A DNA stretch of 64,000 nt from a virus (Duplodnaviria > Caudoviricetes), in the IMG/VR virus record IMGVR_UViG_3300037851_000671, positions 128,001 through 192,000 of that record. The stretch is one strand, 5' to 3'. The notes below the pieces were generated by a model. It was not told the DNA's origin. It ran no database searches and was given only the letters and a program-made list of their open reading frames with translations. This document shows positions 1 to 64,000 of this stretch, one piece after another. Within the stretch, counting starts at the first letter, position 1; each line of letters begins with the position of its first letter. A program made the translations under genes and the position numbers.

Positions 1-133
1 AGCCAGACGCTTAGATGTTAGCAGGGCCAAGGAAGTTTTGGATTGGCAGGCTGAGATCGACCTGGATAATGGATTATACAAAACCATACATTGGTTTGAA
101 AAGAATTTGAAGGAACAACGTGTTCACACCTAA
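1..133 (+). CDS. C-terminal end of an NAD-dependent epimerase/GDP-fucose synthase-like gene (partial, runs off window)
   Basis: Frame 2 reads ARRLDVSRAKEVLDWQAEIDLDNGLYKTIHWF...*, the typical extended-SDR C-terminus; stop TAA 131-133. Confidence 0.75.
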   Translation, partial: ARRLDVSRAKEVLDWQAEIDLDNGLYKTIHWFEKNLKEQRVHT

Positions 134-1535
134 ATTGATCAATACATTAAGCAAGATACAAGAGAAGATTACCGATATCCCTCTTGATAAATTTGAAACC
201 ATATCCAAAGAGGTTATGGCTTTGGATGCTCTTTGCGATAAGCTTTCGGAAAAGAAAGAAGAGCAGAGTATTTTCACTGAGAAAGACCTTGAGTCAATAC
301 ACTTCCTTGAAAAATATGTCAGGGAATGTATTGCAAAGAAAGCGCAAAAGAAGGTTGATAAACCAACTGGTATCAGGGCTCGTTTCGATTTTTGGAAAGC
401 AGTAAAACCATACAATGTTACAGTTGAAGAGGTCAACGTCATCAAGGATAAGAAAGAGGTTATCAAGGGCAAAAGGGAAGAAGCTCAGACTTTTGATCTT
501 ACGACAGAAGATTTGCAGAAGTTTGTTGATGGCACTTTGACAATGGCTGATTTGGCTAAGATGATCAAACCCCTTAGCGAGGCTGATAAAGAGCTATTGA
601 AACCAATACCTCCGGTTTGGGAAAAGGAAACGTCAACAGATGAGGTAAAAGAAAACAAACCCGTAAAAACACTTGAGTATTTCCAGAAGAATAAGGGCAA
701 GTGGGTAAGGGCAGATTGGTTTACTAAGCACGAACAAGAGAAAGAGGAAAAGGCAAAGCAAGAGCAAGATGAAAAAGCCAGGGCAGACGAACTCAAAGTA
801 GAGATTGTTAAAAACACCACAAGGGTCAATGACATCAAACACAAACTTGAGGTTTTCTGTCGTAAACTGTTATCTATCACATTAAACAAACCAGTTGCCG
901 AAGAGACTTACAATCCAGATGACAAATATCCTTGGAATGTAAAATCACAAGCAAACTCTCTAATATCTCAATGCAACAAGATATTGGTTCTTATCAAGGG
1001 CATTGATAGAGCCTGTTTTCACAAGCATCATGGTGGTAAAGATGCCATTTCAAACGATGAGCTTTCCAAACAGTTGATGAAAGCTATCGTTGATTTTGGT
1101 GCCATAGATAGCGATGTCCAAACATTCCTTAACAAATACTACGATGAGTCTATTGATATCATCCATCCTGTTAGAAAACTAAGTGATGTAAAGCTTGATT
1201 ACATAGCGGAGCAGCAAAAGAACAAAGAAGAACTCATAAAAGCTGAGCGTGAGTTTGCTTCCACCATTGGGTTTGGACCACGCCAGAAAACAGTTGGTCG
1301 TGGGGCTGGTGGTTGGTTTGTCATGGCCGGTGATAAACTTGGTGATGTTGAAATACTGACAGCCAAGAAAGTTGGTATGACAAAGAAGAGAGACTATGTG
1401 AAAGAGCTTAAGTCTTTGAAGGTGTCTGACATTAAGAAATGGGTTGTCAGCATTTGGAACCACAAAATAATGAAGAAGCCAACAGAAGCTCAGAAAATCA
1501 AAGAGCGTTTTGAGAAGCTTGGTCTGGATGGTTAA
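120..1535 (+). CDS. Lys/Glu-rich hypothetical protein
   Basis: 471-aa ORF, GTG start overlapping upstream stop; no recognisable motif. Confidence 0.75.
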   Translation: MFTPKLINTLSKIQEKITDIPLDKFETISKEVMALDALCDKLSEKKEEQSIFTEKDLESIHFLEKYVRECIAKKAQKKVDKPTGIRARFDFWKAVKPYNVTVEEVNVIKDKKEVIKGKREEAQTFDLTTEDLQKFVDGTLTMADLAKMIKPLSEADKELLKPIPPVWEKETSTDEVKENKPVKTLEYFQKNKGKWVRADWFTKHEQEKEEKAKQEQDEKARADELKVEIVKNTTRVNDIKHKLEVFCRKLLSITLNKPVAEETYNPDDKYPWNVKSQANSLISQCNKILVLIKGIDRACFHKHHGGKDAISNDELSKQLMKAIVDFGAIDSDVQTFLNKYYDESIDIIHPVRKLSDVKLDYIAEQQKNKEELIKAEREFASTIGFGPRQKTVGRGAGGWFVMAGDKLGDVEILTAKKVGMTKKRDYVKELKSLKVSDIKKWVVSIWNHKIMKKPTEAQKIKERFEKLGLDG

Positions 1536-1546
1536 TTGGGTAGGCT

Positions 1547-1612
1547 ATGGGAAAGAAGCAGAAGATACTTGTGACAGGAAGTGGTGGTTTCTGTCAATAT
1601 TGTGATATTTAG
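1547..1612 (+). pseudogene. Orphan 5' stub of an NAD-dependent epimerase gene
   Basis: Translates MGKKQKILVTGSGGFCQYCDI*; first 15 aa mirror MDKKKKLLITGTGGF at 2503. Confidence 0.8.
1597..1602 (+). promoter_or_regulatory. ATATTG, one-mismatch copy of candidate late promoter ATATTC
   Basis: Exactly 12 nt before ATG 1615, same spacing as 30474, 44098, 50030, 58410. Confidence 0.45.
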
Positions 1613-1614
1613 AT

Positions 1615-2530
1615 ATGTTTACATCAAAACGTCACGTTAGAGATAAGAACGGAAAACTCAAATTTGAGTTTCTAATAAAGTGTCAGTGTTGCAATGTTGA
1701 AAAATGGGTCATGTGTTCAATAACACGGGCCAGAAATATGAAATATTGCTCTCGCAAGTGTATCAATATAGGAAAAAAACATACACAAGAGTGGAAAGAC
1801 TCTATTTCAGAACGCAATTTAGGATCTAATAACCATTTCTTTGGAAAAAAGCACACACAACAAACAAAACAAAAAATGTCAGATTCACATGAACACAAAA
1901 ATGTTTACTGGATCATGAAAGAAAAGCTTAAGCCAGATGAGTTTGTAATATATTGGGGAAAATTACTGCAACAAGTTCGTAGGAGATAAAAACCATTTCT
2001 TTGGAAAGCAACATACACAAGAGACGCGTCAACACCTGTCGGAAGTTAGGTCTATAGGTATAGCTAACGGAACAATAGACATTAAACCTAGTCATTATGG
2101 GTTGAAGGGTTATTACACATCAACAAAAACAAATACCAAATTTAGATTTGACTCTTTCGTTGAGCTAATAAGAATGAATTTGCTAGACAATGACGATGAA
2201 GTTGTTTCATGGACAAAAAGACACGGTATTAGAATAAAATACATATTAGACGGCGTAATGAAACGTTACATTCCAGATTTTATGATAGTGAAAAAGGACG
2301 GTAGTACGGTAATAGAAGAAGTTAAAGGATATGAAAATGCAAAAAAGAAAGAATGTAAATTTCAGGCTTTGTGTGAATTCTGTATAGAAAACGGATATAT
2401 TTCGAGCATTGTGACATATGAGCATATCCGGTCTATTTGTCCAAAAGAGTTTGGGAAAAGCTTATGCTCCCTTAGAGGGTATTACAAAAAGGGTGATTTG
2501 TCGTGGATAAAAAGAAAAAATTACTTATAA
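1615..2530 (+). mobile_element. Free-standing homing endonuclease gene (Zn finger, NUMOD3 repeats, TnsA-like PD-(D/E)XK nuclease) split by a frameshift near 1955
   Basis: ORF1 has CxxC motifs and NHFFGKKHT; frame of ORF 2102-2530 is open from 1949 and reads GDKNHFFGKQHTQETR...YIPDF...EEVKG. Confidence 0.75.
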
Positions 2531-3438
2531 CTGGAACAGGCGGCTTCATTTTTGGAAACTTCATCAGACAGGCATTGTTCAACAAGAAGCCATACGTTCT
2601 TTCCAGCATAGATAGGGTCAAGGAGACGCATGTCCTTTACAATATCTATGTGAACCAGGACCATGCTTTCTACATAGCTGATCTTAGAGATAATCACACG
2701 TTGAACATCATAGTGAAAAAGGAGGAGCCGGATATCATAATCCATGGTGCGTCTGAGAACGCACCGTCCTCCTTTGTCAGCTGTAATGTTGTAGGAACGC
2801 AAAACGTAATCGATGTCTGTGCTGATAATGGGTGTAAGTTGATCTACGTTAGCACAGATGAGGTTTTTGGGCCTCAATCATCTGAGAAAGATCCTCGTTG
2901 GACTGAGAATAGCCCACTCAAACCGGTTACTCCTTTTGCCGCATCAAAAGCCGCAGGGGAGTTGTTGGTCAAGGCTGCGAGAGGGTTGAACTACAACATT
3001 GTCAGGCTATCGAACGTATATGGTATGTGGCAGCCACAGAACAAACTCATTCCCAAAATAGTAAAGAGTGTTCTGTCTGAAACTCCGTTTACCATGTACG
3101 GTAAGGGAGATGAGCTAAGGGAGTGGACACATGTCTATGACGTGTGTTCTGCCATTTTCCAACTCGTGGATAACTGGACCGCTAACGAGGTTTACAATGT
3201 TAGCTCAAACCAAGAGTTCATGAATGTTGAAGTATTTCAGATGGTTTGCAATGTTTTGGGCAAAGGGCATAATCTGTTAAAGTTCTCGGAAGCCAAAGAG
3301 AAAATTGCTTCACGATATGCGATGAACGCTGATAAGATCAAATCTCTTGGCTGGAAACCAAACTATGCTAAATTGAAAGAAGGTTTAACTGACACTTGCC
3401 AATGGTATGTAAGTAATCAATTTGTTCTAAGGATGTAA
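2503..3438 (+). CDS. dTDP-glucose 4,6-dehydratase-like extended SDR
   Basis: TGTGGFIF Rossmann motif, YVSTDEVFG, PFAASKAAGE (YxxxK Tyr replaced by Phe). Confidence 0.85.
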   Translation: MDKKKKLLITGTGGFIFGNFIRQALFNKKPYVLSSIDRVKETHVLYNIYVNQDHAFYIADLRDNHTLNIIVKKEEPDIIIHGASENAPSSFVSCNVVGTQNVIDVCADNGCKLIYVSTDEVFGPQSSEKDPRWTENSPLKPVTPFAASKAAGELLVKAARGLNYNIVRLSNVYGMWQPQNKLIPKIVKSVLSETPFTMYGKGDELREWTHVYDVCSAIFQLVDNWTANEVYNVSSNQEFMNVEVFQMVCNVLGKGHNLLKFSEAKEKIASRYAMNADKIKSLGWKPNYAKLKEGLTDTCQWYVSNQFVLRM

Positions 3439-3487
3439 AATAGTCGAGTTTGGCAAACGATCAGAAAAATCAAAAAGAGGTATTGTC

Positions 3488-4873
3488 ATGACAGCTAGAA
3501 CATCTAAGGAAACAATACAGAGACAGGAGATAGAGGATAACATGACTAACGAAGAAAACACAGAGGCAAAGCCGCAAGAAAATGAGAAGAAGGTTTCGGA
3601 TGAGACCGAAGCAAAACTAGCAGCTCTCAAAGCAAAGTTCGCGGCAAAGGAGGAGAAAGTGCCACCACGTATAGTAGCTCAAAAAGAGGTTAGTATCAGG
3701 TTCGGTGTAGTAGGCTCTGGACAGGCTGGCTCACGTTTGGCCGAGGCCCTGTACAAGCTAAGCTATCCCGCTGTTGTTATCAATACCGCTAGACAAGATC
3801 TGGCTGACATTGATGTTCCAGAAACCAACAAACTGCTACTTGAGTACGGTCTTGGTGGTGCTGCAAAAGATCTCAGCATTGGACACGCGGCTGCTGAGGC
3901 TTTCTCTGATGACATCAAGGACACACTCAGGAAGCACTTGAGAGATCAGGAAATCATCCTGTTCTGCACATCGCTTGGTGGTGGTTCTGGTGCCGGTTCT
4001 TCAGAGGTTATAGTAGACATCCTTGTTCAGACACTGGAAGTTCCGGTGGTTGTTCTTACTGTACTTCCACAGGCCAGTGATGACACTCAGGTCAAACACA
4101 ACGCTCTACAGACATTGAGCAAGTTCGCCAAGATGGTTCAGGGCAAGAAAATTGCTAACCTGATTGTTGCTGACAACGCCAAGATTGAGAGCGTGTTCAG
4201 TGACGTTAGCCCGTTCAATTTTTTCAAGGTATCTAACCAGGCTATTGTAAACCCGATAGATGTCTTCAATACTTTGAGCACATACACATCAGCAGTAAAA
4301 CCGCTTGACTCCAATGAGTTTGCCAAGCTGTTCTTGGATGGTCAGGGTCTCACGGTGTACGGAACCATGAAGGTTTCTAACTATGAGGATGAGATGGCTA
4401 TTGCTCAGAGTTTGATTGAGAACCTGGGCGGTAACCTTCTGGCTTCTGGGTTTGATACCAAGCAGGCCAGATATGCTGGATTCATGCTCGTAGCTCCATC
4501 TGCGGTTTGGGAAAAGATCCCATCCTCAAGTTTGCATTATGCCAACAGTTTGATTGATGAGGCTTGTGCCAATCCGCGTGGTATTTTCCGTGGTATCTAT
4601 GCGGTTGAGAATGGTGAGGATTGCATCACTGTGTATAGCATGTTCTCTGGACTTGGTTTGCCAACTGATCGTGTTGAGCAGTTGAAGAATGAAACCAAGG
4701 AGAGAATGGCTGCCGCTGATAAGAAAGACAATGACAGGAACCTTACCCTGAAGCTTGATGTTGGAGAGTCCAGCGTTTCTGCTGCTGAAGACATCAAGAA
4801 AAAGATTGCGGCCAAGAAATCCGCTTTCGGTATGCTTCATGGTAAGGCGATTGATGACAGGAGAAAGAGATGA
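3488..4873 (+). CDS. Tubulin/FtsZ-family GTPase (PhuZ/TubZ-like); start may be ATG 3542
   Basis: GVVGSGQAGSRL, INTARQDL and signature SLGGGSGAG loop. Confidence 0.9.
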   Translation: MTARTSKETIQRQEIEDNMTNEENTEAKPQENEKKVSDETEAKLAALKAKFAAKEEKVPPRIVAQKEVSIRFGVVGSGQAGSRLAEALYKLSYPAVVINTARQDLADIDVPETNKLLLEYGLGGAAKDLSIGHAAAEAFSDDIKDTLRKHLRDQEIILFCTSLGGGSGAGSSEVIVDILVQTLEVPVVVLTVLPQASDDTQVKHNALQTLSKFAKMVQGKKIANLIVADNAKIESVFSDVSPFNFFKVSNQAIVNPIDVFNTLSTYTSAVKPLDSNEFAKLFLDGQGLTVYGTMKVSNYEDEMAIAQSLIENLGGNLLASGFDTKQARYAGFMLVAPSAVWEKIPSSSLHYANSLIDEACANPRGIFRGIYAVENGEDCITVYSMFSGLGLPTDRVEQLKNETKERMAAADKKDNDRNLTLKLDVGESSVSAAEDIKKKIAAKKSAFGMLHGKAIDDRRKR

Positions 4874-5298
4874 AATCGTATTCGTGTATCCTTGGGTGGA
4901 TAGGAGACAAGTAACCAAGACCAGTCAGCAGTGGTTGGCTTCTGGTTCCTTGGATTGATGACAAGGCTCCAGAGCCAGGAACTCCGGTACAACTTACGGT
5001 TGCCAATAACAAAGTTGTACTAAAACCCTGCAATTCAACCGAGGATTGTTGTGGGATTGTAAATCATGTCGTAGAAGATCCTGCACAAGCTGGTATTCAA
5101 ACGATACTTGTCCGTTTCGATAGGTCAATATACACAACAACCATATACGATGTTGAGAAAAGGTATCCGGTAAACGCCAGGATATTTGTCAGGGATGGCA
5201 AGTTTACAACAGAGTCTAATGGAGATGAGTATTCAATTGGGTTTGTGACAATACCACCAACATCCACAGACTCTGTCTTGAAGTTCTTTTGGTTCTAA
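4870..5298 (+). pseudogene. Hypothetical gene interrupted by a single in-frame TAA (4912-4914)
   Basis: ATG overlaps the tubulin stop (ATGA); after the TAA the same frame stays open 128 codons with no early start codon. Confidence 0.55.
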
Positions 5299-5308
5299 CA
5301 GGAGAAAG

Positions 5309-5848
5309 ATGACGATACCAAGTAACGTTGTTCATAAGTACAGCAAATTTGCAAGTGTGTTCGTTGAGACAGGAACTCATATTGGTAAGACGGTGCTTGC
5401 CGCTCACAACGCTGGTTTCAAGCGCATCTATACCATTGAGCTTGCCGATCACTTCTACGCAGATGCTGTCAAGAAATTTGCAGGTTATCCTGGTATCAAG
5501 TGCATCCATGGTGATTCTTCTAAGAAACTGAAAGAGGTGTTGGCTGAGTTAGATGAACGCGCTGTGTTTTGGCTGGATGGTCATTGGAGCATGGGGGACA
5601 CGGCGCGTGGGGATAAGGACGTTCCACTTTGTGAAGAGCTGGAATCAATTGCCAATCATCACATCAAAAATCATATCTTGTTGATTGATGATATACGATT
5701 GTTTGGAGACAAATCAGAAGCAGTTACAGGTTGGCACACCTTATCTGTTGATAAGATAAAAGCCTTGTGTTTGAAGATTAATCCAGAATACAAATTCAGT
5801 TATGAGAATGGACACGTGCCAAATGATATCCTAGTAGCAATGGCATAA
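5309..5848 (+). CDS. Class I SAM-dependent methyltransferase-like protein
   Basis: FVETGT, IYTIEL, HGDS, FWLDGH, LIDD motifs; RBS AGGAG. Confidence 0.7.
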   Translation: MTIPSNVVHKYSKFASVFVETGTHIGKTVLAAHNAGFKRIYTIELADHFYADAVKKFAGYPGIKCIHGDSSKKLKEVLAELDERAVFWLDGHWSMGDTARGDKDVPLCEELESIANHHIKNHILLIDDIRLFGDKSEAVTGWHTLSVDKIKALCLKINPEYKFSYENGHVPNDILVAMA

Positions 5849-5857
5849 GAGGTTTAC

Positions 5858-6382
5858 ATGGGACATATATTTGCTAAAAATCTAGTGATTCATTCTAAAG
5901 GTGACAAATCATCTGACACAATGGTGTACTTGACATCTTGTCAGTCACTAAGAGACATGTCAAGCACAAGAGATGAAAAACGAGAAGATCGTTGGGTTAC
6001 TTTTGGGTTACTTCAGCAGGTGTCATTCTCGGCAAACGCTGACCGTCCTTGTACTCAGGTGAATTTCGGATGTTTGGCTTTCAGTGCTGGTGAACTTCTA
6101 GACCTTCCAGTCAGGGAAGATTTTGAGGGAGGGATTACATTTTTCTTTGAGGACTTCGGCCAGTTCCCGCCAATACCACACAAGATTATCATTCTCGATC
6201 ATACCGTAAACCCGATTGGATTCATAAACAGGGCCGATTTCAGTTGTGATGTAACTACCAACAAGACCAATGTTGAGTTGTTTTACATGATTGAATCGCC
6301 TAGCGTGGACAGGTTCAATCAGCTTCCTTCGTGGATCAAAAGGAACCCGTTGAATTTCCGAGAAACTTTGCACGAGAGATGA
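5858..6382 (+). CDS. Hypothetical protein
   Basis: 174-aa ORF in operon, RBS GAGG. Confidence 0.75.
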   Translation: MGHIFAKNLVIHSKGDKSSDTMVYLTSCQSLRDMSSTRDEKREDRWVTFGLLQQVSFSANADRPCTQVNFGCLAFSAGELLDLPVREDFEGGITFFFEDFGQFPPIPHKIIILDHTVNPIGFINRADFSCDVTTNKTNVELFYMIESPSVDRFNQLPSWIKRNPLNFRETLHER

Positions 6383-6404
6383 AAGCCGTTTACGATACAT
6401 AAAC

Positions 6405-7895
6405 ATGGTTTCGATTATCAGGTTTGAAAATTCATGTCAGATTATTGAAGAAGACGATGTAGACCTATACAAACAGGTTGACCGTTTATTGTCGTACAAG
6501 ATACAGGGCGCAGAGTATTCCAAGGCATACAAGGGGTACACGAACGCACAAGGCGAGGAGGTATCTTGGGACGGGCATCGTCACATCATGTCTTCTACTG
6601 GGCGCTTCCCTCCTGGGTTATTTGAGCGTGTCAAAGAGTTCTATAACCAACACGGCATATTCCCTGAGGTTATAGACAAGCGCCATGTAAGGGAGCTGGC
6701 TCAGGAAATCAGCATCATCTCAAAACTGAGGGAGCTTGATAAAGAGCCAAGACCTTACCAGATTGATGCTGTTGAAAAAGCTGTCCAAACGGATCGTGGC
6801 ATCATTCGTATAGCCACAGGCGGAGGGAAAACACTGGTAGCCGGGCTCATCACAGCCAAACTAGGCAAGCGCACCATTATCTATGTTATTGGTAAGGACT
6901 TGCTTTACCAGCTTCAGAGTTTCTTCTCTGATATCTTCGGTACGGAGATAGGGATCATTGGGGATGGTAAATGTGAGATACGTGACATCAACATCGCTAC
7001 TGTGTGGAGCGTTGGAAAGGTTCTTGGAATAAAGAAAACCAAATTACTTGATGATGAGGGTAATACCAAAGAGAAGGATATTGATCCATCTAAGTTCAAG
7101 TACATCAAGCAAATGCTTCTTGATGCAAAGGTTCATATATTGGATGAGTGTCACCTTGCGGCTTGTGACACTGTTCAGACAATAGCAAAGAACATCAAAG
7201 CCGAGTACGTGTATGGCATGAGCGCATCTCCATGGAGAGATGATGGCGCTGATTTACTTATTGAGGCTTTTCTTGGCAGGAAGATAGTTGATCTGTCTGC
7301 AAAGAAGCTGATCGAGCAAGGCTGGTTGGTTCCGCCTGACATCAGGTTCCTTGCGCCTGCTCCGTACCCTTACAAGAGCGGCGCATACCCAAAGATCTAC
7401 TCCAAATACATTGTGGAGAATGCTCAAAGGAACCAAATGATTCTCAAAGGGGCCACGAAACTGGTCGAGCAGGGCTTCCCGACTTTGGTTCTCTTCCACA
7501 GCATCAAGCATGGCGAGAGCCTTAAACAGCTATTGTCACAGAACCTTTCTGTTGGATTGCTTAGTGGAGAAGATAACCAGAAGCAACGAGACAAGATAAA
7601 GGATCAGCTTGAGGAAGGAAAGATACAGTGCATTATTGCCAGCAAGATATTCGACATCGGAATAGACCTTCCAACTCTATCTGGTCTCATTGTATCTGGT
7701 GGCGGTAAATCATCTGTAAGAGCTTTGCAGCGAATAGGTAGAGTCATCCGAAAGAATCCAGGCAAAAAGAAAGCTGCCGTATTAGACTTTGCCGATCAGG
7801 CGCCACACCTTAATGATCACGCCCATACACGCAAAGAGATATATTCTCAGGAGTTCGATGTAAAATGGCCGGAAGAACAAAAACAACCAAAGTAA
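6405..7895 (+). CDS. Superfamily 2 (UvsW/XPB-like) DNA helicase
   Basis: PRPYQ, ATGGGKT, DECH, SASP, IFDIGIDLP, QRIGRVIR motifs. Confidence 0.9.
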   Translation: MVSIIRFENSCQIIEEDDVDLYKQVDRLLSYKIQGAEYSKAYKGYTNAQGEEVSWDGHRHIMSSTGRFPPGLFERVKEFYNQHGIFPEVIDKRHVRELAQEISIISKLRELDKEPRPYQIDAVEKAVQTDRGIIRIATGGGKTLVAGLITAKLGKRTIIYVIGKDLLYQLQSFFSDIFGTEIGIIGDGKCEIRDINIATVWSVGKVLGIKKTKLLDDEGNTKEKDIDPSKFKYIKQMLLDAKVHILDECHLAACDTVQTIAKNIKAEYVYGMSASPWRDDGADLLIEAFLGRKIVDLSAKKLIEQGWLVPPDIRFLAPAPYPYKSGAYPKIYSKYIVENAQRNQMILKGATKLVEQGFPTLVLFHSIKHGESLKQLLSQNLSVGLLSGEDNQKQRDKIKDQLEEGKIQCIIASKIFDIGIDLPTLSGLIVSGGGKSSVRALQRIGRVIRKNPGKKKAAVLDFADQAPHLNDHAHTRKEIYSQEFDVKWPEEQKQPK

Positions 7896-8488
7896 GTGGT
7901 CTAAAACTTGACGGTGAGCCAAACGCGGCTTGGCGCAAGTTTAAAGAGCGGTTGGAAAAGTATGACTCAAAACCGGTGACAGAATGGAAAGCAGAAGAAC
8001 TGCTCGGACATATATGCAAGCGCTATCGTGAGCTTGGTAGTGAGTTCGAGTATGCCCTTTCCTACAGTGGGCCTCCTTCCAAGTGTAAGGAGATCTACTG
8101 CGTTAGGAGAATGGTTCTGGCTCTTGGAAATGAAGATCCTGTCATTTCCAAGAACTATATCGACTGGTTGTTCGACACCATCATCATCCCTAAGAAGGTT
8201 ACTCTAACGAGCGTTGCCTACTTTTTCACCGATGCTTTCATACGTGATTTCAAGATAGATCGCAAGAAGAGCAAAAAGGTCACGAGGAATACTCAGATAC
8301 CTCATGAGTTTGAGATAGCTGCCGAAGAGTTGCAGCTTTCAATTATGACGTATGGAGACCTGGCTTTTGCCAAGGCTGCCATAGATCAGGATCCTACCAA
8401 TGAGGACTATGCCCCTTACCACACACTGTTTCAGAAGCTTTCTTCCATGGGTTTTGATCCAAATACACTTGGGACAATGGATGTATGA
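7865..8488 (+). CDS. Hypothetical protein (replication module)
   Basis: 207-aa ORF between helicase and loader. Confidence 0.75.
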   Translation: MAGRTKTTKVSGLKLDGEPNAAWRKFKERLEKYDSKPVTEWKAEELLGHICKRYRELGSEFEYALSYSGPPSKCKEIYCVRRMVLALGNEDPVISKNYIDWLFDTIIIPKKVTLTSVAYFFTDAFIRDFKIDRKKSKKVTRNTQIPHEFEIAAEELQLSIMTYGDLAFAKAAIDQDPTNEDYAPYHTLFQKLSSMGFDPNTLGTMDV

Positions 8489-8925
8489 TTGGTAAATGTA
8501 TAAAGGTCACCTGTCATAATGGATTTATTCAAGAGGGAATAGTTGAGCAATTTTCAGATGATAGAATGGATCTGAAATTAATTGACGGCTCTACACTAAT
8601 ACTCTTGAATCCCAAGACGCACATTTTCACGATACACGTATTTGGGGAGGTGCAAGACAAACCCAAGGCTGTTGCAAAAGATACAACAGAGCTGGAAGCA
8701 AAAGAAAAATTTAGCCATGAGTTGAGGTTCAAGAGTTTGGCGGAGCTACATAAGCTCAAGGCACACGAAGAGCAAAGAACAGCAAAAGAGCTTTTAACAT
8801 CTAAATCGATTTCTACAATTGCACCAGAGGTGAAATTTGAATACCCAAACTTCGGAAGTTTACGACAGCCCGGTCAACCCCTTCCAAAACGTCCCAAGAA
8901 AAAAGCTAGATCAGGCGCTAAATGA
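8485..8925 (+). CDS. Hypothetical protein
   Basis: 146-aa ORF, ATGA overlap with upstream stop. Confidence 0.7.
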   Translation: MIGKCIKVTCHNGFIQEGIVEQFSDDRMDLKLIDGSTLILLNPKTHIFTIHVFGEVQDKPKAVAKDTTELEAKEKFSHELRFKSLAELHKLKAHEEQRTAKELLTSKSISTIAPEVKFEYPNFGSLRQPGQPLPKRPKKKARSGAK

Positions 8926-9571
8926 CACACTGAAAGTATTCTCCAAGAGTGGAGTGTTGACAAAAGACGGAGTTCATTTGACTGAAGCATTCCAAAGGTA
9001 CTGGCAATCAAATATACCTGTAGACTACTGGTTCAGAGACATGAACGAATTCAAGGGAGATAAGTCCCTTGTAAAACGATACCAAGAGATCGTAAAGGAC
9101 ATTGAGAAAACATACACAGAAGGGGTTCGTGTGTGTTTTGCAGGTAAACACGGCTCCGGCAAAAGCATGGTGTGTTCATGCATTCTGAAGCGTGTTGTTG
9201 AGCAGGGCAAGTACACGGCTCTGTATGTAAACCTGACAGATATCATCAATGTAATGACATCCCCAAACGGCGATAGGGACGAGTCACGCAGGCTTCTTCT
9301 TGAAACTGATTTTTTGGTAATAGATGAAGTTGATCAGCGTTTCATGGGAACGGAGAACGCTGCTGACTTGTTTGGAAGAATTCTTGAGCCTGTCATTAGA
9401 ACGCGCATACAGAATCGTATGCCTGTTTTCTTTTGCACAAACAGCCCAAATGTAACTGACAGTTTTACCGGCTCTTTGAAAGCTAGTTTTTCTAGTTTAA
9501 TGCATATGGTTCAGTTACATGCCATTATGCCTGGTAAAGATTTCCGCACAGATGAGAAGGGGTCCAAATGA
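8837..9571 (+). CDS. DnaC/IstB-like AAA+ ATPase (helicase loader)
   Basis: Walker A GKHGSGKS, Walker B LVIDEVD, FCTN; TTG start with GAGG RBS. Confidence 0.85.
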   Translation: MNTQTSEVYDSPVNPFQNVPRKKLDQALNDTLKVFSKSGVLTKDGVHLTEAFQRYWQSNIPVDYWFRDMNEFKGDKSLVKRYQEIVKDIEKTYTEGVRVCFAGKHGSGKSMVCSCILKRVVEQGKYTALYVNLTDIINVMTSPNGDRDESRRLLLETDFLVIDEVDQRFMGTENAADLFGRILEPVIRTRIQNRMPVFFCTNSPNVTDSFTGSLKASFSSLMHMVQLHAIMPGKDFRTDEKGSK

Positions 9572-11034
9572 TGATTGAGGAACTTGATCTTAACATACTG
9601 AAAACCATTACTCAGGACAAGGTACAGGCTCTTACTTTCTCATATCGTTATGACCACTCTCTGTTTGCTCCAGAGGCTCAGCGATTTGGCAAATGTGTAC
9701 TTGACTACATCAAGTCATTTAGATCTCCTCCAACCAAACGCACACTGATTGATAGGTACAAGGATAATCAGGACCTTGTAAATCACATTGGGGATGTTTG
9801 GGATCAGCTGGACGCTCTGGAGTATGACCAGAAAGAGTACACCTATGATGTTGGGCGTCTGAAGCGCCGGTTTCAGGAAACAGCTGTTGATGAGATTAGG
9901 GTCAAGGCAGAGAACGAACATCCAGAAAACCCAGAGGAGTTTTTCAAGAGTCTTTCTCTGTCAATTCAGAAGGTTGTTTCTCTTGACCTTGAGAGAACCC
10001 ATATACAGAAGCCTGTTGGCGATCATATAGAGGAGTTCAAGGACCAATATGATGCCCGTCAACAAAGGCCAGATGATGTTCCTGAGATAAAAACCAAGTA
10101 CAGCATGATGGATGCAATCACTGGTGGCCTGGCCCCCGGCGAATTGATTATGCTTGGTGGTGAAACCAACTCTGGAAAGAGCATGTTGCTTAACAACATG
10201 GCTCGCCAGTTGTGGATGCAGGAAAATACTATTGATACTCCTTCCACAGAATTTGTAAAGGGTTTCAATGTTCTTTATTTCTCGTTGGAGATGTCTTACA
10301 ACGAGTGTTTCATAAGGTTCCTGGCTAGCGTTGCCAATGTTCCACAGAGGGGTTTGCAGCGCCCTCATGAGAACCCTCTTTCTCCCGAGGAAGAAGAAAG
10401 AGTTGCTAAGGCATTCAAATTCATAGAAGAATATCAGAATGCCGGCTACTATTTTGACATAGTAGATGTTCCGCGCAACCTTACTATTGAGGAGGTAGAG
10501 CTAAGATATCACGATGCATTGCTAAGATATCATCCAGACATTATTGTAGTAGACTACATGGGCTTGATGCATTCGATTGCATTTTCCAAAGAACCTGATT
10601 GGTTGAAGATGGGAGCCTATGCCGCGTCTCTTCATGAGTTTGCCAGAGCTTATAACTGTGTTGTTATCACAGCGGCTCAGTTGACGGACCTGAAGCGTAA
10701 CAGTAATTCACAGAAGGGTGAGGATTCAAAGAGGGTTGGCACACATAGGTGGGGACGATCCAGTTTGATAATGCATCACGTAAATCTAGGTATCCAGATT
10801 GAAACCAGACCCAATGAACGTGTGTACCCTGATATGCAAATTCACGCAGTGAAGAATAGGAAGGGTCCGTTGGGGCAGGGTAGTCTAGTGAAAAACTTCG
10901 CCAATGCGTTACTGATTGATGTCCCATTCGATGAGACAGAGATACCGGGAGACGTATCAGCGAACATACCTGATTTGATCAAAGCTATACAAGAGGCAAA
11001 GAACAAATTGGAAAATTCGACCAATGACTGTTGA
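9568..11034 (+). CDS. dnaB: Replicative DnaB-like helicase
   Basis: GGETNSGKS, FSLEM, IVVDYM, AAQL, KNRKGP motifs. Confidence 0.85.
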   Translation: MMIEELDLNILKTITQDKVQALTFSYRYDHSLFAPEAQRFGKCVLDYIKSFRSPPTKRTLIDRYKDNQDLVNHIGDVWDQLDALEYDQKEYTYDVGRLKRRFQETAVDEIRVKAENEHPENPEEFFKSLSLSIQKVVSLDLERTHIQKPVGDHIEEFKDQYDARQQRPDDVPEIKTKYSMMDAITGGLAPGELIMLGGETNSGKSMLLNNMARQLWMQENTIDTPSTEFVKGFNVLYFSLEMSYNECFIRFLASVANVPQRGLQRPHENPLSPEEEERVAKAFKFIEEYQNAGYYFDIVDVPRNLTIEEVELRYHDALLRYHPDIIVVDYMGLMHSIAFSKEPDWLKMGAYAASLHEFARAYNCVVITAAQLTDLKRNSNSQKGEDSKRVGTHRWGRSSLIMHHVNLGIQIETRPNERVYPDMQIHAVKNRKGPLGQGSLVKNFANALLIDVPFDETEIPGDVSANIPDLIKAIQEAKNKLENSTNDC

Positions 11035-11230
11035 CGATAAACTTAGCAAACCCCTTGGAGGGTTTGAGACCGTAGCGAGAGCTGTTCGTATTGAAATAGA
11101 TCCTACAACAAATGATATGTATCTTGTGTTTAGGATTATTGACGAGAGATTCAAAAGAAAAGTTCGAGAGAACTGGAACAACGATATACCAGTTGAGGTA
11201 CAGGGTTTAAGCCTTGTTGAAAGAAAATAG
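11024..11230 (+). CDS. Hypothetical protein
   Basis: 68-aa ORF in operon. Confidence 0.65.
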   Translation: MTVDDKLSKPLGGFETVARAVRIEIDPTTNDMYLVFRIIDERFKRKVRENWNNDIPVEVQGLSLVERK

Positions 11231-11237
11231 GATTAAT

Positions 11238-11495
11238 ATGCCAACATACGAACATTTATGTCAAGAATGTAATCACGAATGGGAAGACATCTATAGTATT
11301 AGGGATGCCGTTCCAGAAGAGTGTCCGAAGTGCTCATGCAAAGGCAAGGTTATTCGATTAATTTCGAGGCCAACAGTCAGGGTTGAATTAACAGGTCGAG
11401 AGCTTGTACAGAAACTAAAAGCTGAAGGTAAAGCTTTGGCCAAGGAAGCTCAAAAAAATGAAACCTTGGCAGCCAATCTATATGGATTGGGCTAG
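11238..11495 (+). CDS. FmdB-family zinc-ribbon protein
   Basis: MPTYEHLCQECNHEWE...CPKC...RLIS pattern; ATG 11238 after AGGA. Confidence 0.85.
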   Translation: MPTYEHLCQECNHEWEDIYSIRDAVPEECPKCSCKGKVIRLISRPTVRVELTGRELVQKLKAEGKALAKEAQKNETLAANLYGLG

Positions 11496-11512
11496 CCCTA
11501 GCAGGAGTTATA

Positions 11513-12169
11513 TTGAATAATGAACAACTTGAAGAGATCAAATCTCTATTGAACGAATTCGTTGCAGTACGCAGAAAATGTAAAAAATCAAAGAGCCAAA
11601 AACTTAAGAAGCAGTTTGATGATTTGCTACAGATATGTGCGTCTAAACTTGATTTCTTGGTAGACAGCAGAACCAAGAGATACAAGAAATTTGCTAATTA
11701 TGAGGATCTGAAACAAGACGGAAGGTTAGCTTTGTTTTTAGCCTTGCAGTCTTATGATCCTGAGAAGGGCGATTTCTTTTGGTGGGCCAATAAATACATC
11801 AAGACGAAAATCAGTCGAGAAGCCAATCGCCATTCCACTATCAAGATACCACTAAAGCATACCAAGTACGTTCAACCGTACAAAGTTGCAACGATACCCA
11901 TAATTACAGACACCGCGCCAACACCGGTTGAATCTATCAATGAAGTTGAAACAAGCTCTCTTATTCGACAGGCGATAGACAAATTGCCAGAAGATCAAAA
12001 GAACGCCATTAGACTTCATTTTGAGTTTGATACACATAGAAATGAAACATCTTCTTCTGTTGGTAAGATTTGTGAGAAGCTAAACATATCAAGACCAAGT
12101 TGCTTGAAGCTGTTGAATGACGCAAAGAAAACATTGAAACACGAACTTACATCTCAGTTTAAGGAATGA
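11513..12169 (+). CDS. Sigma-70-family RNA polymerase sigma factor
   Basis: Region 2 EDLKQDGRLALFLALQSYDPEKGDF and region 4 AIDKLPEDQKNAIRLHF. Confidence 0.85.
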   Translation: MNNEQLEEIKSLLNEFVAVRRKCKKSKSQKLKKQFDDLLQICASKLDFLVDSRTKRYKKFANYEDLKQDGRLALFLALQSYDPEKGDFFWWANKYIKTKISREANRHSTIKIPLKHTKYVQPYKVATIPIITDTAPTPVESINEVETSSLIRQAIDKLPEDQKNAIRLHFEFDTHRNETSSSVGKICEKLNISRPSCLKLLNDAKKTLKHELTSQFKE

Positions 12170-12172
12170 CCT

Positions 12173-15100
12173 ATGAGACCCGCAATATCTGACGAAGTAT
12201 GGACACAGAATTATCGTGGACCTGATGAAATAACACTGCAAGATACTTGGGAAAGACAGGCTAGGGCTTGTGCGAGTGTAGAGGACCCAAGTGTAAGGGA
12301 TCAGGTATATCATCAGTTCAAATGGTTGCTTGATGATTTCAAGGGTATTGCGGGTGGTCGTATCACAGCTAATCTTGGTATAGACGGAAGAGCCGCCACT
12401 ACTTTGATGAACTGTTTCCTACCTGGAACAAAGGTTCTCACGAACAAAGGATACATTCCTATAGAGGATATTTCAATAGGAGATGTCGTTCTAACACATC
12501 GTGGTAACTGGAAAACTGTTCACAATATTTTATGCAGAGAATACGCTGGAAATATTGATGTATATCAGTCTTCTTTCTTGAATAACACACTTTCAACAAC
12601 ACCAGAACACAAGTTCTACCAAGGTGATGAACGGTGGAAAGAATCGTCTGAAAACGATACTCTTACCTTTCCCAAAATCTCTTTCGGTAAAGAGTATGTG
12701 ACCGTTGACGTATCAGTTTTTGCAGGTCCAGAGATGCTGCGTGATGAAAATTACGTTTGGTATTTTAAAGAGAGCTTTGGAGGTAATGGATGTATAGTAT
12801 CAAAGCCATGCGAAAAGGTAAATCGGCACATTGTTGTTGATGAAGATTTTGCATATGTGCTAGGAAGGTTTATTGGAGACGGATCTGTTTTCAAGACACT
12901 AAAAACACACTTCACAAATACTGCTATGAATATTGTTTTTTCCTCAAAAGAGGAGGGGGCAATGTACAAATGCCAACAAATACTTACAGATAAATTTGGT
13001 CCAACATTCAATGTAAACAAAGGCGTAACGTATCATTACATAAGAAAACACAATATTGTTGTTGCGGCTTTCCTTACGGCAATGTGTGGTTTTGGCTTTG
13101 ATGGCAAACATGTTCCATCGGTCATATTTGAATCACCAAAATCAGTAGTCAAATCTTTTCTGCTTGGGTTGTTAGATGCTGATGGTATGGTGACTAAAAA
13201 CGGTATAATCAAAATCACCTTATCAAACGAAGGATTGATAGATAGTATCAAATCGTTAATGAATGCCATAGGGCTATTTCCAAGGAAAACAATTGCCCAT
13301 AACAAGCATGTAACAAATGCATCTCCTGCATGGATGTTATCCGTTAGCCTAAGCAACGGCCAAACGTTGTTTGGTCAAATGTTGAAGGTATATGACGATG
13401 ACAGGTTGATGAGAAAGTTCTCTGTAGGAAAACCATTCACAAAAATGGTTGAGGATGGGTCTGTTATCACACATGATTTTGTCAAACATACAGAAGATTA
13501 TAGCGGGCCAGTATACAACATTTCAGTTGATACCGATGAGAGTTATGTTGTAGAGGGTGTTGTAGTTCACAACTGTTATGTCCACAATCCCTCTGACATA
13601 AACTATCAGGATTCAGATAGTATAGAGGGTATCTATGATATGCTGAAGGCCCAAGCTCACACTCTAAAAAGCGAGGGTGGGTATGGAATGAATTTCTCTT
13701 GGATTCGCCCTGCTGGTTCCTACGTAAAAGGGATCGGCGGGCGAACTCCTGGTGTTCTTAAATTCATGGAGCTTTGGGATAAGTCTTCAGAAATAATTAC
13801 CATGGGTTATGAAGACCCAATTGGCAATAAGAAAAAAGAAGAGAAAAAGAAGATTCGTAAGGGTGCTCAGATGGGTGTCCTTAACATTTGGCATCCAGAA
13901 ATAGAAGCATTCATAGATGCCAAGCTGGTGCCAGGCCGTCTGACCAAGTTCAATCTGTCAGTGGGTGTTACTCAGGGTTTCATGCAAGCTGTCAAAAATG
14001 ACGAGACATGGAACCTTGTATTCCCTGACATAGAACATCCAGAATACAAAACAAAGTGGTTTGGTAATCTGCGTGATTGGGAATCTCAAGGATTTCCTGT
14101 CATAATACACAAGACAGTGCGTGCCCGTGATCTTTGGGAGAAGATCATGAAGGCCACTTACACCAGAAATGATCCTGGTGTATTGTTCTTGGACATAGCT
14201 AATAAATACAACCCTCTGTATTATGCAGAGGAAATTATGACTACCAATCCTTGCGGCGAAATCGGTATGTCTACTGGTGTTTGCCTGCTTTTCTCACTGA
14301 ATCTTGTTAAGTACATACAGAAGAAAGAAGGTAAGTATACATTTGACTTCGACACCTTCAAGAAAGCTGTATCTATAGCAACTCGTTTTGCTGACAACAT
14401 CAATGACATATCAAGGGTTCCTCTTGTTGAGTACAAGAAGTCAATGCTGGAGAAGCGCCGCATTGGTCTTGGTGTTCTTGGGCTCGGTTCATTGTTCTAC
14501 ATACTTGGTATCAGGTATGGTTCTGATGAGTCTTTGAAACTCACAGAAGAGATATTCAAGGCCAAGCTTGAAACTGAGTTGCTAACAAGTGCGAAGCTGG
14601 GTCAAGAAAAAGGCAGCTTCACTCTTTTTGATAAAGAAGAGTATTTTTCAAGCTATTGGTGGTTGACACTTCCAATATCAGAAGATGTCAGGCAACAGAT
14701 TGAATCCATGGGATGCATGCGAAACTCACATCGCGCAGCTAATGCTCCAACAGGCAACATGAGCATTTATGCCGGGGTTGTTTCTGGTGGAATCGAACCG
14801 GTATTCCTCAAGTATTACATACGTTGGAGTATCGTGCCTGAGGGAGATAGAGCAGAGCTTCGTAAAGCTGGTTTTGAATTCCCTGATGTAAATAAGGGTG
14901 AGTGGTTTGAAACGGCAAATGTCAAACTGTCCAAAAGAGGAACAGATGAAGTTTTGCTTGGAAGTTTCAATGGTGTAAATTACCAAGTTGACAAGAACCG
15001 TGGCCTTACCAAAGAAACTCTTGTCGAGGATTATGGTTGGGCATTTGTTAAAACGGAGATGTCTGCCGAGGATATAGATGCCCGTGAAAAGGCTGGAGTA

Positions 15101-15865
15101 TTCGCTACTACAGAAGATCTGACAGCCGAAGAGCATGTTAAGGTATTGAAGGTGTTGGCTCGTTATGTTGACATGAACAGCTCTAAGACTGTCAACGTAC
15201 CGGCTGACTATCCATATGACAGTTTCAAGAATCTGTACATGGAGGCTTGGGAAGCTGGAATAAAGGGTATCACAACCTATCGTGCTGGAACGATGACTGC
15301 TGTACTTGAAAAGGTTACAGAAGACAAGTCAGAGGCATCGGGTCGTCCCACCAAGATACAGCATTCTCAGGCTCCAAAGCGTCCCAAGGATTTGGAGTGC
15401 GAGATTCATCAGCCCAAGATCAATGGCAAGAAATGGACCATTTTGGTTGGTCTTTTGCACGGTCAGCCATACGAAGTGTTTGCTGGTCCGGCTGAGAATG
15501 TTTCTATTCCAAAGAATATTACAACCGGCACTTTAAGAAGAAAAGGCAAGGGTAACTACACACTGATTGTTGGGGAAGAGGAAATCAAGGATATAGTTGA
15601 GACCTTCAGCGATCATGACAGTGCGTGGGCCACTAGAATGATTTCAATGCCGCTTCGACATGGCGTGCCGCTTGAGTTCGTATGTGAAGTCCTATCTAAA
15701 GATGGGTTTATCACTGACGTAAACAAGGTGCTTGCCAGAATATTGAAGAAGTACATGACAATTGATATCACCAACAAGACATGTCCGGCATGTGGAAGTA
15801 GCAAGGTTAACCTGGCAGAAAGCTGCTTGGTATGCCTGGAGTGTGGACACGGAAAATGTGGTTGA
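12173..15865 (+). CDS. nrdJ: Class II (B12-dependent) ribonucleotide reductase with intein and C-terminal TSCPD/zinc ribbon
   Basis: GGRITANLG, EGGYGMNFS, TNPCGE radical Cys, KGITTYR, terminal CPAC...CLECG; no ATP cone and no beta subunit adjacent. Confidence 0.85.
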   Translation: MRPAISDEVWTQNYRGPDEITLQDTWERQARACASVEDPSVRDQVYHQFKWLLDDFKGIAGGRITANLGIDGRAATTLMNCFLPGTKVLTNKGYIPIEDISIGDVVLTHRGNWKTVHNILCREYAGNIDVYQSSFLNNTLSTTPEHKFYQGDERWKESSENDTLTFPKISFGKEYVTVDVSVFAGPEMLRDENYVWYFKESFGGNGCIVSKPCEKVNRHIVVDEDFAYVLGRFIGDGSVFKTLKTHFTNTAMNIVFSSKEEGAMYKCQQILTDKFGPTFNVNKGVTYHYIRKHNIVVAAFLTAMCGFGFDGKHVPSVIFESPKSVVKSFLLGLLDADGMVTKNGIIKITLSNEGLIDSIKSLMNAIGLFPRKTIAHNKHVTNASPAWMLSVSLSNGQTLFGQMLKVYDDDRLMRKFSVGKPFTKMVEDGSVITHDFVKHTEDYSGPVYNISVDTDESYVVEGVVVHNCYVHNPSDINYQDSDSIEGIYDMLKAQAHTLKSEGGYGMNFSWIRPAGSYVKGIGGRTPGVLKFMELWDKSSEIITMGYEDPIGNKKKEEKKKIRKGAQMGVLNIWHPEIEAFIDAKLVPGRLTKFNLSVGVTQGFMQAVKNDETWNLVFPDIEHPEYKTKWFGNLRDWESQGFPVIIHKTVRARDLWEKIMKATYTRNDPGVLFLDIANKYNPLYYAEEIMTTNPCGEIGMSTGVCLLFSLNLVKYIQKKEGKYTFDFDTFKKAVSIATRFADNINDISRVPLVEYKKSMLEKRRIGLGVLGLGSLFYILGIRYGSDESLKLTEEIFKAKLETELLTSAKLGQEKGSFTLFDKEEYFSSYWWLTLPISEDVRQQIESMGCMRNSHRAANAPTGNMSIYAGVVSGGIEPVFLKYYIRWSIVPEGDRAELRKAGFEFPDVNKGEWFETANVKLSKRGTDEVLLGSFNGVNYQVDKNRGLTKETLVEDYGWAFVKTEMSAEDIDAREKAGVFATTEDLTAEEHVKVLKVLARYVDMNSSKTVNVPADYPYDSFKNLYMEAWEAGIKGITTYRAGTMTAVLEKVTEDKSEASGRPTKIQHSQAPKRPKDLECEIHQPKINGKKWTILVGLLHGQPYEVFAGPAENVSIPKNITTGTLRRKGKGNYTLIVGEEEIKDIVETFSDHDSAWATRMISMPLRHGVPLEFVCEVLSKDGFITDVNKVLARILKKYMTIDITNKTCPACGSSKVNLAESCLVCLECGHGKCG
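12413..13573 (+). mobile_element. Intein with LAGLIDADG endonuclease (387 aa)
   Basis: Starts CFLPGTKVLT, ends VVVHN before Cys; blocks LGRFIGDGS and LLGLLDADG. Confidence 0.93.
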
Positions 15866-15866
15866 T

Positions 15867-16247
15867 ATGGAGCGCTCAATTCTTGCAAACATAGAAGATG
15901 CTCGGAGTATTGCCGAAGAAGAGTGCCACGCATTTGTAAAAAACACACTTCAGAACATTGGTTTGCCTGTAGAAGAGGTTTGGCCTGATATATCATTGAC
16001 TGTTGAACAGAAAATCGCCCTAAGAAACATGTTGTCAAAATTCGATGTCGAGATTGTTGACGACAGGGATAAAGGGATTAAGATATATCATGAGAGGACT
16101 TTGCTGGCGGAGTGGTTCAAACCTCGGTTTGTTATGAGAGCGGACCCGGCAGCCGTAAACCCCAGTAAAAAAACATACTATGAAATCGTACTGAAAACAT
16201 GGAGTATGTACGAAGACGAAGGAGATACAACAGATGAGCAAGATTGA
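15867..16247 (+). CDS. Hypothetical protein
   Basis: ATG 15867 just after nrdJ stop, in frame with listed ORF 15762-16247. Confidence 0.7.
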   Translation: MERSILANIEDARSIAEEECHAFVKNTLQNIGLPVEEVWPDISLTVEQKIALRNMLSKFDVEIVDDRDKGIKIYHERTLLAEWFKPRFVMRADPAAVNPSKKTYYEIVLKTWSMYEDEGDTTDEQD

Positions 16248-16506
16248 AAAGTTGGACAAAGAACATTTGGATCTTATTCTTGTTGCACGTGATAAAGCAG
16301 CTGCGGCTTCTGCTGAGGCAGAGAAGCTTGTGTCTGCGGCCCGTATCGCAGAGCTTGAGTTCCGCGTCACAGTACAGGAAGTATTCCTTGCTAATGGCTT
16401 GGATCCAAATTGCAGAGTTGATCAGACAACTGGCAATATAACCTGGCCAGCCCCAGCGGAAGTTGTTGAAACAACAGCGGCAGCCATTGAAGAGAAGAAG
16501 GAATAA
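16234..16506 (+). CDS. Hypothetical protein
   Basis: 90-aa ORF with GGAG RBS. Confidence 0.7.
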   Translation: MSKIEKLDKEHLDLILVARDKAAAASAEAEKLVSAARIAELEFRVTVQEVFLANGLDPNCRVDQTTGNITWPAPAEVVETTAAAIEEKKE

Positions 16507-16507
16507 C

Positions 16508-17044
16508 ATGCTTAAAGATTTGGCAGCGTTAGTAGCTGTGCGAAATCATATTCTCAATGTGATGAATGACAAGTCAGTCACAAACAGAGATGAATTTCAG
16601 CCTTTGAATCAGCTACGTATTCGTCTTGATAAAAAATTCGTAGAGCTTGTAACAACAATAGATGTTGAAGCTCTTGGCATGCAGATAGCTCTTGGACGTT
16701 CTGATGAGGAAGAGCCAGCTGAGGACACTTCTTCATATGACAAGGTCTACGAACAGGCTTCTGCTGAGGTTGAAAAGGCTATGAAGTCTTTGTCCAATCA
16801 CGGCGTAACACCAACCCCTGAGGGAGCGGTAGCTGTTGTAGAGAAAGTTCTTGATGTTCCTACAGAGGTTGCAGAAGAGATAGTTAGCAAAAAAGAAGAG
16901 ATCCTTGCTGCTACCACTGCTGATGCCGAAGTGTCAAAGAGAATAGCGGAAGAAAAAGAACGCGTGGCTGCAAAGGTTGCTGCTGAAAAAGAGCTGATTC
17001 GTCAGAAGAGAGCTAGAAAAGCGGCAGAAGAAAAGAAGTCATGA
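16508..17044 (+). CDS. Acidic/coiled-coil hypothetical protein
   Basis: ATG 16508 after AGGA. Confidence 0.7.
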   Translation: MLKDLAALVAVRNHILNVMNDKSVTNRDEFQPLNQLRIRLDKKFVELVTTIDVEALGMQIALGRSDEEEPAEDTSSYDKVYEQASAEVEKAMKSLSNHGVTPTPEGAVAVVEKVLDVPTEVAEEIVSKKEEILAATTADAEVSKRIAEEKERVAAKVAAEKELIRQKRARKAAEEKKS

Positions 17045-17045
17045 T

Positions 17046-17852
17046 ATGGCACAATACGCTCGCGGCGATATTGTCACATTGAAAGATGGTGAATGGCTCC
17101 GGCGGCAGAAAGCCGCCGGAGAGGTCATCTGCCACATTCATCAGACCATTGGAAAAATGGTCAAAGAACATCAGCCAATCAATCTTAAAGAGATTGAGAA
17201 TTTTGCACACGAGTATATCCTATCACATAGATGTACAAATGCATTTTATCAGTACAAAGGTTTTCCTGGTAAAATGTGTTGCTCACTGAATACAGAGTTG
17301 GTTCATGGTGTTGCAAAAGACTATCTGTTGAAAGATGGTGATGTTGTAAAGATAGACTTGGGAGCTAATTTTGAAGGAGCAATTGCCGATTGTGCATTCA
17401 CATATGTATACGGCAAACCCAAGACTGAGCAGATTGGAAAACTTCTAGTTGCATGCCAGAGGGCTCTTAATGAAGCCATAGACGAAGTCGAGGTCGGTAA
17501 AAGAATCGGCAGCATAGGCAAGAAGATATTTTCAGTCTCGAAAGAAACAGGTTTTGGCGTTATAGTGGAATTTGGTGGACACGGAATAGATTACAATAAG
17601 CTTCATTCATCTCCATTTGTACCAAACAAGTCGAGAGACGATGATAGTGTTGTTATTCAGCCAGGTCTGTCAATCGCGATAGAGCCAATGTTCGTGATCG
17701 GCAACAATACGAACACCAAGACGCTAGCTGATAAGTGGACTGTTATTACTAAGGAAATTGGCGCTCATTATGAACACTCCGTGACAATTGATGAGGATGG
17801 TAAAAAACACATCATCACAAATCATGGACTGGATATTAAAGAGTTCCTGTGA
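17046..17852 (+). CDS. map: Methionine aminopeptidase type I
   Basis: LVHG, IDLG, ADCAFT, FGGHGI, AIEPM, AHYEHS metal-site motifs. Confidence 0.95.
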   Translation: MAQYARGDIVTLKDGEWLRRQKAAGEVICHIHQTIGKMVKEHQPINLKEIENFAHEYILSHRCTNAFYQYKGFPGKMCCSLNTELVHGVAKDYLLKDGDVVKIDLGANFEGAIADCAFTYVYGKPKTEQIGKLLVACQRALNEAIDEVEVGKRIGSIGKKIFSVSKETGFGVIVEFGGHGIDYNKLHSSPFVPNKSRDDDSVVIQPGLSIAIEPMFVIGNNTNTKTLADKWTVITKEIGAHYEHSVTIDEDGKKHIITNHGLDIKEFL

Positions 17853-17870
17853 GAAGTAAAAGGTCGAGAG

Positions 17871-18077
17871 ATGAAGATAGCGTTCGCGGATGGAAGTTAC
17901 ATAGAACTAAGCCGGTCAAAAACCAGCAACAAAGTCTGGGTGACGGTAGCTGCTAAACAGCAATCGAACCCATTGGAGTTGGTGGTGAATGCCGCAGAGG
18001 TCGAGGCACTACAATTGTTAGATGCCTTGAAAACAATAATGGGACCTTTAGTGGTCGAAAAGGAAAAACAACAATGA
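17871..18077 (+). CDS. Hypothetical protein
   Basis: 68-aa ORF. Confidence 0.6.
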   Translation: MKIAFADGSYIELSRSKTSNKVWVTVAAKQQSNPLELVVNAAEVEALQLLDALKTIMGPLVVEKEKQQ

Positions 18078-18589
18078 GTATTAAGAGTAAGATCCAGAAT
18101 TTCAAGCGTAGTGCCCTCAACAACAACACCCAGCGTGTTGCCCATACCCTTATCAGTGCCGAAGGCAAGTGGGTATCCCGCAGCAAGCTCGATGCTATTC
18201 CTTCTGTGACGGCGCGTATTCGTGACCTCCGCAAGGATCAGTTCGGTGGCTTTGATGTTGAGTGCAAGAGTTCAACAGAGCTTAAGCCCAAGAGCAAGGA
18301 AGAGAAGACGTTCTACTACCGCATCAATCCCGATACTGTGACTGATGCCAAGGTCCAGGTTTTGTTCCGCAGCGTAAGTGAGGCTAAGGAGCGCGCTGCT
18401 GCAAAAAAGGACAAGGATAAGACCAAGACCAAGACCAAGACCAAGACAAAGACCAAGAAAGCGGTCAAGAAAGCCGTAAAGCCGGCAAAGAAGGTTACCG
18501 CCAAGAAGAGCGCAGGCAAGAAGACAGCCTCTCGCCGTACCCGTGGTTCCCAGATTACCGTAACCACTGACGGAATTACGATTTCCTGA
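18074..18589 (+). CDS. Putative DNA-binding protein with histone-H1-like basic tail
   Basis: HTH-like N-half, then KTKTKTKTKTKKAVKKAVKPAKKVTAKK. Confidence 0.7.
   Translation: MSIKSKIQNFKRSALNNNTQRVAHTLISAEGKWVSRSKLDAIPSVTARIRDLRKDQFGGFDVECKSSTELKPKSKEEKTFYYRINPDTVTDAKVQVLFRSVSEAKERAAAKKDKDKTKTKTKTKTKTKKAVKKAVKPAKKVTAKKSAGKKTASRRTRGSQITVTTDGITIS
18421..18456 (+). repeat. (GACCAA)x6 coding microsatellite (KT repeat)
   Basis: gaccaa x4, gacaaa, gaccaa. Confidence 0.9.
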
Positions 18590-18613
18590 TAGATATCAGG
18601 CGATACTTGCCCC

Positions 18614-18646
18614 AAAGGCTCGGAAGGAAACTTCCGAGCCTTTTTT
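18614..18646 (+). terminator. Rho-independent terminator
   Basis: AAAGGCTCGGAAG-GAAA-CTTCCGAGCCTTT followed by T run. Confidence 0.9.
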
Positions 18647-18691
18647 ATTGGCATAATGAGGGATATAGTTGAAAACTTCCAAAGAGGAAAC

Positions 18692-21600
18692 ATGTCAAAC
18701 AACCCAGCGTTCCCTTATGCCAGGTATCCATTTGATTTGGATGACCACCGTCCCGTTGATACTTTTGGTGTACCAGTGGTTAGTGATGGTACAACCCCTG
18801 TAAAAGCAGAGGTTCCTAATCGTCATAGCGATATAGTTTTGGCTATTGAAGCCGAGCTTGGTCTTTTGCCAAGTGGTACGTTTGATACTGTCAGGGCGCG
18901 TTTGGATGCCATTGAAGCCATGATCCGTAGCGGCGGCGGGACAGGTGCAACAGGGCCCACAGGTGCAACAGGGCCTGTGGGCCCTACAGGAGCTACGGGT
19001 CCAACAGGAGCTACGGGTCCAACAGGATCCACCGGTCCTGCGGGTCCATTGGTTCCATTGTCAACCATTCTTGGTGTTGGAAATAGCACAGGTTCAAATA
19101 ACATTGATGTTCAAGATGGGTACAAGGTTATCCTTGGAAACAATGGTCTAGGAGTTGATTCTTATGTATCTGGTGCTGTTGGTGGAGATTTCTTCCCAGG
19201 AACCATAAACCTGTACGCAAACCAAACTGCTATCAAAATTTTCCCAGTAGTAAATCCTAGTTTACCTGATGCAAGTGGTCAGATTGTACTAATCACATCC
19301 CCATATAGCACAGCGACTGGCGGTGGTAAAGAGGGTCAACTCTATGTACAGCCAGCTTTTTACATACCAGGAATAACCACTGATACTTGGGGAAGCCCTG
19401 GAGGTCTTGGGTACAACGGTATTGGTGGTGGTGTTGGTTGGTATGTAGGAGATGGATATGGAGATTTCTTTGCTGGTGGTGTAGGTTTTGGAGGCGGAGA
19501 TCACTATACCAATGACACATACTCAGTAATAGACGGGTACGGTGCTAGATGGCAAACGGCATCGGCTGGTGGAACAAATGGTGGGGCATATTGGGATGGT
19601 TGGCATGTATTCCAGGGTGCTTTAGAACTAGCGCCACTACACAGAGATCCTACAAGTTTAAATCATGCAACCCTTGGTTTTGGATCTTTGCTGTATGCAA
19701 AAACAGTTTCTGGAAACGCCTACAGCTCTCCAAAAGTGACGCCTGTTATCAATGAACTTTTCTGGAAACGTCAGGATGATACTGTTGAGCAAATAACCGG
19801 AATGAACTACGCAACCCAAACGTGGGTTGATGGGTATTTCGCTTCTTGGGGGTTACCACAAGTTCTAGGAATCAATCCTAACACCTCTGGTCATGACATA
19901 ATAATGACTACAACTGACAAGTTTCAGTTCAGTCATGGTTACATCCAGAACACAACATCATTCAACGTAAATGTTGATACCGGAATTGACTACATACTGA
20001 CGGTTGACAATAACATTATTGCTGGAAACTCACACTCTGTAACGGGCGTTGTAGTTGGAGCTGTAATTGCTGGTGGTAGCAACAACACCATAACAGACAC
20101 AAATAACTCTGTTATTGGTGGTGGTACACAGAATACCATAATTGATGCTACCGGATCATCAATACTATCTGGAATCGATGGGTACATAGCATATTCCAAA
20201 GGCTCAATAATATCAGGAGGAATACAAAACACAATCACTGTACTTGATTCTTCTTGGGATGGCTACAACGTAATTAGCGGTGGCGCCAGAAACAGCATCA
20301 TTAATAGCTCTGAATCTGCTATTTTTTCTGGTTACAACAACAAAATAACAGCCCTTGATGGTCTGGTAGTTAGTGGTGACTCTAATATAATTTCAGGAGG
20401 AAGAAACAATGAGATTATGCTTGGTTTTGGAAGTACGATTGCTGGTGGCCAAGGCAACAAATCTATTGGTTTCAATGTTTGGTCAATATGGCCTAGCCAA
20501 ACATTTATTGGAGGCGGTACAGACAATTTGGTTATTGGAAATTTCAATGCACCAATCATCGTTGGTGGAGAACGTAATGTTATAGCTGCAGTTAATAGTA
20601 GCGTGGGTGATGTGGTCGTAGGTGGTGAGGACAACATCATTGGAGCCACTGTACTTGGAACAGCCACAACATCAGTGTCTGGATCTACAGTGACATTGGT
20701 TATTGGACACGGTGTAACAGCATCAATAATCGGAGAGTACATACTAATCTCCGATTCAGAAAATATCGGAAACAACGGAAGATTTGCAATAACAGCGGTT
20801 CCAACAACCGGTACAATTGAGTATACAAATGCTAGTGCAGTTACTGGTACAACTGTATATTTCTTGCTAGACATCTTCAACCTGTCATTAAACAACTTTA
20901 TAGGATCTGGAGACTCAAACAAGATTCTGTCTAATATCAAAAATAGCGCAAGTGATCAGAATGTAATTACAGGCGGTTCACACAACACAATCAGTGCTAT
21001 AGCTACACACAGTGCAATCACGAACGTAATTGGTGGTGGACAAACAAACTCCATATACGGCGGCCTTGCTCATTTTATTGGTGCTGGTCAAGATAACACA
21101 ATAAGCTCTAGTTCTGTTGGTAATTCTGTTGCGTGTTCAATTGTTTCGGGTATAGATAACTCTATTGGTGCAACCAATGACACCTATGAATCATCAATAC
21201 TTGGCGGTCAACAAAATACAATTGACGCTTTTGATGGAAGTTCTGGAACATATCAGTCAATTATACTTGGTGGTCAAAATAACTATATAGGACGCACTCC
21301 AAATTCTCTAAGCGTTCAATCTATGATTGGTGTTGGTGGGTACAACACGGTTTCATCTATCTGGGGAACTTTGGGTAGCGGATACTACAACGCTTTATCT
21401 AATGATACAGCAACACCAAATGCCCAATCCAGAGTCCAAGGTGGATCTTCACTTGTAAATGGTTCTCATAACTTCATCCTGAATGAGCAAGAAGCATTCA
21501 TTGGAACCGGTTACAAGAATACTATTGTTGTTGGACAGGGGGATACAATTGTTGGCGGAGAGTCCAACACAATAGGTGGTATTGGAAGTTTCCAAGCAAC

Positions 21601-24600
21601 AACAACAATTGTATCACAAGCTGCTCCAATACCAATTCCAACAGATTCTGATACCAGCCTGCATTTCAGATTTGCAGAAAGTGCAGCGCCTTTCCTTAGC
21701 TCCGGTGTTAGTGCTCTATCACTTTCTGTTTTGGGCAACGCTCCAACTGTAACCACAAGTGTAAATGAGGTGTTTGGAAGCGCTGTTCAATTCAATGCAG
21801 ATGGATTGTTAACATCAAATGACACCACGGTTGGAGAGGTTAGCGGAACGGCATGTACCATCACTATGTGGGTTAAGATTCCGTCAGTAATTGCTAGCGG
21901 AGTTTTCCTTGCGAAAAAGTATGATTCATCTGTCAACGTTTGGGGATATCCGTTTATTTCTGTATACATGGCCCTTGAAGCGGCTTTGGACGGATCTTGG
22001 AACGTCTCACTAACAACAGGGGGAACGCTTACAGGAATAACAGTACCAACCGTTATCCCAATAGATACATGGACATTGATTGGTTTCACTTATGATGGTA
22101 GCGTTGTAAAAACATACCACAATGGTAGCTTGGTAAATGTAACCCCATTGGTTGGATCGATAGATTGGGGAGCACATGGACCGTGGTGTGTTGGTGGTGG
22201 TATCAGTAGTAGCACTGGTATTCAGCTTAATAACGCCACAGTTGACGACATAAGAATTGAAGGTGTTGTAAGAGATGCAACGTACATGTCAAACATGTAC
22301 AATGCTACTGGTCTGAAATTCAATGTTGGAACTACACTTCCACCATATGATGTTTGGGGAGATAACGTTGTCATAAACCATGCAGCAACTCCCGCAAACA
22401 ATAGCGTTGCAACTCCTTTCAAGGCTGTTGGATACATATCAACGAGCGAGGAGATTGTGTATTACAATCCTGCCGGAAGCGCGCCAGATTATGGAATAGC
22501 CGGCCCACGAGGTATTTCGTTTCCGGGCGTTACCTGGGAGTTGTATGGACCGAACGGAGCAAATGGTTCTGATAACTTCATTGGCAATGGTAGTCTTAAC
22601 CGTATTGATTCTCTTGGTAAATATCAATCTAACTACAGCTCCGTTGTTGGTGGTTATTCTAACGTAATCTCATCTTGTGCAGGTGCATTTGTTGGTGGTG
22701 GTAATGGTAACTCTATCACAAACGCATCCAACTATAGCGCTATTGTTGGTGGACAGAATGGAAAGATTTCAAATTCTACGAAATCTTTTATCGGAAGCGG
22801 AGACGGTGCAACTATAAACAACTCTTCAGCGGTTGGTGTTATAATTGGATGTGGAATCAATGGTAACATAAATGGTAGTCAGTCTTCTGTTGTTGGTGTT
22901 TTAGGTAGCGGGCCAAACACAATTGGTGGCGCTGGTATCAGGTATAGCCACCTTGGTGTTATGATGGGTAATGAAACCATCACTGATAGCGCCCTTCAAT
23001 ACTCAAACATTGGTGTCATGCTTAATGGAGCCACCATTAACAATGGAGGGTTGAATTACAGCAATATTGGTTATATGAATTACTCTGTAACCATCAGTAA
23101 TACTGGTGTTCAAAACTCAACCATTGGATATATAAGCGCCGGTGCTGTTGTTAACAATGTCTCAAGCTCATCTATTGGGTACCTACAGTCCGTAACTATA
23201 AACTCATCAGGTATATCTGGTTCATCTGTTGGTTATCTTGGAAGTGGAACAACAGTAACAAGTGCTGGTATTAGCTCGTCAAATATCGGAAGGATGAGTG
23301 GTGGTATAACCATAGACCAAAACGGAATACTATCTTCCAACGTTGGTTTTGTTGGTAGCGGTGGAGCGATAAGTCAGATACTTGACGCTGATATAGGTCT
23401 AATAAACGGAAACATATCACTAACACAAAACGGAATTCAGCACTCATCTGTTGGATATATTGGTGCTTCGACAACAATTGCTGATGGTGGTGTCACGTAC
23501 TCTGCTATTGGGTATATGTCAGGAAATACCTTAAACGATGGTGGTATAACCCACTCTTCAGTTGGAATAATGGATGGAGCATCTACCATTACCAATAACG
23601 GTATACAAAGATCTGCCATTGGTTATATTTCAGCAAGCTCCACAATAAACAATGTTCAATATTCACACATAGGAACGTTATCTGGCGGTGCAACGATTGG
23701 CACAGATGGCGTTACATACTCTACCATTGGATACATTAGTGGTGGAGCTAATATCTCTGCAATCTCTTACTCTGGTATTGTGGCAATAACCGGAGGTGCA
23801 AGCATCAACGCAAGTGCCAACGGAACGGTTGTTTCACAATCGTTCATTGGTTTGATGCAAGGTGGAACATCGGTTAGTTGCAATACAGGAAAGGGTATTG
23901 TAAACTCTTGTGTCGGGTATTTTGATGGTGGTGTTACAGTTGCTGGTGACGGTATCACAGGATCATATGTAGGACGTATTGGTGGCGGAACCAACATCAA
24001 CGGATCTGGAATACTTGGAGCTTCGTTCATTGGTCTTGTTGATGGTGGTTGCACTGTCAATAACGTAAGCGGCTCATCTCTGGTTAGGGTTGGTGGTGGT
24101 ATATCAGCAACCAACATTTCTAACTCTTTTGTTGGAAATGCTTTTGCTGGACCAACGATCTCCGGTCTAACAACTACATTTATTGGTATAATCCAAAGTG
24201 GTAGTACGGCATCAACCGTTGGATACAGCTTCCTTGGAACGCTAAACAACGGCGGAAGCGTTACAAATAGCAACTATGCTTTCTTTGGTGTTTGCGGAAA
24301 TAGCAGCTCTATTGCTGATAGTAACAACGCGTTCATTGGTGCCGGTGTATCAAATACAATATCAAACGCAGACTACTCAACAATTGTCAATGGTAACAAT
24401 TGCCATGTTGAAGCTGACTACGGAGAGGCTTCTGGTAAAAACAGCTCAGCAAGGTTGGTTGGACAGGTTGTCAGATCTTTGGGTCAGTTTGCTACACAGG
24501 CTGATAACCAGGTTTCAAATCTCATAGTAAATGGAACCGCCCCAGGAGGCCTTGCTTTTGCTCTTGAAATTCCTGGTGATGGATATGTAACTCTTGAGAA

Positions 24601-24886
24601 TGACAAGGTTTACGACATCTCTATCAGGGTTGTTGTAACGACCACATCTGGTTCTTTGCTAAGGGCAAGGTTCAATCTTGATGTTTTGGCATACAAGCAA
24701 TCTGGTGTGGTTTACATTGATGATGTAACTACGGTAAGTTCAGTGATTGCTGGAACAGACTGGAACGTTACAGTTGACTCTGGCCCAGGCACGGATGTTC
24801 TAAACATTGTGATAGATTCTTCTACTTACATACAAGACAGAAGAGCAATGGCAACGGTAGAGTGGAGAGAAATTGGAGTAGTATGA
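18692..24886 (+). CDS. Large tail-fibre/spike-like structural protein (collagen repeat, GGxxN repeats, LamG domain, beta-solenoid)
   Basis: 2064 aa from ATG 18692 (GAGG RBS); G-X-T triplets, many IGGGxxN units, LamG-type WTLIGFTYDG...DDIRI segment. Confidence 0.75.
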   Translation: MSNNPAFPYARYPFDLDDHRPVDTFGVPVVSDGTTPVKAEVPNRHSDIVLAIEAELGLLPSGTFDTVRARLDAIEAMIRSGGGTGATGPTGATGPVGPTGATGPTGATGPTGSTGPAGPLVPLSTILGVGNSTGSNNIDVQDGYKVILGNNGLGVDSYVSGAVGGDFFPGTINLYANQTAIKIFPVVNPSLPDASGQIVLITSPYSTATGGGKEGQLYVQPAFYIPGITTDTWGSPGGLGYNGIGGGVGWYVGDGYGDFFAGGVGFGGGDHYTNDTYSVIDGYGARWQTASAGGTNGGAYWDGWHVFQGALELAPLHRDPTSLNHATLGFGSLLYAKTVSGNAYSSPKVTPVINELFWKRQDDTVEQITGMNYATQTWVDGYFASWGLPQVLGINPNTSGHDIIMTTTDKFQFSHGYIQNTTSFNVNVDTGIDYILTVDNNIIAGNSHSVTGVVVGAVIAGGSNNTITDTNNSVIGGGTQNTIIDATGSSILSGIDGYIAYSKGSIISGGIQNTITVLDSSWDGYNVISGGARNSIINSSESAIFSGYNNKITALDGLVVSGDSNIISGGRNNEIMLGFGSTIAGGQGNKSIGFNVWSIWPSQTFIGGGTDNLVIGNFNAPIIVGGERNVIAAVNSSVGDVVVGGEDNIIGATVLGTATTSVSGSTVTLVIGHGVTASIIGEYILISDSENIGNNGRFAITAVPTTGTIEYTNASAVTGTTVYFLLDIFNLSLNNFIGSGDSNKILSNIKNSASDQNVITGGSHNTISAIATHSAITNVIGGGQTNSIYGGLAHFIGAGQDNTISSSSVGNSVACSIVSGIDNSIGATNDTYESSILGGQQNTIDAFDGSSGTYQSIILGGQNNYIGRTPNSLSVQSMIGVGGYNTVSSIWGTLGSGYYNALSNDTATPNAQSRVQGGSSLVNGSHNFILNEQEAFIGTGYKNTIVVGQGDTIVGGESNTIGGIGSFQATTTIVSQAAPIPIPTDSDTSLHFRFAESAAPFLSSGVSALSLSVLGNAPTVTTSVNEVFGSAVQFNADGLLTSNDTTVGEVSGTACTITMWVKIPSVIASGVFLAKKYDSSVNVWGYPFISVYMALEAALDGSWNVSLTTGGTLTGITVPTVIPIDTWTLIGFTYDGSVVKTYHNGSLVNVTPLVGSIDWGAHGPWCVGGGISSSTGIQLNNATVDDIRIEGVVRDATYMSNMYNATGLKFNVGTTLPPYDVWGDNVVINHAATPANNSVATPFKAVGYISTSEEIVYYNPAGSAPDYGIAGPRGISFPGVTWELYGPNGANGSDNFIGNGSLNRIDSLGKYQSNYSSVVGGYSNVISSCAGAFVGGGNGNSITNASNYSAIVGGQNGKISNSTKSFIGSGDGATINNSSAVGVIIGCGINGNINGSQSSVVGVLGSGPNTIGGAGIRYSHLGVMMGNETITDSALQYSNIGVMLNGATINNGGLNYSNIGYMNYSVTISNTGVQNSTIGYISAGAVVNNVSSSSIGYLQSVTINSSGISGSSVGYLGSGTTVTSAGISSSNIGRMSGGITIDQNGILSSNVGFVGSGGAISQILDADIGLINGNISLTQNGIQHSSVGYIGASTTIADGGVTYSAIGYMSGNTLNDGGITHSSVGIMDGASTITNNGIQRSAIGYISASSTINNVQYSHIGTLSGGATIGTDGVTYSTIGYISGGANISAISYSGIVAITGGASINASANGTVVSQSFIGLMQGGTSVSCNTGKGIVNSCVGYFDGGVTVAGDGITGSYVGRIGGGTNINGSGILGASFIGLVDGGCTVNNVSGSSLVRVGGGISATNISNSFVGNAFAGPTISGLTTTFIGIIQSGSTASTVGYSFLGTLNNGGSVTNSNYAFFGVCGNSSSIADSNNAFIGAGVSNTISNADYSTIVNGNNCHVEADYGEASGKNSSARLVGQVVRSLGQFATQADNQVSNLIVNGTAPGGLAFALEIPGDGYVTLENDKVYDISIRVVVTTTSGSLLRARFNLDVLAYKQSGVVYIDDVTTVSSVIAGTDWNVTVDSGPGTDVLNIVIDSSTYIQDRRAMATVEWREIGVV
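18938..19048 (+). repeat. Collagen-like (G-X-T/P) repeat
   Basis: GTGATGPTGATGPVGPTGATGPTGATGPTGSTGPAGP. Confidence 0.9.
22934..24340 (+). repeat. Degenerate ~16-20 aa protein repeat G-I-x-x-S-x-I-G-Y-h-x-G-x-x-T-I
   Basis: e.g. GLNYSNIGYMNYSVTISNT, GIQHSSVGYIGASTTIADG, GVTYSTIGYISGGANISA. Confidence 0.8.
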
Positions 24887-25308
24887 CAAATACAAGGCAA
24901 ACAGTTATCGTTGATGCCACCGTACACTATGATGGATATGTGGTAACGTATGATGCCGGATTAGATGCATACATACCAAAACCAAATTCTGCTACAGTTT
25001 CAACAAGTGTGGAAGATGTGTCGGGCACTGGGGCAACCATTGCAGACCCATCATCAATGTCAAAACGGGTGAGGATGTTGGGCGCGGCGGCATGTACAGT
25101 GACGTTACCAGCTGATTCATCAATCAGTGACGGGGCAGTATGGAGCTTCAAGGATGTGCAAGGTAATGCAGGATCCTACACTTACACAGTGGCTGTAAAT
25201 AGTCCTATGACAATTGACGGTTCATCTTCATTTGTATTACCATCAGCCGCTCATAGCTCAGTGACAATTGCTTACCACAAAGCAACCAAGAACTGGGAAG
25301 TGCAATGA
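24883..25308 (+). CDS. Small beta-rich structural protein
   Basis: ATG 24883 overlapping fibre stop; VTLPA...WSFKD...YTV pattern. Confidence 0.6.
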   Translation: MTNTRQTVIVDATVHYDGYVVTYDAGLDAYIPKPNSATVSTSVEDVSGTGATIADPSSMSKRVRMLGAAACTVTLPADSSISDGAVWSFKDVQGNAGSYTYTVAVNSPMTIDGSSSFVLPSAAHSSVTIAYHKATKNWEVQ

Positions 25309-26807
25309 CATACATACCACTAATGGCCAACTCCATAAAAGTGGATGATATGGTGAGCTATAGTAGCTTCATCAAAATGTTGCTGCATTGTGAAGGGGCG
25401 GAAGGTTCCACGTCAATCATAGAATCCAGTTCAGCGGCTTTGCCAGTAACCGCCTCTGGAAATGCCAAAATTACACTGGCGCGTAGTAAGCTTGGCACAG
25501 GATCTATATCGCTTGATGGAAACACGTCAAGCAAAGTAACTGTTAACAATTCTTCAGGTGCCTTGGCACTTGGCACTTCTGACTTTACACTAGAAGGGTA
25601 TTTCTATTTCACAACGATAAGTGCAGGGTACCAACCACTTATTTGTGCCTCTAACAGCGGAGATGGTCAGGGTCCGGTCCTGATAATGGAGACTAACAAT
25701 CGTCCAACATTTATAGTGTCTACAACTGGAAGTGGTTGGGCGGCATGGGTACAAGCAGACTATCCACCAACGTTGGGGTGGAACCATATAGCTGTTGTCA
25801 GGTATGGACCTCGTTTGATGTTGTTTCTTAATGGAGTAAGGCAAGCTACCGGATCATACATGGTCAACACTGGCTCTATATTTTCAAGCGCTACATGGCA
25901 CATTGGACACTACCCATATTTCCCAGGTGGAGCAAGAACTTTAAATGGAAATGTTGATGAGGTGTGTCTGACGGTTGGTAAGGCGAAATACCTAGATTCT
26001 TTCGTTCCGCCGACCATACCTTTTTTGGATCCGTCACCGCCAGCGTTTCCAAAATTTGGAGAAATGCGTCGTAACAATGATGGAACGGTGTATCTATGTA
26101 CAAATAAAAACACTAACACATGGATACCAAAAAGCTCTGCGAAAGTTTACAAAGCAGATAATGGTAGAGTAGAGTTTCTTTGTAATTTGAATGGCCCAAA
26201 CGGATCTACAACATTTACCGATGTTGGACCAAACCAAATGCCAATTTTGGTTGGAGCCGGAAGTCCTGTAATCAGTACCACAAGATCAAAATTCGGAAAC
26301 GGCTCTTTATACCTAAATGGCTCGTCATACCTTAGGGTTGATAACTTGGCGCAAGTTATGAACTTAGCGTCAAAGAATTTTACAATAGAGTATTTTCTGT
26401 ACCAGGAAACACGTGGGTCCAGCGTAAGCGTTGGTGGTTTTCAAAATAACTCAGATCAAGAGGGGCCTCTTTTAACCTTGAGTAGTGGATATCCTCAGGT
26501 ATGGTATAATTTACCAACTTCAAGTACATGGACCAATTTCCAAGGAACTTCCACAATTCCAACAGGACAATGGAATCATTATGCTCTAACAAGATCTCAG
26601 AACATATTTACACACTGGTTGAACGGAACTGCGATAGGTACAATGGACCTTGGTGATAGGATATCAACGAGTAACAACTTTTACATTGGAGGTTATCCTG
26701 GGTACATAAATTGGACTGGTTATATGGAGCAGGTTCGTGTGACTATTGGTAGGGCCATGTATCAGAAAGCTTTCACACCGCCAGCCGGTCCCTTCACATA
26801 TCCATGA
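25305..26807 (+). CDS. Double LamG/ConA-like domain protein
   Basis: Two copies of KFGxGS..DFT.E..WNH.A...G..DEV.(L/T)T.G. Confidence 0.85.
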   Translation: MTYIPLMANSIKVDDMVSYSSFIKMLLHCEGAEGSTSIIESSSAALPVTASGNAKITLARSKLGTGSISLDGNTSSKVTVNNSSGALALGTSDFTLEGYFYFTTISAGYQPLICASNSGDGQGPVLIMETNNRPTFIVSTTGSGWAAWVQADYPPTLGWNHIAVVRYGPRLMLFLNGVRQATGSYMVNTGSIFSSATWHIGHYPYFPGGARTLNGNVDEVCLTVGKAKYLDSFVPPTIPFLDPSPPAFPKFGEMRRNNDGTVYLCTNKNTNTWIPKSSAKVYKADNGRVEFLCNLNGPNGSTTFTDVGPNQMPILVGAGSPVISTTRSKFGNGSLYLNGSSYLRVDNLAQVMNLASKNFTIEYFLYQETRGSSVSVGGFQNNSDQEGPLLTLSSGYPQVWYNLPTSSTWTNFQGTSTIPTGQWNHYALTRSQNIFTHWLNGTAIGTMDLGDRISTSNNFYIGGYPGYINWTGYMEQVRVTIGRAMYQKAFTPPAGPFTYP

Positions 26808-26813
26808 GGGTTC

Positions 26814-27680
26814 ATGACTTATTCAACCTTGACAACAAAAGATGCTACAGTGGATGATGGATTGAAATTCTATGACACTCTTTTCCATTGTCGTGGCAAT
26901 GGCACTAACGGATCCACTACATTTACAGATATAAGCCCAAATGAAATATCATTGGTAGCATCTGGTCACGCACAAGTATCAACTGCCGTTACAAAATTTG
27001 GCAACGGATCTTTATATGTAGATGGTTATACGGTTGCTGACGGATATTCTTGTGTAGAAGGTGACAACGGAGCTGCTCAAATATACGTGGGTAATTCTGA
27101 TTATTGTATGGAAACGTGGTTCTATCTAAACTCATGGGGGGCATTTCTTATGGGGGCTGGTTTGGATAGGGATGGCCAAGGCACCGTATTACACGTTGAT
27201 GCTGGTGGAACTCATCAGCTTTGCACCACATACCACATAGGAACAACCGGATCTGGTTACAGTTTGTTCGAGTGGAGTATTGCCAGTTCTATTGGTGTTA
27301 CTTTAAATACCTGGCATCACGCAGCTGTTGTAAGAGATGGTGAAATGGGTGTTATGAGAGTGTTCTTGGATGGTGTTCCTGGTAGTTACTATTCAATTGG
27401 AACAAATGAAATACATATGTTTGGTGGTAGACTTTGGTTGGGTGCTTGTCCATTTGGTAGAATCAGTACCACCATGAATGGTTATCTAGAGGAGATGAGA
27501 ATCACAGTGGGTAGCCCAATGTATCGCGGTCCATTCACACCTCCAGCGGCCCCATTTTCTGGTAAACAAGCATATCCGGCTGATGGTGTTACAGGGGAGG
27601 TTAGAGATGGTACTATTGGAATGTACGTATGCGATTCCCCTTCGTACAAAAGATGGACACGATTGAATGTGATAAGGTGA
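26814..27680 (+). CDS. LamG/ConA-like domain protein
   Basis: KFGNGSLY, WHHAAVVR, GYLEEMRITVG. Confidence 0.85.
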   Translation: MTYSTLTTKDATVDDGLKFYDTLFHCRGNGTNGSTTFTDISPNEISLVASGHAQVSTAVTKFGNGSLYVDGYTVADGYSCVEGDNGAAQIYVGNSDYCMETWFYLNSWGAFLMGAGLDRDGQGTVLHVDAGGTHQLCTTYHIGTTGSGYSLFEWSIASSIGVTLNTWHHAAVVRDGEMGVMRVFLDGVPGSYYSIGTNEIHMFGGRLWLGACPFGRISTTMNGYLEEMRITVGSPMYRGPFTPPAAPFSGKQAYPADGVTGEVRDGTIGMYVCDSPSYKRWTRLNVIR

Positions 27681-27683
27681 AAT

Positions 27684-28499
27684 ATGACGTATCTTCCTAT
27701 TGGTAAAAAAGACGCTGAAACGGAACCTCTATTAGACCATCTTTACACTAAGTTTCAACTAAGTGGTGATAGTTTTACAGATGTTAGTTTAAGTGCATTA
27801 CCAATAAGCAATACAAGTGTAACCATTGATACTAACATAAAACAATACGGAAATAGCTCTTTGTATTTTAATGGTGCGTCAAAACTGTTGATACAAAACT
27901 ATGCAAAGAAGATTGTGTTTTCAACATATCCATGGACTATTGAGATGTGGTTACGTTGGGGGCAGCCTGGGCAATATGGGCCAATGATATTTACAGGGAC
28001 TGGCCAACGTATGACTCCCAATGTGCTTGGTCAAGGAACTGTATTTAATTTCGCCTACACAGCTGCCAACGGCAATGTAACTTCATTTCTACAAACAACA
28101 GAATCTCAGAATGTTTGGTATCATTACGCAATACAGAGAGAAGAAAACAGAATTTACATGTATCTTAATGGAAATAGAGATTTGAGTAGTAACGCCACAA
28201 AGACGGTTGATCAGATTTGGCCGATACTTACAGAGGATGATTTTAGTATGGGTTGGGCACCATCATGGGGAGGTTTGAGCTGGGCGCATGCAGAGTTCAC
28301 CGGATGGATTCAAGATTTCAGAATTACCATAGGAAAAAACAGATACACAGGACCCACATTCACCCCTCCAACACAACCATTGCCAATTCCAGTAGCTCCT
28401 CCATCAGATCAGATTGGTAAAGTAAAAACAGATCTTGATGGAAAGTTCTGGATCTATGGGCATCTAAACAATACGCAACAAGGATGGCGTTTACTTTGA
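27684..28499 (+). CDS. LamG/ConA-like domain protein
   Basis: QYGNSSLYF, WYHYAIQR, GWIQDFRITIG. Confidence 0.85.
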   Translation: MTYLPIGKKDAETEPLLDHLYTKFQLSGDSFTDVSLSALPISNTSVTIDTNIKQYGNSSLYFNGASKLLIQNYAKKIVFSTYPWTIEMWLRWGQPGQYGPMIFTGTGQRMTPNVLGQGTVFNFAYTAANGNVTSFLQTTESQNVWYHYAIQREENRIYMYLNGNRDLSSNATKTVDQIWPILTEDDFSMGWAPSWGGLSWAHAEFTGWIQDFRITIGKNRYTGPTFTPPTQPLPIPVAPPSDQIGKVKTDLDGKFWIYGHLNNTQQGWRLL

Positions 28500-28772
28500 G
28501 AAGTCAACGTGTATGACTTTGCCATCGGCTGGTGTAACGCTCTCTACAACTTTCAGTATTGTTTGATAAGGCTTCTCAAAATTAATGCTAGCGGCAATCT
28601 GAGATGATGGTATTTTCAGATCGGTATCACAGGTTTTACACCACAAGTGCAAGGCAAACCCTGACTTGTGACCAATGATGTTCCATTGTACTGCTTGTGC
28701 CTTGCAAGAGCATATTGGTTCTGAACATGTGATTGTGAAATCTGTAAGCATACCCAGATCTATATCCACCAC
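28491..28772 (-). CDS. Small Cys-rich hypothetical protein
   Basis: C...CSC...WCKTC; convergent with LamG gene. Confidence 0.6.
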   Translation of the reverse strand: MVDIDLGMLTDFTITCSEPICSCKAQAVQWNIIGHKSGFALHLWCKTCDTDLKIPSSQIAASINFEKPYQTILKVVESVTPADGKVIHVDFSK

Positions 28773-28804
28773 AAAACAAAAGAGCCCCCATGAGGAGGCT
28801 CTTT
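28773..28804 (-). terminator. Rho-independent terminator
   Basis: Minus strand AAAGAGCC-loop-GGCTCTTT then TGTTTTG. Confidence 0.7.
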
Positions 28805-28821
28805 CGGAGGAGGCTCTTTCG
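28792..28821. repeat. Perfect tandem duplication of 15 bp GAGGAGGCTCTTTCG
   Basis: 28792-28806 identical to 28807-28821; duplicates one terminator arm. Confidence 0.9.
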
Positions 28822-28838
28822 CTTGTTTGTTGGTTGCT

Positions 28839-29003
28839 TTACTTGGTATTAGCGCCGCCAACCTGGACAGAACCAGCTACGCCGCCAGCTCCACCAAAAG
28901 ACGCACCAGCTACAGAGGTAGCTGGAGCAACTGGGGCAGGAACGGTTTCCTGACATGCCGCAAACACAAACAAAGAAAGAACTAGAATCGCTATACTTTT
29001 CAT
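28839..29003 (-). CDS. Small lipoprotein (possible spanin component)
   Basis: MKSIAILVLSLFVFAA-C lipobox, Pro/Ala/Gly-rich tail, AAGGAG RBS, follows two lysins. Confidence 0.6.
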   Translation of the reverse strand: MKSIAILVLSLFVFAACQETVPAPVAPATSVAGASFGGAGGVAGSVQVGGANTK

Positions 29004-29016
29004 TTGAACAAACTCC

Positions 29017-29742
29017 TTAGTATGGTATTGCATTGGCATCGCTAATCGCTTGCTCAATGTCAACGTAATTTAATCCGGCCGTGTCTATTTTGTTTCTTGT
29101 TAGATTGTAGTGGTTTACTATTCCACTATAACTTTCAGCGTCTGGTAACACTGTAGTAATCACATTGTCATCGGAATCGCGAGGGAATTTTGCAGGTACA
29201 TTTGGGAACAGTTGAGTATACCCTGCAATCAATCGTACAAGAGAATTGATCTGTGCTTCTGTTGGAGTGAAAACAAGCATCTGTTGACCATGTACTGTAG
29301 CCATTGCTGTTTCGTGTGGCTGTACATTGTACTTCTGTTGATTGGCTTCACTGTAGAGGTTTTTATTCTCCCATGCTTGTGGCATGTAAGCAATCTCTAC
29401 GCCTGATCCAAGGTTGTTGAAAACACCTCCCTGTGACCAGGCTCCATGTGTTATATCCAAACATTGATACACTGTAGCATAATTGTTCACACTATCGTCA
29501 TCTATGATGAAATTTACAGACAGGCCACGAGCCAACAGGCCTTGGAAGCAGCTTTTGGCAGTGTAAGTGACTGACCAATGAACAGCAAACTGCTTTATGG
29601 TATTCTGCAAATCTTCAAAGCTAAGGCTTCTTACATTGTATTTCTTTTTGGGAGTGAAGTCAAAACCACCATCTTCATCCCACTTAATTACTGGACAACC
29701 TATATCTACAGATTGTTCTCCAGCGTATATGCTTGTTCCCAT
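29017..29742 (-). CDS. N-acetylmuramoyl-L-alanine amidase (Amidase_2-like)
   Basis: AVHWS, LSVNFIID, GVEI, VNHYNLTRNKID. Confidence 0.75.
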   Translation of the reverse strand: MGTSIYAGEQSVDIGCPVIKWDEDGGFDFTPKKKYNVRSLSFEDLQNTIKQFAVHWSVTYTAKSCFQGLLARGLSVNFIIDDDSVNNYATVYQCLDITHGAWSQGGVFNNLGSGVEIAYMPQAWENKNLYSEANQQKYNVQPHETAMATVHGQQMLVFTPTEAQINSLVRLIAGYTQLFPNVPAKFPRDSDDNVITTVLPDAESYSGIVNHYNLTRNKIDTAGLNYVDIEQAISDANAIPY

Positions 29743-29745
29743 GCT

Positions 29746-30474
29746 TTATCCTTTTTTCTCTGGTTTGAAATTCCCTTTCACTATATCAGCCATAGTTATT
29801 GGGTATTGAAAATGATCTCTGTCCTTGAATCCGAAGCTACCGTCACCACCCCACTTCAATCCAAGATCCTGTCCAAATTTCCCAAGACTATCCCACCAGC
29901 TCTCTGGTTTTTTCCACGCCATCTGTTCTTTCTCTATCGGAACAACGTCAACGGCTAGACCAAAGTTGTGCAGTGAGCTTCCTGGTTTGGCGTTGGTAAC
30001 TATAGTAAGAGCTTTGCCGTTTTTGTCTTCTTTTACGGTACGACCCTGGTCATACAACTCTTGCTGTCTGGCATTGCTTCTATACCCTTCAACAATACGA
30101 AGCCTGACTCCAACTTGAGCCGCACTCTCCAACAGTTTCTTTACCATTGGTTGGAATCTTGAATCCAACTCTGACAGCCGTGACATAGACATGGAATCCA
30201 CCTCAACTGGCGTTCCTGATCCGATGCCCTGGTGTTGAGGTTCTTCCGTTGCTGCCGGTGTCTTGGTGGCTGAAGAAACCTCTGGCTGCTGTTGTTGAGC
30301 AGGCGCTACCTCTGATTGATCGTTTATCGGAGGCGCACCTTGCCAAAACTGTTTCATCAGTGTTGAGACCTGTTTCTCAACATCAGACATACCTGTATCG
30401 GCGGTAGTAGTATTGCTGTCTAATGCGGCTTTATAGAAAGCTGTTGAGTATTGGTATAGGCGCTTAAAATCCAT
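29746..30474 (-). CDS. M15-family L-Ala-D-Glu peptidase
   Basis: EGYRS..RQQELY, NAKPGSSLHNFGLAVD, WGGD, DRDHFQ. Confidence 0.9.
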   Translation of the reverse strand: MDFKRLYQYSTAFYKAALDSNTTTADTGMSDVEKQVSTLMKQFWQGAPPINDQSEVAPAQQQQPEVSSATKTPAATEEPQHQGIGSGTPVEVDSMSMSRLSELDSRFQPMVKKLLESAAQVGVRLRIVEGYRSNARQQELYDQGRTVKEDKNGKALTIVTNAKPGSSLHNFGLAVDVVPIEKEQMAWKKPESWWDSLGKFGQDLGLKWGGDGSFGFKDRDHFQYPITMADIVKGNFKPEKKG

Positions 30475-30486
30475 GACAAGATGCTA

Positions 30487-30492
30487 GAATAT
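30487..30492 (-). promoter_or_regulatory. ATATTC candidate late promoter
   Basis: 12 nt before ATG 30474, no SD in spacer. Confidence 0.55.
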
Positions 30493-30497
30493 ACGCA

Positions 30498-30821
30498 TCA
30501 ACTTAGGGTTGAGGTTTTGTTTTTGCGCTTCTTCACCTTATTGCGCACCAAGCCTTTTTCCAGCCCTCGTTTGATGTGGTTCAACAGGTTATCAGGTATA
30601 GGTGATTTATCAATTGACTCGAAAGAAAAAGGGTACACACAGACAACATAGTCATCTGAATTGTACCCTGCTTCTTTAATCAGATCGTTGACCTCATTTG
30701 TCAGAGCTGTAAACATTGAGACCAGAGAGTGCCTAAGTTCTGTTTTGAACTCAAGCAATTCATCTGGCTTTAGAACGTCTTTGGTTTTGGCCACACACTC
30801 TTCCACAAGTTTATCAGCCAT
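30498..30821 (-). CDS. Hypothetical protein
   Basis: 107-aa ORF. Confidence 0.7.
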   Translation of the reverse strand: MADKLVEECVAKTKDVLKPDELLEFKTELRHSLVSMFTALTNEVNDLIKEAGYNSDDYVVCVYPFSFESIDKSPIPDNLLNHIKRGLEKGLVRNKVKKRKNKTSTLS

Positions 30822-30827
30822 ACTTTC

Positions 30828-31334
30828 TCATTCTGGAAGATCGTAGACCACAACATTGATATTGCGCTTGATCAGTTCGTCATCAATTATTTGCTGAACC
30901 TTAGCCCAATCACCTCCAGCCAAACCGCAACCGATACGTGGCATGTGGGCAGTGCCGTTGTACTCGCTGATTTCATCACCGGCTTTGGACAGACACTTTT
31001 TCAGAGCCTCATAACGGATTGGTGGCTCGCCTTTTTCATCTTCACCAATGCCATGCTGTGCAATCATGTTGATAATTGCAAGGTCACTGAGAACCTGAAT
31101 AACCTGAATCTCTCCTAGCGGAATCTTTCCAAACTTCAGGCGCCAGAGGTTACGATACTCTGATTCGGCCTTTGGCCAGCGTTTTGCCAAAGCTCCTGAA
31201 AATCCGGCGCCATATCCGCCTACGTCATTACATACCTGAAGGATGTATCGCATGTTACTGCCCTGAGGCTGTGTTGCATCACCCTTGATGAACTTGAATG
31301 TACCCTGTGGGCCAAACTTGCTTGGTTTTCTCAT
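30828..31334 (-). CDS. Macrodomain (Poa1p/TARG1/DarG-like) ADP-ribose hydrolase
   Basis: KGDAT, VCNDVGGYGAGF, NMIAQ, MPRIGCGLAGGDW. Confidence 0.9.
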   Translation of the reverse strand: MRKPSKFGPQGTFKFIKGDATQPQGSNMRYILQVCNDVGGYGAGFSGALAKRWPKAESEYRNLWRLKFGKIPLGEIQVIQVLSDLAIINMIAQHGIGEDEKGEPPIRYEALKKCLSKAGDEISEYNGTAHMPRIGCGLAGGDWAKVQQIIDDELIKRNINVVVYDLPE

Positions 31335-31335
31335 T

Positions 31336-31563
31336 TTACTTTTTCCTGTATATTATACGACCCCTAGTCATATTGTATGGATCTAATTCCACTTCTACAA
31401 TATCACCGTCCACTATCTTTATGTTATGAGTTCTAATCTTACCTGACAATTGACATAGAACTATTGTCGGACCTTTTTCTGTTTGAATTGAAACAGTAAA
31501 GAACCCATTACCTTTAGCGGCTTCTACTCGGCCGTCGAATCTTGGTTTATCATCTGAAGACAC
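31336..31563 (-). CDS. infA: Translation initiation factor IF-1
   Basis: GRVEAAKGNGFFTV...LSGKIR.HNIKIVDGDIVEVELDPYNMTRGRIIYR. Confidence 0.92.
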   Translation of the reverse strand: MSSDDKPRFDGRVEAAKGNGFFTVSIQTEKGPTIVLCQLSGKIRTHNIKIVDGDIVEVELDPYNMTRGRIIYRKK

Positions 31564-32102
31564 TTCAATTTCCTTTTTAAATAATCATCCTCAACGGGAA
31601 CACCACTCACAAATACTTCGTTGAATATATCTTGTTCCAAAATCGGAATATGTTTCAATGACAGAGAGTTGAGTTCTCTTGCTTCGTTTTCAAGGTAGGA
31701 TACAGTTACCATGTTGAGAATAACGTATCCCAACAGCAATGGACTGAAGTTGTATAGCCAACTCGACCCGAAAAGTGATGACCTGAGTAGACCATCATTT
31801 CCCAAAAACACCAATACAGATTTAGAAGAAGAGAAAAAACCAGCCATCCAATAACTATGTTTCATTATCTGGCCTGGTTTTGATTTCCTTAGGATATCAC
31901 CCGTTTGATATAACACTGTTTTGGCAGGACAAACCACACCCATGCGATTTTTTGTCAATCGCAAACGGTTCCCCTCGGCATCCCTCCACTCCATCCACGA
32001 ATCGTTCGGATGGAGCAAACACATATCAACGATCAAATCAAATGATTCGTTGCCTAAGTAAGCTTTTGCACTCGCTTTTTCTTTCGTGTATCTATCGCTC
32101 AT
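31524..32102 (-). CDS. Hypothetical protein
   Basis: 192-aa ORF. Confidence 0.65.
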   Translation of the reverse strand: MSDRYTKEKASAKAYLGNESFDLIVDMCLLHPNDSWMEWRDAEGNRLRLTKNRMGVVCPAKTVLYQTGDILRKSKPGQIMKHSYWMAGFFSSSKSVLVFLGNDGLLRSSLFGSSWLYNFSPLLLGYVILNMVTVSYLENEARELNSLSLKHIPILEQDIFNEVFVSGVPVEDDYLKRKLKCLQMINQDSTAE

Positions 32103-32776
32103 CCTACCAACGATGTGTTATCACGTATAGGACAAAATGGTTTTGTCAGTGTCTTGTGCCTGGTTGCTTTCTCCCTGGCGTGCATCATAGCAATCTCTTC
32201 TTTCTGTATCTTGTTAAATGTGAACCAGTTTTGAGAAAGATGAGGCAATTGCTCAGATACAATCATACCAGACTGAAACTCAATACACCAGTCTTGTGTG
32301 TATATTCTTTCATTGAATTTGTCTGTCCAAAGACCAGGCCACAGTTTCTCTGACAGATCTCTAATCTCTGAATAATACAGCTCGTATATCGGAAGTATGT
32401 CAGTTAGTAAAGCTGATGTTTTTCTATAGCTCCTTGAATACAAACCCTGTGTTCTATCAATTAAACCAAGAACAACACCTTGGTTTGCCTCTGCTATATT
32501 GCTAAGTTCAATAACTGTGAAATTGTCTTTTGCAATAATGTTGTTGCCAGAAGGGTATGTGTGTTTAAGTATGTGTTCTGATTGAGTGTTAAAAACAGGC
32601 ATCACCCCGATCTTGCCGCCAATCAGTTCTGTTGTTTTACAGGCGCAGTGCAATACAATAGCTGAGTTTCTACTGCCATCAAAACCAACCACTAGTTTTT
32701 TGAGACCATATTTAGAGGTATAGTCTCCAATCCACTTGGCGATATGAAGGACCAATTGATCAGCGTCGTGAATCAT
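32099..32776 (-). CDS. Degenerate NAD synthetase (NadE)-like PP-loop protein
   Basis: LVVGFDGSRNSA in place of SGGxDS; DILPIYELYYSEI matches NadE D..P...L.K..V spacing. Confidence 0.6.
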   Translation of the reverse strand: MIHDADQLVLHIAKWIGDYTSKYGLKKLVVGFDGSRNSAIVLHCACKTTELIGGKIGVMPVFNTQSEHILKHTYPSGNNIIAKDNFTVIELSNIAEANQGVVLGLIDRTQGLYSRSYRKTSALLTDILPIYELYYSEIRDLSEKLWPGLWTDKFNERIYTQDWCIEFQSGMIVSEQLPHLSQNWFTFNKIQKEEIAMMHAREKATRHKTLTKPFCPIRDNTSLVG

Positions 32777-32997
32777 CGCTTTACATTCTTTAGCGCATTC
32801 TCAAGAATGCTTTTCAAATCGAGGCCCTTCATATCTGGAACCTCTGGTTTCTCAACTGTCTTGTATACCTTTACGGCTTCCAAGGCTATAGTGGAAGCGT
32901 CAATTAACAGTTCATCTCTATTGGGGATGATAGCTCCACGTGCTTGAATGGCTGTGGTAAAAACATGGTACCAAACCTGAAACTCTTCGTATTTCAT
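32773..32997 (-). CDS. Hypothetical protein
   Basis: ATG 32997 after GAAGG. Confidence 0.6.
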   Translation of the reverse strand: MKYEEFQVWYHVFTTAIQARGAIIPNRDELLIDASTIALEAVKVYKTVEKPEVPDMKGLDLKSILENALKNVKR

Positions 32998-33004
32998 ATT
33001 ACCT

Positions 33005-33925
33005 TCATTTGAATGAAAGAAGCCTTTGGATTTCTCGACCAAAACGGCTCAAGCCTTCTCCGCCGTGATTGAGCATAGGAGGCCACCACTTGTCGTCGAA
33101 CACCCACGCAAACCAACTGTTCAATCCCATGGTGTAATCAAGCTCACGCTCGTACTTTGGATTGATACTCATCATCTCTGGAGTCCATCCCGTTTCTGTA
33201 ATCACAACAGGATGCTCCATACGGCATGTGCCAATCTGCTGAAATGTACGGAACTTGAAATCCGCTACTTCACGCAGAAACACAGATTCTGAATTGGTAG
33301 GGTGCTCTGGTGGATAAAGGTGAGCTGTATATGCTATGTTTTCACCTTTGACAGGAATCATTATAGATGGAGACAAATCATTGCACATAAGCGGTGTGCC
33401 AACTAACAACAACTTATCTGTCAGCTGTCTAATATCATATACCAATTCATTCATGAAAGGTATGTATTGGTTCCAGCTTTTTATCAGAGATGCTTTGACA
33501 ATTGGCAGACAGTCAGCATTTATAGGCTCATTGAAAACCTCAAAAACTATATTTGGGTCTGTAAACTTTGGTGCAGCTTCGCGCCAGAACTGTTTAGCCA
33601 CACCCAGGGTTTGGGCGTTCATATCGTGGATGATATGAAGGTCAATAACAACTTTCAAACCCAAACCAAGAGCCTCGGATACTATTGGTTCAAGCACCTT
33701 TTCAAGGTAGTTTGAATTTGGTTTCCAGGGGTTTGCTGATATGTCTTTGGTATCTTTTGATACCTGTGTGTATACAGGCAGCCTAATAGAATTAGCTCCC
33801 ATTAGGCGTATCTGTTTGATTTTGTCAACGGCATTTGTTTCCTGACCAATGTCCTTTAGGGACACGCCACGGAACAAGAACAAATCACCATCAAACAGTA
33901 TGTCATTCTTTACTGTCCGAAACAT
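33005..33925 (-). CDS. Glycoside hydrolase family 5 (cellulase-like)
   Basis: GANSIRLP, VVIDLH, FEVFNEP (acid/base), AHLY, VITETG (nucleophile). Confidence 0.85.
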   Translation of the reverse strand: MFRTVKNDILFDGDLFLFRGVSLKDIGQETNAVDKIKQIRLMGANSIRLPVYTQVSKDTKDISANPWKPNSNYLEKVLEPIVSEALGLGLKVVIDLHIIHDMNAQTLGVAKQFWREAAPKFTDPNIVFEVFNEPINADCLPIVKASLIKSWNQYIPFMNELVYDIRQLTDKLLLVGTPLMCNDLSPSIMIPVKGENIAYTAHLYPPEHPTNSESVFLREVADFKFRTFQQIGTCRMEHPVVITETGWTPEMMSINPKYERELDYTMGLNSWFAWVFDDKWWPPMLNHGGEGLSRFGREIQRLLSFK

Positions 33926-34913
33926 TTTTCGCCCTCACATATCTTCTCAGGTTGCCGAGGCGAACCTTTGGGTTCTGAAGAACAGGATCCTCTAGAACGT
34001 CTTGAAGTTTAGAGTGTTCTTTGTGGGCGGGCAGATGAACCTGGAACAGCTCTGTGTACTCGCAGCCAAAAGCAGCCCAATCCTCAGCCCTGTTGAAAAA
34101 GATATCATCAGCATTTAGATCAAGACACATTCTGACGAAATCGGGCATCTCATGATAGTTTGGCCTATAGACTACGAAAGAAAACTTCAGGTATTCAAGC
34201 TGGCCACTTGACCTTAGACTAGATATAAACCTCAGGTTCTCTTGAAGAATCTCCCAAGAGAAACCGCGTCTTACATCCTCGTATGTCTTTTTGGAAGCGG
34301 CATCTATTGACACCTCTATCTTCTTGGTTTTCTTTCTAATATCTTCTGGTAAAGAGTCCCAGCGTTCTTTGGTAAGCAGCGTTCCATTTGTATGGAACAT
34401 GATTTTCTTCGCCGCTACATCCTCTGATTTCAACCAAGCTCTGACATGCGGGCTGGAGAAAGGATCCCCAGACCCTATCATGATTATCTCTCCAATATCT
34501 CCCATGTCCTGTATTCGTTTCTTCAAGACATCGTGACGTTGGAAATTCATATCAACTATGATGTCTTTCCTACAAGACACGCAGTAGAGATTGCATGTCA
34601 TATCGTATGCAGCATTGACAATCTCTGGTTTGTTACGAACCGTTGGTGGTTCGTCTTCCATTGGAGATCCATGTTCATCAGGTGAGTTGAGCCATGGACA
34701 CTTCTGCTCACAACAGAATTTGTATGAACCATCAAGAATGCTATCACGGAATTCTTTGGCTTTTTCTCCGTGCCAAATTTCCAGACCGTCTTTAATCTGG
34801 AGGTTACCAACATAGGCTGTGTTCTCGTCTTTCAACCAGCCTTTTACACATAGGAATACATTGCCGTTGGTAGACACATCCATACGGCGGAAAGGCATGC
34901 TACAGTATTTCAT
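33903..34913 (-). CDS. Radical SAM protein with N-terminal SPASM/twitch-like Cys cluster
   Basis: CNLYCVSC (CxxxCxxC), GSGDPF, TNG, VSIDA. Confidence 0.85.
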   Translation of the reverse strand: MKYCSMPFRRMDVSTNGNVFLCVKGWLKDENTAYVGNLQIKDGLEIWHGEKAKEFRDSILDGSYKFCCEQKCPWLNSPDEHGSPMEDEPPTVRNKPEIVNAAYDMTCNLYCVSCRKDIIVDMNFQRHDVLKKRIQDMGDIGEIIMIGSGDPFSSPHVRAWLKSEDVAAKKIMFHTNGTLLTKERWDSLPEDIRKKTKKIEVSIDAASKKTYEDVRRGFSWEILQENLRFISSLRSSGQLEYLKFSFVVYRPNYHEMPDFVRMCLDLNADDIFFNRAEDWAAFGCEYTELFQVHLPAHKEHSKLQDVLEDPVLQNPKVRLGNLRRYVRAKNVSDSKE

Positions 34914-35811
34914 AATGTCCTGTTATACCAAGCTGTTTGGCTATTGACTCATCATCTATCGGCGCCCACTTGTCACGGTCAGGCCATTTTTTCATGATCT
35001 GGGCCGCACGCCATATAGCGGTGTTTACCATATCACCAGTCTCTCTTTTGATTTGGCCGATGACAGGTGACTCTTCCATATTAGACAGGTCAACCTTGAC
35101 TGGCTCCATCAAACCATCACACGTACCATTTACAATATCAGGCTCAAACATACCTGACATAAAGAACATGTGACCGCTGTTTCCAATCATGATTTCATTA
35201 TCTGAAATCAACCATGTGTGCTTTGTATTTGGGTATCTGAAATAGCACCAATGATACCTTGATGTTCTGTATATCTTGGCACCATACCCGGCCATCTCAC
35301 GCACCCATACAAGGTCTTCTCCCCAATCCATGTATGTAAACAGGATTGACTCTTTGACCCTTCCGGTAACGGTAGGGCCGTGTATGAATGGAAGTTCTGC
35401 TTCTGCGTTCTCTGGCCATTTGGTAAGACAATACAACCTACCATCTGTCAAACGCATGAAAGAAGATGTCTTACCAACAATATCACCCTTATGTATGTTA
35501 GAGGCAATTTCTTCTAGATACACTGGGCCGTAGTAGTCATCATCATCCCAGGTGGTCCATATGTCATCACCAAAACCGTTGTCTTTCAGATAGAGCAAGG
35601 CTTCGTTTTTAGCATATGACTGATGTGGCCTGGATGTTAGAATGACATCAGGTTCAATTCCTGCTTTTTTGCAGGCGCCTACAGCCTGTCCATTCTCAAC
35701 TATCAGAAGTTTTTTGTTATGATAGGTTTGAGATTTGAACAGGTCTACGACCCATTGAAGTTGATGTGGTCTTGAAAAAGGTACCACACACCAAATTGTA
35801 GGATTTTTCAT
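34900..35811 (-). CDS. GT-A (family 2-like) glycosyltransferase
   Basis: VVPFSRP, LLIVENG, WDDDDYY, GEDL. Confidence 0.75.
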   Translation of the reverse strand: MKNPTIWCVVPFSRPHQLQWVVDLFKSQTYHNKKLLIVENGQAVGACKKAGIEPDVILTSRPHQSYAKNEALLYLKDNGFGDDIWTTWDDDDYYGPVYLEEIASNIHKGDIVGKTSSFMRLTDGRLYCLTKWPENAEAELPFIHGPTVTGRVKESILFTYMDWGEDLVWVREMAGYGAKIYRTSRYHWCYFRYPNTKHTWLISDNEIMIGNSGHMFFMSGMFEPDIVNGTCDGLMEPVKVDLSNMEESPVIGQIKRETGDMVNTAIWRAAQIMKKWPDRDKWAPIDDESIAKQLGITGHYEIL

Positions 35812-36431
35812 GGAGGAGGTGGCTCGTATAGGAATACTTCTACTGTTGTAAAGAAATCTTGATGACCGTCAGCTTGTAATGCTCCGCGTTGGATGGCAAA
35901 GCAAATCCTATCAGCGTTGAAAACCTCTTCATCAACACCTGGCATAATTGGTTTAACGCTAGCGCCGGTCGCAGGATCAGCAGTTGGGTCCTTGGAATTT
36001 TGATACCAAAATACGTATTCGCTCATACCCCATCCAAAACAATTTGGAATAGAACATGAACAACTAGGCCAGTATACACAGTTTTGTTCTACAAGCCTGA
36101 TACTTGGCGTCAAAAACCCAGGATCAACTGTGGTGGGTTCTCTACCCGAATGATCACCAGGAGCATCCTGATCAAGGTTTCTTCCAGTAAAAACAGCTGT
36201 ACAACGAATGGAACCGCTTGATGACAGTCCAGCTTGATTGTACCAAATTGTAGTAAAATCAATTATGAATGTGCCAGCTGATATCCTTGTGCTCTCGAAC
36301 GGTTTCGAGAAATCAAGAATGGTGTTCAGGTGTATCCCAGAGGTAGGTCCGTTGCCAAAAAGAAAAGGCAACGGAGGGTATTGAATCCTGTCCTCGTAGG
36401 ACTTCTTTAACATTAGCTTGTGCTTGATCAT
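35808..36431 (-). CDS. Hypothetical protein
   Basis: 207-aa ORF. Confidence 0.65.
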   Translation of the reverse strand: MIKHKLMLKKSYEDRIQYPPLPFLFGNGPTSGIHLNTILDFSKPFESTRISAGTFIIDFTTIWYNQAGLSSSGSIRCTAVFTGRNLDQDAPGDHSGREPTTVDPGFLTPSIRLVEQNCVYWPSCSCSIPNCFGWGMSEYVFWYQNSKDPTADPATGASVKPIMPGVDEEVFNADRICFAIQRGALQADGHQDFFTTVEVFLYEPPPP

Positions 36432-36473
36432 ATTCTCTCACATGAAGAATGCTTTCCTCCATATATCGGAATA

Positions 36474-37226
36474 TCAACCAAGCAGCTTCTTTATCCAGTT
36501 CTTGGTGTCATCTATACTTGATACTCTGACGTTATCAAGCCCAATTTCAACAGAAGCATAATCGCACCCTCCTTCAAATAATGAATCACCAACATAGACA
36601 ATATCATCTTTTGATATGCGAAGCTGCTGCATCAGCTCGTCAATACCGAACTTCCGGCCACAGGAACGCGGCGTGAAATCGATGGAGGTCAGGCCAGCTA
36701 CCTTTACCTCAAAGGTTGGCAATTCCTGCGCAAGGCGAGGCAACACAGCAAGGCGCTTCTTGGCTTCGGGATCCCACTTGGCCTTCTCTTCCAGCGGGGC
36801 CTTCTGTCCAAGTGCGGAGAAGGTTACCTGTGTTTCGCGGTCTTCTACCTGCTTACCCCAAAGCTTCTCTGGAGTGAGTTCGGGAACCGCTTTCAACACT
36901 GACTCAATAACACGGTGAGCTTTTTCTATCTCCGTCTTTGTTGGGTTGGAATGATATTTAGCTATCCAACCATATTTGGACCAAGTTTGATACAGGGCGC
37001 CACCAGATGACGCAAGTATGTAAAGGTTATTCAATAGCTTCGTATCTTCGGTACCTATACTTCCAAGGAACTGTTTCTGGATTGTCTTCCAAGAAAGGCC
37101 AGATATAACCGCAACGTTATATTTACCTGTCTCAAGTATTTTCCTTAGCAGTGATGCCATCTCCTTATCGAGGGGCTGCTTGGACTCAGTAAGCGTACCA
37201 TTCAAATCAAATACGATTGTTTTCAT
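36474..37226 (-). CDS. HAD-IIB phosphomannomutase-like protein
   Basis: FDLNGTL, VISG, EDRETQVTFSALGQ, SIDF, YVGDSLFEGGCDY. Confidence 0.85.
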   Translation of the reverse strand: MKTIVFDLNGTLTESKQPLDKEMASLLRKILETGKYNVAVISGLSWKTIQKQFLGSIGTEDTKLLNNLYILASSGGALYQTWSKYGWIAKYHSNPTKTEIEKAHRVIESVLKAVPELTPEKLWGKQVEDRETQVTFSALGQKAPLEEKAKWDPEAKKRLAVLPRLAQELPTFEVKVAGLTSIDFTPRSCGRKFGIDELMQQLRISKDDIVYVGDSLFEGGCDYASVEIGLDNVRVSSIDDTKNWIKKLLG

Positions 37227-37355
37227 ACTTTGTGCATTTAATTGTGCATGATGTTATTGTTGTTTGAACGGCCTGTTATCTATCAGGCAGATCAATATCA
37301 TATGCGTGCCGGGTAGGTTTCTCGACCGGAAAGTTTCTAGCAAGGCCTTAAAAGC

Positions 37356-37391
37356 AAAAGGCCCGTCCGACCGAAGTCGAGACGAGCCTTT
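37356..37391 (-). terminator. Terminator closing the ncRNA/tRNA cluster
   Basis: AAAGGCTCGTCTCGAC-TTCG-GTCGGACGGGCCTTTT on minus strand. Confidence 0.85.
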
Positions 37392-37413
37392 GTTGGTAGC
37401 GTGTGTAGTAAAT

Positions 37414-37484
37414 GACAGCGAAAAAAAAGATCCGACCTTTTATTTGGTTTTGAATTCGAGATGAAAGATCGGTTGCGCGCTGTC
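37414..37484 (-). ncRNA. Structured RNA E1 (shared terminal motif, no T-arm)
   Basis: GACAGCG/CGCTGTC stem, CGCAA opposite AUC-U8, inner CCGATCTTT/AAAGGTCGG. Confidence 0.65.
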
Positions 37485-37487
37485 TAG

Positions 37488-37560
37488 TCGGGCGGGAGGG
37501 ATTCGAACCCCCAACTATTCGCTTATGAGGCGACTTTTCTAACCGTTGAAATACCACCCG
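37488..37560 (-). tRNA. tRNA-Met or tRNA-Ile2 (anticodon CAU)
   Basis: CGGGTGG/CCGCCCG acceptor, CT-CAT-AA loop, GGGGG-TTCGAAT-CCCTC; lacks initiator features. Confidence 0.88.
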
Positions 37561-37564
37561 AAAC

Positions 37565-37681
37565 GGCAACGAAATTATGTAGACAATAGGCCGGCTTTTT
37601 ACACCGTTTCCAAAGCCTCCGATGGATTCGAACCACCTAGCGCCAATTGATGATAGATGAAATGTCTACGAGCGCGTTGCC
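37565..37681 (-). ncRNA. Y RNA-like element E2
   Basis: GGCAACG/CGTTGCC and GTAGACA/TGTCTAC stems enclosing a T-arm GGTGG-TTCGAAT-CCATC. Confidence 0.75.
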
Positions 37682-37691
37682 AGAAATTAAA

Positions 37692-37826
37692 GAGTAACGA
37701 AAATTGCAGGACCACTGTTTTTTGTGCTACAATTACAACACATCCAGCCTTTCGACCGGAGCTGGGATTCGAACCCAGACCTCTTAATTCTCAATTTAGG
37801 ATGAATGATCCCACTGCGCGTTACTC
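37692..37826 (-). ncRNA. YrlA-like Y RNA E3 (circularly permuted tRNA mimic)
   Basis: GAGTAACG/CGTTACTC stem; then T-arm CTGGG-TTCGAAT-CCCAG, closed acceptor-like hairpin TCCGG/CTGGA, D-arm-like GTGTT-GTAATTGT-AGCAC. Confidence 0.8.
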
Positions 37827-37879
37827 GGTGCTTCGTTCTATGTTTCCACAGAATGAAACGAGAGCGTAAAGTAAACCGA

Positions 37880-37885
37880 GAATAT
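37880..37885 (-). promoter_or_regulatory. ATATTC candidate promoter for the ncRNA cluster
   Basis: ATATTCTCGG upstream of E3; divergent twin at 37942. Confidence 0.45.
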
Positions 37886-37941
37886 TGATAGATTCTCGAT
37901 TGGGGTTTCTGCACGATGCCTGCTTTTTTGGAGGCAAACGC

Positions 37942-37947
37942 ATATTC
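37942..37947 (+). promoter_or_regulatory. ATATTC candidate promoter for the + strand island
   Basis: ATATTCTCGG upstream of ORFs 37994 and 38160. Confidence 0.45.
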
Positions 37948-37993
37948 TCGGATTGTCTTTGAGACAGTTGAAAGGTGTTAGAGGGTGAGAGCT

Positions 37994-38185
37994 ATGTTTC
38001 AGCAATGTACAGCAGTTTCAGATTGTTCTTCTGAAAAAGAGTTAGCCGATTTAGATTCCCACATTCAACAGCTTAACTTTCGCCTCAGACGTGTTTTGAA
38101 GAATGTCAAGACAGTCAGAGAATCTTGCAAAACCACTGCCCAAGTTATTGGTGAGATAAATGGCCACTTCGAAAACCACAAATGA
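37994..38185 (+). CDS. Small coiled-coil hypothetical protein
   Basis: ATG 37994 after GAGGG. Confidence 0.55.
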   Translation: MFQQCTAVSDCSSEKELADLDSHIQQLNFRLRRVLKNVKTVRESCKTTAQVIGEINGHFENHK

Positions 38186-38894
38186 TCTTTTCTTAGAGAG
38201 ACTTGCAGAGGGCTTGGATTCAACATCAAAGCTTACTCATGCTTTATTGTCTGAGATCAGAGATTCTGAAGCGGATTTTGCCTCCATCAAAACCGAGCTG
38301 TCAATACTAAGAGAGAACGTTAAAGGACTGTCAGAGATTGTCAGGGAAGGTAATGGAGCCACATCTATTCTCACACGTATTGCGCTTATTGAGGCGCGAA
38401 TACAGAACATTGAGAAGTGGATGGAAACCCACATCGATCTTCATCAGGAGGAAAACGCTGACGTGAGCAAGGCTCAGGAACAGCTGAAAGACCTCGATAA
38501 GAAGATCGCCGCGTTAACTTCAGTTGTCAATGAACTAAAATCTCACGCCGATGATATTGAGAAGAAGAGGCGCGAGAGTATAGACCGCGAGCTAGAGCTT
38601 CAGCACGAGGACAAGAAGAGCAAGATAGGGGTAGCTGCCGAAAGACAGCAGACCATTATCAAAGTCCTTGGTGCCCTGTTGTTGGCCGTGCTTGGCGCTG
38701 CTGGTGGCTATTTAGCGAATTCTTGTCATGGGACCGCCGGAGCGGCGCAGCCAAGGAGCGTTATTGTTGCCCCCTCGGCTGCCCCTATCCTAGCTCAACC
38801 GGCCGAGCCGATCAAGGAGAATCTGACTCCTCAACCGCCGTCACAGCCGCTTCTTCAGCCTTCGGTTTCTGCTGTTGCAAAACGAACTCGTTGA
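38160..38894 (+). CDS. Coiled-coil protein with C-terminal transmembrane helix and Pro-rich tail
   Basis: IIKVLGALLLAVLGAAGGYL hydrophobic segment. Confidence 0.75.
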   Translation: MATSKTTNDLFLERLAEGLDSTSKLTHALLSEIRDSEADFASIKTELSILRENVKGLSEIVREGNGATSILTRIALIEARIQNIEKWMETHIDLHQEENADVSKAQEQLKDLDKKIAALTSVVNELKSHADDIEKKRRESIDRELELQHEDKKSKIGVAAERQQTIIKVLGALLLAVLGAAGGYLANSCHGTAGAAQPRSVIVAPSAAPILAQPAEPIKENLTPQPPSQPLLQPSVSAVAKRTR

Positions 38895-40458
38895 GATCAA
38901 AATCCCTGATCGCCTTGACAATGTTGATACCAACATACTCAAGGTTCTTGAACAGTGCCGGTGTCATAGTCTGATACACGGTGACACTACGATCACCGAA
39001 ATCAGCGCTGTGCCACTGGTAGTTGCTGGCATTGATAACCCAAAGCTCTGCCTCTGGGTTGACCTTCTTGCGATACTCAGCCCAAGCCCTTGTCAAAGGA
39101 GTGCCAGCGTTCTGCTGCTCATCAGTGATCAAAACCATCAAATCAAGCTTACGCTTGCTGTTGGTTGCGTTCTCGATTGCCAGAGAAACCGTAGTTCCAC
39201 CGGCAACCCTGAGAGCCAACAGATTCTTAACCTGATTCTTGCGATTCAGGCCAGTGATCCTTGGGCACATACCGCTAGCGTAGCCGTAACGACCTCCGTG
39301 ACCCTCCTCATACAAGGCGTTATCAAAAGTTGTGAACCAAAGGTTTGTAGCCTTTAGGAATGGCACTGCCAACAGACCAGCAGTCTGAAGAGGCTCCCCG
39401 TTCATAGAACCAGAGATATCAACAGACACACCAACTCTCTTACCTTCAATGGTAGGCATTGGTACGTCCAATGTTGCAACCATTGCATCGATAAGAATGT
39501 CCTTGACCTTTTCGTGCTTGGCGAAAATGTATGGCTTTGCAAAGTCAAGCGGAAGAGAGCGGCCATTCTGAACCTCTCCCATCTTTAGCTTGAGCGCGGT
39601 CAGTCCATCCGTGGTGTCGAAGACATTGCGCTCTTCGAGAGAACGGATGTTGAGCAACAGAGCTGTCAAACCCATCTGAGTCATCGAGGCCATTGCAAGA
39701 GGACCCTTGAGTCCCGCAAAACCCTTAACAACATCCCATGGGATTTCATTTTCCAGCATCATATCAGCGATCTTCTTTGGATCACTGAGCTTCTTCATCA
39801 TCTCAACAGCAACCTGCTTGGAACCGGTTGCCTCGGCCTTACGACCGTCCAAGACATACAGAATGACGTTTGCACGACCGTCTGTATAACGTGGGTGAAC
39901 CAAACGAACGAGCTGATTCAAAGCAGTTGGATACTTGAGCGTGAAGTTTTCAAGCTTCTTATATCCCCACTTCTCCATTGCCGCGCGCACCCACTTCTGA
40001 GCACGCGAACCAAAACCACGACCCAACTGCTTGCTCTTGCACAGCTCCACGAACTGGATCAATTGACCAGGGTGGAATGTGCTAAGCAATGCAATAGCTG
40101 CCTGCTTATTTACAGGAGAATCCAAGAACTGCTCGTTTGCAGATCCGGCAATGGCAGCAAGAGCTACCTTAACCATACCTTTCATATGGCTATTGCGGGC
40201 AAAGCAAGCCGCCTTGAGCAGGTACTCAGGGTCCAGCTTCGCGCGGTCAATGAGCAACGGCAGAGCTTCTTTTGCCGCGTCATCAACAGAGCGATAAAAC
40301 TGGTTCTTAAGAATACCAGTCAAAAGAACACGAGCAACCGAATCTTCAGGAAGCTCATTCTTGGACAGATATTCCGTCTTGGTCACAACCTTCTCAGGCT
40401 GACCCAACAGAGCCTTAACAAAAGAAGTGGACTTAACCTTGTTTGTTGTCTTATTCAT
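38812..40458 (-). CDS. TROVE + vWA protein (Ro60/Rsr orthologue)
   Basis: NQFY...DPEYLLKAACFAR HEAT-like TROVE region; MIDAS VDISGSM and LITDEQ. Confidence 0.88.
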   Translation of the reverse strand: MNKTTNKVKSTSFVKALLGQPEKVVTKTEYLSKNELPEDSVARVLLTGILKNQFYRSVDDAAKEALPLLIDRAKLDPEYLLKAACFARNSHMKGMVKVALAAIAGSANEQFLDSPVNKQAAIALLSTFHPGQLIQFVELCKSKQLGRGFGSRAQKWVRAAMEKWGYKKLENFTLKYPTALNQLVRLVHPRYTDGRANVILYVLDGRKAEATGSKQVAVEMMKKLSDPKKIADMMLENEIPWDVVKGFAGLKGPLAMASMTQMGLTALLLNIRSLEERNVFDTTDGLTALKLKMGEVQNGRSLPLDFAKPYIFAKHEKVKDILIDAMVATLDVPMPTIEGKRVGVSVDISGSMNGEPLQTAGLLAVPFLKATNLWFTTFDNALYEEGHGGRYGYASGMCPRITGLNRKNQVKNLLALRVAGGTTVSLAIENATNSKRKLDLMVLITDEQQNAGTPLTRAWAEYRKKVNPEAELWVINASNYQWHSADFGDRSVTVYQTMTPALFKNLEYVGINIVKAIRDFDLNEFVLQQQKPKAEEAAVTAVEESDSP

Positions 40459-40478
40459 GGTGAATTTCTCCTATAAAC

Positions 40479-40637
40479 GCGCCCTGATAAACAGAGCGAA
40501 ATGAGCCGTTTGCAATCGCCCAACGGCGACGGATTGCTCGCAAACTCTGAAATGGTCACAGCCACTGGAATCAAACCAGTGTCGGTAAACCCTAGCCATT
40601 AACAATAGGTAAATCTATTGTTAAATCAGGCACTGTG
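40479..40637 (-). ncRNA. Structured TROVE leader containing a CCA-ending tRNA-like element (40553-40637)
   Basis: CACAG../..GGCTGTG-ACCA, T-arm ACTGG-TTTGATT-CCAGT, 10-bp hairpin TTAACAATAG/CTATTGTTAA; ends GTGCCTGAT/ATCAGGGCGC can pair. Confidence 0.7.
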
Positions 40638-40645
40638 TGTATATC

Positions 40646-40651
40646 GAATAT
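40646..40651 (-). promoter_or_regulatory. ATATTC candidate promoter for TROVE leader
   Basis: 8 nt before the first base of the tRNA-like element. Confidence 0.5.
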
Positions 40652-40659
40652 GCAGTCGA

Positions 40660-40968
40660 TTACTTGCGTTTTTGACTCTTTGACTTGGACTGTTTAGCCC
40701 TTGCCTTCATTGAAGAGTCTTTATCTTTGGCCACATTTCCCTTCGGGGTAGCTCCCTTGGGAGGAGTGGGGCGCTGCATTTCTAATCTTGGAGTGTTATC
40801 CCCACCGAGCCCGAGCATAGCTGGAACCACGGACGGAGGCAAGCCATTTTCCTTCGCCTTGCGCCTTGCGGCCTTGCGCTTGTTTCTGGCTTGGCGGCGC
40901 TTGGTTTGCTGCGCCTCCAATTCAGCAGAAGCTTCACGTATCAACTGATCTACAAGTACGTTGCTCAT
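40660..40968 (-). CDS. Basic hypothetical protein
   Basis: 102 aa, Arg/Lys-rich, GAGG RBS. Confidence 0.7.
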   Translation of the reverse strand: MSNVLVDQLIREASAELEAQQTKRRQARNKRKAARRKAKENGLPPSVVPAMLGLGGDNTPRLEMQRPTPPKGATPKGNVAKDKDSSMKARAKQSKSKSQKRK

Positions 40969-41008
40969 CTTACCTCAACATTCAATTCTGTAGTATGCCC
41001 ATAACGAT

Positions 41009-41671
41009 TCAAAAATCGTCCATCTGATCTGCGAATTTCGTAATTAGGTTTGACAGGGTATGAGGCTCACGTTTAATGAGTGCTACATATTCTGTTTTAG
41101 AGTTCACAAGCCAGTTCACAAGATCTACTGTGTTTATCGCATCAATCTCAGCAGAGTGCGCCCCAATCTTTGGAGTTATTCCAATACCAATCAGGAAGTT
41201 ATTGAGACCAAACTTTACCTTTGGCTCTCCTTGAGCTGCTGCAATTTTTTCAGCAAGTCCATGTTTCTTGACAGCTAATTGTGCGTACTGTTTTGTACAC
41301 AACCAAAGGTCTGCCGGAAATTCTTTGTCACATGACTTCCAGGCCGCGTGACAGAACTTCCTATCAAAAGGTGCGTTGTGAGCGTAGATACATCTATGCG
41401 CTCTGGTTTTGCCATCCTCTTCAAAAAAGGCATCGATTATGTCAATGGCCTCTTTCAATGGGATGCCAACATCAAGGTCATCGACAATTTTACCCTGTAT
41501 TTCGAGGGCTTGTGGACTTGCCCGCTCAGGATTATCAACCTTTATGTCTACTGATAGCTGCTTTCCTGTAGAAAGTCTTATGACAGAGAATTGGTTAATT
41601 TGATGCCATTCACATTTTAGACCAGTTGTTTCAGTGTCTATAATGTAGTATTCTATATCATTCGCGGCCAT
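41009..41671 (-). CDS. DEDDh 3'-5' exonuclease (DnaQ-like)
   Basis: DTETTG, AHNAPFD, AHSAEID. Confidence 0.9.
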   Translation of the reverse strand: MAANDIEYYIIDTETTGLKCEWHQINQFSVIRLSTGKQLSVDIKVDNPERASPQALEIQGKIVDDLDVGIPLKEAIDIIDAFFEEDGKTRAHRCIYAHNAPFDRKFCHAAWKSCDKEFPADLWLCTKQYAQLAVKKHGLAEKIAAAQGEPKVKFGLNNFLIGIGITPKIGAHSAEIDAINTVDLVNWLVNSKTEYVALIKREPHTLSNLITKFADQMDDF

Positions 41672-41722
41672 TGACTATCAACTTTCTAACTTTGAATTGG
41701 TTGTCAGACACAACCTCTCGAC

Positions 41723-41986
41723 TCAAAAATTCTTTACGAGCTTGATTAATGAAGATGGGAATTCTTTTACAGTTGTTTTTATCTTTCTCAACTTTGGCAT
41801 TGAGAATTCTGGAGGCTGTCTAAGTTTGGCACTTCCTTGCTCTGATATCTTGAGGGCTTCTTTCTCATCCTCTGCAATAACATCCAAGGTAAGTCTAACA
41901 GGAACAATCCCCTCAACAACAACCGTGTATTGCTTTTTCTCTTTGGGTTTATCTTTTGGTTTCTCTTCTTTTTTCTTTGCGGCCAT
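41723..41986 (-). CDS. Hypothetical protein
   Basis: 87-aa ORF. Confidence 0.65.
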   Translation of the reverse strand: MAAKKKEEKPKDKPKEKKQYTVVVEGIVPVRLTLDVIAEDEKEALKISEQGSAKLRQPPEFSMPKLRKIKTTVKEFPSSLIKLVKNF

Positions 41987-41992
41987 GCAAGA

Positions 41993-42379
41993 TCATATAC
42001 CCCTGGTTATCAGAAAGTTGTCTATTAGATTGGTGAATTCTGAATTGCCGGTGGCTATTGACCTATCTCTGAGCTGTTGAAGCAGACCAAGATAATGCTT
42101 ATTCTTTTGCCACTTGTCAGAAAGAAGGCGAAGCTCTTCCTTGAGCTTTCGATTCTCTCTATGCATTTCAACAACTGTTTCAAGAGCATCCATCTCTAGT
42201 ATGTTTAGTTCATAGCAGATGCTTTTTAGTATTGGACCAGCAGCTTTATCATAGTTAGATAACTCATAGTCAATAGCCTTAAGCTCTTCTGAGATGGCGT
42301 TGTAGACATCATCTCTGACATTTTTCAGAGATTGCTTTGTTACCCTTCTTATTCTTTCCAGTATATCTTCACTGATCAT
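41993..42379 (-). CDS. Hypothetical protein
   Basis: 128-aa ORF. Confidence 0.65.
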   Translation of the reverse strand: MISEDILERIRRVTKQSLKNVRDDVYNAISEELKAIDYELSNYDKAAGPILKSICYELNILEMDALETVVEMHRENRKLKEELRLLSDKWQKNKHYLGLLQQLRDRSIATGNSEFTNLIDNFLITRGI

Positions 42380-43338
42380 TTTGCACCGTCCACCGAAGGA
42401 ATAAACTGTTGGGCAAGGTCAGCAAAATACTCTGGTGTCTTGGCTGTGCTCATGTCCAACTTGAACTTTGGTTTTTCTATACTGTTGTAAATCTTTTCTC
42501 TGAACTCGTCTTGTTCACGTTTACCAAGAACAGGCAAATCAACATTACTAGGCCTATTTTGCTCAAGCTCAAATATCATAGTTTGAAGAATTCTCATTTC
42601 TTGATAAGAGAATGTACGGGCACAGTAAGCCTGATCCAGCCATCCTTCAAACGCCATTGGAAAACAAATCTTAACCATGGCCGCCATCACATTGGCAAAC
42701 TCACGTATCTCCCATTGCGCATGAGAATCGGCACGCAAACCCAACATGTGCAAAAGGTTATGAAGGTCCATCTTCCAATACCACTCAGTATAGGTCGAAA
42801 GAGGAAGATCAATCCTGGCAAGTTCCCTAGCTACTCCACCCTCTATAGCTAAAGAGTACATATCGGAAACTTCCTTGCGGACGTAAATTGAATCTTCATA
42901 GAAATCGTTTATGACATCGTTGCCCAACTCACCATCACGCCCTTGTTTATTACTCTTGCTTTGAGCTTTCAGATTCTCTACCTGGGGTGTATAGAACTGA
43001 AGTGGCATTACAGAATAACGCCCAGAGTATTCATTCAAGCTTGCTGTTCTATGACGCACAAGCTGTCTTGCAACAAAGATAGGAAGCCTCATGTGGAATT
43101 TCATTTCCACTTGCTCAAGAGGAGATGTGTGACGGTGTCTAATCAAGTATCTGATGAGTTTTTCATCATCACTTGTTGTTTTGGTTCCGGCTCCGTAACT
43201 GCAACGAGCCGCCTGAGCAATGGCAGCATCATTGCCGCAATAATCCAGAAGAGCGCAAAAACCGTAATCTAATACTGGAAAGTATTTGTTTAGTAAACTT
43301 TCTGCTCCTGGGGAGATTGGGCGCAAAGATTCACACAT
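42376..43338 (-). CDS. thyX: Flavin-dependent thymidylate synthase
   Basis: RHRHTSPLE, RQLVRHRTASLNEYSGRY, ARELAR, HAQWEIR. Confidence 0.95.
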   Translation of the reverse strand: MCESLRPISPGAESLLNKYFPVLDYGFCALLDYCGNDAAIAQAARCSYGAGTKTTSDDEKLIRYLIRHRHTSPLEQVEMKFHMRLPIFVARQLVRHRTASLNEYSGRYSVMPLQFYTPQVENLKAQSKSNKQGRDGELGNDVINDFYEDSIYVRKEVSDMYSLAIEGGVARELARIDLPLSTYTEWYWKMDLHNLLHMLGLRADSHAQWEIREFANVMAAMVKICFPMAFEGWLDQAYCARTFSYQEMRILQTMIFELEQNRPSNVDLPVLGKREQDEFREKIYNSIEKPKFKLDMSTAKTPEYFADLAQQFIPSVDGAK

Positions 43339-44098
43339 GATTCCACGTCCTTCCATATTTGATATCAGAAATTGTACTTGGTGATACGTTGTATTTTTTA
43401 GCTAGCATAGGGACCTTGTTTTGTATATCTTGTTTTATAGACAAGACAATGTCTTCGTTTAGTTTTGCGTTGTGGTGTTTTGAGCCATTTCGCGAGAATG
43501 GTTTTATGTGTAGCGTATCAGTGATATGAGTCCAAGAAACTCTTCCAATAATTGAGTGTACTACGGAAATGGTACACCCAATTTTTTTTGATATGTTTTT
43601 TGCGTTTTGCTCACAGTTCCACATATTAACAATTTCTACCACATCATCATCTTTAACAGAAGCGCAATGATGCTTTTCTCCAGTTTGTGATAGTCCAATT
43701 TTGTTTTTTGTAGCCTGTGATAATTTTCTACCAAGATATCGTTTAGATTGCAGATCTCTTCTTTTTTGTGTCCATGGTATACAATTTGGTGTGTTGGCTT
43801 TTTTGCTTGAGTTGAATCCGATTTTGTTATCGTATACTTTAAGGTGGTCTATCCAATACTGCTCCCTATCAATTAGGTATTTTGGATCGTTTACCACCTC
43901 TACTTTCTCAAAAGTGAAAGAAGCCTCACCATATTTATTCCATGCTCTTTGAAGCCGTATGCAATGATGTTTGTTTTGTCGTAAACACCTTCTATGCTCA
44001 TACCATCGTTTATACATGTTTTTAGAAGAGCCAATGTATATTTTACCATTGGATGAACATGTGATCCTGTACACCGCTACAACTCTTGAATTTGCCAT
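43331..44098 (-). mobile_element. GIY-YIG homing endonuclease with NUMOD3 and HTH-like domains
   Basis: AVYRIT...KIYIGSS...RW..H; true start MANSR at 44098. Confidence 0.88.
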
Positions 44099-44110
44099 AT
44101 ACCTATGGCA

Positions 44111-44116
44111 AAATAT
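44111..44116 (-). promoter_or_regulatory. ATATTT, one-mismatch copy of candidate late promoter
   Basis: Exactly 12 nt before ATG 44098. Confidence 0.45.
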
Positions 44117-44120
44117 TACA

Positions 44121-44243
44121 TCAATCAACAAGGCTTACAAATCCATAATCCAATACAGGGAAGTACAGACCAAACAAAGGCTCTGCAAGTTCGTTCTTAC
44201 GGAATGTTTTAGCTCTAACATTTGCTATTTCTAACTCAGTCAT
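44121..44243 (-). pseudogene. Orphan 5' stub of thyX
   Basis: MTELE...LYFPVLDYGFVSLVD* mirrors KYFPVLDYGFCALLDY of intact ThyX; own GGAG RBS. Confidence 0.85.
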
Positions 44244-44245
44244 AT

Positions 44246-45274
44246 TCAAACTCCAATCGTTACAACGTCATGAGGCTTGCTCTCAACAAAACCTGAGTTA
44301 CTAATCTCAATGAACTCAGGGTTTAGTTTCAAATCTTTCAGATTGTCAACACCTTGATATGACATACCAGATGTGATTCCGTCCAAAAGTTTCTCAATCA
44401 CTTTTTCAGCACTTCCGCGATATGGAACAAGACCAGCAACACCTTCAACGTGTGATGTCTTGTGGGTAGAACTCCCTGCGTATTTCTTGTATGATTTGCC
44501 ATTCAATGTAATGATGTCACCTGGAGCTTCATCAGTCCCGGCTAACAAATTACCAATCATACACAAATCAGCAAAACACATGGCCTTGACACAATCTCCG
44601 CCATTACGAATGCCACCGTCAGCAATAAACATTGGCTGTTCAACATCATCTCGTAAAGCATACCCAATTGAATTAGCAACATCATCAAGCGCCGAGAGCT
44701 GTGGAACGCCATTGCCAGTTTCAATACGAGTTGTGCAAAGGCTACCGGGCCCAATGCCAACCTTTATTATGTCAGCTCCAGCTTTCCAAAGGAAATTGGC
44801 CCCCTCTGCTGTTGCAACATTACCAGCAATGATTAGAATGTCTTTATGGTTGTCTCTTAGTTTTGAGACAAACTTTCCAACACGTTCATGATGACCATGA
44901 GCCACATCAACACAGATGATACGACAACCTTTTTCTATGAGCTTGTCTGCAAGCAACTCATCATTTTGCTGTATACCAACGGAACATCCTATGTTATTGG
45001 TATGGACACCACCATTAGATGCAACAAGCCAGTTTTGAATTATTTCCTGTTGTGTATCAAACCTGTGAAGAAGCGCTAACCCACCAAGACAAGCGATGGT
45101 TTTAGCCATAGAAACCCCAGTAACAGTCTTCATATTGGCAGATATGATTGGTATCCTCAGACCAAAACCTCTCGGAAGTTTTACTGAAAGATCAACATTT
45201 GATCGTGATGGTACACTGCTCTTCTTTGGCTTCAGAAGAACATCATCGAACGAATAGCTTTTAGTAACTTTCAT
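44246..45274 (-). CDS. IMP dehydrogenase/GMP reductase family (no CBS domains)
   Basis: SFDDVLL, DVAHGH, KVGIGPGSLCTTR, IADGGI, EGV. Confidence 0.9.
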   Translation of the reverse strand: MKVTKSYSFDDVLLKPKKSSVPSRSNVDLSVKLPRGFGLRIPIISANMKTVTGVSMAKTIACLGGLALLHRFDTQQEIIQNWLVASNGGVHTNNIGCSVGIQQNDELLADKLIEKGCRIICVDVAHGHHERVGKFVSKLRDNHKDILIIAGNVATAEGANFLWKAGADIIKVGIGPGSLCTTRIETGNGVPQLSALDDVANSIGYALRDDVEQPMFIADGGIRNGGDCVKAMCFADLCMIGNLLAGTDEAPGDIITLNGKSYKKYAGSSTHKTSHVEGVAGLVPYRGSAEKVIEKLLDGITSGMSYQGVDNLKDLKLNPEFIEISNSGFVESKPHDVVTIGV

Positions 45275-45287
45275 GGCGCTCCAAATG

Positions 45288-45325
45288 AAACGAGGTCGTA
45301 ACCAATGAAGGCCACGACCTCGTTT
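45288..45325 (-). promoter_or_regulatory. 16-bp hairpin in the IMPDH/GMPR leader
   Basis: AAACGAGGTCGT-GGCC-TTCATT-GGTT-ACGACCTCGTTT, ending 13 nt before ATG. Confidence 0.6.
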
Positions 45326-45341
45326 GCTCGACGGGAAACTG

Positions 45342-46625
45342 TTACATCTGCCTACCAGAACCCTTCTTCCTTAAACTTTCAGCCTCTGGCATCAACTCTC
45401 CATCGGCCATTTCTTTAACAAATATCTTTGGAAAATCCCATCTACCATGGTGTTTCTTTCCCTTTTGTTCCCATACAATATCAACATCTGATAGTTTTCG
45501 TGATTCAATCTTGTCACCACGTACATATTCAGTGACCTCGGCTTTATCAACAATGCCAACATCACCATCAACATGATGAACTCTCATTCCTTTGGTAAAG
45601 TTTTCCAAAGGGTAATTGCTAAGTGGCACAGCAGAATCTCTAACAGACCAAGCAAAGGCAGCCCTTACAGATGCATCTTCTTCGTGTCTGACACCAACCA
45701 CTCCGCCATTGAAACTCATTGGATACATTTTGCCGTAGTAGTTCCAAACGAACGGAGCCTCACTCATGCCCTTTGGAAAATTACCACCAGTAATCCAGTG
45801 AGATGAAAAGTCCATTTTCTTGTCATCTGTTAGGTATGGATAGAAAGCAAGTATATGACCATTGATGAACGGCCCTCCGCTTCCACCACCATCATTATAG
45901 AAACCTTTCCAGAAATCAGTATGATCTTTTCCTTGAGCAGCGGAAACAAACTCATCAAGAACAGGCTTTAGTTTATCTGTCCACCAAGACAGGCCAAGCT
46001 CATCAAAAACATTCACTCTATTGCGTATGTTTTTCCAGTCTTCTACAGAGCCTTCAAGGGTTACTCTTGGAATACCACAACGGGTTGACATGCCATAGTC
46101 AAAATAACTCTTCATTGCGTCCATCAGAGTTATCTCGCTAGCAAGCTTGGCTAGAGGTGTAGTTGTTGAGAAATCAGATACTATAAGGTCACGTTTCTTT
46201 CCAATGTATTTTCCAATCCTCTCAGAGAATTCAGGGAAAGTATCCTCCCATGGGTTTTGACCACCTTTTACAAAGTTATCTCTAGATATCTCAATGAATA
46301 CTTTGCCATCAAAATCAACAAAATGCTTTCTAAGCTCCTCGGCATTTAGATTGATATGTGTGGCAAGTCCTTTGGTTATGGTCAGCCAAATAGCGTCAGG
46401 ATCTAGTATTAGCGGGTAGTGACAATCAAATGAAGATTGCACAACGCTATACAGGCCCTGCGTGGACCAGCGGCGCACCAGCTGATCGGGAGTTGAACAG
46501 GCCTCAAGCGCAAACCTGTAATTTTCCTTTAGAGACTCTTTGACGGTACAAAGACTTGTCTTTTCTATTTGTGTATTGGTTTTGAATGAGCTGTTCTTTT
46601 CACAGACTTTGAATGTTACGGTCAT
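45342..46625 (-). CDS. DUF4419-like protein
   Basis: HYPLILDPDAIWLTI, DFSTTT, MKSYFDY...CGIP.VTLEGS.EDW. Confidence 0.75.
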   Translation of the reverse strand: MTVTFKVCEKNSSFKTNTQIEKTSLCTVKESLKENYRFALEACSTPDQLVRRWSTQGLYSVVQSSFDCHYPLILDPDAIWLTITKGLATHINLNAEELRKHFVDFDGKVFIEISRDNFVKGGQNPWEDTFPEFSERIGKYIGKKRDLIVSDFSTTTPLAKLASEITLMDAMKSYFDYGMSTRCGIPRVTLEGSVEDWKNIRNRVNVFDELGLSWWTDKLKPVLDEFVSAAQGKDHTDFWKGFYNDGGGSGGPFINGHILAFYPYLTDDKKMDFSSHWITGGNFPKGMSEAPFVWNYYGKMYPMSFNGGVVGVRHEEDASVRAAFAWSVRDSAVPLSNYPLENFTKGMRVHHVDGDVGIVDKAEVTEYVRGDKIESRKLSDVDIVWEQKGKKHHGRWDFPKIFVKEMADGELMPEAESLRKKGSGRQM

Positions 46626-46664
46626 GATGACAAATCATGACCAGCCTTGTGTTCTCGACCTATT

Positions 46665-46856
46665 TCAACCAGTTTTACCAATTAAAGCGCTAAGCCAAAG
46701 ATCGTACAGAGCTTGTTTTCGTTTCTTGAGCTTTTTCTTTCGCCTTACTTTTTCAGGCAACGCTTTGAAGTCTTTTGTTTTAGATGCCCACTCTTTCGCC
46801 ATCTCAGGATCGTTAGCGAACATCCACCTCACTTGTTTTTTACTTTGAAATGGCAT
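46665..46856 (-). CDS. Small basic phage protein
   Basis: MPFQSKKQVRWMFANDPEMAKEW. Confidence 0.7.
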   Translation of the reverse strand: MPFQSKKQVRWMFANDPEMAKEWASKTKDFKALPEKVRRKKKLKKRKQALYDLWLSALIGKTG

Positions 46857-47382
46857 CTTTCTCCAATACTGCTACAAAATCATCATACCATTTATTTACC
46901 TGACTACGGAAAGGCCACATCCAACCATATTGACCAGTAGTAAAATGATCCAACATGTTCTCTTTGAAAGATGGATTTCTCAACATTTCAACACCGTATT
47001 CTTCTGCAATACAGCGCATGGTTTCCTGGTATGCCTCCCACTCCAGTTGCGCACGGTACCAGGCCAAACCAAATGGTAATGGTATCAGTAAATATAACAA
47101 AGAATACAGAAGCATACCGTAACGTTTTTGCTGGAGGAGGTGGACCCGTTCATGTCTAAGAACCTCACTCTTCAGATTATCATGCCAAGTATACCAGGCA
47201 TCTGGCACATACATTGTACTACCAATGGTGGTGATGAAGTTAGTCATGAAATCACGATTGAAAAAAAGCAGGTATGATATGACAATCATTAACCAGCTCT
47301 TGGTTTTCTGCTCTACCTTAAATCCAGGGAACTCTTTCTGAACATCACCCAGCAAATCGTCATATGTCATAATTTCTCCCAC
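46840..47382 (-). CDS. HExxH metallopeptidase-like protein
   Basis: ITTIG, LRHERVHLLQQ, LEWEAY. Confidence 0.7.
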   Translation of the reverse strand: MGEIMTYDDLLGDVQKEFPGFKVEQKTKSWLMIVISYLLFFNRDFMTNFITTIGSTMYVPDAWYTWHDNLKSEVLRHERVHLLQQKRYGMLLYSLLYLLIPLPFGLAWYRAQLEWEAYQETMRCIAEEYGVEMLRNPSFKENMLDHFTTGQYGWMWPFRSQVNKWYDDFVAVLEKDAISK

Positions 47383-47400
47383 CTATATTTACCTAATTAT

Positions 47401-48201
47401 TCACTTCCATTTATAAATCATACTATCTACTGGGCATTTCCCAATTACATCAAAAAAGTGTTGAGATTTGGATTGTGAAATGCCTATGACATATCCAGTA
47501 CCACTGTTTGTTTTCTTCAATGACATACCAAGCTCGAAAGACTCGTTGAACAGTGAGCAAAGCATTTCTTGTTCTGTTTTAGTAAACGATTGTGACGACA
47601 TGGTTATTGTAATCTGTTTTGTTTTTGACTCCTTTCTCCTGTGAGATGACGATCCGTCATCAAGAAACCAATGAAGAAGTGTGGTGGTTGTAACACACAC
47701 GTTATTTGGAACAACCTTCTTACCAGCCGGATACCAATCTTTGTATAGAGCGTCAAGATTTTCATTGGCAAAAGATGATAGTTTGTGATATGTAAAAGAC
47801 TTGCCATTGATGATGTTTGTGTCATCAACAATCCTGTCAGAAACATTGCAATCAAATAATTGATTAGCTACGAACTCAACATGATCGTAGTTTTTGTTTT
47901 TCTTGTAGAAATATGGCATGCTTAGCTGACTGCGCGGGTTAGACTTTTTCAACCCACCATCACCAAGCAAACAGCCATGCAACACCTCAAGGTTCAGACG
48001 AAACCCATCTGAACGTTTGTGTGTCTGCGCTTTACTTCTATTTCTAATCGGTATGCTGAATCGGGCAAGCGCTTGACGAACGGAGTTACCAGTCGGAGCA
48101 CCTATAGACCTTGCGATGTCTAGTGTGCTCCGACCATTGTCTAGGTACTCACGGACAAGCCAGTCCCGATCATTTAAGCAAGCGTATTTTCTTGACTCCA
48201 T
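47401..48201 (-). mobile_element. Free-standing LAGLIDADG homing endonuclease
   Basis: LHGCLLGDGG and LLHWFLDDGS helices, SQSFT..E. Confidence 0.85.
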
Positions 48202-48230
48202 GCCTAAATGGCATGGTATTAGTATACGGA

Positions 48231-49757
48231 CTATACAATCTCAAGAAGGTAACGTATTCCAGACTGGTTGTTTGAATCATTGAAATCATATGTAATCATT
48301 TCATCATTCCTCAATGTCCCACCATTCATATCGGAGCCGGCTTTTCCGTACACTGAATGGTATCCGTTTGGAGGACATTTGAAAAACTGAGATCTGTTAG
48401 ATTTGTGTTGCTTACCCATAGACACATCAAGCAGAAACATGAAACGAGATGAAATTGAACGGTTTCCACCTGTCCAATAACCTCCGTCGCAATAGTTTAG
48501 AGATTTTGTTGACTGCCAAGCAAAATATTTTCCATCACCAAACAAAGATCCAGTGTATACAGCTCCAGTGGGACGAATCATCAGACCGCGCCTGGTGATA
48601 CCAACCAGATTGGCGCTCCTGGTACCGTGCCAGCAAAGCCAGACATTGGCATCGTTGTAGAGCTTGACCAGTGGCTTATCCAAATCTGGACGCTTCTCAG
48701 GAACCCAAAGCTTGCTCTTGTCATGAGAAAGACTCTCGGTTTCGCTGGCAAACGTATGCCTCCCGTTTTCCTTACCAATACGCTCTGTGGTTTTGATGAA
48801 GGCGGCTTCTTTGGCATCCTTGCGCTTCATTGACCAGATGCGAGCTACTTTATTGGCGTCGTATCCATGGCCACGAACCTTGGTGTCATTGAAATAGCCA
48901 GACAAGAACTTGAACAGGTCGGAAGTGGGATCGACAGTATCAAAGTCACAGTTGAGACTGAGATACTTGTCATCAGAGCTGGAGTCCGCCTTGAGCACAG
49001 CGTTGACTTGCTTGGCGTCAAGTAGGGTATCCAGGTCCCCTTCTTTGGCAACGATCTTGTCCAGAGTATCCAGCAACAAATGACTCATCTGACCACGCGC
49101 GCCGGCCCCTAGATTGTGGGGAATGGTAGCGTAGAAAGTATTGGTCAGTGCAAGGATCTCTTTTGTATCGTCAGAAGACAACCTTTTGTTGCCATTGACA
49201 ATTACCTTGGCTTTATCCAGGGCTTCACGTCCCTTATCAATCTGCTCGTTTGAGAGCTGACCCAAAGGGCATTTTAGAGTCTGTGCAACGAAATTGGCCT
49301 GAGCACCGAAGAAGATATCTACAATGCGGCGCTGACCTTCGTTGAGTGAGCTTTTGGGTGCTGCATCCAAGTGTTCGGCATTCTTGAATACCACTGGCTT
49401 GGTAATCTGCTTTGCACCATCGCTACCAATAGCACGCTGGGCAACATCAATTCTCGTGTACCCTTTCTTTTCCTTGCTCTTGATGATCTTGTCCATTTCT
49501 TTCTTGGCTTCATCAAAACTGGAAAAACAGCGATACTCACGAGCTTGGACCTTACCAGTGGGGCCATACATCGTGAAGAGCTGAGCACGCCCACCGTTCT
49601 TTTCTACCTGCAACTCGGCATGATAGAACTTATTACTAGTACCTTTGGTGTTTGCCTTCTCGCCGGTCATGTCGAAGAAATTGAGTTCAACAACCTCTTT
49701 GACATCATATGAACCCTCATGAAGGATTGGGGTGTTCTGGCACTTTGCGGCAGCCAT
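48231..49757 (-). CDS. PARP1-like poly(ADP-ribose) polymerase (WGR, regulatory and catalytic domains)
   Basis: SNKFYHAEL..YGPTG; PLGQLSNEQI..NTFYATIPH; WHGT, FGDGKYFA, KSLNY, NDEMITYD (H-Y-E triad). Confidence 0.9.
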   Translation of the reverse strand: MAAAKCQNTPILHEGSYDVKEVVELNFFDMTGEKANTKGTSNKFYHAELQVEKNGGRAQLFTMYGPTGKVQAREYRCFSSFDEAKKEMDKIIKSKEKKGYTRIDVAQRAIGSDGAKQITKPVVFKNAEHLDAAPKSSLNEGQRRIVDIFFGAQANFVAQTLKCPLGQLSNEQIDKGREALDKAKVIVNGNKRLSSDDTKEILALTNTFYATIPHNLGAGARGQMSHLLLDTLDKIVAKEGDLDTLLDAKQVNAVLKADSSSDDKYLSLNCDFDTVDPTSDLFKFLSGYFNDTKVRGHGYDANKVARIWSMKRKDAKEAAFIKTTERIGKENGRHTFASETESLSHDKSKLWVPEKRPDLDKPLVKLYNDANVWLCWHGTRSANLVGITRRGLMIRPTGAVYTGSLFGDGKYFAWQSTKSLNYCDGGYWTGGNRSISSRFMFLLDVSMGKQHKSNRSQFFKCPPNGYHSVYGKAGSDMNGGTLRNDEMITYDFNDSNNQSGIRYLLEIV

Positions 49758-49773
49758 TGGTTAGTTGACCTTT

Positions 49774-50001
49774 CTATGCTTTGGCAAACACTTGCCTATT
49801 GATCCAGAGGATCTGATCAAATTTCATCTGGTAAGAACAAGTATCGCACTTGTAAGATTTAATCTTGCTCGGTATGAATGGCATTTTACAGGCCGGACAG
49901 GCGGCGAGCATAGAACCCTCTTTAGACATCCTAACAAGCTCTATCCCAACCTTTTGTAATTGATCTGCGTTATCTGTCATCAACAATGGATATACCATCA
50001 T
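49774..50001 (-). CDS. Small zinc-finger protein
   Basis: CPAC...CDTC. Confidence 0.6.
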   Translation of the reverse strand: MMVYPLLMTDNADQLQKVGIELVRMSKEGSMLAACPACKMPFIPSKIKSYKCDTCSYQMKFDQILWINRQVFAKA

Positions 50002-50011
50002 ATAGAACCGA

Positions 50012-50017
50012 ATATTC
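50012..50017 (+). promoter_or_regulatory. ATATTC candidate late promoter
   Basis: 12 nt before ATG 50030. Confidence 0.55.
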
Positions 50018-50029
50018 CGGAATTAGCGT

Positions 50030-50998
50030 ATGGACAGAGAATTCAGAATAGCTGCCTTTAACCAACTGCGAAAGAATGCCGCAGATCCTATACCTTCATC
50101 CAACTCATTCGCGGAGACGGACTGGTCTGCTGTCGATTGGTCGAAAGCCGGAATCCTCGGAGATAAGATCCGTCAACAATTCGCAGACAACAAGTTCAAG
50201 TACAGTGGGGCTGGAATCGGGCTGAGTGTACCGAACACGCAAGTAATCTGGCCAGGACCACAGTGTATCCATCCTGACGGCTCTGTCAATATCCTTTTCT
50301 TCTTTCGTGGAGGAGGAGCGGACGTAATGAGCAAATCTTCGACCAATGCAATAGTAGTGATGGCAGATGCTGGAGGTATTGGTGGAGGAGCTAGTGCTAA
50401 TCAATTCGGAAATGCTTCATTCGTAAATAGTTCAGTGCAATCAATCATAGCTCAACTAAAGAACAAATTTCCAGACAAGAATATTCATCTCGGTCATCTT
50501 GGTTTCACTGGCTGGTCTGGAGGCTACGCGCCCATTGGAAGAATACTATCCTCTGGAGGTCTAGTGAAACAACCAGATCACGTCAGTGTTCTTGACGGCA
50601 TTCATGAAGGGGATCTTCACAAACCAAATGGGGCATCACTAGACAAGCAATGGAAAGGTATCATTGACGCAGCAAAAGACGGCAAAACAGAATTCACGTT
50701 TGTACACACAGCGGTGAACCCTGGATCTTATGCAAGCACAACTGATGCGGCCAATTACTTCCTGGCACACAACAATATGTCACGCCAACCAGTTGAACAA
50801 TGGGATGGCAAAGGTAAAAAACCGGATTCAATAGCTTCGGCTGGTAACTTCAAAGTGGTGCAACTGTACTCTGAAGAACAGCCTTATATGGTCAAAGACC
50901 CTTCGGGGCAAAACAAACCTAACATACCTGGAACTGCCGGTTATCAGCACATACAGGCTAGAAACTCTGCCCCGGACTATCTTCCTAACTGGGCTTAA
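50030..50998 (+). CDS. Alpha/beta-hydrolase-fold protein
   Basis: Nucleophile elbow GWSGG, VLDGIH, late His (GYQH). Confidence 0.7.
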   Translation: MDREFRIAAFNQLRKNAADPIPSSNSFAETDWSAVDWSKAGILGDKIRQQFADNKFKYSGAGIGLSVPNTQVIWPGPQCIHPDGSVNILFFFRGGGADVMSKSSTNAIVVMADAGGIGGGASANQFGNASFVNSSVQSIIAQLKNKFPDKNIHLGHLGFTGWSGGYAPIGRILSSGGLVKQPDHVSVLDGIHEGDLHKPNGASLDKQWKGIIDAAKDGKTEFTFVHTAVNPGSYASTTDAANYFLAHNNMSRQPVEQWDGKGKKPDSIASAGNFKVVQLYSEEQPYMVKDPSGQNKPNIPGTAGYQHIQARNSAPDYLPNWA

Positions 50999-51204
50999 TT
51001 AGGTAGGTCATCGTTATCTGGGATGTGTTCGCTTGAGACTGCATGAATCTCAACATCCAAATCATCGTTGATAAATTCACAAGTAATCTCTCCCTCAAAG
51101 TCTTCGGGTAGATCCCTGACCATTATTGCCCATGCGATAGTAGCTAAAGCCTCATCCCTAGTAAGGGTCTTTTTAAGTATTGACATCTCATAGGGATATA
51201 TCAA
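50995..51204 (-). CDS. Hypothetical protein
   Basis: 69-aa ORF. Confidence 0.6.
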   Translation of the reverse strand: MIYPYEMSILKKTLTRDEALATIAWAIMVRDLPEDFEGEITCEFINDDLDVEIHAVSSEHIPDNDDLPN

Positions 51205-51836
51205 CCTCGTTTTAGCGATTCTATAATTGCTTGCGCTGCCATTTCACCATTTTCGTAGTCATTCAAGTTGAAAAGTGTTGGCCGCATGAAGCCGCTCATT
51301 CTGGCAGCTTCCACGTTCTCTGGCCTGTCATCAAAGAACGGAACGTCAGTCCAGCCGTGAGACAGGAAGAAACTCTGAAAATACAACGCCTGAGGTTTCC
51401 TAGCTCCAACCTCACATGAAAAATGACGTATGCAATCCGAGAATTCAGGAATCATATGCATCAGCAAACTAGCATGATCTGTTCCAACGTTGGACAACAA
51501 ACAGACCACAGTACCGTCTGATATCAAAGATTCAACCATGTTTATCATTGGTTGACATGGCTTTACTGTGTTCAACCAAGCCTGTTGAATAGTGAGTATG
51601 TCAGATTCAGATGCATGTGGTATGGCAGTCAAAATGCACTGCTTCATATTCACAAGTCCCATATCCTGGCTGGCTTGTATGGAGGAAAGCCAATCGTAGG
51701 CGTGCAATATAGTAGGCCACCTGCTCGGATACTGTTTTACAATGGTAACCAAGAACGAATCAATGTCAACATAACACAGTACATTACCAATATCAAAGGC
51801 AACAACTTTAGCTGAGAATTTCTTCGAGGTATTCAT
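51201..51836 (-). CDS. HAD-family hydrolase (YihX-like)
   Basis: FDIGNV, LSN, FSCEVGARKP, FFDDRPENV. Confidence 0.85.
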   Translation of the reverse strand: MNTSKKFSAKVVAFDIGNVLCYVDIDSFLVTIVKQYPSRWPTILHAYDWLSSIQASQDMGLVNMKQCILTAIPHASESDILTIQQAWLNTVKPCQPMINMVESLISDGTVVCLLSNVGTDHASLLMHMIPEFSDCIRHFSCEVGARKPQALYFQSFFLSHGWTDVPFFDDRPENVEAARMSGFMRPTLFNLNDYENGEMAAQAIIESLKRG

Positions 51837-52629
51837 GTAACAATTTTCCTTTTTCAACAACCAATGGCTTGGTGGTTGTTTCTTCCGATTTATCTCTTAT
51901 CCATTTTATTGATTTTGAACTTCCAAAATCAACACCAATTTTAAATCTCTCAACCAATAGACCATTAAGCATTGTCTCGATATCTGGTGATGATCTGGTT
52001 ATCATAGGCACCATGCCACTTGAAACAATATCAGCAACGAAACTAGTTTCACCAGTTGTCAATCTCTCGTTGCTTTTCAGGACAAGGTCATCGAAAACAG
52101 GATCGGGAGAAGAGTAACATAGCTGTGTATTGTTTGTCTCTGTGTATGGTGTAACCAGATCGTATCCATCTTCCAATCCAATGAATGAATAGACAAAATA
52201 CCTATCAGCTTTAGGAAGTTTGCTAAGTAGTGTTTTTTGAGAGCGAAAGATTGGCTGGCTAACGCTTTTCAACAGAAACAATGGACTACAGTATATCAAA
52301 GGCTTGCCAAGTATAGCCGCCATATTTGCTGAGAAGAACTCAACATCACTGATGACAATGTCTGGATCCCAATCTATGATGTCGTCAATTATGAACTTTG
52401 ACAGTTTCTCTGATACGGATGGTGAAAAGAGTCCAAAGTTTTTTCTGAAAAACCCACCAGTCTTAACGTCAAAGACAGGATCTAGCGCCCAATCTATCCA
52501 CTGGATATATTTGGAGCGCCTATAGAAAGCCAGTATCTTGACATCGTGTTGGTGTTTGATGTGTGGAAGAAATCTCCCACCAAAGATATCAGACCCAGGT
52601 CTATCATTGATCCCTAGAAGTATCTTCAT
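51808..52629 (-). CDS. Divergent GT-B glycosyltransferase-like protein
   Basis: MKILLGI, WDPDIVISDVEF, GKPLI pattern. Confidence 0.55.
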   Translation of the reverse strand: MKILLGINDRPGSDIFGGRFLPHIKHQHDVKILAFYRRSKYIQWIDWALDPVFDVKTGGFFRKNFGLFSPSVSEKLSKFIIDDIIDWDPDIVISDVEFFSANMAAILGKPLIYCSPLFLLKSVSQPIFRSQKTLLSKLPKADRYFVYSFIGLEDGYDLVTPYTETNNTQLCYSSPDPVFDDLVLKSNERLTTGETSFVADIVSSGMVPMITRSSPDIETMLNGLLVERFKIGVDFGSSKSIKWIRDKSEETTTKPLVVEKGKLLHEYLEEILS

Positions 52630-52633
52630 GTCA

Positions 52634-53278
52634 TCAATAACAATCAGAGAACTTTTCTTGAATCAAAGGCTTGAAAACCTCAATGATTTTCTCGAACAGG
52701 TCTTTGGTCATTTTCACGTCACCATCAGCTCTGTGTGCTTGAGCTTTTGTGATTCCAAATGACTTCACCAGAGAACCAAGGTTGTATCGTCCGCGATGTT
52801 TACCAGTGCATACATCTATGATTCTTACAAGGTCTATCGTATCCAATATCATAGATACGTTTCTCTTGGTTCCATCCTGATTATCTATCCAATAGCCAAA
52901 TGGGAAATTGTCTATATCGCCAGAACGTTCCCAGAGTTTCAATAGGAATGAATGATCGAATTCTGGATTTTGTCCGATGAATATTCTATCTTCGGCGGCG
53001 GCACCATCGGCCATGAGCCACATCTCTATGTCTGGAAGAACCTGAGATGGATGGAGATATTTCTCTTTGCCTGCGGCTGTTTTGTGTAGGATGTCTTCTT
53101 TCTTGTGTCCGTTGATTTGAAGGGCTTTATCTTCAATGTTAGCGGCACTTAGTGGTGATAGACACCATGTCTTGCTTTCTGGATCGCCTATACGCCAGAA
53201 GCAGACCTCAATTATGTCATGCTTGTTAGGGTCAGTGCCTGTAGTTTCTGTGTCAATGACGTACTCTACATAGCTCAT
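52634..53278 (-). CDS. DEDDh 3'-5' exonuclease (second paralogue)
   Basis: DTETTG, GQNPEFD, AHRADGD. Confidence 0.9.
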   Translation of the reverse strand: MSYVEYVIDTETTGTDPNKHDIIEVCFWRIGDPESKTWCLSPLSAANIEDKALQINGHKKEDILHKTAAGKEKYLHPSQVLPDIEMWLMADGAAAEDRIFIGQNPEFDHSFLLKLWERSGDIDNFPFGYWIDNQDGTKRNVSMILDTIDLVRIIDVCTGKHRGRYNLGSLVKSFGITKAQAHRADGDVKMTKDLFEKIIEVFKPLIQEKFSDCY

Positions 53279-53293
53279 GTGTTTAGGCTCCTG

Positions 53294-53482
53294 TTAATCG
53301 GTGGAGCCCTCCCACCCTGATGTCTCGACTGCTTTTTCCTGCGGGGATAGCCTATCAAAATACAGAAGGAACATGGCACATGTATTGCTCTCTACAGGAA
53401 TCTCTACAACTGATTTGTACTCATTCTCAAAAATCAAGAAAGATTTTCCGCTTACTATCTTTGTGCCTTTGAATAATATCAT
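53294..53482 (-). CDS. Hypothetical protein
   Basis: ATG 53482 after GGAG. Confidence 0.6.
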   Translation of the reverse strand: MILFKGTKIVSGKSFLIFENEYKSVVEIPVESNTCAMFLLYFDRLSPQEKAVETSGWEGSTD

Positions 53483-53484
53483 TT

Positions 53485-53859
53485 TTACTCCTTTGTTATC
53501 TTGTCTGCGATATTCCTTTTGAATTCTGCTATCGAGCGCCATCCAACTCTAAATCCTTCAAGCAAAAAAGACATACCTACAGATGTTTTCATGAAGTCTT
53601 TTTCTTTTGATGTAAACCTTGAGCCCTTTATATTGAGTAGTATTTTGTTATCGTTATCAAGAACATTCCAATCTTCAAGAGCGCCGCCTTTTTCTACTGG
53701 AACGCGTTTGATTCTTAGGACTTTTCCTGGCTTGTTATCATCGTCGTTGAACAGTTCGGTATCATGCTTTGATAATGAGTTACCAACCTTACCAGCAGAG
53801 CTTCCCTCGTCATATACAAACTCATCATTTTCAACAATGTATTTCTCGTAATTCTTCAT
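53485..53859 (-). CDS. Hypothetical protein
   Basis: 124-aa ORF. Confidence 0.65.
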   Translation of the reverse strand: MKNYEKYIVENDEFVYDEGSSAGKVGNSLSKHDTELFNDDDNKPGKVLRIKRVPVEKGGALEDWNVLDNDNKILLNIKGSRFTSKEKDFMKTSVGMSFLLEGFRVGWRSIAEFKRNIADKITKE

Positions 53860-55109
53860 TTCAAGGCTCCATCTACAGCTAACACTCCCATAATACCGGC
53901 AGCAGCAATACCCTTTATACCGGCGCTTTCACCAGCTACGAACAAACCTTCAACTTCAGTTTCCAAATTAGATGCTATGTTTATCTTGGTGGTGTTCGTA
54001 TCCACATCAGGTACATGGAAATAACCACGGGCAGATAGATTTGGAATGAATGTGTTGATTATCTCAACAGCCTCTGGCAGCCAAGCGTACTCTGGAAGAA
54101 GAGATATCTGATCTGTTTTCTTCAAGAAGCTTTTCAATTTTTCTCTGCCAACCCTATCTCCAGACAGCAGATATGACAGTTTAGCTATTCTATCTGTTTG
54201 CTGCCATCCCTCCCCATCTTGTTTGATTTTCTTTTTGATAGAGAAGAACGCCTTATCTGTTTTCCATCTATCTTCATTTGACCTGAATGATGCGATTGTA
54301 ACATCAGCATGGTCCTCTTGAATTATAGAACCAAACCAATTTATAGGCCCAACAGATAGACCATCAGAGACAAACGAACAATGTGACTTGTTGAACTCTT
54401 TGAGAGTAGAGGCTGGTAATTCTGCTCTGATTCCGTATGAGGTATAATCGTTCTCAAGCAGTATTCCAAAACTTGAGTACAGTTTGTTGACCCATCTCCA
54501 TCCACTTCTTCCAACACAAAGAATGAGTTTCTTGCAGGAAAAATCACCTTGTGACGTGACAACCTTGAATGATTTGCCAGTCTTCAAAATAGTGAAAACA
54601 TCGGTATCAAACGACAACACGATGTTTCCGGCTTCCTCAATCTTGTCAGCAGAAATCTTTGACAACTGGTGAATCATCTCAGGAGACCACTGTTGATATG
54701 TGTGGTGTATGAAAGAGAAACCCTCTTCTTCGGCTTTTTTCTTGACTGTCTGGTTTGGCAGCTTTGTCTTGATCAGTTTGTCTGTATTGATCTCCTCTAT
54801 CTGTGACGAGAAGAACTTGGTTGCCATCTTGACCTTGCGACCATCAGCAACCTCAAGAACCTTGTTGGCATCTTCCTCAACATAAACCTTTCCATCTCCG
54901 GTAGGAAAACAGCCAAACCAACCTTCAAGTTGGCGGCGTCTACGTTTGATGTGAATCGGATCTTGACGTAAGCAGTTTGGAGGAGGTGGACCAAACTCGA
55001 ATACAATGCTTTTTAAGTTTTTGTGTTTCTCTGCCAGTCTCAGAGCAGCAAAAACACCAGATACCCCCGCGCCGATTATACCAATATCATAAGTTGAAGC
55101 TGTTGTCAT
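53856..55109 (-). CDS. FAD-dependent oxidoreductase (uncharacterised flavoprotein family)
   Basis: IIGAGVSG, GDGK, LCVGRSG, LFVAGESAG..GI..A. Confidence 0.8.
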   Translation of the reverse strand: MTTASTYDIGIIGAGVSGVFAALRLAEKHKNLKSIVFEFGPPPPNCLRQDPIHIKRRRRQLEGWFGCFPTGDGKVYVEEDANKVLEVADGRKVKMATKFFSSQIEEINTDKLIKTKLPNQTVKKKAEEEGFSFIHHTYQQWSPEMIHQLSKISADKIEEAGNIVLSFDTDVFTILKTGKSFKVVTSQGDFSCKKLILCVGRSGWRWVNKLYSSFGILLENDYTSYGIRAELPASTLKEFNKSHCSFVSDGLSVGPINWFGSIIQEDHADVTIASFRSNEDRWKTDKAFFSIKKKIKQDGEGWQQTDRIAKLSYLLSGDRVGREKLKSFLKKTDQISLLPEYAWLPEAVEIINTFIPNLSARGYFHVPDVDTNTTKINIASNLETEVEGLFVAGESAGIKGIAAAGIMGVLAVDGALK

Positions 55110-55161
55110 ATTGTCCTGTGTAAGATTTAACAGCTTTGATATAACGAACATTGGACGGCTT

Positions 55162-55193
55162 AAAAGAAAAAAGCCAAGAGGTTATCTTGGCTT
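55162..55193 (-). terminator. Terminator after tRNA-Ser trio
   Basis: AAGCCAAG/CTTGGCTT stem, T-rich tail on minus strand. Confidence 0.8.
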
Positions 55194-55197
55194 AGGG

Positions 55198-55286
55198 CGG
55201 AAGTGGCAGGATTTGAACCTGCGGTGGGCTGTTAACCACACGACTGTTTAGCAAACAGTTACAATAAGCCGCTCTGACACACTTCC
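55198..55286 (-). tRNA. tRNA-Ser(GCU)
   Basis: GGAAGTG/CACTTCC, ACTGT-TTGCTAA-ACAGT, long variable arm, GCAGG-TTCAAAT-CCTGC. Confidence 0.92.
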
Positions 55287-55299
55287 ATATGAAAATTTG

Positions 55300-55385
55300 C
55301 GGAAGAAGAAGGAGTCAAACCTTCAAGACCTTTTGGGTTCGCCGGAGTTCGAAGCCGGTGCCATCATCTATTGGCTTGTTCTTCC
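55300..55385 (-). tRNA. tRNA-Ser(CGA), non-canonical
   Basis: GGAAGAA/TTCTTCC, CCGG(C)-TTCGAAC-(T)CCGG, T-loop TTTGACT, C8, no D-loop GG. Confidence 0.75.
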
Positions 55386-55391
55386 AATCAG

Positions 55392-55479
55392 CGGAAGGTT
55401 GCGATCCCGCCTCGCAGTCCATTTATTTGGACCCTTCAAGTTTCCAACTTGAGCTGGTGCCTTGCCCAGTTAACCTTCC
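55392..55479 (-). tRNA. tRNA-Ser(GGA) with atypical T-loop
   Basis: GGAAGGT/ACCTTCC, TCAAG-TTGGAAA-CTTGA, TGCGA-GGCGGGA-TCGCA. Confidence 0.75.
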
Positions 55480-55494
55480 ATTCTATATGCTGCA

Positions 55495-55920
55495 TTATTC
55501 CAACATCCAGTGAATTGTCATCTCTGCCAATTCTTCTACTGTTCTTGCTGGGTATAGCTGATGCTCATGAAACATCAACCATTCTAGATACTCATTATCT
55601 TTAGACTCCTCTATACCTAGAAATATTCTCTCTGTTGTAAGCCAACGTCCAAAATCAACATAATCATGACGATTTGTGTAGTTTTTTGGGAACCAGAAAA
55701 CAATACAGGTACTGAGGGCCATAGCCTCTCGTTCCCAAAGATAATGCTCTGGTTTTCTATCGGAGATAAAAAGTGTCAGTGTTACTTTTCTTTTGGAACA
55801 GTAGGAGCGGAATTTATTTACCCATCCTGTATTAGGTCCGGCTAAAAATATACTTCCAAGTCCATTACTGTAAATTGACTCAGAAATCTCACTGCCTGCA
55901 ATACAATCTCTGATGGTCAT
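55495..55920 (-). CDS. Nucleoside 2-deoxyribosyltransferase-like protein
   Basis: IFLAG, WEREAM..STCIVFWFP, VDFGRW, IFLG. Confidence 0.7.
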   Translation of the reverse strand: MTIRDCIAGSEISESIYSNGLGSIFLAGPNTGWVNKFRSYCSKRKVTLTLFISDRKPEHYLWEREAMALSTCIVFWFPKNYTNRHDYVDFGRWLTTERIFLGIEESKDNEYLEWLMFHEHQLYPARTVEELAEMTIHWMLE

Positions 55921-55938
55921 TGAGAAACCCAAATTGGT

Positions 55939-55969
55939 AAAGGGAGCTAGATTGTAATCCGGCTCCCTT
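55939..55969 (-). terminator. Probable terminator
   Basis: AAGGGAGC/GCTCCCTT stem downstream of coiled-coil gene. Confidence 0.6.
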
Positions 55970-56013
55970 CGGTTTCTCGACTTGTTGCTTCGGTTGAGAA
56001 GCTATTTGAAAGC

Positions 56014-57021
56014 TTACTTCTTCGAGTTGCCTTGATTTGTGATTGCTTGCTGAACTGCATCGAGGGCCGTCTTTCCAGACTGAGCCTGCATCGATACCAC
56101 AGCAATCTCACGAACCTCTTCTTGTAATCTCTTCACATTTGCTCGGAGATCTGTGTTCTCTGCTTCCTTTGCGATCAATGCACGCTTCAGTGACTCCAGC
56201 TCACTTTGGGCAAGCTTGAGTTCCGATTCGCTTTGCATCTTGGCAAACTTCAACTCGTTATCATGTGACGACTTCATGTTAGCCGTCACTATCTTGAGAA
56301 CCTTATCAGCCTCAGCCTTTACGGTTGCGTCAAAGGAATCCAGTTTGGCCTTCCCTTCAGCAACAATTGCTTCGGCTTTCTTGAGCGCCTCTTCACGAAT
56401 CTGCCACGTCTTCTCCAAATCCTCTTCGGTCTGCTTACGCTCGCGATCTCTCTGAGCCACCTTCTGACGATAGGCTTCCTCATCATTCCTGCGAGCAACC
56501 TGCTTCTGGAAAACATAGTCATCATCTTCCCGCTGACGGGTTTTGAGGACTAGATCATTGCGCTCACGAACTGCCGTGAGATGATCCTGCTCTTCCTTCT
56601 GCCAGGCTTTGCGAGCTTCTTCCTGGGCTACAGCAAAAGCAGCTTTCTTTTCCTCGTACTCACGCACAAGGTCAGCCACTGCCTGGGCCGCAATCTCTTT
56701 TCCATGAAGCTCTTCTAGCTCAGTGGTCTTGAGATCAATGGCGTCTTTCAACGTCTGAAGCTCAGCTATCTTTGCTTCGAAGATCTCTCTGACACTGTTG
56801 ATTGATCTGGAGATGTCAAGATTCAATCGGGTGAGACCTGTTGCAACCTTCTCAACCGTCAACTCTGTTGCATCTTGTTCGATCTTTGCATCCCGTGCCG
56901 CTTTCAACGCTTTCGCATTGGCATCGGACTTGTCTTGGCCAGCCGCTGCTACTGCTGCGGTCACTTCGCCAATGTTGGATGGGGTTTTTGAACTCGTTGT
57001 TGTCTTCTTTTTTGCTACCAT
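56014..57021 (-). CDS. Long coiled-coil protein
   Basis: 335 aa, E/K/A/R-rich heptads. Confidence 0.8.
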   Translation of the reverse strand: MVAKKKTTTSSKTPSNIGEVTAAVAAAGQDKSDANAKALKAARDAKIEQDATELTVEKVATGLTRLNLDISRSINSVREIFEAKIAELQTLKDAIDLKTTELEELHGKEIAAQAVADLVREYEEKKAAFAVAQEEARKAWQKEEQDHLTAVRERNDLVLKTRQREDDDYVFQKQVARRNDEEAYRQKVAQRDRERKQTEEDLEKTWQIREEALKKAEAIVAEGKAKLDSFDATVKAEADKVLKIVTANMKSSHDNELKFAKMQSESELKLAQSELESLKRALIAKEAENTDLRANVKRLQEEVREIAVVSMQAQSGKTALDAVQQAITNQGNSKK

Positions 57022-57081
57022 TTGTTACACTCCTATTGTCCTAACGGCCGCTCTTTTTCTCAGAGCATTATGGACATTTTG

Positions 57082-57145
57082 TTACACGAAACTATTGCTC
57101 AAAAGCGGCAAATACCGTTGTTTTGGTTTGGCCGCTCGCGTACAA
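57082..57145 (-). ncRNA. Leader element E4 carrying the E1-E3 terminal motif
   Basis: TTGTACG/CGTGTAA stem, C-GAGCGGC/GCCGCTT inner stem, AGTTT before CG. Confidence 0.5.
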
Positions 57146-57147
57146 GA

Positions 57148-57695
57148 TCATATATCAAGCTGGCTCGGTTTGACAAGAAAATCAATCACTCTTTGGGTGA
57201 TTTTTCTATCAAGACCAGAGCTGTCATCTGTCAAAAACAACCACGATGGACTGGTTGGAAAGTTGTATGGTTCGTCATCAATGGCACAGAATTTATTGAT
57301 TCTATGCTCTTCCATGAATGACAAAATTTCGGTTTGACGTGACGAATCTTCTCTTGGCAGGCACTCATCTTTTGGTAGGTACAACCACCCACTCATTCCA
57401 AAAAAAAATCTGGCGTTCTACCTATAATCCTACCCATCAGAAAGTCAAGTCTTTCCGGCGCATTATCGAGCATGCATGCCAATCTGAGATGCGTCCAGAA
57501 ATCGCTACCCGCGCCAATACCACTGATACGCCAAGAACTACTGACTACAATTTTGGCATCAGTTTGTTCACAGATATAGGCCAAGTTCCTGACTAACTCA
57601 GGGGCCATATCATGTCTTTTCTTTCTGCTTTCCGCAGTGTTTAGAACGCCATCAACATCAAGTGCTATGACTGGAAAATCATTGCTCATGACCAA
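57148..57695 (-). pseudogene. Swiss-Army-knife-type HAD phosphatase split at a T9 run
   Basis: N-half LDVDGVLN..IVVSSSWR..GRTP; C-half R..EI..F....FCAIDD..TD...GL; junction CCA GAT TTT TTT TTG GAA TGA. Confidence 0.75.
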
Positions 57696-58410
57696 GTTCT
57701 TTCAAAGCCTGCTGCAATAGGTATATGTGGCTTTCGCTGTCACTTGCTTGTGACATGATCAGATCATCAAGCCCAAGTGTAAGAGCATCCTTTTCTTTCA
57801 AGGCATCATACACTTTGCTTGCTACTGTCTGGAAAAGCTGCTCTGCGGCCAACGATGACTGAAGGTGTTTTGCAGGGTTACCCTTGTGCTCTTCAACAAT
57901 GAACTGTGAGGCAATGTCACCAACCAACTCTTGATTGACTAGCTCACCACAAAGCCCCACCACTCTCTCGGCGGCATCATCAGCCATTTCTTGAACACCC
58001 TCGTATAGGCGCTGAAGAAGAAGGTGATGTTCATAACCAGCAGTTTCAAGATGGTTTTGATGATGTATCAAATACATCGCACGAAGAACAGCAGCGTATA
58101 CTGAAAGCATCTCACAATCATCATTGTCAAGTTTGCTTTCACCACGCTCGGTGCCAATGAAACCGTCAAGGATACCTTCTGCAACTACAACAAGCGCACG
58201 TCTCTCTGAAGCTTCGCAACGGCATTTCCAACGCCTGAGCGCTTTGTTAATACAACTGTCAGGGTCCTTCTTAGTCTTGGACTTTGTGTTCTTCTTTTTA
58301 TGGCCGCACATCCTATCGCAAAATGATTTCTGCTTAGGAGAACCTACAGGGGCTTTCTTTGTCCCTTCACATTTTTCAGCGGCTTTGACTAGTTGTTCTA
58401 AGATATCCAT
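57679..58410 (-). CDS. Fusion of small basic phage domain and ferritin/Dps-like domain
   Basis: KSFCDRM...DPDSCINKALRRWKC then H..H....GYEHHLLLQRLYE..DDAAER..LGLDDLIM..HIYLLQQ. Confidence 0.7.
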   Translation of the reverse strand: MDILEQLVKAAEKCEGTKKAPVGSPKQKSFCDRMCGHKKKNTKSKTKKDPDSCINKALRRWKCRCEASERRALVVVAEGILDGFIGTERGESKLDNDDCEMLSVYAAVLRAMYLIHHQNHLETAGYEHHLLLQRLYEGVQEMADDAAERVVGLCGELVNQELVGDIASQFIVEEHKGNPAKHLQSSLAAEQLFQTVASKVYDALKEKDALTLGLDDLIMSQASDSESHIYLLQQALKELGHEQ

Positions 58411-58422
58411 ACAAGGATCTCA

Positions 58423-58428
58423 GAATAT
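58423..58428 (-). promoter_or_regulatory. ATATTC candidate late promoter
   Basis: 12 nt before ATG 58410. Confidence 0.55.
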
Positions 58429-58445
58429 GCAGTGTATGTATGTTG

Positions 58446-58517
58446 AGTCGAGAGCCCGAATCGAACGGGCGATCTTCTAGTTTGCAGCTAGAGGCCTTAC
58501 CACTTGGCTACCTCGAC
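58446..58517 (-). tRNA. tRNA-Cys(GCA)
   Basis: TCTAG-CTGCAAA-CTAGA, GCCCG-TTCGATT-CGGGC, U73. Confidence 0.93.
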
Positions 58518-58519
58518 GT

Positions 58520-58594
58520 TGGAGCGGATAGCGGGGCTCGAACCCGCAACATTCTCGTTGGCAACGAGGCATTCTACCATTGAATTACATCCGC
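58520..58594 (-). tRNA. tRNA-Gly(GCC)
   Basis: GCGGATG/TATCCGC-TCCA, TT-GCC-AA loop. Confidence 0.95.
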
Positions 58595-58600
58595 ATGTTT

Positions 58601-58740
58601 TCAGGCAAGATTGGGAATCGACCCACAGTTTGTTGCAAAACTTTTGTGTGGCTGGCCGTGTCACAGCCCTTTGGACTCACTCCGGTTTTGTTACTCAACA
58701 AACCCATTCACGAGATGTTTGGGCATCTCTTGCTTCCTGA
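58601..58740 (-). ncRNA. Unassigned multi-branched 140-nt RNA between tRNA-Gly genes
   Basis: Ends pair (TCAG..GCAAGA/TCTTGC-CTGA); five to six internal hairpins; 3' TGGG-TCGATT-CCCA T-arm-like. Confidence 0.65.
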
Positions 58741-58741
58741 G

Positions 58742-58813
58742 AGCGGGGTACCGGATTTGAACCGGTGACATCAAACTTGGAAGGATTGCGTTCTACCGCT
58801 GAACTAACCCCGC
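58742..58813 (-). tRNA. tRNA-Gly(UCC)
   Basis: GCGGGGT/ACCCCGC, CT-TCC-AA loop, ACCGG-TTCAAAT-CCGGT. Confidence 0.93.
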
Positions 58814-58822
58814 GTGTATTTG

Positions 58823-59716
58823 TTATGCTACGATATTACCATCTCTCGACATGTATTTTTCCTTGAGATAGTTTAGATAGTAGTTCCTATCTTCGTTATT
58901 TGCTTCTATATCACCAGATTCAATCATCTGCTCAAGAAATTCTTTCATCTTGCCGATTTCTCTACCATCGGAAACACCAAGCTGTTCCATGATATCATGG
59001 CCAAAACCCTTTGGAAGTTTTGACTTTGATTTCTCATCTTCTTCAGCAATGGTTTTGATTCTGTTTCTTAGGTTTTCAATACGAGCAAGGATAGCGTTTT
59101 TCTTTGAGAGATGCTTAGTGGTTATGTCAGCAGCAGAAAGCAGAAGAATATCATCAAGGTATTCTCCCATTTCTTTTGCGAACCTACGAACCGCAGAGTC
59201 AGTCCAAGAAGGTTCGTATCCTTCAATGTACCCAAGATTGTACACAAGAAATTGGATACGCTTGTACAGACCAGGAGAAAACAACTTGGTTCTAAGAGAG
59301 AACTCTTTGAATATCCTAGCGCTGATGTGTTCATGCTGGTGAAACGTTACCTTTCCATCTTTGATTGAAAAGGCTTTGGCTTTGCCCATGTCATGAAACA
59401 AAGCAGCCCAACGAACCGCTAAAGATTGCGGAGCTTGTGACATAACCTGCAACGTGTGAGGCCAAATTTCCTTGAACTGTTTCTCAGCGCGAAACTCTAC
59501 AACTTCTTTCAGCTCAGGAAGAAGAGGATATAGGAACCCGCTTCTTTGCAGAGCAGAAAAAACCAGATATACGTGAGGTGACAGGATTATCTTGTGGAGT
59601 ATTGTAAGCTTTTCATGGTCCAAAGACAAAACGTCTTCAGCAGAAGATACAGATTCCAAAACCCCATCAAACTTGCCACGCTGAGCAAGTTGGAGTGCCT
59701 GTTGAAGAATCTTCAT
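58823..59716 (-). CDS. Stand-alone HD-domain protein resembling the C-terminal half of CCA-adding enzyme
   Basis: LLPEL, HTLQV, AALFHDMGK, TFHQHE, WTDSAVRR, LSAADIT; no GGxVRD/DxD transferase head. Confidence 0.85.
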   Translation of the reverse strand: MKILQQALQLAQRGKFDGVLESVSSAEDVLSLDHEKLTILHKIILSPHVYLVFSALQRSGFLYPLLPELKEVVEFRAEKQFKEIWPHTLQVMSQAPQSLAVRWAALFHDMGKAKAFSIKDGKVTFHQHEHISARIFKEFSLRTKLFSPGLYKRIQFLVYNLGYIEGYEPSWTDSAVRRFAKEMGEYLDDILLLSAADITTKHLSKKNAILARIENLRNRIKTIAEEDEKSKSKLPKGFGHDIMEQLGVSDGREIGKMKEFLEQMIESGDIEANNEDRNYYLNYLKEKYMSRDGNIVA

Positions 59717-59788
59717 ATAACTTTGATTACTTTTGCTGTTTTGTTTGCTATGTCTTCAATCTTAGTATCCATCCCAACATAAAACACC

Positions 59789-60463
59789 TTAAGGAAGCAT
59801 AGATGATATTCTCTTCTGACCAGCTGTTGTCTCGAAAAAACAACCTATCCAGTTGTTAGCGCTTACGAAATCTTCGGCAAAATCGAGACATTTTTCTGCC
59901 ATACAAATATCAAAGGCAAACCCGTCCTTTGGTTTGAATCCTTGCAAACATACCCAAGGACTGTCTTTCTCTTTGGTGAAGTTTTCTTCACTCCAATCAA
60001 CTATTTTAAACGCACCCTTTTCTGATGGATCCAAAGAAAGTATATCGACTCTTAGATGCTGGTCTTTGATGAACTTTGCTATTGGACTATCAGAACTTGG
60101 CACAGCTAACACAACATCTTTGTTGATTAGCCTAAGCGCTTTGAGAAGCGTGCCTTTCTCAATTGCTTTATCGGAAATCAGATCTATTCGTAGCCGGCGA
60201 AGGTGGTTCCATAGGTCCGGCCACTCGGAACGCAGGCTGAGAGAGCCACGCCCAAATATGTCAGATTTCCAGCTGCCGTGCAAGTTTCCTAGCAGCCTTA
60301 GTTGCTCCGCATGGCGCAACAGCCCCTCCACCCACGCCAGCGAGCGGTCATCCGGATTTAGATCAATACACCATTCAACAAATGGAAATCGTACTGATAG
60401 ATCTACCAAATCTTCCGGTGATACACTTGCGTCAGCTCCGCATATTGTTACTGTAGAAACCAT
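59789..60463 (-). CDS. TIM-barrel-like hypothetical protein
   Basis: VTICGAD..PEDLV.LS.RFPFVEW; ATG 60463 (listed start overlaps tRNA). Confidence 0.6.
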   Translation of the reverse strand: MVSTVTICGADASVSPEDLVDLSVRFPFVEWCIDLNPDDRSLAWVEGLLRHAEQLRLLGNLHGSWKSDIFGRGSLSLRSEWPDLWNHLRRLRIDLISDKAIEKGTLLKALRLINKDVVLAVPSSDSPIAKFIKDQHLRVDILSLDPSEKGAFKIVDWSEENFTKEKDSPWVCLQGFKPKDGFAFDICMAEKCLDFAEDFVSANNWIGCFFETTAGQKRISSMLP

Positions 60464-60495
60464 CTCATTGCAATACTTCAATATGCGTGTTGTAA

Positions 60496-60566
60496 TGCCC
60501 ACAAAGGGAATCGAACCCCTATCTCTTCCTTACCAAGGAAGCCTTCTACCATTAAAATATGTGGGC
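60496..60566 (-). tRNA. tRNA-Thr(GGU)
   Basis: GCCCACA/TGTGGGC, CTTCC-TTGGTAA-GGAAG, AGGGG-TTCGATT-CCCTT. Confidence 0.93.
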
Positions 60567-60770
60567 TTATATGTCTAGCATGTCATCAGCAATCTTGATC
60601 CATACGTGTTTATCTGGTGCGTGATCAAAATCACCACCATCAAATGGTTCAAGAACGCTCGGCATAATCCCAGTATCATCTTCTATACGGGCATCACGTA
60701 TACCATGCAAATAGTATTCGCGCAGTTTTTCTGCCACAATATTTGTAATTGCCTGTTTTACAGTGATCAT
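60567..60770 (-). CDS. Hypothetical protein
   Basis: 67-aa ORF with AGG RBS. Confidence 0.6.
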   Translation of the reverse strand: MITVKQAITNIVAEKLREYYLHGIRDARIEDDTGIMPSVLEPFDGGDFDHAPDKHVWIKIADDMLDI

Positions 60771-60796
60771 ACCTATATGCCGGCATATGCGCGAGT

Positions 60797-61063
60797 TTAG
60801 CTTTGGTAACGTTCGATCTTCTCTTCTATTTTGCGCCGAAGCATTTCAATTTTGGATTGAAGCACCGTATCTATAATAATTCCTGCACTCTCTGATCCTT
60901 TTGACTTCAAATCAAGATATGCTCTTGCAGCAAATGTTGTAAGGTGTTCATCTGTATCATTGAGAATATTACCAATGAATTCATCAGCTAGGTCTTCGTC
61001 TCGTTTTTGAAGCCTGCCACTTATCTCTATGATTTTGCAGGGGTTAGGTATATTTGCGCTCAT
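60797..61063 (-). CDS. Hypothetical protein
   Basis: ATG 61063 overlapping upstream gene end. Confidence 0.6.
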   Translation of the reverse strand: MSANIPNPCKIIEISGRLQKRDEDLADEFIGNILNDTDEHLTTFAARAYLDLKSKGSESAGIIIDTVLQSKIEMLRRKIEEKIERYQS

Positions 61064-61367
61064 ATCTTTTTCCGATACATTCAATAAGCTTCTTTGGATC
61101 ATACTCTTTACCATTTTCTTTCAACCAATCTAACCATTCATGATCTGGCGATTTTAGAATGTATGTGCTTCCAGAAGCGGTCTTCACAATAAAACCGTCA
61201 ACGGCTACGATTCTCGACGTAATAACGTGAGAGACTTCACCAGGGTGTGTTGGCCGGTTAAATACATCGCCGGCCAAACACAACTCTCCGCGCTCAGGTG
61301 CTTCGTATTCATTCTTGTACCTGAGTACCGTTGACCAATTGTCTATCTCGAAAACCTCTCCTTTCAT
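61044..61367 (-). CDS. Hypothetical protein
   Basis: 107 aa, TSRIV...VKTASGSTYIL. Confidence 0.65.
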   Translation of the reverse strand: MKGEVFEIDNWSTVLRYKNEYEAPERGELCLAGDVFNRPTHPGEVSHVITSRIVAVDGFIVKTASGSTYILKSPDHEWLDWLKENGKEYDPKKLIECIGKRYERKYT

Positions 61368-62596
61368 ACCTTTGCCATAATTGCTTTTATTTCTTCTTTA
61401 CTATGTGACAATATCATCTTATGCAATTTTCCCTGGTCAACATGTCTAAGAACACGAAATACACAAATCTTTTTCTTTTTGTCAGATATTTTCTCTGAGA
61501 ACATAAGATCAAGAACCTGCGCTGGCTCTAGCTGCTCTACAACAGATTGGAAAACAGAAACAGATCTATCATTGATGAATTCCTTGATTTTCTCTGACGG
61601 AAGGAAACGCATCATAGATTTACGCACATGAGCTTTAGCACCTTTTATCAGGTACATCATATCATCTGTGTTTCGCAACACTGCCGCAATATCCAGCCGA
61701 AGCTGATGATACATTCTATCGTCTTTGGCTGCTGTAATGAACTTTGCCAGTTCAACAACCTTTTCCCTCGGAACATTTGAAATGTACCTACGATAGGAAT
61801 AGTTGCAGAAGAATTTGGCAAGCTCCCCAATAGGCTTGTCAAGACAAAGCAAATCAGGACGCCTCTGCTCAACGAAATTCTTGGTTGTCTTAGGCTGAGC
61901 TTCCAACCATTCTTTGATTTTTTCAGGCGCAATTTGCTCAAGATTATGACAAATTATCCTGAGCATGTTCTTCGGAGGTTTGTCAGCAACAATGGCTTGA
62001 ACAACGCGCCTTAGAGCATCACCCTCTTCTTCCGAGAACTCTCTGGCATAAGAATCTTTGTCATCATAAACCTCAAATGACAAAAGACCACGCCTTACAA
62101 CTGCATACTTCTTAGTACGCATCTTTGCATTCGGGGTCTTTCCAACAACTATGTAGAACTCATTGCCATTAGCAACATAATCCTCATAGTATGTGGCATC
62201 TTCCATGGTTGTACACCAACGAGTTCCAGAGCCATAAATGATCATGGCTTGCTTGGTGTCCACACGCATCACAAGGAAATCATCATCCTCGAATATTTTT
62301 TCAGCGCCATCTTTTTTCTCTTCTTTCTCTTGGCGCTTTGATTTACCCATCTCTTTGATTATGTCTTCAAGCTCGGTAACAGTCTTGTACTTGAAGATGT
62401 CTTTCACAGAGAAACGATCAATGTTCTCGTGAAAGAACTTAAGAGTGGGTGCGATATTTTCTGGTGTCTGACCTTCTTTCAACTGTGAGGCAATCCATAG
62501 CAGATACTTATTCTTGCCACAGCTAAAGTCTTCAATGGCTAAAGCCTGATCGGCAACCTCGGGGAATTTCTTGAGCAGGATTTCTTTGCGATTCAT
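61364..62596 (-). CDS. Hypothetical phage protein
   Basis: 410 aa, IFEDD..VMRVDT..A..YGSGTRWCTT. Confidence 0.75.
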   Translation of the reverse strand: MNRKEILLKKFPEVADQALAIEDFSCGKNKYLLWIASQLKEGQTPENIAPTLKFFHENIDRFSVKDIFKYKTVTELEDIIKEMGKSKRQEKEEKKDGAEKIFEDDDFLVMRVDTKQAMIIYGSGTRWCTTMEDATYYEDYVANGNEFYIVVGKTPNAKMRTKKYAVVRRGLLSFEVYDDKDSYAREFSEEEGDALRRVVQAIVADKPPKNMLRIICHNLEQIAPEKIKEWLEAQPKTTKNFVEQRRPDLLCLDKPIGELAKFFCNYSYRRYISNVPREKVVELAKFITAAKDDRMYHQLRLDIAAVLRNTDDMMYLIKGAKAHVRKSMMRFLPSEKIKEFINDRSVSVFQSVVEQLEPAQVLDLMFSEKISDKKKKICVFRVLRHVDQGKLHKMILSHSKEEIKAIMAKV

Positions 62597-62600
62597 GGAA

Positions 62601-62627
62601 CGTCCTCGTTGGATTTGAACGAGAACG
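62601..62627 (-). promoter_or_regulatory. Hairpin burying the Shine-Dalgarno of gene 62596
   Basis: CGTTCTCGTT-CAAATCC-AACGAGGACG, 4 nt before ATG. Confidence 0.65.
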
Positions 62628-62644
62628 CTACCGGTTGCTCGACC

Positions 62645-62908
62645 TCAACTTGCGTGGACCATCTTCAAATTTACCCTCACCCGACGCATCGCTGCTTCCT
62701 CGGTTATCCCGCTGCTGATGATATTGTGATCGTCTCTCCAATACACACCAACAAATACTATCCCAGGCTCGTCCGCAATCAGTTCACACTTGGCCCAGCT
62801 AGATAGAACATCATTGGATTGACAAGCTATTTCGTCTGGAACATTCAAAGACGAAATATACCAGGCCCCACCCTCTTCACAAACAATGAAATCTATCTTA
62901 CCTACCAT
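62645..62908 (-). CDS. Hypothetical protein
   Basis: 87-aa ORF. Confidence 0.6.
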   Translation of the reverse strand: MVGKIDFIVCEEGGAWYISSLNVPDEIACQSNDVLSSWAKCELIADEPGIVFVGVYWRDDHNIISSGITEEAAMRRVRVNLKMVHAS

Positions 62909-62910
62909 GC

Positions 62911-63309
62911 TTACCTTAAGTCAAATGTGCATATGATGTTATTGCTGAACCTTGTTTCATCAAAACGATACTGTATACCAATTCCCCAGCTGACGTTGTT
63001 GGCCATGTTTATCTGTATGTTTCCAAATACAAATAAACGCGTATCTATATCATATATAATTGGCTGAAAATAGACCAGACGAGAAAGTAGTATAGGACCG
63101 TTTACAATGGTGAAAGCCTGATTCCATTGGTTATTACTATACTGAAGATCAATGTATGATGATCCAAGAAACAGTGACCAGTATCGATTCTTGACCGGCT
63201 CTATTCTCCAAGCTTTACCACCAATTGTATTCTTCTGACCATACGCATGAATACATAACGTAAGCAGAAAAACAATCGTCAGAATAATGTATCGTATTTT
63301 TGAAATCAT
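62911..63309 (-). CDS. Exported/membrane beta-rich hypothetical protein
   Basis: N-terminal hydrophobic signal-like segment YIILTIVFLLTLCIHAYG. Confidence 0.6.
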   Translation of the reverse strand: MISKIRYIILTIVFLLTLCIHAYGQKNTIGGKAWRIEPVKNRYWSLFLGSSYIDLQYSNNQWNQAFTIVNGPILLSRLVYFQPIIYDIDTRLFVFGNIQINMANNVSWGIGIQYRFDETRFSNNIICTFDLR

Positions 63310-63312
63310 TGG

Positions 63313-63388
63313 TGGTACGCCTGGTAGGGCTCGAACCTACAACCTCAGCTTTAGGAAAGCTGCACTCTATCCATTGAGTTACAGGCGC
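63313..63388 (-). tRNA. tRNA-Arg(CCU)
   Basis: GCGCCTG/CAGGCGT-ACCA, CAGCT-TTCCTAA-AGCTG. Confidence 0.95.
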
Positions 63389-63393
63389 AAAGT

Positions 63394-64000
63394 TTACTTT
63401 CTTGATGCTCTCTTTACTGTCTCTGACCGTTTCAAGAGAACAGGATCAACTACCGAATCTGGAGGGAAAGCCATAAGCTGGGCAATCTCTTTTCTATCGC
63501 TCATCTTTCCAAACTCAGCCAAATCCTCTCTCCTGTAAATGCCAAAAGAATGCCTCATTCTCTTGAAATTATCAACATTACTTTGTCTGATATCTTTCAT
63601 TGGGTAGAATTCTGTACGAAGACCATCACCATGAGGTATGCTGTGAATGTTGGCAGCATCTATACAAACAAACTTGAACTTGTGCTTTCCGTATAGCCGC
63701 AAACGATACTCAAGATCCTCAGCTCCCCAATTTACAAACTTCTCATCAAATCCACCAGATTCAACATACATATCTTTTGATAAGACAAGAAATCCAACCA
63801 GATCTTTTTTCTCTTCACATGGCGAAACTATTATGAAATGCTCTTTAGAAATGTGTTCTGATATCGAATCCCAGAAGCCTTTTGAAACGAGAGTATCAGC
63901 ATCGAAATACAAAAGATAATCAGCGCCAAGATCAATGGCTTTTTTGGCACCAGCATTCAACGCTACTGTTTTTCTGAACACATCATCATAAGGTGTCATC
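63394..64000 (-). CDS. GT-A glycosyltransferase (GT2/GT7-like; 5' end probably outside window)
   Basis: NAGA, YFDAD, GGFDEKFVNWGAEDLE. Confidence 0.85.
   Translation of the reverse strand, partial: MTPYDDVFRKTVALNAGAKKAIDLGADYLLYFDADTLVSKGFWDSISEHISKEHFIIVSPCEEKKDLVGFLVLSKDMYVESGGFDEKFVNWGAEDLEYRLRLYGKHKFKFVCIDAANIHSIPHGDGLRTEFYPMKDIRQSNVDNFKRMRHSFGIYRREDLAEFGKMSDRKEIAQLMAFPPDSVVDPVLLKRSETVKRASRK

What the first reader, a model, noticed from the sequence alone, without database searches (positions are those of the whole stretch)
40479..40637. TROVE leader holds a CCA-ending tRNA-like element with a mutually exclusive fold next to the RBS
Seen: CACAG(TG)CC pairs with GGCTGTG followed by ACCA, with T-arm ACTGG-TTTGATT-CCAGT and a 10-bp AU hairpin in place of D and anticodon arms. 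Alternatively GTGCCTGAT pairs with ATCAGGGCGC, which ends 6 nt before AGGAG. Between them lies CAGAG...ATTT-CG-CTCTG, resembling the E1-E3 motif. An ATATTC lies 8 nt upstream. Inference: an autoregulatory switch or a processable Y/tRNA-like RNA that links Ro60 synthesis to tRNA-processing status.
Basis: partly seen in the sequence, partly recalled or inferred. Interest (0 to 1): 0.75.

Follow-up and report, generated by a model that had tools for sequence, protein, structure and literature searches.

The report
tRNA-like insert in phage Ro60 leader
The 200-base stretch in front of a giant phage's Ro60 gene holds a real but lineage-specific tRNA-derived hairpin module ending in CCA, plus a small hairpin beside the ribosome-binding site that is conserved across related phages and is the likelier control element.

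Summary
The element lies on the minus strand, in the 201-nt spacer between a small Arg-rich protein gene and a Ro60 (TROVE) gene of a 219-kb freshwater phage.

The T-arm, 7-nt acceptor strand, A and CCA are more than chance: shuffles give 0.5 such hits per genome, and the same T-arm occurs in 15 genuine phage tRNAs. There is no D arm or anticodon arm, and the tRNA, tmRNA and YrlA models all miss it. No relative with available DNA (16 distinct close leaders) has this module; all their leaders are shorter (about 45-200 nt), so it is a lineage-specific insert.

It covaries in 13 leaders, and a model of it found two held-out leaders and nothing else. Its flanks match, in permuted order, the "handle" of this phage's Y-like RNAs. 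An earlier follow-up in this scan also noted this.

Best reading: a conserved operator or processing hairpin, plus an inserted tRNA-like module that may punctuate the transcript. Function is untested.

The parts
40553..40637 (-). 85-nt tRNA-derived module. It has a 6-bp acceptor stem (CACAGU/GCUGUG) stacked on a 6-bp T-stem, T-loop UUUGAUU, discriminator A and encoded CCA. The D and anticodon arms are replaced by a GCC/GGC-closed 10-bp A/U hairpin.
   Evidence: pair probabilities 0.89-1.0; descriptor against shuffles; identical T-arm in 15 phage tRNAs; z = -3.2. Not called by ARAGORN at default settings or by Rfam tRNA/tmRNA/YrlA models.
40599..40624 (-). Perfect 10-bp A/U hairpin (UUAACAAUAG-AUUUAC-CUAUUGUUAA) inside the tRNA-like module.
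   Evidence: pair probabilities 0.6-1.0.
40564..40580 (-). T-arm ACUGG-UUUGAUU-CCAGU, with a G53:C61-type closing pair and U at position 56.
   Evidence: (P 0.997).
40507..40549 (-). CAGAG followed by an imperfect GC-rich hairpin (GUUUGC..CGCC-GUUG-GGCG..GCAAAC). Function unknown. It is not a true member of the phage's Y-like E family.
40478..40502 (-). Conserved leader hairpin H: AUUU-CGCUCUG-UUUAU-CAGGGCG-CG, 5 nt upstream of the Shine-Dalgarno AGGAG (40472-40468). It has the flank signature of the Y-like RNA handle in permuted order.
   Evidence: P 0.88-0.97; covariation; held-out hits.
38812..40458 (-). Ro60/TROVE gene (548 aa).
   Evidence: In one search the family profile matches D. radiodurans Rsr 2NVO at E 3e-20, Xenopus and human Ro60, and Thermus phage Ro60.
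40660..40968 (-). Upstream co-oriented gene for a small protein (102 aa) with an Arg/Lys-rich motif (KRRQARNKRKAARRKAK). It is syntenic with Ro60 in relatives.

Best explanation
The spacer is an untranslated, highly structured leader of the phage Ro60 mRNA. It is probably co-transcribed with the two upstream genes (RNase T-like exonuclease and small Arg-rich protein). It has three stable, mutually compatible modules.

1. A lineage-specific, tRNA-derived 85-nt module. It keeps what tRNA-end enzymes read: a 12-bp acceptor/T stack, a T-loop and ACCA. It has lost the D and anticodon arms.
2. A GC-rich hairpin.
3. A 7-bp hairpin flanked by UUU and CG, 5 nt before the Shine-Dalgarno sequence. This is the only part conserved in related phages.

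Inferred mechanism:
- The conserved hairpin mimics, in circularly permuted order, the UUUCG/CGCG 'handle' of the phage's own Y-like RNAs. It would act as a cis operator for the handle-binding factor, most simply Ro60 itself, whose binding would occlude the adjacent ribosome-binding site (feedback control).
- The inserted tRNA-like module would act as transcript punctuation. RNase P cleavage at its 5' side and trimming to CCA at its 3' side would release an 85-nt tRNA-like RNA and give the Ro60 mRNA a defined 5' end. This is how flanking tRNA genes would define the ends of the Y-like RNAs in this phage's arrays.

Shown: the anatomy, the statistics, the conservation and covariation of the hairpin, and the absence of the tRNA-like part from relatives. 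Inferred: who binds, the cleavages, and any regulatory effect.
For: tRNA-likeness:
- The descriptor is specific to tRNAs in this genome, and shuffles give 0.5 hits per genome.
- The exact T-arm followed by N9-CCA occurs 20 times in IMG/VR, and 15 of these are ARAGORN tRNAs.
- About a third of this phage's 31 tRNAs (11) also encode CCA.

Fold:
- The MFE of -64.3 kcal/mol contains the tRNA-like fold and hairpin H together, with P > 0.88 for every helix.

Hairpin H:
- It is present directly before the SD in 15 Ro60 leaders.
- 92.5% of cells are paired against 76% in shuffles (0/500), and 5 of 7 pairs change on both sides.
- Model R1 hits only Ro60 leaders in 293 kb of loci and in the whole 219-kb genome.
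- R1 found two held-out leaders at E 5e-11 and 2e-8.
- A permuted descriptor built from the Y-like RNA handle strings hits 11 of 20 Ro60 leaders within 25 nt of the start. It hits one other place in 229 kb, which is also in a Ro60 leader.

Context:
- Y-like RNAs with the handle lie on the Ro60 strand in the window and in 9 relatives.
- No sigma-70-like promoter or terminator lies in the spacer.
- In relatives Ro60 sits beside an RNase T-like exonuclease and a CCA-adding enzyme. The own genome also has a CCA-adding enzyme gene.
- Precedent: M. smegmatis YrlA and YrlB lie upstream of rsr, are cut from one precursor, and YrlA is cleaved by RNase P and receives CCA (PMC4201824).
Against: - No RNA data exist for this phage, so no transcript ends are known.
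- The tRNA-like module has no homologue upstream of any related Ro60 gene, so selection on it cannot be tested. It could be a neutral relic.
- The Rfam YrlA alignment places the YrlA terminal stem and its Ro-binding motif on the inner helix plus UUCAUC of the phage's Y-like RNAs, not on the outer handle. The handle, and hence hairpin H, may therefore bind something other than Ro60, or be a processing site.
- Several phages that have handle-bearing RNAs lack H before Ro60 (L005, L006, L009, L011, L012).
- The acceptor stem has 6 rather than 7 pairs, and position 56 is U.
Confidence: 0.45

Rival explanations
1. Relic. The tRNA-like module and the adjoining hairpin are a decaying remnant of a tRNA gene or Y-like RNA cassette that landed in the spacer. 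Such cassettes are numerous and evidently mobile in these phages. Only the conserved hairpin H matters.
For: - The module is absent from every related leader read.
- There is no D or anticodon arm, and it is sub-threshold for every tRNA, tmRNA and YrlA model.
- CAGAG..UUUCG-CUCUG looks like a degraded E frame.
Against: - All helices are intact and strongly predicted: a perfect 10-bp hairpin, a perfect T-arm, ACCA, and z about -3. A decaying relic would be expected to show mismatches.
- No paralogue among the phage's own tRNAs (at most 14 of 24 identities) and none elsewhere in the genome, so it is not a recent copy.
Confidence: 0.3
2. Trans-acting Y RNA. The module, alone or with the outer stem GUGCCUGAU/AUCA(G)GGCGC, is a YrlB/Yrl-like partner RNA of Ro60. 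It would be processed out of the operon transcript and bound by Ro60.
For: - Y RNAs lie upstream of rsr in M. smegmatis and of Ro60 in Thermus phage phiLo.
- YrlB has only a T-arm.
- The alternative conformer has the order terminal stem - V-like hairpin - T-arm - third stem-loop, as in YrlA.
Against: - RF02553 finds nothing here at E <= 10, although it finds two of the phage's other RNAs.
- No GNCGAA motif in the spacer.
- No D arm, and 14-18-nt spacers where YrlA has none.
- The Y-type conformer is about 3% of the ensemble and would destroy the conserved hairpin H.
- It lacks the GAUCnUUCAUC of the phage's own Y-like family.
Confidence: 0.15
3. The tRNA-like fold and the long-range stem compete, and tRNA-processing enzymes or Ro60 shift the balance to open or close the RBS.
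For: A coherent second conformer exists 3.2 kcal/mol above the MFE. It re-uses both strands of hairpin H (CUCUG with CAGAG; CAGGGCGC with GUGCCUG).
Against: - The conformer has pair probabilities near 0.03.
- Pairings of that size are expected by chance in 200 nt (my own estimate).
- Relatives have only the local hairpin and no upstream partners, so no switch is conserved.
- After the proposed processing at CCA the competing stem has P = 0.001.
Confidence: 0.07
4. The conserved hairpin is not a Ro60 operator. It is a processing or stability element, or the binding site of the conserved Arg-rich small protein encoded just upstream.
For: - The small protein carries a conserved RKxRNKRKA motif and is always next to Ro60.
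- By the Rfam alignment, the outer handle of the Y-like RNAs lies outside the YrlA-equivalent Ro-binding region.
Against: The hairpin is found only in front of Ro60 and not before other genes. That fits gene-specific feedback better than a general processing signal. There is no direct evidence either way.
Confidence: 0.2

Closest known systems
M. smegmatis YrlA/YrlB (Chen et al. 2014, PMC4201824)
   Same: - tRNA-like RNA encoded upstream of a Ro60 gene on the same strand, with no terminator between them.
- Contains a T-arm.
- YrlA is cut by RNase P and ends in CCA (82 nt, against 85 nt predicted here).
   Different: - Here the tRNA parts are in normal, not permuted, order.
- No D arm and no GNCGAA motif.
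- CCA is encoded rather than added.
- The RF02553 model does not match.
- The module is not conserved in relatives.
Yrl1/Yrl2 of Thermus phage phiLo (PMC12135203)
   Same: Structured RNAs immediately upstream of a phage Ro60 gene.
   Different: Those RNAs have a 5'-3' stem around a bulge with a CGAA motif and were shown to bind the phage Ro60. Here there is no CGAA and no binding data.
The phage's own Y-like 'E' RNAs (window 37414-37826 and the tRNA arrays; earlier scan notes e1-5365531 and e1-5365538)
   Same: Hairpin H shares UUUCG + helix + CGCG with their outer handle. The 3' strand of E1 (UUUUCGCUGUC) and the 5' strand of H (AUUUCGCUCUG) are 8 of 10 identical.
   Different: - H is circularly permuted: the helix is capped by a loop and the flanks are open.
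- H lacks the inner stem and the UUCAUC motif.
- The tRNA-like module lies outside the handle rather than inside it as cargo.
Translational operators that mimic the protein's RNA ligand (E. coli thrS leader mimicking tRNA-Thr; ribosomal-protein operators; MS2 coat-protein hairpin) - from general knowledge
   Same: A small hairpin resembling the protein's normal RNA target sits at the ribosome-binding site of its own gene.
   Different: No binding or repression has been shown here, and the binder is unknown.
tRNA genes co-transcribed with mRNAs and removed by RNase P (e.g. the E. coli tufB operon) and tRNA-punctuated transcripts - from general knowledge
   Same: A tRNA-shaped element upstream of a coding region within one transcript would define RNA ends.
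   Different: This element is not a decoding tRNA, and processing is unproven.

Membership tests
tRNA (Rfam RF00005 / ARAGORN) | Match to the tRNA covariance model or to the ARAGORN default threshold | tested here: not met
   No RF00005 hit at the gathering score or at E <= 10 on 40380-40760. ARAGORN at default settings finds none. Only at 80% of its threshold does it draw a poor 89-nt cloverleaf.
tRNA (Rfam RF00005 / ARAGORN) | T-arm (5 bp, 7-nt loop UUxRA), directly followed by a 7-nt acceptor strand, discriminator and CCA | tested here: met
   The identical T-arm occurs in 15 phage tRNAs.
tRNA (Rfam RF00005 / ARAGORN) | D arm and an anticodon arm with a 7-nt loop | tested here: not met
   The region folds into one 10-bp hairpin with a 6-nt loop.
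YrlA (Rfam RF02553) | Match to the covariance model | tested here: not met
   No hit at the leader at E <= 10. Two other RNAs of the genome score 42.5 and 37.8 bits, below the gathering score of 69.
YrlA (Rfam RF02553) | GNCGAA(N)G motif near the 5' end | tested here: not met
   No GNCGAA on the minus strand in 40459-40659.
YrlA (Rfam RF02553) | Permuted order V - T - closed acceptor stem - D, between terminal strands | tested here: not met
   The acceptor partner lies upstream (normal order), there is no D arm, and there is no closed stem abutting the T-arm.
YrlA (Rfam RF02553) | Located within 4 kb of Ro60 on the same strand | tested here: met
   It lies 95 nt upstream of the Ro60 start on the same strand.
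Y-like 'E' RNA family of this phage clade | Outer stem-CG-CGN ... UUU-CG-outer stem | tested here: inconclusive
   CAGAG-UUUG-CG-AGC ... AUUU-CG-CUCUG has the 3' half. On the 5' half there is a 4-nt insert and AGC in place of CGC.
Y-like 'E' RNA family of this phage clade | Inner stem ..GAUC/GGUC.. followed by the invariant UUCAUC | tested here: not met
   Present in all 25 family members printed (11; 12 from relatives plus 2 of those again). Absent from the leader.
   Window 40502-40478. It scores 29.2 bits (E 1.7e-6), but it is part of the training set. Held-out L125 and L126 match.
Phage attP core (3' half of a host tRNA gene) | Identity to the 3' end of a bacterial tRNA gene, with an integrase nearby | tested here: not met
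   No exact match of the 24-nt T-arm/acceptor string in 185,579 species genomes. No integrase among the neighbouring genes.

The most novel reading that the evidence does not exclude
Phage Ro60 controls its own translation by binding a circularly permuted copy of its Y-RNA handle placed against the ribosome-binding site. In this one lineage the same leader has captured a tRNA-shaped module, so that host tRNA-end enzymes (RNase P, 3' trimming, CCA repair) cut the Ro60 mRNA free and release an extra CCA-ending tRNA mimic. This would couple Ro60 expression to the cell's tRNA-processing capacity.
Probability: 0.2. Interest if true: 0.7.

Novelty: new variant of a known kind. Interest (0 to 1): 0.45.

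Why it matters
- Ro60 proteins and their Y RNAs are an RNA quality-control system found from bacteria to humans, but how Ro60 levels are set is not known. I found no paper describing Ro60 feedback through its own leader.
- A conserved, covarying hairpin that resembles the partner RNAs and sits against the ribosome-binding site gives a directly testable operator.
- The tRNA-like insert shows that tRNA-derived modules in these giant phages are not confined to tRNA arrays and can be recruited into mRNA leaders.
- If the insert is only a relic, the finding still marks the conserved hairpin as the part worth testing.

Tried and rejected
- DNA similarity of the 202-nt leader to 91 related loci (blastn-short, nhmmer): none. 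To the rest of the genome: only an 18-nt chance match in a coding region.
- Megablast of the locus against GenBank phages: no match.
- Rfam at gathering score and at E <= 10: nothing at the leader.
- YrlA model on the whole genome: nothing at the leader.
- ARAGORN in mitochondrial and tmRNA modes: nothing.
- Sigma-70 promoter and intrinsic terminator scan of 40300-41100: none. The phage's own promoters are unknown.
- Public runs: no RNA holder listed. Laying contigs of two DNA runs showed the source assembly and low-depth fragments of a roughly 97%-identical phage inside the Ro60 ORF only. The leader was not covered.
- A 42-codon ORF (40599-40471) spans the leader. It has no SD and no homologue in the 5.8-billion-protein set, so I treated it as non-coding.
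- attP idea: no bacterial or viral genome holds the T-arm/acceptor string.
- Origin from one of the phage's own 31 tRNAs: best match is 14 of 24 identities.
- Contigs of the two relatives with longer leaders (P0004 with 162 nt, P0018 with 95 nt) and of P0003 and P0007 could not be read because no DNA was served.
- A second handle-like hairpin inside the Ro60 ORF is not conserved in relatives. I took it as chance.

Full report
**Where and what**

The finding lies on the minus strand. A 548-aa ORF (38812-40458) is a Ro60 orthologue. It hits Pfam vWA_Ro60. About 90 metagenomic homologues are known, some of which their source annotation names as 60-kDa SS-A/Ro. A profile of 36 of them matches D. 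radiodurans Rsr (2NVO) at E 3e-20 over nearly its full length, and also Xenopus, human and Thermus-phage Ro60.

The genome is a single 218,772-bp phage contig with 31 tRNA genes. Upstream on the same strand lie an RNase T-like exonuclease gene (41009-41671) and a 102-aa Arg/Lys-rich protein gene (40660-40968). The element occupies the 201-nt spacer 40459-40659.

**Observation**

Exact coordinates are listed under parts.

The minimum-free-energy fold of the leader (-64.3 kcal/mol) contains three things together:
- a tRNA-like structure: 6-bp acceptor stem, a GCC/GGC-closed 10-bp A/U hairpin, and a 6-bp T-stem with a 7-nt loop, followed by ACCA;
- a GC-rich hairpin;
- a local 7-bp hairpin just before the Shine-Dalgarno sequence.

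All of these have pair probabilities of 0.88-1.0. The 176-nt leader has z = -2.9 and the 85-nt piece z = -3.2 against shuffles.

**Is the tRNA likeness more than chance?**

I scanned for T-arm (5 bp, loop UUNRANN) + 7 nt + N + CCA, with an upstream partner for at least 6 of the 7 acceptor bases.
- The genome gives 13 hits: 10 annotated tRNAs, one tRNA-like cargo of a Y-like RNA, one antisense to a tRNA, and the leader.
- Forty dinucleotide shuffles give 0.5 per genome on both strands, which is about 2e-4 for this spacer.
- The specificity comes from the T-arm and the CCA. By my own estimate, the acceptor pairing alone would be found by chance about three times in four.
- The unusual U at T-loop position 56 is not a defect. 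The exact 15-nt T-arm followed by N9-CCA occurs 20 times in IMG/VR, and 15 of those are ARAGORN-called tRNAs.
- Eleven of the phage's 31 tRNAs also encode CCA.

The rest is not tRNA-like. There is no D arm and no 7-nt anticodon loop. ARAGORN at default settings, Rfam tRNA, tmRNA and YrlA (RF02553) all fail here, even at E <= 10. ARAGORN draws a poor cloverleaf only at 80% of its threshold. The spacer has no GNCGAA motif.

The module has no paralogue in the genome and is not close to any of the phage's tRNAs. Its T-arm/acceptor string matches no bacterial or other viral genome, which argues against an attP core. A 42-codon ORF across it has no SD and no homologue.

**Relatives**

I read the Ro60 leaders of 22 related loci. 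None shows DNA similarity to the tRNA-like part. A T-arm scan found none upstream of Ro60 in any of them. Their leaders are about 45-200 nt (45-120 nt in the roughly 70%-identity clade), against 201 nt here. It is a lineage-specific insertion.

**What is conserved**

The relatives share a small hairpin placed 1-6 nt before the SD, with the form UUU(U)-CG-stem-loop-stem-CG-CG. In L001, for example, it reads UUUU-CGCACC-CCUU-GGUGCG-CG-U-AGGAG.

The evidence for it is as follows.
- In an alignment of 13 leaders, 92.5% of cells pair against 76% in shuffles (0 of 500). Five of seven pairs change on both sides. Slid controls give 19-69%.
- A covariance model of it hits only Ro60 leaders in 293 kb of loci including the whole window, and only this site in the whole genome.
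- The model found the Ro60 starts of two held-out relatives at E 5e-11 and 2e-8.

**Relation to the phage's Y-like RNAs**

Downstream of Ro60 and in the tRNA arrays, the genome has at least 11 minus-strand RNAs with the frame outer stem-CG-CGC ... UUU-CG-outer stem. The same frame occurs on the Ro60 strand in nine relatives. Two of the window genome's copies score 42.5 and 37.8 bits with Rfam YrlA.

The leader hairpin carries the same UUUCG and CGCG strings around a helix, but in circularly permuted order, with the helix capped by a loop. A descriptor made from those handle strings in permuted order hits 11 of 20 Ro60 leaders within 25 nt of the start. It hits one other place in 229 kb, which is also in a Ro60 leader.

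An earlier follow-up in this scan (e1-5365531) had already noted a handle copy before the Ro60 RBS. I found the hairpin independently (before) and tested its conservation here.

One caution applies. The Rfam alignment puts the YrlA terminal stem and its Ro-binding motif on the inner helix and the invariant UUCAUC of these RNAs, not on the outer handle. The protein that reads the handle may therefore not be Ro60.

Forcing GUGCCUGAU/AUCA(G)GGCGC gives a coherent conformer that also pairs CAGAG with CUCUG. It lies 3.2 kcal/mol above the MFE, with pair probabilities near 0.03. It destroys the conserved hairpin and has no counterpart in relatives. After the proposed cut at CCA it falls to P = 0.001.

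CAGAG...AUUU-CG-CUCUG shares only the 3' half with the E frame. It lacks the inner GAUC/GGUC stem and the UUCAUC present in all 25 members examined. I do not count it as a family member.

**Mechanism**

Shown:
- a stable three-module leader;
- a conserved, covarying, Ro60-specific hairpin against the SD;
- a tRNA-derived insert with the features read by RNase P and CCA-end enzymes (12-bp stack, T-loop, ACCA);
- no sigma-70-type promoter or terminator in the spacer;
- a conserved neighbourhood of RNase T-like exonuclease and, in relatives, a CCA-adding enzyme, with a CCA-adding enzyme gene also present in this genome.

Inferred:
- The hairpin is an operator that mimics the Y-like RNA handle and gives feedback on Ro60 translation.
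- The insert is cut out by tRNA-end enzymes and so punctuates the transcript, in the way that tRNA-Met would define the ends of E2 and E1, which abut it.
- Precedents are M. smegmatis YrlA/YrlB (PMC4201824) and Yrl1/2 upstream of Thermus phage Ro60 (PMC12135203).

The main rival is that the insert is a neutral relic.

No RNA holder was listed among public runs, so nothing about expression or ends could be tested.

**Verdict**

The thing is a new variant of a known kind, namely tRNA-like RNA beside Ro60. The conserved hairpin is the more valuable lead, and the scan already holds it from another finding.

Noticed in passing
window 40660-40968 (-); L092:2729-2935; upstream ORFs in L003, L004, L006, L008, L009, L014, L083: A small protein with a conserved Arg/Lys-rich motif (..RKxRNKRKAxRR..) is encoded immediately upstream of Ro60 in this phage and its relatives.
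   Followed up: partly
L092, L094, L095 and the gene tables: Relatives share the order CCA-adding enzyme (PolyA_pol + HD, opposite strand) - small ORFs - RNase T-like exonuclease - small basic protein - Ro60 - two convergent ORFs (about 220-244 aa and about 60 aa). In the window the CCA-adding enzyme gene is elsewhere (genome 900-1283), and ThyX plus a GIY-YIG/NUMOD3 homing endonuclease (43331-44131) sit upstream instead.
   Followed up: partly
window 39982-40009 (-): A second handle-like hairpin (UUCG-CGUGCUCA-GAAG-UGGGUGCG-CGCG, 8 bp) lies inside the Ro60 ORF over the conserved SRxQKWVR codons. The same descriptor finds none at this position in relatives, so it is probably chance.
   Followed up: partly
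L008, L009, L011, L013, L014 (leaders of Ro60 genes 51-63% identical): These more distant leaders lack the R1 hairpin, or carry it far from the SD. They share a GUCGAG motif followed by long hairpins, which may be a different leader structure.
   Followed up: no
L094:2900-2960: The 120-nt Ro60 leader of this relative holds a GC-rich hairpin containing GUCGAAG, which matches the YrlA GNCGAA(N)G motif, upstream of its conserved hairpin.
   Followed up: no
window 37414-37826 (-): The Y-like RNAs E2 and E1 abut tRNA-Met (37487-37560) within 2-3 nt on each side. RNase P and tRNA 3' processing would therefore generate their paired ends.
   Followed up: partly
window 55300-55385 (-): Rfam calls a weak tRNA here (31.3 bits, just over the gathering score) that ARAGORN does not list, next to tRNA-Ser.
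   Followed up: no
window 39075-39742: A second freshwater metagenome (run X2, 2024) holds low-depth contigs about 97% identical to the Ro60 ORF, so a close relative of this phage exists elsewhere.
   Followed up: partly

Follow-up and report, generated by a model that had tools for sequence, protein, structure and literature searches.

The stretch of DNA analysed here (the window; 64,000 nucleotides, positions 128,001 to 192,000 of the IMG/VR virus record IMGVR_UViG_3300037851_000671) carries a gene for a PARP-family protein. This protein is a member of a large subfamily, found virtually only in viruses, with more than 117 orthologues. What is new here is the subfamily itself: it combines a WGR domain that has lost its arginine with a conserved insertion in the ADP-ribosyltransferase (ART) domain and, often, a zinc-ribbon neighbour, and it is virtually confined to viruses. 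Overall, we infer that the gene probably encodes an intact, selection-maintained and regulated ADP-ribosyltransferase with an altered WGR coupling, whose modification is reversed by a macrodomain protein. The features of the window referred to below are the following:

30828..31334, minus strand: macrodomain protein of 168 aa, candidate ADP-ribose eraser, approximately 17 kb from the PARP gene
47401..48201, minus strand: free-standing LAGLIDADG homing endonuclease gene (LAGLIDADG_2, 87.7 bits, Pfam), 29 nt downstream of the PARP stop codon
48231..49757, minus strand: PARP gene (P0001, 508 aa) with WGR, helical regulatory and ART domains
48234..48962, minus strand: ART catalytic domain, aa 266-508, with H377, Y411, S419, Y422 and E486
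48300..48308, minus strand: N-D-E motif, with the catalytic Glu486 (E988 in PARP1) and Asn484 at the position of Y986
48651..48812, minus strand: clade-specific helical insertion, aa 316-369, with an R-P-D-L motif (PARP1 has about 11 residues before WHG)
48963..49352, minus strand: helical regulatory domain (HD, PARP_reg), approximately aa 136-265, with conserved PLGQL and LDTLLD
49428..49724, minus strand: WGR domain, approximately aa 12-110 (Pfam WGR aa 33-103; strands at 17-78 and a helix at 81-97 in the model)
49560..49568, minus strand: Y-G-P in place of W-G-R (W589-G590-R591 of PARP1), as placed by alignment
49774..50001, minus strand: zinc-ribbon ORF (CxxC...CxxC, 75 aa), candidate partner, with its stop codon 17 nt before the PARP ATG

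The source of the gene is a huge uncultured phage with a genome of about 400 kb. The contig comprises 218,772 bp (CheckV completeness 51%), bears 7 tRNAs, and its viral genes include PHROG matches to baseplate and virion proteins, RNR and DnaB. When the locus was compared with phage records by megablast, no match was returned, hence there is no near-identical cultured phage among them. Promoter and terminator scans gave only background-level signals.

The PARP gene is uninterrupted, begins with ATG preceded by GAAAGG about 10 nt upstream, and contains all the motifs quoted in the preliminary description: YGP (aa 64-66), PLGQLSNEQI (164-173), NTFYATIPH (206-214), and, in the catalytic part, WHGT (376-379), YFA (411-413) and NDE (484-486). 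The architecture proposed there is likewise present, with all three Pfam domains above their gathering cut-offs: WGR (PF05406) at 44.5 bits against 22, PARP_reg (PF02877) at 52.6 against 26.8, and the PARP catalytic domain (PF00644) at 70.6 against 26.7. A profile built from 27 orthologues matched the PARP1 WGR-CAT chains with an E value of 1.3e-41 and aligned H377, Y411, S419, Y422 and E486 with H862, Y896, S904, Y907 and E988 of PARP1. The H-Y-E triad is thus complete, as had been claimed, and the predicted NAD+ site contains, judging by the aligned residues, both the triad and the Ser/Tyr nicotinamide pocket. An AF2 model of the protein (pLDDT 81.4) agreed with this assignment along its full length: it matched the WGR-CAT parts of DNA-bound PARP1 and PARP2, with Z 27.1 and rmsd of 2.9 Å over 384 residues for PARP1 (4dqy_C), where the structural alignment begins at PARP1 residue 538, and with Z 25-27 for the catalytic fragments of PARP1 and PARP2.

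The protein was initially described as eukaryote-like, a term that holds for the order of the domains only. The WGR-HD-ART core of human PARP1, PARP2 and PARP3 (4dqy, 7s6h, 6x0l) consists of the same domains, arranged alike, at approximately 22-30% identity, and shares with the phage protein the H-Y-E triad, the equivalents of S904 and Y907, and the helical PLGxL and LDxLLD motifs. In contrast to the human enzymes, the phage protein has neither zinc fingers nor a BRCT domain; ahead of WHG it has an additional helical segment of about 50 aa, and its WGR C-terminus is of the prokaryote type with a KKGY motif. Compared with PARP1, it has Pro instead of Arg591, Asn instead of Tyr986, and a loop before the catalytic Glu of 17 rather than about 40 residues; the long loop and the Tyr are characteristic of the eukaryote-type clade. 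The short loop and the Asn are instead features that the protein shares with other short PARPs of the prokaryote/phage type, and in the phylogeny it was placed outside the eukaryote-type clade.

The subfamily comprises orthologues of conserved size at 46-67% identity. On the virus side, 8 subfamily loci were located on viral contigs of 54-435 kb, where the gene sits in a block whose synteny is kept among relatives; on the cellular side, only one 2.8-kb MAG contig was found among 185,579 species genomes. Seven catalytic-domain residues (H377, G378, Y411, S419, N484, D485 and E486) are invariant in all 117 orthologues, and 116 of them have Tyr at the position of Y422. The PLGxL and LDxLLD stretches of the helical domain are among the most conserved: P164, L165, G166, L168, L242, L245 and D247 are invariant in the alignment of 27 orthologues, with D243 nearly so, and L245 and D247 remain invariant over all 117. 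As the catalytic and pocket residues are invariant or nearly so at such sequence identity, the gene must be under purifying selection. This speaks strongly against a catalytically silent binding protein or a decaying gene, a reading that could point only to the missing WGR arginine and that we find hardly credible, given the invariant H-Y-E triad and pocket Ser, the pocket Tyr retained in all orthologues but one, the intact frame, and the conserved size and synteny.

The third position of the WGR motif, Pro66 in this protein, is Pro in 96, Ala in 19, Gln in one and Ser in one of the 117 orthologues, and Arg in none, whereas 115 of 124 other PARP representatives have Arg there. The first position, equivalent to W589, is Tyr64 in this protein and Trp (57), Tyr (56) or Phe (4) among the orthologues. 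Mutation of the corresponding arginine in PARP1 (R591), PARP2 (R140) or PARP3 (R103) abolishes the DNA-dependent but not the basal activity (PMC4081085). Since the subfamily has lost the sensor residue that PARP1-3 need for switching by DNA breaks, the break-activated enzyme assumed in the preliminary description should not be taken for granted. Poly(ADP-ribose) synthesis was also overstated there, because the H-Y-E triad alone does not prove that a polymer is made. We considered whether the family-invariant R76 could be a relocated WGR arginine and rejected this in its simple form, as the E-[YW]-R motif is already present in the sister group that retains Y-G-R. The roughly 50 inserted residues ahead of WHG are conserved throughout the subfamily; in the tree, the insertion marks one clade (support 96), inside which the group lacking the arginine is nested (support 99).

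Compact PARPs of bacteria resemble this protein in overall layout. HaPARP of Herpetosiphon aurantiacus and CdPARP of Clostridioides difficile CD160, which were compared through published residue numbers (the insertion was compared against anonymous representatives), have the same WGR/PARP_reg/PARP_cat arrangement and the H-Y-E triad (PMC5966428, PMC8120803), and the first WGR position of bacterial PARPs is often Tyr. The spacing between the catalytic Tyr and Glu is 69 in CdPARP (Y359-E428), 75 in the phage protein and 92 in PARP1 (PMC5966428). Both of these short-loop bacterial enzymes make poly(ADP-ribose) in vitro (PMC5966428, PMC8120803). Bacterial PARPs differ in that the Gly-Arg of their WGR motif is retained, the two positions co-evolving strongly (PMC5966428), where the phage subfamily has Pro or Ala, in that they are paired with a bacterial PARG, none of which was found in the available half of the phage genome, and in that they are cellular, while the phage subfamily is virtually absent from cellular genomes.

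PARPs are rare among cultured phages, in line with what had been stated: they occur in 16 of 50,697 records. The type of gene is not new in itself, and as a gene discovery the present one is ordinary; catalogues from 2014 and 2021 already list phage PARPs (PMC4245714, PMC7824862), and gp111 of Klebsiella phage vB_KpM_FBKp34 (QQV91759.1) is annotated with the same three domains, so that the architecture has a precedent in a phage as well. That protein, Xanthomonas phage XacN1 ORF414 (BBA65562.1), and the PARPs of Cellulophaga phages phi4:1 and phi17:2 resemble the protein studied here in the H-Y-E triad, in a short loop with N-[DN]-E and in a macrodomain gene in the same genomes. They differ from it in sequence (approximately 26-31% identity), in having kept Y/F-G-R, and in the absence of the zinc-ribbon gene upstream, of the roughly 30-aa N-terminal extension and of the roughly 50-aa insertion that are found in the phage subfamily.

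In the closer relatives, the zinc-ribbon gene lies 2-17 nt upstream of the PARP gene. The ORF with its invariant cysteines was found in the window and at loci L003-L006; at L007 it appears frameshifted, and it is absent from the more distant relatives L008 and L009, which also lack the arginine. Strict co-variation of the zinc ribbon with the loss of the arginine was therefore rejected, as L008 and L009, without the zinc ribbon, have Pro in place of the arginine. A fold search with the model of the small protein found no significant match; RING, U-box and rubredoxin-like knuckles came up, all at E of 0.28 or worse, and Pfam returned only a sub-threshold C1_2 match.

The LAGLIDADG gene on the other side of the PARP gene is real, as noted earlier, and is a sporadic mobile neighbour. 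It follows the PARP gene directly in two of nine genomes, the window and L004 (the two being 47% identical), and is absent from the 7 other relatives. It had been suggested that it may target the PARP gene; a comparison of the conserved 3' PARP coding DNA between endonuclease-bearing and endonuclease-free genomes revealed no discriminating difference. The slot downstream of the PARP gene is variable and holds LAGLIDADG, GroES, unidentified ORFs or a treble-clef zinc protein of 525 aa, and no conserved winged-helix partner follows PARP at the loci compared.

The macrodomain protein is of the BT1257-like class and is related to the 'Macrodomain protein' entry 5e3b. A macrodomain is encoded in every relative that is at least 49% complete, and also in XacN1 and FBKp34; since about 3% of all phage records, chiefly those of large myoviruses, contain a macrodomain, the co-occurrence with the PARP is not specific. 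A search of the 218.8-kb contig (approximately 51% of the genome) for bacterial-type PARG (PF10021) gave no match; the macrodomain encoded there belongs to a different class. Searches of the same contig, about half of the genome, for ARH, NAPRTase, NMNAT-like proteins, LigA and Ku were equally negative, and a NadE-like match on it (14.9 bits) was below the cut-off.

From these results, a mechanism may be proposed. The helical domain would act as a brake that is released once the WGR module has bound its activating ligand, for which a nucleic-acid end or nick is the most likely candidate; the enzyme, when switched on, would modify itself and targets of host or phage with ADP-ribose in the course of infection, attaching single units or short chains, and the phage macrodomain could remove the modification. 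The WGR arginine, which links DNA binding to activation in PARP1-3, was replaced subfamily-wide and the ART domain gained the insertion of about 50 aa, so the coupling step must depart from the canonical one; the small zinc-ribbon protein, whose gene lies just upstream, may take part in it. In its most specific form, this proposal becomes a two-component switch made up of the WGR lacking the arginine, the insertion and the zinc-ribbon protein. In such a switch, the bridge by which the WGR arginine of PARP1-3 connects the detection of damage with the opening of the helical domain would be replaced by a separate zinc-binding subunit or by a ligand other than DNA (RNA, or a host or phage protein). 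We regard this form as unlikely. A point against the involvement of the zinc ribbon, here and in the general proposal, is that it does not strictly accompany the loss of the arginine, being missing in L008 and L009 and seemingly frameshifted in L007. If it were true, the PARP of huge phages would be wired to a different signal.

The protein could instead be a canonical sensor that makes poly(ADP-ribose) at phage or host DNA breaks, organising phage repair or replication restart, a role that has been proposed for jumbo-phage PARPs (PMC11662467). The full-length superposition of the model on break-bound PARP1 and PARP2 is consistent with this, as are the aromatic residue that stacks on the 5'-nucleotide (W589), which is Tyr or Trp in 113 of the 117 orthologues, the dependence of HaPARP activity on DNA (PMC8120803), and the homing endonuclease genes nearby, since this genome, being rich in them, would be prone to breaks. 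However, the arginine essential in PARP1, PARP2 and PARP3 is missing from every member of the subfamily; neither the gene block nor the half of the genome that is available yielded a ligase, Ku, PARG or another partner in repair, and the neighbouring genes, which belong to nucleotide metabolism, do not point to a function. Consequently, we consider a canonical sensor somewhat unlikely. The loss of the arginine, which speaks against the classic DNA switch, would suit a mono-ADP-ribosyltransferase of host takeover or counter-defence, one whose targets would be RNA polymerase, translation factors, defence proteins or nucleic-acid ends, and whose WGR and helical domains would form a module for targeting or regulation that answers to RNA or a protein instead of DNA breaks. 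An action of this kind, similar to that of the T4 ARTs, was suggested for jumbo-phage PARPs by Iyer et al. (PMC7824862), and the short loop, the Asn in place of Tyr at the Y986 position, and the co-occurring macrodomain related to 5e3b and BT1257 agree with it. T4 Alt, ModA and ModB are likewise phage enzymes that use NAD+ to modify the host machinery, and T4-like phages carry a macrodomain; they are mono-ARTs of the R-S-E clade, an unrelated ART branch, and have neither WGR nor the helical domain. The strong conservation of both these domains in the subfamily fits a regulated enzyme linked to nucleic acids, CdPARP and HaPARP make polymer in spite of their short loops, and the gene context suggests no target, which makes a T4-like role unlikely.

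As the preliminary description suggested, the consumption of NAD+ might also be the purpose in itself, with the host metabolism shut down or NAD+-dependent defences pre-empted and the modification being secondary. Hyperactivated PARP1 depletes NAD+ and offers a precedent. A lytic phage of such size, however, needs the energy metabolism of its host, no compensating phage genes of NAD+ salvage were found in the available half of the genome, and a conserved brake domain with a dedicated candidate eraser fits signalling rather than bulk consumption, so that we deem an NAD+ drain very improbable.

The regulated ADP-ribosyltransferase that we favour belongs to a subfamily whose members are strongly conserved, occur abundantly in metagenomes and are restricted to huge phages. 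To the best of our knowledge, none of the phage PARPs has been studied experimentally, and we know of no physiological role of bacterial PARPs. The subfamily represents a natural experiment on PARP regulation, in which the brake and the stacking aromatic residue were kept, the arginine on which the activation of all DNA-dependent PARPs studied relies was discarded, and an insertion and, often, a zinc-ribbon neighbour were gained. It could point to another allosteric path by which the PARP catalytic domain is reached, and its trigger and targets would show how ADP-ribosylation is used in the conflict between phages and their hosts.

The PARP gene, preceded by a ribosome-binding site (GAAAGG) about 10 nt 5' of its ATG, is intact, and the WGR, PARP_reg and PARP catalytic domains that the preliminary description had recognised from the sequence alone all exceed the Pfam gathering scores:

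48231-49757, minus strand: PARP gene, product P0001, 508 aa
P0001 residues 33-103: WGR domain, 44.5 bits
P0001 residues 158-264: PARP_reg domain, 52.6 bits
P0001 residues 304-477: PARP catalytic domain, 70.6 bits

All the motifs quoted in that description were found where it had placed them. With P0001 as a single-sequence query, the closest solved structures were PARP1 catalytic fragments (E 2.7e-24), and a 27-sequence profile matched PARP1 WGR-CAT chains at E 1.3e-41. The H-Y-E triad is complete, as had been claimed: in the profile alignment, H377 corresponds to PARP1 H862 (LLWHGSR in PARP1, lcWhGtr in the profile), Y411 to Y896 (GIYFAD, gkyfaw) and E486 to E988 (LLYNEYIVYD, vlnDemityd), while S419 and Y422 correspond to S904 and Y907 (SKSANYC, tkslnyt). 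The AlphaFold2 model of P0001 (mean pLDDT 81.4, pTM 0.68) was matched over its full length by DNA-break-bound PARP1 and PARP2 WGR-CAT chains in Foldseek (E 1e-25), and VIA-align superposed 384 residues of 4dqy_C on model residues 12-508 (Z 27.1, rmsd 2.9 A). P0001 is a PARP and very probably a working enzyme.

A word-indexed search with P0001 returned 444 clusters, the best 120 of which are about 505 aa long and 46-67% identical to it, many originating from contigs of 90-234 kb. Among 117 full-length orthologues H377, G378, Y411, S419, N484, D485 and E486 are invariant, and position 422 is Tyr in all except one (116/117). The helical-domain motifs PLGQL and LDTLLD(AK) were conserved enough to be chosen automatically as locus-search patterns; eight related loci were found in IMG/VR, on contigs of 54-435 kb. 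The 185,579 bacterial and archaeal species, at one genome per species, gave a single match, 43% identical, on a 2.8-kb contig of an Omnitrophota MAG (JADFZM010000186.1). This contig is most simply explained as a mis-binned viral fragment, although it might give a hint of the host. Taken together, these results describe an abundant family that is under purifying selection and hardly found outside viruses.

To place this family, an exhaustive HMMER search was used, which yielded 3,034 PARP cluster representatives at E <= 1e-3 and 1,266 at E <= 1e-10; four traits were scored in an alignment of nine family members with those 124 of the best 150 representatives that reach at least 380 aa. Eukaryote-type representatives are mostly 600-1000 aa long, with long N-termini, a loop of some 40 residues ahead of the catalytic Glu and Tyr at the PARP1 Y986 position in 16 of 18. 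In all representatives of 400-550 aa, P0001 included, this loop spans 12-22 residues, and the Y986 position of the short proteins is nearly always Asn or His, with a few Asp, Tyr and Phe. Furthermore, 27 representatives carry an insertion of 39-57 residues, with a conserved R-P-D-L motif, which follows the first ART strands and precedes WHG. The insertion columns, being filled in <50% of rows, were dropped automatically before a FastTree phylogeny was built; in this tree the eukaryote-type sequences formed one clade (support 99) and the insertion-bearing sequences a separate one (96), within which the P0001 group (99) is sister to insertion-bearing proteins reading Y-G-R. The designation "eukaryote-like PARP1" is therefore apt for the domain order; the short loop and a tree position outside the eukaryote-type clade show that P0001 is not specifically eukaryote-like.

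The WGR domain differs from that of PARP1 at the motif after which it is named. In the profile alignment S-W-G-R-V-G-T of PARP1 (W589-G590-R591) faces i-Y-G-P-T-G-a of the family, and MAFFT alignments of 117 and 133 sequences gave the same register, anchored by two invariant glycines. Position 3 of W-G-R is Pro in 96 orthologues, Ala in 19, Gln in one and Ser in one, and Arg in none of the 117, whereas 115 of the 124 other PARP representatives have Arg; the viral subfamily has thus lost it, and this derived trait is fixed. The PARPs of the cultured phages XacN1 and FBKp34, unlike the P0001 family, keep this Arg. The aromatic residue at position 1 is retained (Tyr or Trp in 113/117), and bacterial PARPs mostly have Tyr there; within the WGR domain of bacterial PARPs, co-evolution is strongest at the Gly and the Arg (Garcia-Saura et al. 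2018, PMC5966428). Substitutions R591A in PARP1, R140A in PARP2 and R103A in PARP3 abolish DNA-dependent activity and leave DNA-independent activity intact, and the WGR Trp contact is also essential (Langelier et al. 2014, PMC4081085). On this alignment, the loss falls on the one residue known to be required for the canonical switch. R76, which is invariant in the family, was considered as a simple stand-in and rejected, since it is already present in the Y-G-R sister group.

BLASTP of the ORFs of the eight loci against the window revealed one conserved block around the PARP gene, in which no gene indicates a specific pathway:

53856-55151: FAD oxidoreductase, followed by two small ORFs
52634-53278: RNase T-like exonuclease
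51808-52629: GT-like protein
51201-51860: 219-aa protein, followed by a 69-aa ORF
50030-50998, strand opposite to PARP: 322-aa gene
49774-50001, minus strand: small Cys-rich (zinc-ribbon) ORF, CxxC-x13/14-CxxC, followed by PARP and a variable segment
47401-48201, minus strand: LAGLIDADG gene, 29 nt after the PARP stop (variable segment)
44246-45274: IMPDH/GMP reductase, beyond the variable segment
43331-44131, minus strand, outside the conserved block: GIY-YIG/NUMOD3 gene, next to a 326-aa gene (42376-43356)

In the window and four related loci (L003:5776-5985, L004:5706-5984, L005:5789-5983 and L006:5771-5983), an ORF of 64-92 aa with the invariant cysteine pattern stops 2-17 nt short of the PARP start. 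These five phages share 21-29% identity in it overall; it is apparently frameshifted in L007 and was not found in L008-L010. No Pfam family scored above threshold, and a structure search with its model (pLDDT 75) gave no significant match. In the window it heads, together with PARP, a leftward transcription unit divergent from the gene at 50030. The Arg-less PARPs of L008 and L009 are more distant relatives, and their stop codons are overlapped by a gene for a 525-aa protein (L008:7461-9035, L009:7452-9029) with a DUF4379 treble-clef zinc finger, to which L009 adds a CapR homology domain; here too PARP has a zinc-binding neighbour, this time at its 3' end.

The slot 3' of PARP is variable: LAGLIDADG genes fill it in the window and in L004, a GroES (Cpn10) gene in L003 (L003:7512-7814), the 525-aa zinc protein gene in L008 and L009, and L005 and L006 each have unknown ORFs there. 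The LAGLIDADG gene reported to flank PARP does encode a LAGLIDADG_2 protein (87.7 bits). Its homologue in L004 is 47% identical, beside a PARP only 57% identical, and the gene is absent from seven other relatives, a sporadic presence such as free-standing homing endonucleases produce. The PARP gene itself is uninterrupted. When the last 150 nt of PARP and the downstream flank were aligned between endonuclease-bearing and endonuclease-free genomes, the most conserved part was 22 nt encoding N-D-E-M-I-T, identical in both, and homology stopped at the stop codon; the endonuclease target may lie in the PARP 3' end or in an intergenic site. With the GIY-YIG/NUMOD3 gene, there are two free-standing homing endonuclease genes within 5 kb. 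Between PARP and IMPDH lies a hotspot of insertion, its content different in every relative. In the window it holds a 427-aa DUF4419 protein (45342-46625, minus strand, 225.6 bits), for which the eight related loci showed no counterpart. About 1 kb 3' of PARP, L007 has a gene (L007:8557-9672) whose product, 372 aa long, contains a cytidylyltransferase-like domain, of a superfamily that includes NMN adenylyltransferases; the window's contig yielded no counterpart.

The window covers bases 128001-192000 of its parent contig, an IMG/VR virus record 218,772 bp long and 51% complete according to CheckV. PHROG matches in the window include baseplate and virion proteins, ribonucleotide reductase and a DnaB-like helicase, alongside seven tRNA genes and several homing-endonuclease genes (Pfam). 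The longest related contigs measure 392 kb (91% complete) and 435 kb (100% complete), which places the source among the huge phages, with a genome of roughly 400 kb. A 461-aa protein (3488-4873, plus strand) weakly matches the tubulin PhuZ (PHROG, E 4.7e-6); if this match is real, tubulin may organise the replication compartment. A 2,076-aa ORF (18656-24886, plus strand) had no PHROG match at E <= 1e-5.

No bacterial PARG, ARH, NAPRTase, NMNAT-like enzyme, NAD+ ligase or Ku was found in the contig, which represents about half of the genome and makes this weak evidence. A candidate eraser is present:

30828-31334, minus strand: macrodomain protein (Macro, 25 bits)

It is close to BT1257 (2fg1, 1.4e-44) and to the "Macrodomain protein" entry 5e3b (1.9e-39). 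Homologues 58-65% identical occur in four related contigs, each at least 49% complete (G003, G004, G005 and G007), and one of 31% identity in the complete 435-kb contig; the match is absent from three related contigs, all of them 10-30% complete fragments. Weaker matches occur in XacN1 and FBKp34, in the latter at a distance of about 2.5 kb from PARP. Macrodomains of the same kind are present in 1,550 of 50,697 phage records, mostly T4-like phages. PARP writer and candidate eraser thus co-occur consistently, yet the association is non-specific.

PARPs of Aeromonas phage Aeh1 and Cellulophaga phage phi4:1 have been catalogued together with 28 bacterial PARPs, 7 of which have the regulatory domain (Perina et al. 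2014, PMC4245714). PARPs noted in a few jumbo phages, with the XacN1 protein as the cited case, were proposed to act like phage ARTs, but adding chains (Iyer et al. 2021, PMC7824862), and a DNA repair role was proposed for the PARP1-like genes of gut NAD-jumbo phages (PMC11662467). The GenBank annotation of FBKp34 gp111 lists exactly the three domains of P0001. Experimental work on a phage PARP did not turn up in our literature search.

Polymer synthesis requires the H-Y-E triad, but the triad does not suffice for it: PARP3 and PARP4 have it, yet are reported as mono-transferases. P0001 may accordingly add single units or chains; its short pre-Glu loop does not exclude polymer synthesis. The Tyr-to-Glu spacing is 69 residues in CdPARP (triad H322, Y359, E428; PMC5966428), 75 in P0001 and 92 in PARP1, and, since both CdPARP and HaPARP make PAR in vitro (PMC8120803), a short loop is no bar to polymer. 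The main rival readings are both unlikely: a canonical DNA-break sensor, a role that the domain order and fold would suit and the fixed loss of the WGR Arg speaks against, and, less likely still, a mono-ART serving takeover or counter-defence. The DNA-break-activated poly(ADP-ribose) synthesis put forward in the preliminary description is possible, though less likely than was assumed there. We consider it reasonably probable that P0001 is an ADP-ribosyltransferase gated by its helical domain, with activation wired differently from that of PARP1-3. A PARP in a phage is of a known kind; what is new is a distinct virus-only subfamily that combines a fixed loss of the WGR Arg, a conserved ART insertion and a frequent zinc-ribbon neighbour.

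What the first reader, a model, noticed from the sequence alone, without database searches (positions are those of the whole stretch)
58601..58740. Unassigned 140-nt multi-branched RNA wedged between two tRNA-Gly genes
Seen: it fills the spacer almost exactly. Ends pair; internal hairpins include GAGATG/CATCTC, GGTTTGTT/AACAAAACC, GGCTG/CAGCC and CACA..AGTTT/AAACT.GTG; a final TGGG-TCGATT-CCCA stacks before the closing stem like a T-arm. It matches no tRNA, tmRNA, SRP or ribozyme pattern that I can recognise. Flanking tRNA processing would release it as a discrete RNA. Inference: a novel tRNA-elbow-mimicking ncRNA.
Basis: partly seen in the sequence, partly recalled or inferred. Interest (0 to 1): 0.66.

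Follow-up and report, generated by a model that had tools for sequence, protein, structure and literature searches.

The report
Orphan spacer RNA between two tRNA-Gly genes
The 146-base gap between two glycine tRNA genes of this huge freshwater phage can fold into hairpins with paired ends. It matches no known RNA family and has no counterpart in any related phage, so it is most likely an ordinary lineage-specific spacer and not a new tRNA-mimicking RNA.

Summary
The spacer and its hairpins are real. It is window 58595-58740 on the minus strand, 146 nt, exactly between tRNA-Gly(UCC) and tRNA-Gly(GCC). The ends pair in a 10-bp helix with a GAA bulge; only 1.4% of random 146-nt windows of this genome pair as well.

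Little else is special:
- The whole fold is no more stable than background (z about -1.5 to -1.75; 20% of random windows are as low).
- The middle has two near-equal alternative folds.
- The 'T-arm' has a 6-nt loop, and its likeness to tRNA T-arms does not exceed shuffled controls.

Nothing matched: Rfam, ARAGORN, a model of the phage's own 12-copy Y-RNA-like family, or a model of T4 RNAC. A model of the element itself found no counterpart in the own genome, 20 related virus records or 16 syntenic loci. In relatives the same position holds unrelated sequence or none. No RNA data exist.

Verdict: most likely a lineage-specific transcribed spacer released during tRNA processing. A genuine orphan small RNA remains possible at about 0.3. 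tRNA-elbow mimicry is not supported.

The same genome's Ro60 gene and Y-like RNA family were already noted by this scan. I re-verified them; they are the more interesting feature.

The parts
58741..58813 (-). tRNA-Gly(UCC), upstream neighbour. It has no encoded CCA, and its 3' processing site defines the 5' end of the spacer RNA.
   Evidence: ARAGORN; Rfam tRNA 67.1 bits
58595..58740 (-). The 146-nt spacer element, an orphan, predicted multi-hairpin RNA.
   Evidence: Sequence; fold; no Rfam hit; no homolog
58728..58740 (-). 5' strand of the terminal helix (RNA positions 1-4 and 8-13, with G5-A6-A7 bulged).
   Evidence: RNAduplex -10.8 kcal/mol; 1.4% of random windows are as good
58601..58610 (-). 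3' strand of the terminal helix (RNA positions 131-140). It is followed by the 6-nt tail AAACAU before the next tRNA.
58712..58729 (-). Hairpin 1, GAGAUG-CCCAAA-CAUCUC (RNA positions 12-29). This is the most certain local helix, with pair probabilities 0.97-0.99.
58626..58705 (-). Central domain (RNA positions 36-115). Four mutually complementary segments give two near-isoenergetic folds. It also holds the small hairpins GGA/UCC and GGCUG/CGGCC or CAGCC.
   Evidence: pair probabilities split about 0.5/0.4; -41.4 vs -39.4 kcal/mol
58612..58625 (-). T-arm-like hairpin UGGG-UCGAUU-CCCA (RNA positions 116-129), one nucleotide from the 3' strand of the terminal helix.
   Evidence: likeness to tRNA T-arms not above the shuffle null
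58520..58594 (-). tRNA-Gly(GCC), downstream neighbour. RNase P cleavage at its 5' end would define the 3' end of the spacer RNA.
   Evidence: ARAGORN; Rfam tRNA 63.4 bits
58445..58517 (-). tRNA-Cys(GCA), the last gene of the small tRNA cluster.
58823..59716 (-). HD-domain protein resembling the C-terminal part of a tRNA nucleotidyltransferase, upstream on the same strand. Its synteny with tRNA-Gly(UCC) is conserved in relatives and anchors the comparison.
   Evidence: Pfam HD; phrog_2244; homologs; synteny

Best explanation
The element is a lineage-specific transcribed spacer in a small phage tRNA operon (tRNA-Gly(UCC), spacer, tRNA-Gly(GCC), tRNA-Cys, all on the minus strand). It would be co-transcribed with the tRNAs. 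Cleavage at the 3' end of the upstream tRNA (RNase Z or RNase E type) and RNase P cleavage at the 5' end of the downstream tRNA would excise it. Its 10-bp terminal helix would bring the two processing sites together, keep the spacer from interfering with folding of the flanking tRNAs, and could make the by-product transiently stable. It probably has no conserved trans-acting role. It may derive from a decayed tRNA-like or Y-like insertion, which would explain the degenerate T-arm-like hairpin. Shown here: the anatomy, the terminal pairing, and the lack of any family match or homolog. Inferred: transcription, the processing steps, and the absence of function.
For: 1. No conservation.
- A covariance model of the element (R2) finds only itself in the own 218-kb record. 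The next hit scores 12.9 bits and lies inside an HNH endonuclease ORF.
- R2 finds nothing at E<0.5 in 20 related virus records and nothing at the syntenic place in 16 syntenic loci.
- blastn against 50,697 phage records finds nothing, and blastn against five relatives finds nothing.

2. The syntenic position is not conserved. Relatives keep the order HD gene then tRNA-Gly(UCC). What follows is an unrelated spacer of 66, 135 or 174 nt, extra tRNA-Gly genes with spacers of 83-124 nt between them, or an ORF directly. In the same relatives the tRNAs and the Y-like family remain detectable.

3. The fold is not exceptional. z is -1.47 to -1.75, and 20% of random windows of the genome are as low. The central domain is ambiguous.

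4. There is no match to any Rfam family at E<=10, to the Y-like model R1 (2.8 bits) or to the T4 RNAC model R3 (1.6 bits).

5. The T-arm likeness is within the shuffle null.
Against: - The terminal helix is stronger than in 98.6% of random windows and equals those of genuine RNAs in the same genome.
- In this compact genome, five of the seven other inter-tRNA gaps over 60 nt are occupied by genuine structured RNAs of the Y-like family. Idle spacers of this size are therefore not the rule here.
- The Y-like RNAs also have modest fold z-scores, so a weak z does not exclude function.
- Known phage tRNA-cluster RNAs such as T4 RNAC are likewise confined to a narrow lineage.
- No expression data of any kind were available.
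Confidence: 0.5

Rival explanations
1. It is a genuine orphan small stable RNA of the phage tRNA cluster. It would work like T4 RNAC (species 1 RNA): excised by tRNA-processing enzymes, stabilised by its terminal helix stacked next to a T-arm-like hairpin, and acting in trans during infection. Possible roles are a decoy or ligand for a tRNA-binding enzyme, or for the phage's Ro60-like protein.
For: - Terminal helix, p about 0.014.
- It fills the gap between two same-strand tRNA genes exactly as RNAC homologs do in Karamvirus and Winklervirus.
- RNAC is a real structured RNA with a closing stem plus T-arm (16 of 46 pairs covary). Its role is still unknown (PMC3014915) and it has been validated by northern blot (PMC9697503).
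- Most other gaps of this size in this genome are RNA genes.
- The spacer's GC content is 47%, against 38-49% (mostly 40-45%) in 2-kb bins of the window.
Against: - No homolog or paralog anywhere.
- The RNAC model scores 1.6 bits and the Y-like model 2.8 bits.
- The T-like loop is 6 nt, not a T-loop.
- The fold z is ordinary and the core is ambiguous.
- The element lies 18 kb from the Ro60-like gene.
Confidence: 0.28
2. It is a decayed copy of a tRNA-derived element: either one of the phage's Y-like RNAs that has lost its conserved handle, or a tRNA gene disrupted by an insertion. It would persist only as spacer.
For: - The layout resembles the Y-like family: a terminal helix, then a 5' hairpin GAGAUG..CAUCUC (compare GAGAUC-UUU-CAUCUU in family members), a variable body, and GGUC near the 3' end.
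- Positions 8-13 and 131-136 could be read as an acceptor stem next to a T-like hairpin one deletion away from GGGUUCGAUUCCC.
- Relatives carry extra tRNA-Gly genes at this place.
Against: - The Y-like model gives no alignment of the handle.
- The invariant AACGCG, UUCAUC and UUUCGUU are all absent.
- The tRNA model and ARAGORN with introns find nothing.
- The local similarities are within shuffle nulls.
Confidence: 0.17
3. It encodes a tiny peptide. An 11-codon ORF (AUG at RNA position 15, MPKHLVNGFVE) follows an AGGAAG Shine-Dalgarno-like motif by 6 nt.
For: Read directly from the sequence.
Against: The AUG and the motif lie inside the terminal helix and hairpin 1. There is no counterpart in any relative. 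ORFs of 11 codons arise by chance at high frequency. The site sits between tRNA genes with no promoter or terminator of its own.
Confidence: 0.02

Closest known systems
T4 RNAC (species 1 RNA, rnaC) of Tevenvirinae tRNA clusters
   Same: About 140 nt. It lies on the tRNA strand inside a phage tRNA cluster and, in Karamvirus and Winklervirus, fills the gap between two tRNA genes. It has paired ends with a hairpin next to the 3' strand of the closing stem. Its function is unknown (PMC3014915, PMC9697503). It is confined to one phage lineage.
   Different: RNAC has a canonical 5-bp T-arm with a UUCGAAU loop stacked directly on the closing stem, a fold z of -4.6, and clear covariation. The element has a 4-bp hairpin with a 6-nt loop, an ordinary z and no homologs. 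The RNAC covariance model scores it 1.6 bits, so it is not a member.
YrlA-type Y RNAs, and this phage clade's own 12-copy Y-like RNA family next to a Ro60-like gene
   Same: A small RNA embedded among tRNA genes of the same genome, with a terminal helix formed by its 5' and 3' ends and a variable body.
   Different: It lacks the family's invariant handle (AACGCG, GAUC-UUCAUC, GGUC, UUUCGUU) and the permuted T-arm/acceptor/D-arm module. The family model scores it 2.8 bits and Rfam YrlA gives no hit on it. It lies 18 kb from the Ro60-like gene, whereas Chen et al. 2014 reported only YrlA candidates within 4 kb of Ro60 (PMC4201824).
Ordinary transcribed spacers of polycistronic tRNA operons
   Same: Non-coding, between same-strand tRNA genes, with no promoter or terminator of its own, not conserved between relatives, and removed by RNase P and 3'-end processing (established tRNA maturation pathway; inference here).
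   Different: It is longer than most spacers in this genome's tRNA runs (2-24 nt) and has an unusually strong end-to-end helix.

Membership tests
tRNA (RF00005) | Cloverleaf scoring at or above the Rfam gathering score (29 bits), or called by ARAGORN | tested here: not met
   No tRNA hit on 58595-58740, even at E<=10. ARAGORN finds nothing, including with introns and a lowered threshold.
tRNA-like elbow mimic | T-loop: 5-bp stem and 7-nt loop with the U54-A58 pair, plus a partner loop | tested here: not met
   The hairpin is UGGG-UCGAUU-CCCA, 4 bp with a 6-nt loop. Its likeness to 184 tRNAs is within the shuffle null. No D-loop-like partner could be named.
tmRNA | tRNA-like domain plus tag reading frame | tested here: not met
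   ARAGORN in tmRNA mode finds none. No Rfam tmRNA hit.
Self-cleaving ribozymes, SRP, RNase P RNA and other Rfam families | Covariance-model match | tested here: not met
   cmscan of 58400-58900 at E<=10 lists only the three tRNAs and chance hits outside or marginal to the element.
Phage Y-like RNA family (model R1) / YrlA (RF02553) | Conserved handle: P1 NNNNAACG/CGUUNNNN, P2 ..GAUC/GGUC.., and single-stranded UUCAUC and UUU | tested here: not met
   The alignment shows none of the invariant blocks. R1 with filters off gives no hit at E<=10 in the window, and 2.8 bits on the T-like hairpin alone when the element is searched on its own.
Phage Y-like RNA family (model R1) / YrlA (RF02553) | Terminal helix formed by the 5' and 3' ends | tested here: met
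   -10.8 kcal/mol, within the range of the 11 family members (-7.7 to -12.4).
Phage Y-like RNA family (model R1) / YrlA (RF02553) | Binding to Ro60 | not testable with these tools
   Needs immunoprecipitation. The Ro60 vWA-domain protein is at 38812-40458, 18 kb away.
T4 RNAC (species 1 RNA) | Sequence and structure homology to the RNAC covariance model | tested here: not met
   Model R3, built from T4, Karamvirus, Winklervirus and Moonvirus copies, gives 1.6 bits on the element. blastn against all phage records finds nothing.
T4 RNAC (species 1 RNA) | Location on the tRNA strand within a phage tRNA cluster, flanked by tRNA genes | tested here: met
T4 RNAC (species 1 RNA) | Accumulates as a stable processed RNA | not testable with these tools
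   No RNA run is listed for this DNA.

The most novel reading that the evidence does not exclude
The element is a genuine orphan small RNA of a huge-phage tRNA array. It would be released by tRNA-processing enzymes and stabilised by its 10-bp terminal helix and a degenerate acceptor/T-like minihelix. It would act in trans, for example as a second, handle-less ligand of the phage Ro60-like system or as a decoy for a tRNA-targeting enzyme. On this reading, huge-phage tRNA arrays are nurseries of fast-evolving, lineage-specific tRNA-derived RNAs.
Probability: 0.28. Interest if true: 0.45.

Novelty: already known. Interest (0 to 1): 0.2.

Why it matters
If the element were a real stable RNA, it would add an unrelated example to the small class of phage tRNA-cluster RNAs, T4 RNAC and RNAD, whose function has stayed unknown for decades. 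It would also suggest that tRNA arrays of huge phages spawn lineage-specific tRNA-derived RNAs. As the evidence stands, it is a single non-conserved spacer without expression data, and it cannot bear that claim. The useful results are negative: it is not a tRNA, tmRNA, ribozyme, Y-like RNA or RNAC relative. One positive feature, the terminal helix, is worth a northern blot if the phage is ever cultured. The genuinely informative RNA biology of this genome is the Ro60-like gene with its 12-copy Y-like RNA family, which this scan had already noted.

Tried and rejected
- blastn of the element against 50,697 phage records gave only 19-24-nt chance matches at E about 5. An exact 26-mer scan of IMG/VR gave nothing.
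- Single-protein searches for related loci with both flanking genes gave nothing. A profile of the HD protein was needed.
- Sequencing runs: only the probable source metagenome holds the DNA, and no RNA holder was listed.
- Laying contigs of two runs gave no variants over the element. The second run covers only tRNA-like pieces from other organisms and two low-depth pieces elsewhere.
- The second-best hit of model R2 in the own genome (G000 210303-210443, 12.9-18.7 bits) lies inside a 176-aa HNH endonuclease ORF, so it is chance.
- A 20-nt match to a 159-nt spacer in L116 turned out to lie in one of two tRNAs that ARAGORN had missed.
- The idea that 146 nt equals two decayed 73-nt tRNAs was rejected. 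The halves have no acceptor pairing of their own and give no tRNA model score.
- Reading it as a tRNA with a 55-nt insertion (acceptor 8-13/131-136) was rejected. There is no D-arm or 7-nt anticodon loop, and ARAGORN with introns finds nothing.
- A promoter or terminator inside the element: none found.
- The 11-codon ORF was judged to be chance.
- The Pfam TROVE search of the own genome was negative, although the Ro60 vWA domain is found in ORF 38812-40458.

Full report
**Where it lies.** The window is bases 128001-192000 of a 218,772-base IMG/VR virus record. CheckV estimates the record as about 51% complete, and it comes from a freshwater metagenome. That makes it a huge phage of roughly 0.4 Mb. 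All genes and tRNAs around the finding are on the minus strand. ARAGORN and Rfam agree on tRNA-Gly(UCC) at 58741-58813, tRNA-Gly(GCC) at 58520-58594 and tRNA-Cys at 58445-58517. The gap between the two tRNA-Gly genes is 58595-58740, 146 nt. Upstream on the same strand is an HD-domain protein resembling the C-terminal part of tRNA nucleotidyltransferases. Downstream is a DUF5856-type protein.

**Observation.** The most certain elements, with their pair probabilities, are:
- the outer terminal pairs (0.87-1.0);
- hairpin GAGAUG/CAUCUC (0.97-0.99);
- GGA/UCC (about 0.83);
- the T-like hairpin (0.6-0.8).

The best end-to-end pairing joins positions 1-4 and 8-13 to positions 131-140. This is a 10-bp helix with a GAA bulge and a duplex energy of -10.8 kcal/mol. 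That equals the terminal helices of the genuine Y-like RNAs of this genome (-7.7 to -12.4). Only 1.4% of 3000 random 146-nt windows of the same strand reach it. The gap boundaries are set by the tRNAs and not by me, so this is a fair single test and the one feature that stands out.

The rest does not stand out:
- The minimum free energy is -41.4 kcal/mol, with z = -1.75 or -1.47 in my own dinucleotide shuffles. 20% of random windows of this genome score -1.75 or lower.
- The central 80 nt hold four mutually complementary segments that give two exclusive folds, -41.4 and -39.4 kcal/mol, with pair probabilities split about 0.5 to 0.4.
- The 'T-arm' is UGGG-UCGAUU-CCCA, 4 bp with a 6-nt loop, one U short of a T-loop. 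Its best local alignment to 184 tRNAs scores 23, against a shuffled null of 20.7 +/- 1.6 with a maximum of 25.

**Known families.**
- Rfam finds nothing on the element, either at gathering scores or at E<=10 in a 501-nt search. ARAGORN with introns, tmRNA mode and a lowered threshold also finds nothing.
- From memory, T4 carries two stable RNAs in its tRNA cluster. I fetched them. RNAC has a closing stem plus a canonical T-arm and z = -4.6.
- RNAC homologs occur in 748 Tevenvirinae records. In Karamvirus and Winklervirus they sit exactly between two tRNA genes.
- A four-sequence alignment shows 16 of 46 pairs with compensatory changes. A covariance model built from it (R3) scores the element 1.6 bits.
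- So RNAC is the closest analogue in placement and size, but the element is not a member. Reviews state that the roles of RNAC and RNAD are unknown (PMC3014915). They are detected by northern blot (PMC9697503).

**The genome's own RNA family.**
- Folding the other inter-tRNA gaps of the record revealed a repeated frame: AACGCG, a GAUC-UUCAUC block, a variable body, GGUC, then UUUCGUU. The body is often a T-arm, a closed acceptor-like hairpin and a D-arm in permuted order.
- Eleven copies align. Two long-range helices and the T-arm covary strongly: 88.8% of cells are paired against 71% in shuffles, 14 pairs change on both sides, 0 of 500 shuffles reach the observed values, and the slide controls collapse.
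- Rfam YrlA gives sub-threshold but significant hits on two copies (42.5 and 37.8 bits).
- A model of the family (R1) finds 12 copies in the record, three of them in the window at 37409-37830. It also finds 14 and 11 copies in two related virus records.
- ORF 38812-40458 carries a Ro60 vWA domain.
- The scan had already noted this system. I only re-verified it as context.
- The element itself is not a member. None of the invariant blocks is present. R1 with filters off gives no hit at E<=10 across the window, and 2.8 bits on the T-like hairpin alone.

**Search for relatives of the element.**
- The HD protein has thousands of homologs, none closer than about 55% identity. The phage therefore has no close sequenced relative.
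- A profile search gave 40 IMG/VR loci and 80 metagenome loci. Seven look-ups of the best protein hits gave further contigs.
- The order SET-like gene, HD gene, tRNA-Gly(UCC) is conserved. What follows differs from relative to relative:

| Locus | What follows tRNA-Gly(UCC) |
|---|---|
| L002 | 174-nt unrelated spacer before tRNA-Gly(GCC) |
| L007 | 135-nt unrelated spacer |
| L125 | 66-nt spacer |
| L003 | extra tRNA-Gly genes, with 124- and 84-nt spacers between them |
| L005 | here tRNA-Gly(GCC) precedes tRNA-Gly(UCC), with an 83-nt spacer between them |
| L123, L128, L143, L146 | no second tRNA-Gly |

- The 174-nt and 135-nt spacers fold with z about -2 but share neither sequence nor architecture with the element.
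- A single-sequence covariance model of the element (R2) finds only itself in the own record. Its next hit lies inside an HNH endonuclease ORF.
- R2 finds nothing below E = 0.5 in 20 whole related virus records. With filters off it finds nothing at the syntenic place in 16 loci.
- Local alignment to 36 inter-tRNA spacers of relatives does not exceed the shuffle null. The best match lies in a tRNA that ARAGORN had missed.
- No RNA run holds the sequence. The only other DNA run gives no variant over the element.

**Weighing.**
- Against a functional RNA: there is no conservation in a clade where tRNAs and the Y-like family are conserved, the syntenic position is variable, the overall fold is ordinary and ambiguous, and the tRNA-like motif is degenerate.
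- For it: the terminal helix (p about 0.014). Five of the seven other inter-tRNA gaps over 60 nt in this compact genome are genuine RNA genes. The genuine Y-like RNAs also have weak fold z-scores, so z has little power here. Known analogues such as RNAC are lineage-restricted too.
- I put the plain transcribed, excised spacer at 0.5. It may be a relic of a tRNA-derived insertion.
- A genuine orphan stable RNA is at about 0.28, a decayed Y-like or tRNA copy as the main description at about 0.17, and a tiny ORF at 0.02.
- tRNA-elbow mimicry specifically is not supported.

**Novelty and score.** On present evidence the finding is an ordinary, non-conserved inter-tRNA spacer with one above-chance feature, so interest is low (0.2). 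The decisive data are small-RNA end mapping and closer relatives for covariation.

Noticed in passing
window 37409-37489, 37560-37686, 37688-37830 (all -), flanking tRNA-Met 37487-37560; nine more copies at G000 209847-218771: A 12-copy family of Y-RNA-like RNAs. They share a conserved handle (AACGCG, GAUC-UUCAUC, GGUC, UUUCGUU), have strongly covarying P1 and P2 helices, and carry variable bodies that are often permuted tRNA-like modules. Rfam YrlA gives sub-threshold hits on two copies. The family also occurs 14 and 11 times in two related virus records (G001, G005). The scan had already noted it; I re-verified it here.
   Followed up: partly
window 38812-40458 (-): A 548-aa ORF with a Ro60 vWA domain (PF25045, 30.1 bits, above its cut-off), about 1 kb from three Y-like RNAs. 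The Pfam TROVE search of the whole record was negative.
   Followed up: partly
window 55300-55409 (-), next to tRNA-Ser 55195-55287: A weak tRNA-like element. Rfam tRNA scores 31.3 bits at 55300-55385 but ARAGORN does not call it. The best, non-significant hit of the T4 RNAC model in the window also falls here (55333-55409, 13.4 bits).
   Followed up: no
G000 215036-215135 (-), outside the window: A 100-nt inter-tRNA gap holding a tRNA-like piece without an anticodon arm (acceptor-like stem, D-like stem, canonical T-arm GUGGUUCGAAUCCAC), followed by a terminator-like hairpin and a U run.
   Followed up: no
L003:7624-7707 and L005:7002-7084: Two related phages share an element of about 84 nt between tRNA-Gly genes. 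Its 5' hairpin differs in loop and stem yet stays paired (CCCACC..GGUGGG vs CCCACU..AGUUGGG), and both copies end in GGUCAUUUC. It may be another small conserved RNA of these tRNA arrays.
   Followed up: no
L116:2642-2800: A 159-nt 'spacer' between two tRNA-Arg genes is in fact two tRNAs that ARAGORN misses (Rfam tRNA 45.4 and 39.9 bits).
   Followed up: yes
L140:27-134 (OR753410.1) and records H42, H44, H53: T4 RNAC homologs are unannotated in most Tevenvirinae records. In several they are overlaid by a 'hypothetical protein' CDS, which in L140 lies on the opposite strand. These CDS calls are probably annotation errors.
   Followed up: no
L133:5031-5561 (-) = G000 210031-210561: A 176-aa HNH-type endonuclease ORF sits between tRNA-Pro and a Y-like RNA inside the tRNA array.
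   Followed up: no
L003:7426-7549: The 124-nt gap between tRNA-Gly(UCC) and tRNA-Gly(CCC) of a relative holds a 31-codon ORF (MGIKKHRSIKTHRV...) with a GGAG motif 9 nt upstream. I read this from the sequence only.
   Followed up: no
window 58823-59716 (-) and loci L123-L131, L143-L146: There is a conserved gene order in many huge-phage contigs: SET-like 108-aa gene, HD-domain (tRNA nucleotidyltransferase C-terminal-like) gene, tRNA-Gly(UCC), then NUDIX and/or DUF5856 genes. In L125 an RNA ligase gene (PF09414) lies upstream. This could be a tRNA repair or maintenance module.
   Followed up: no
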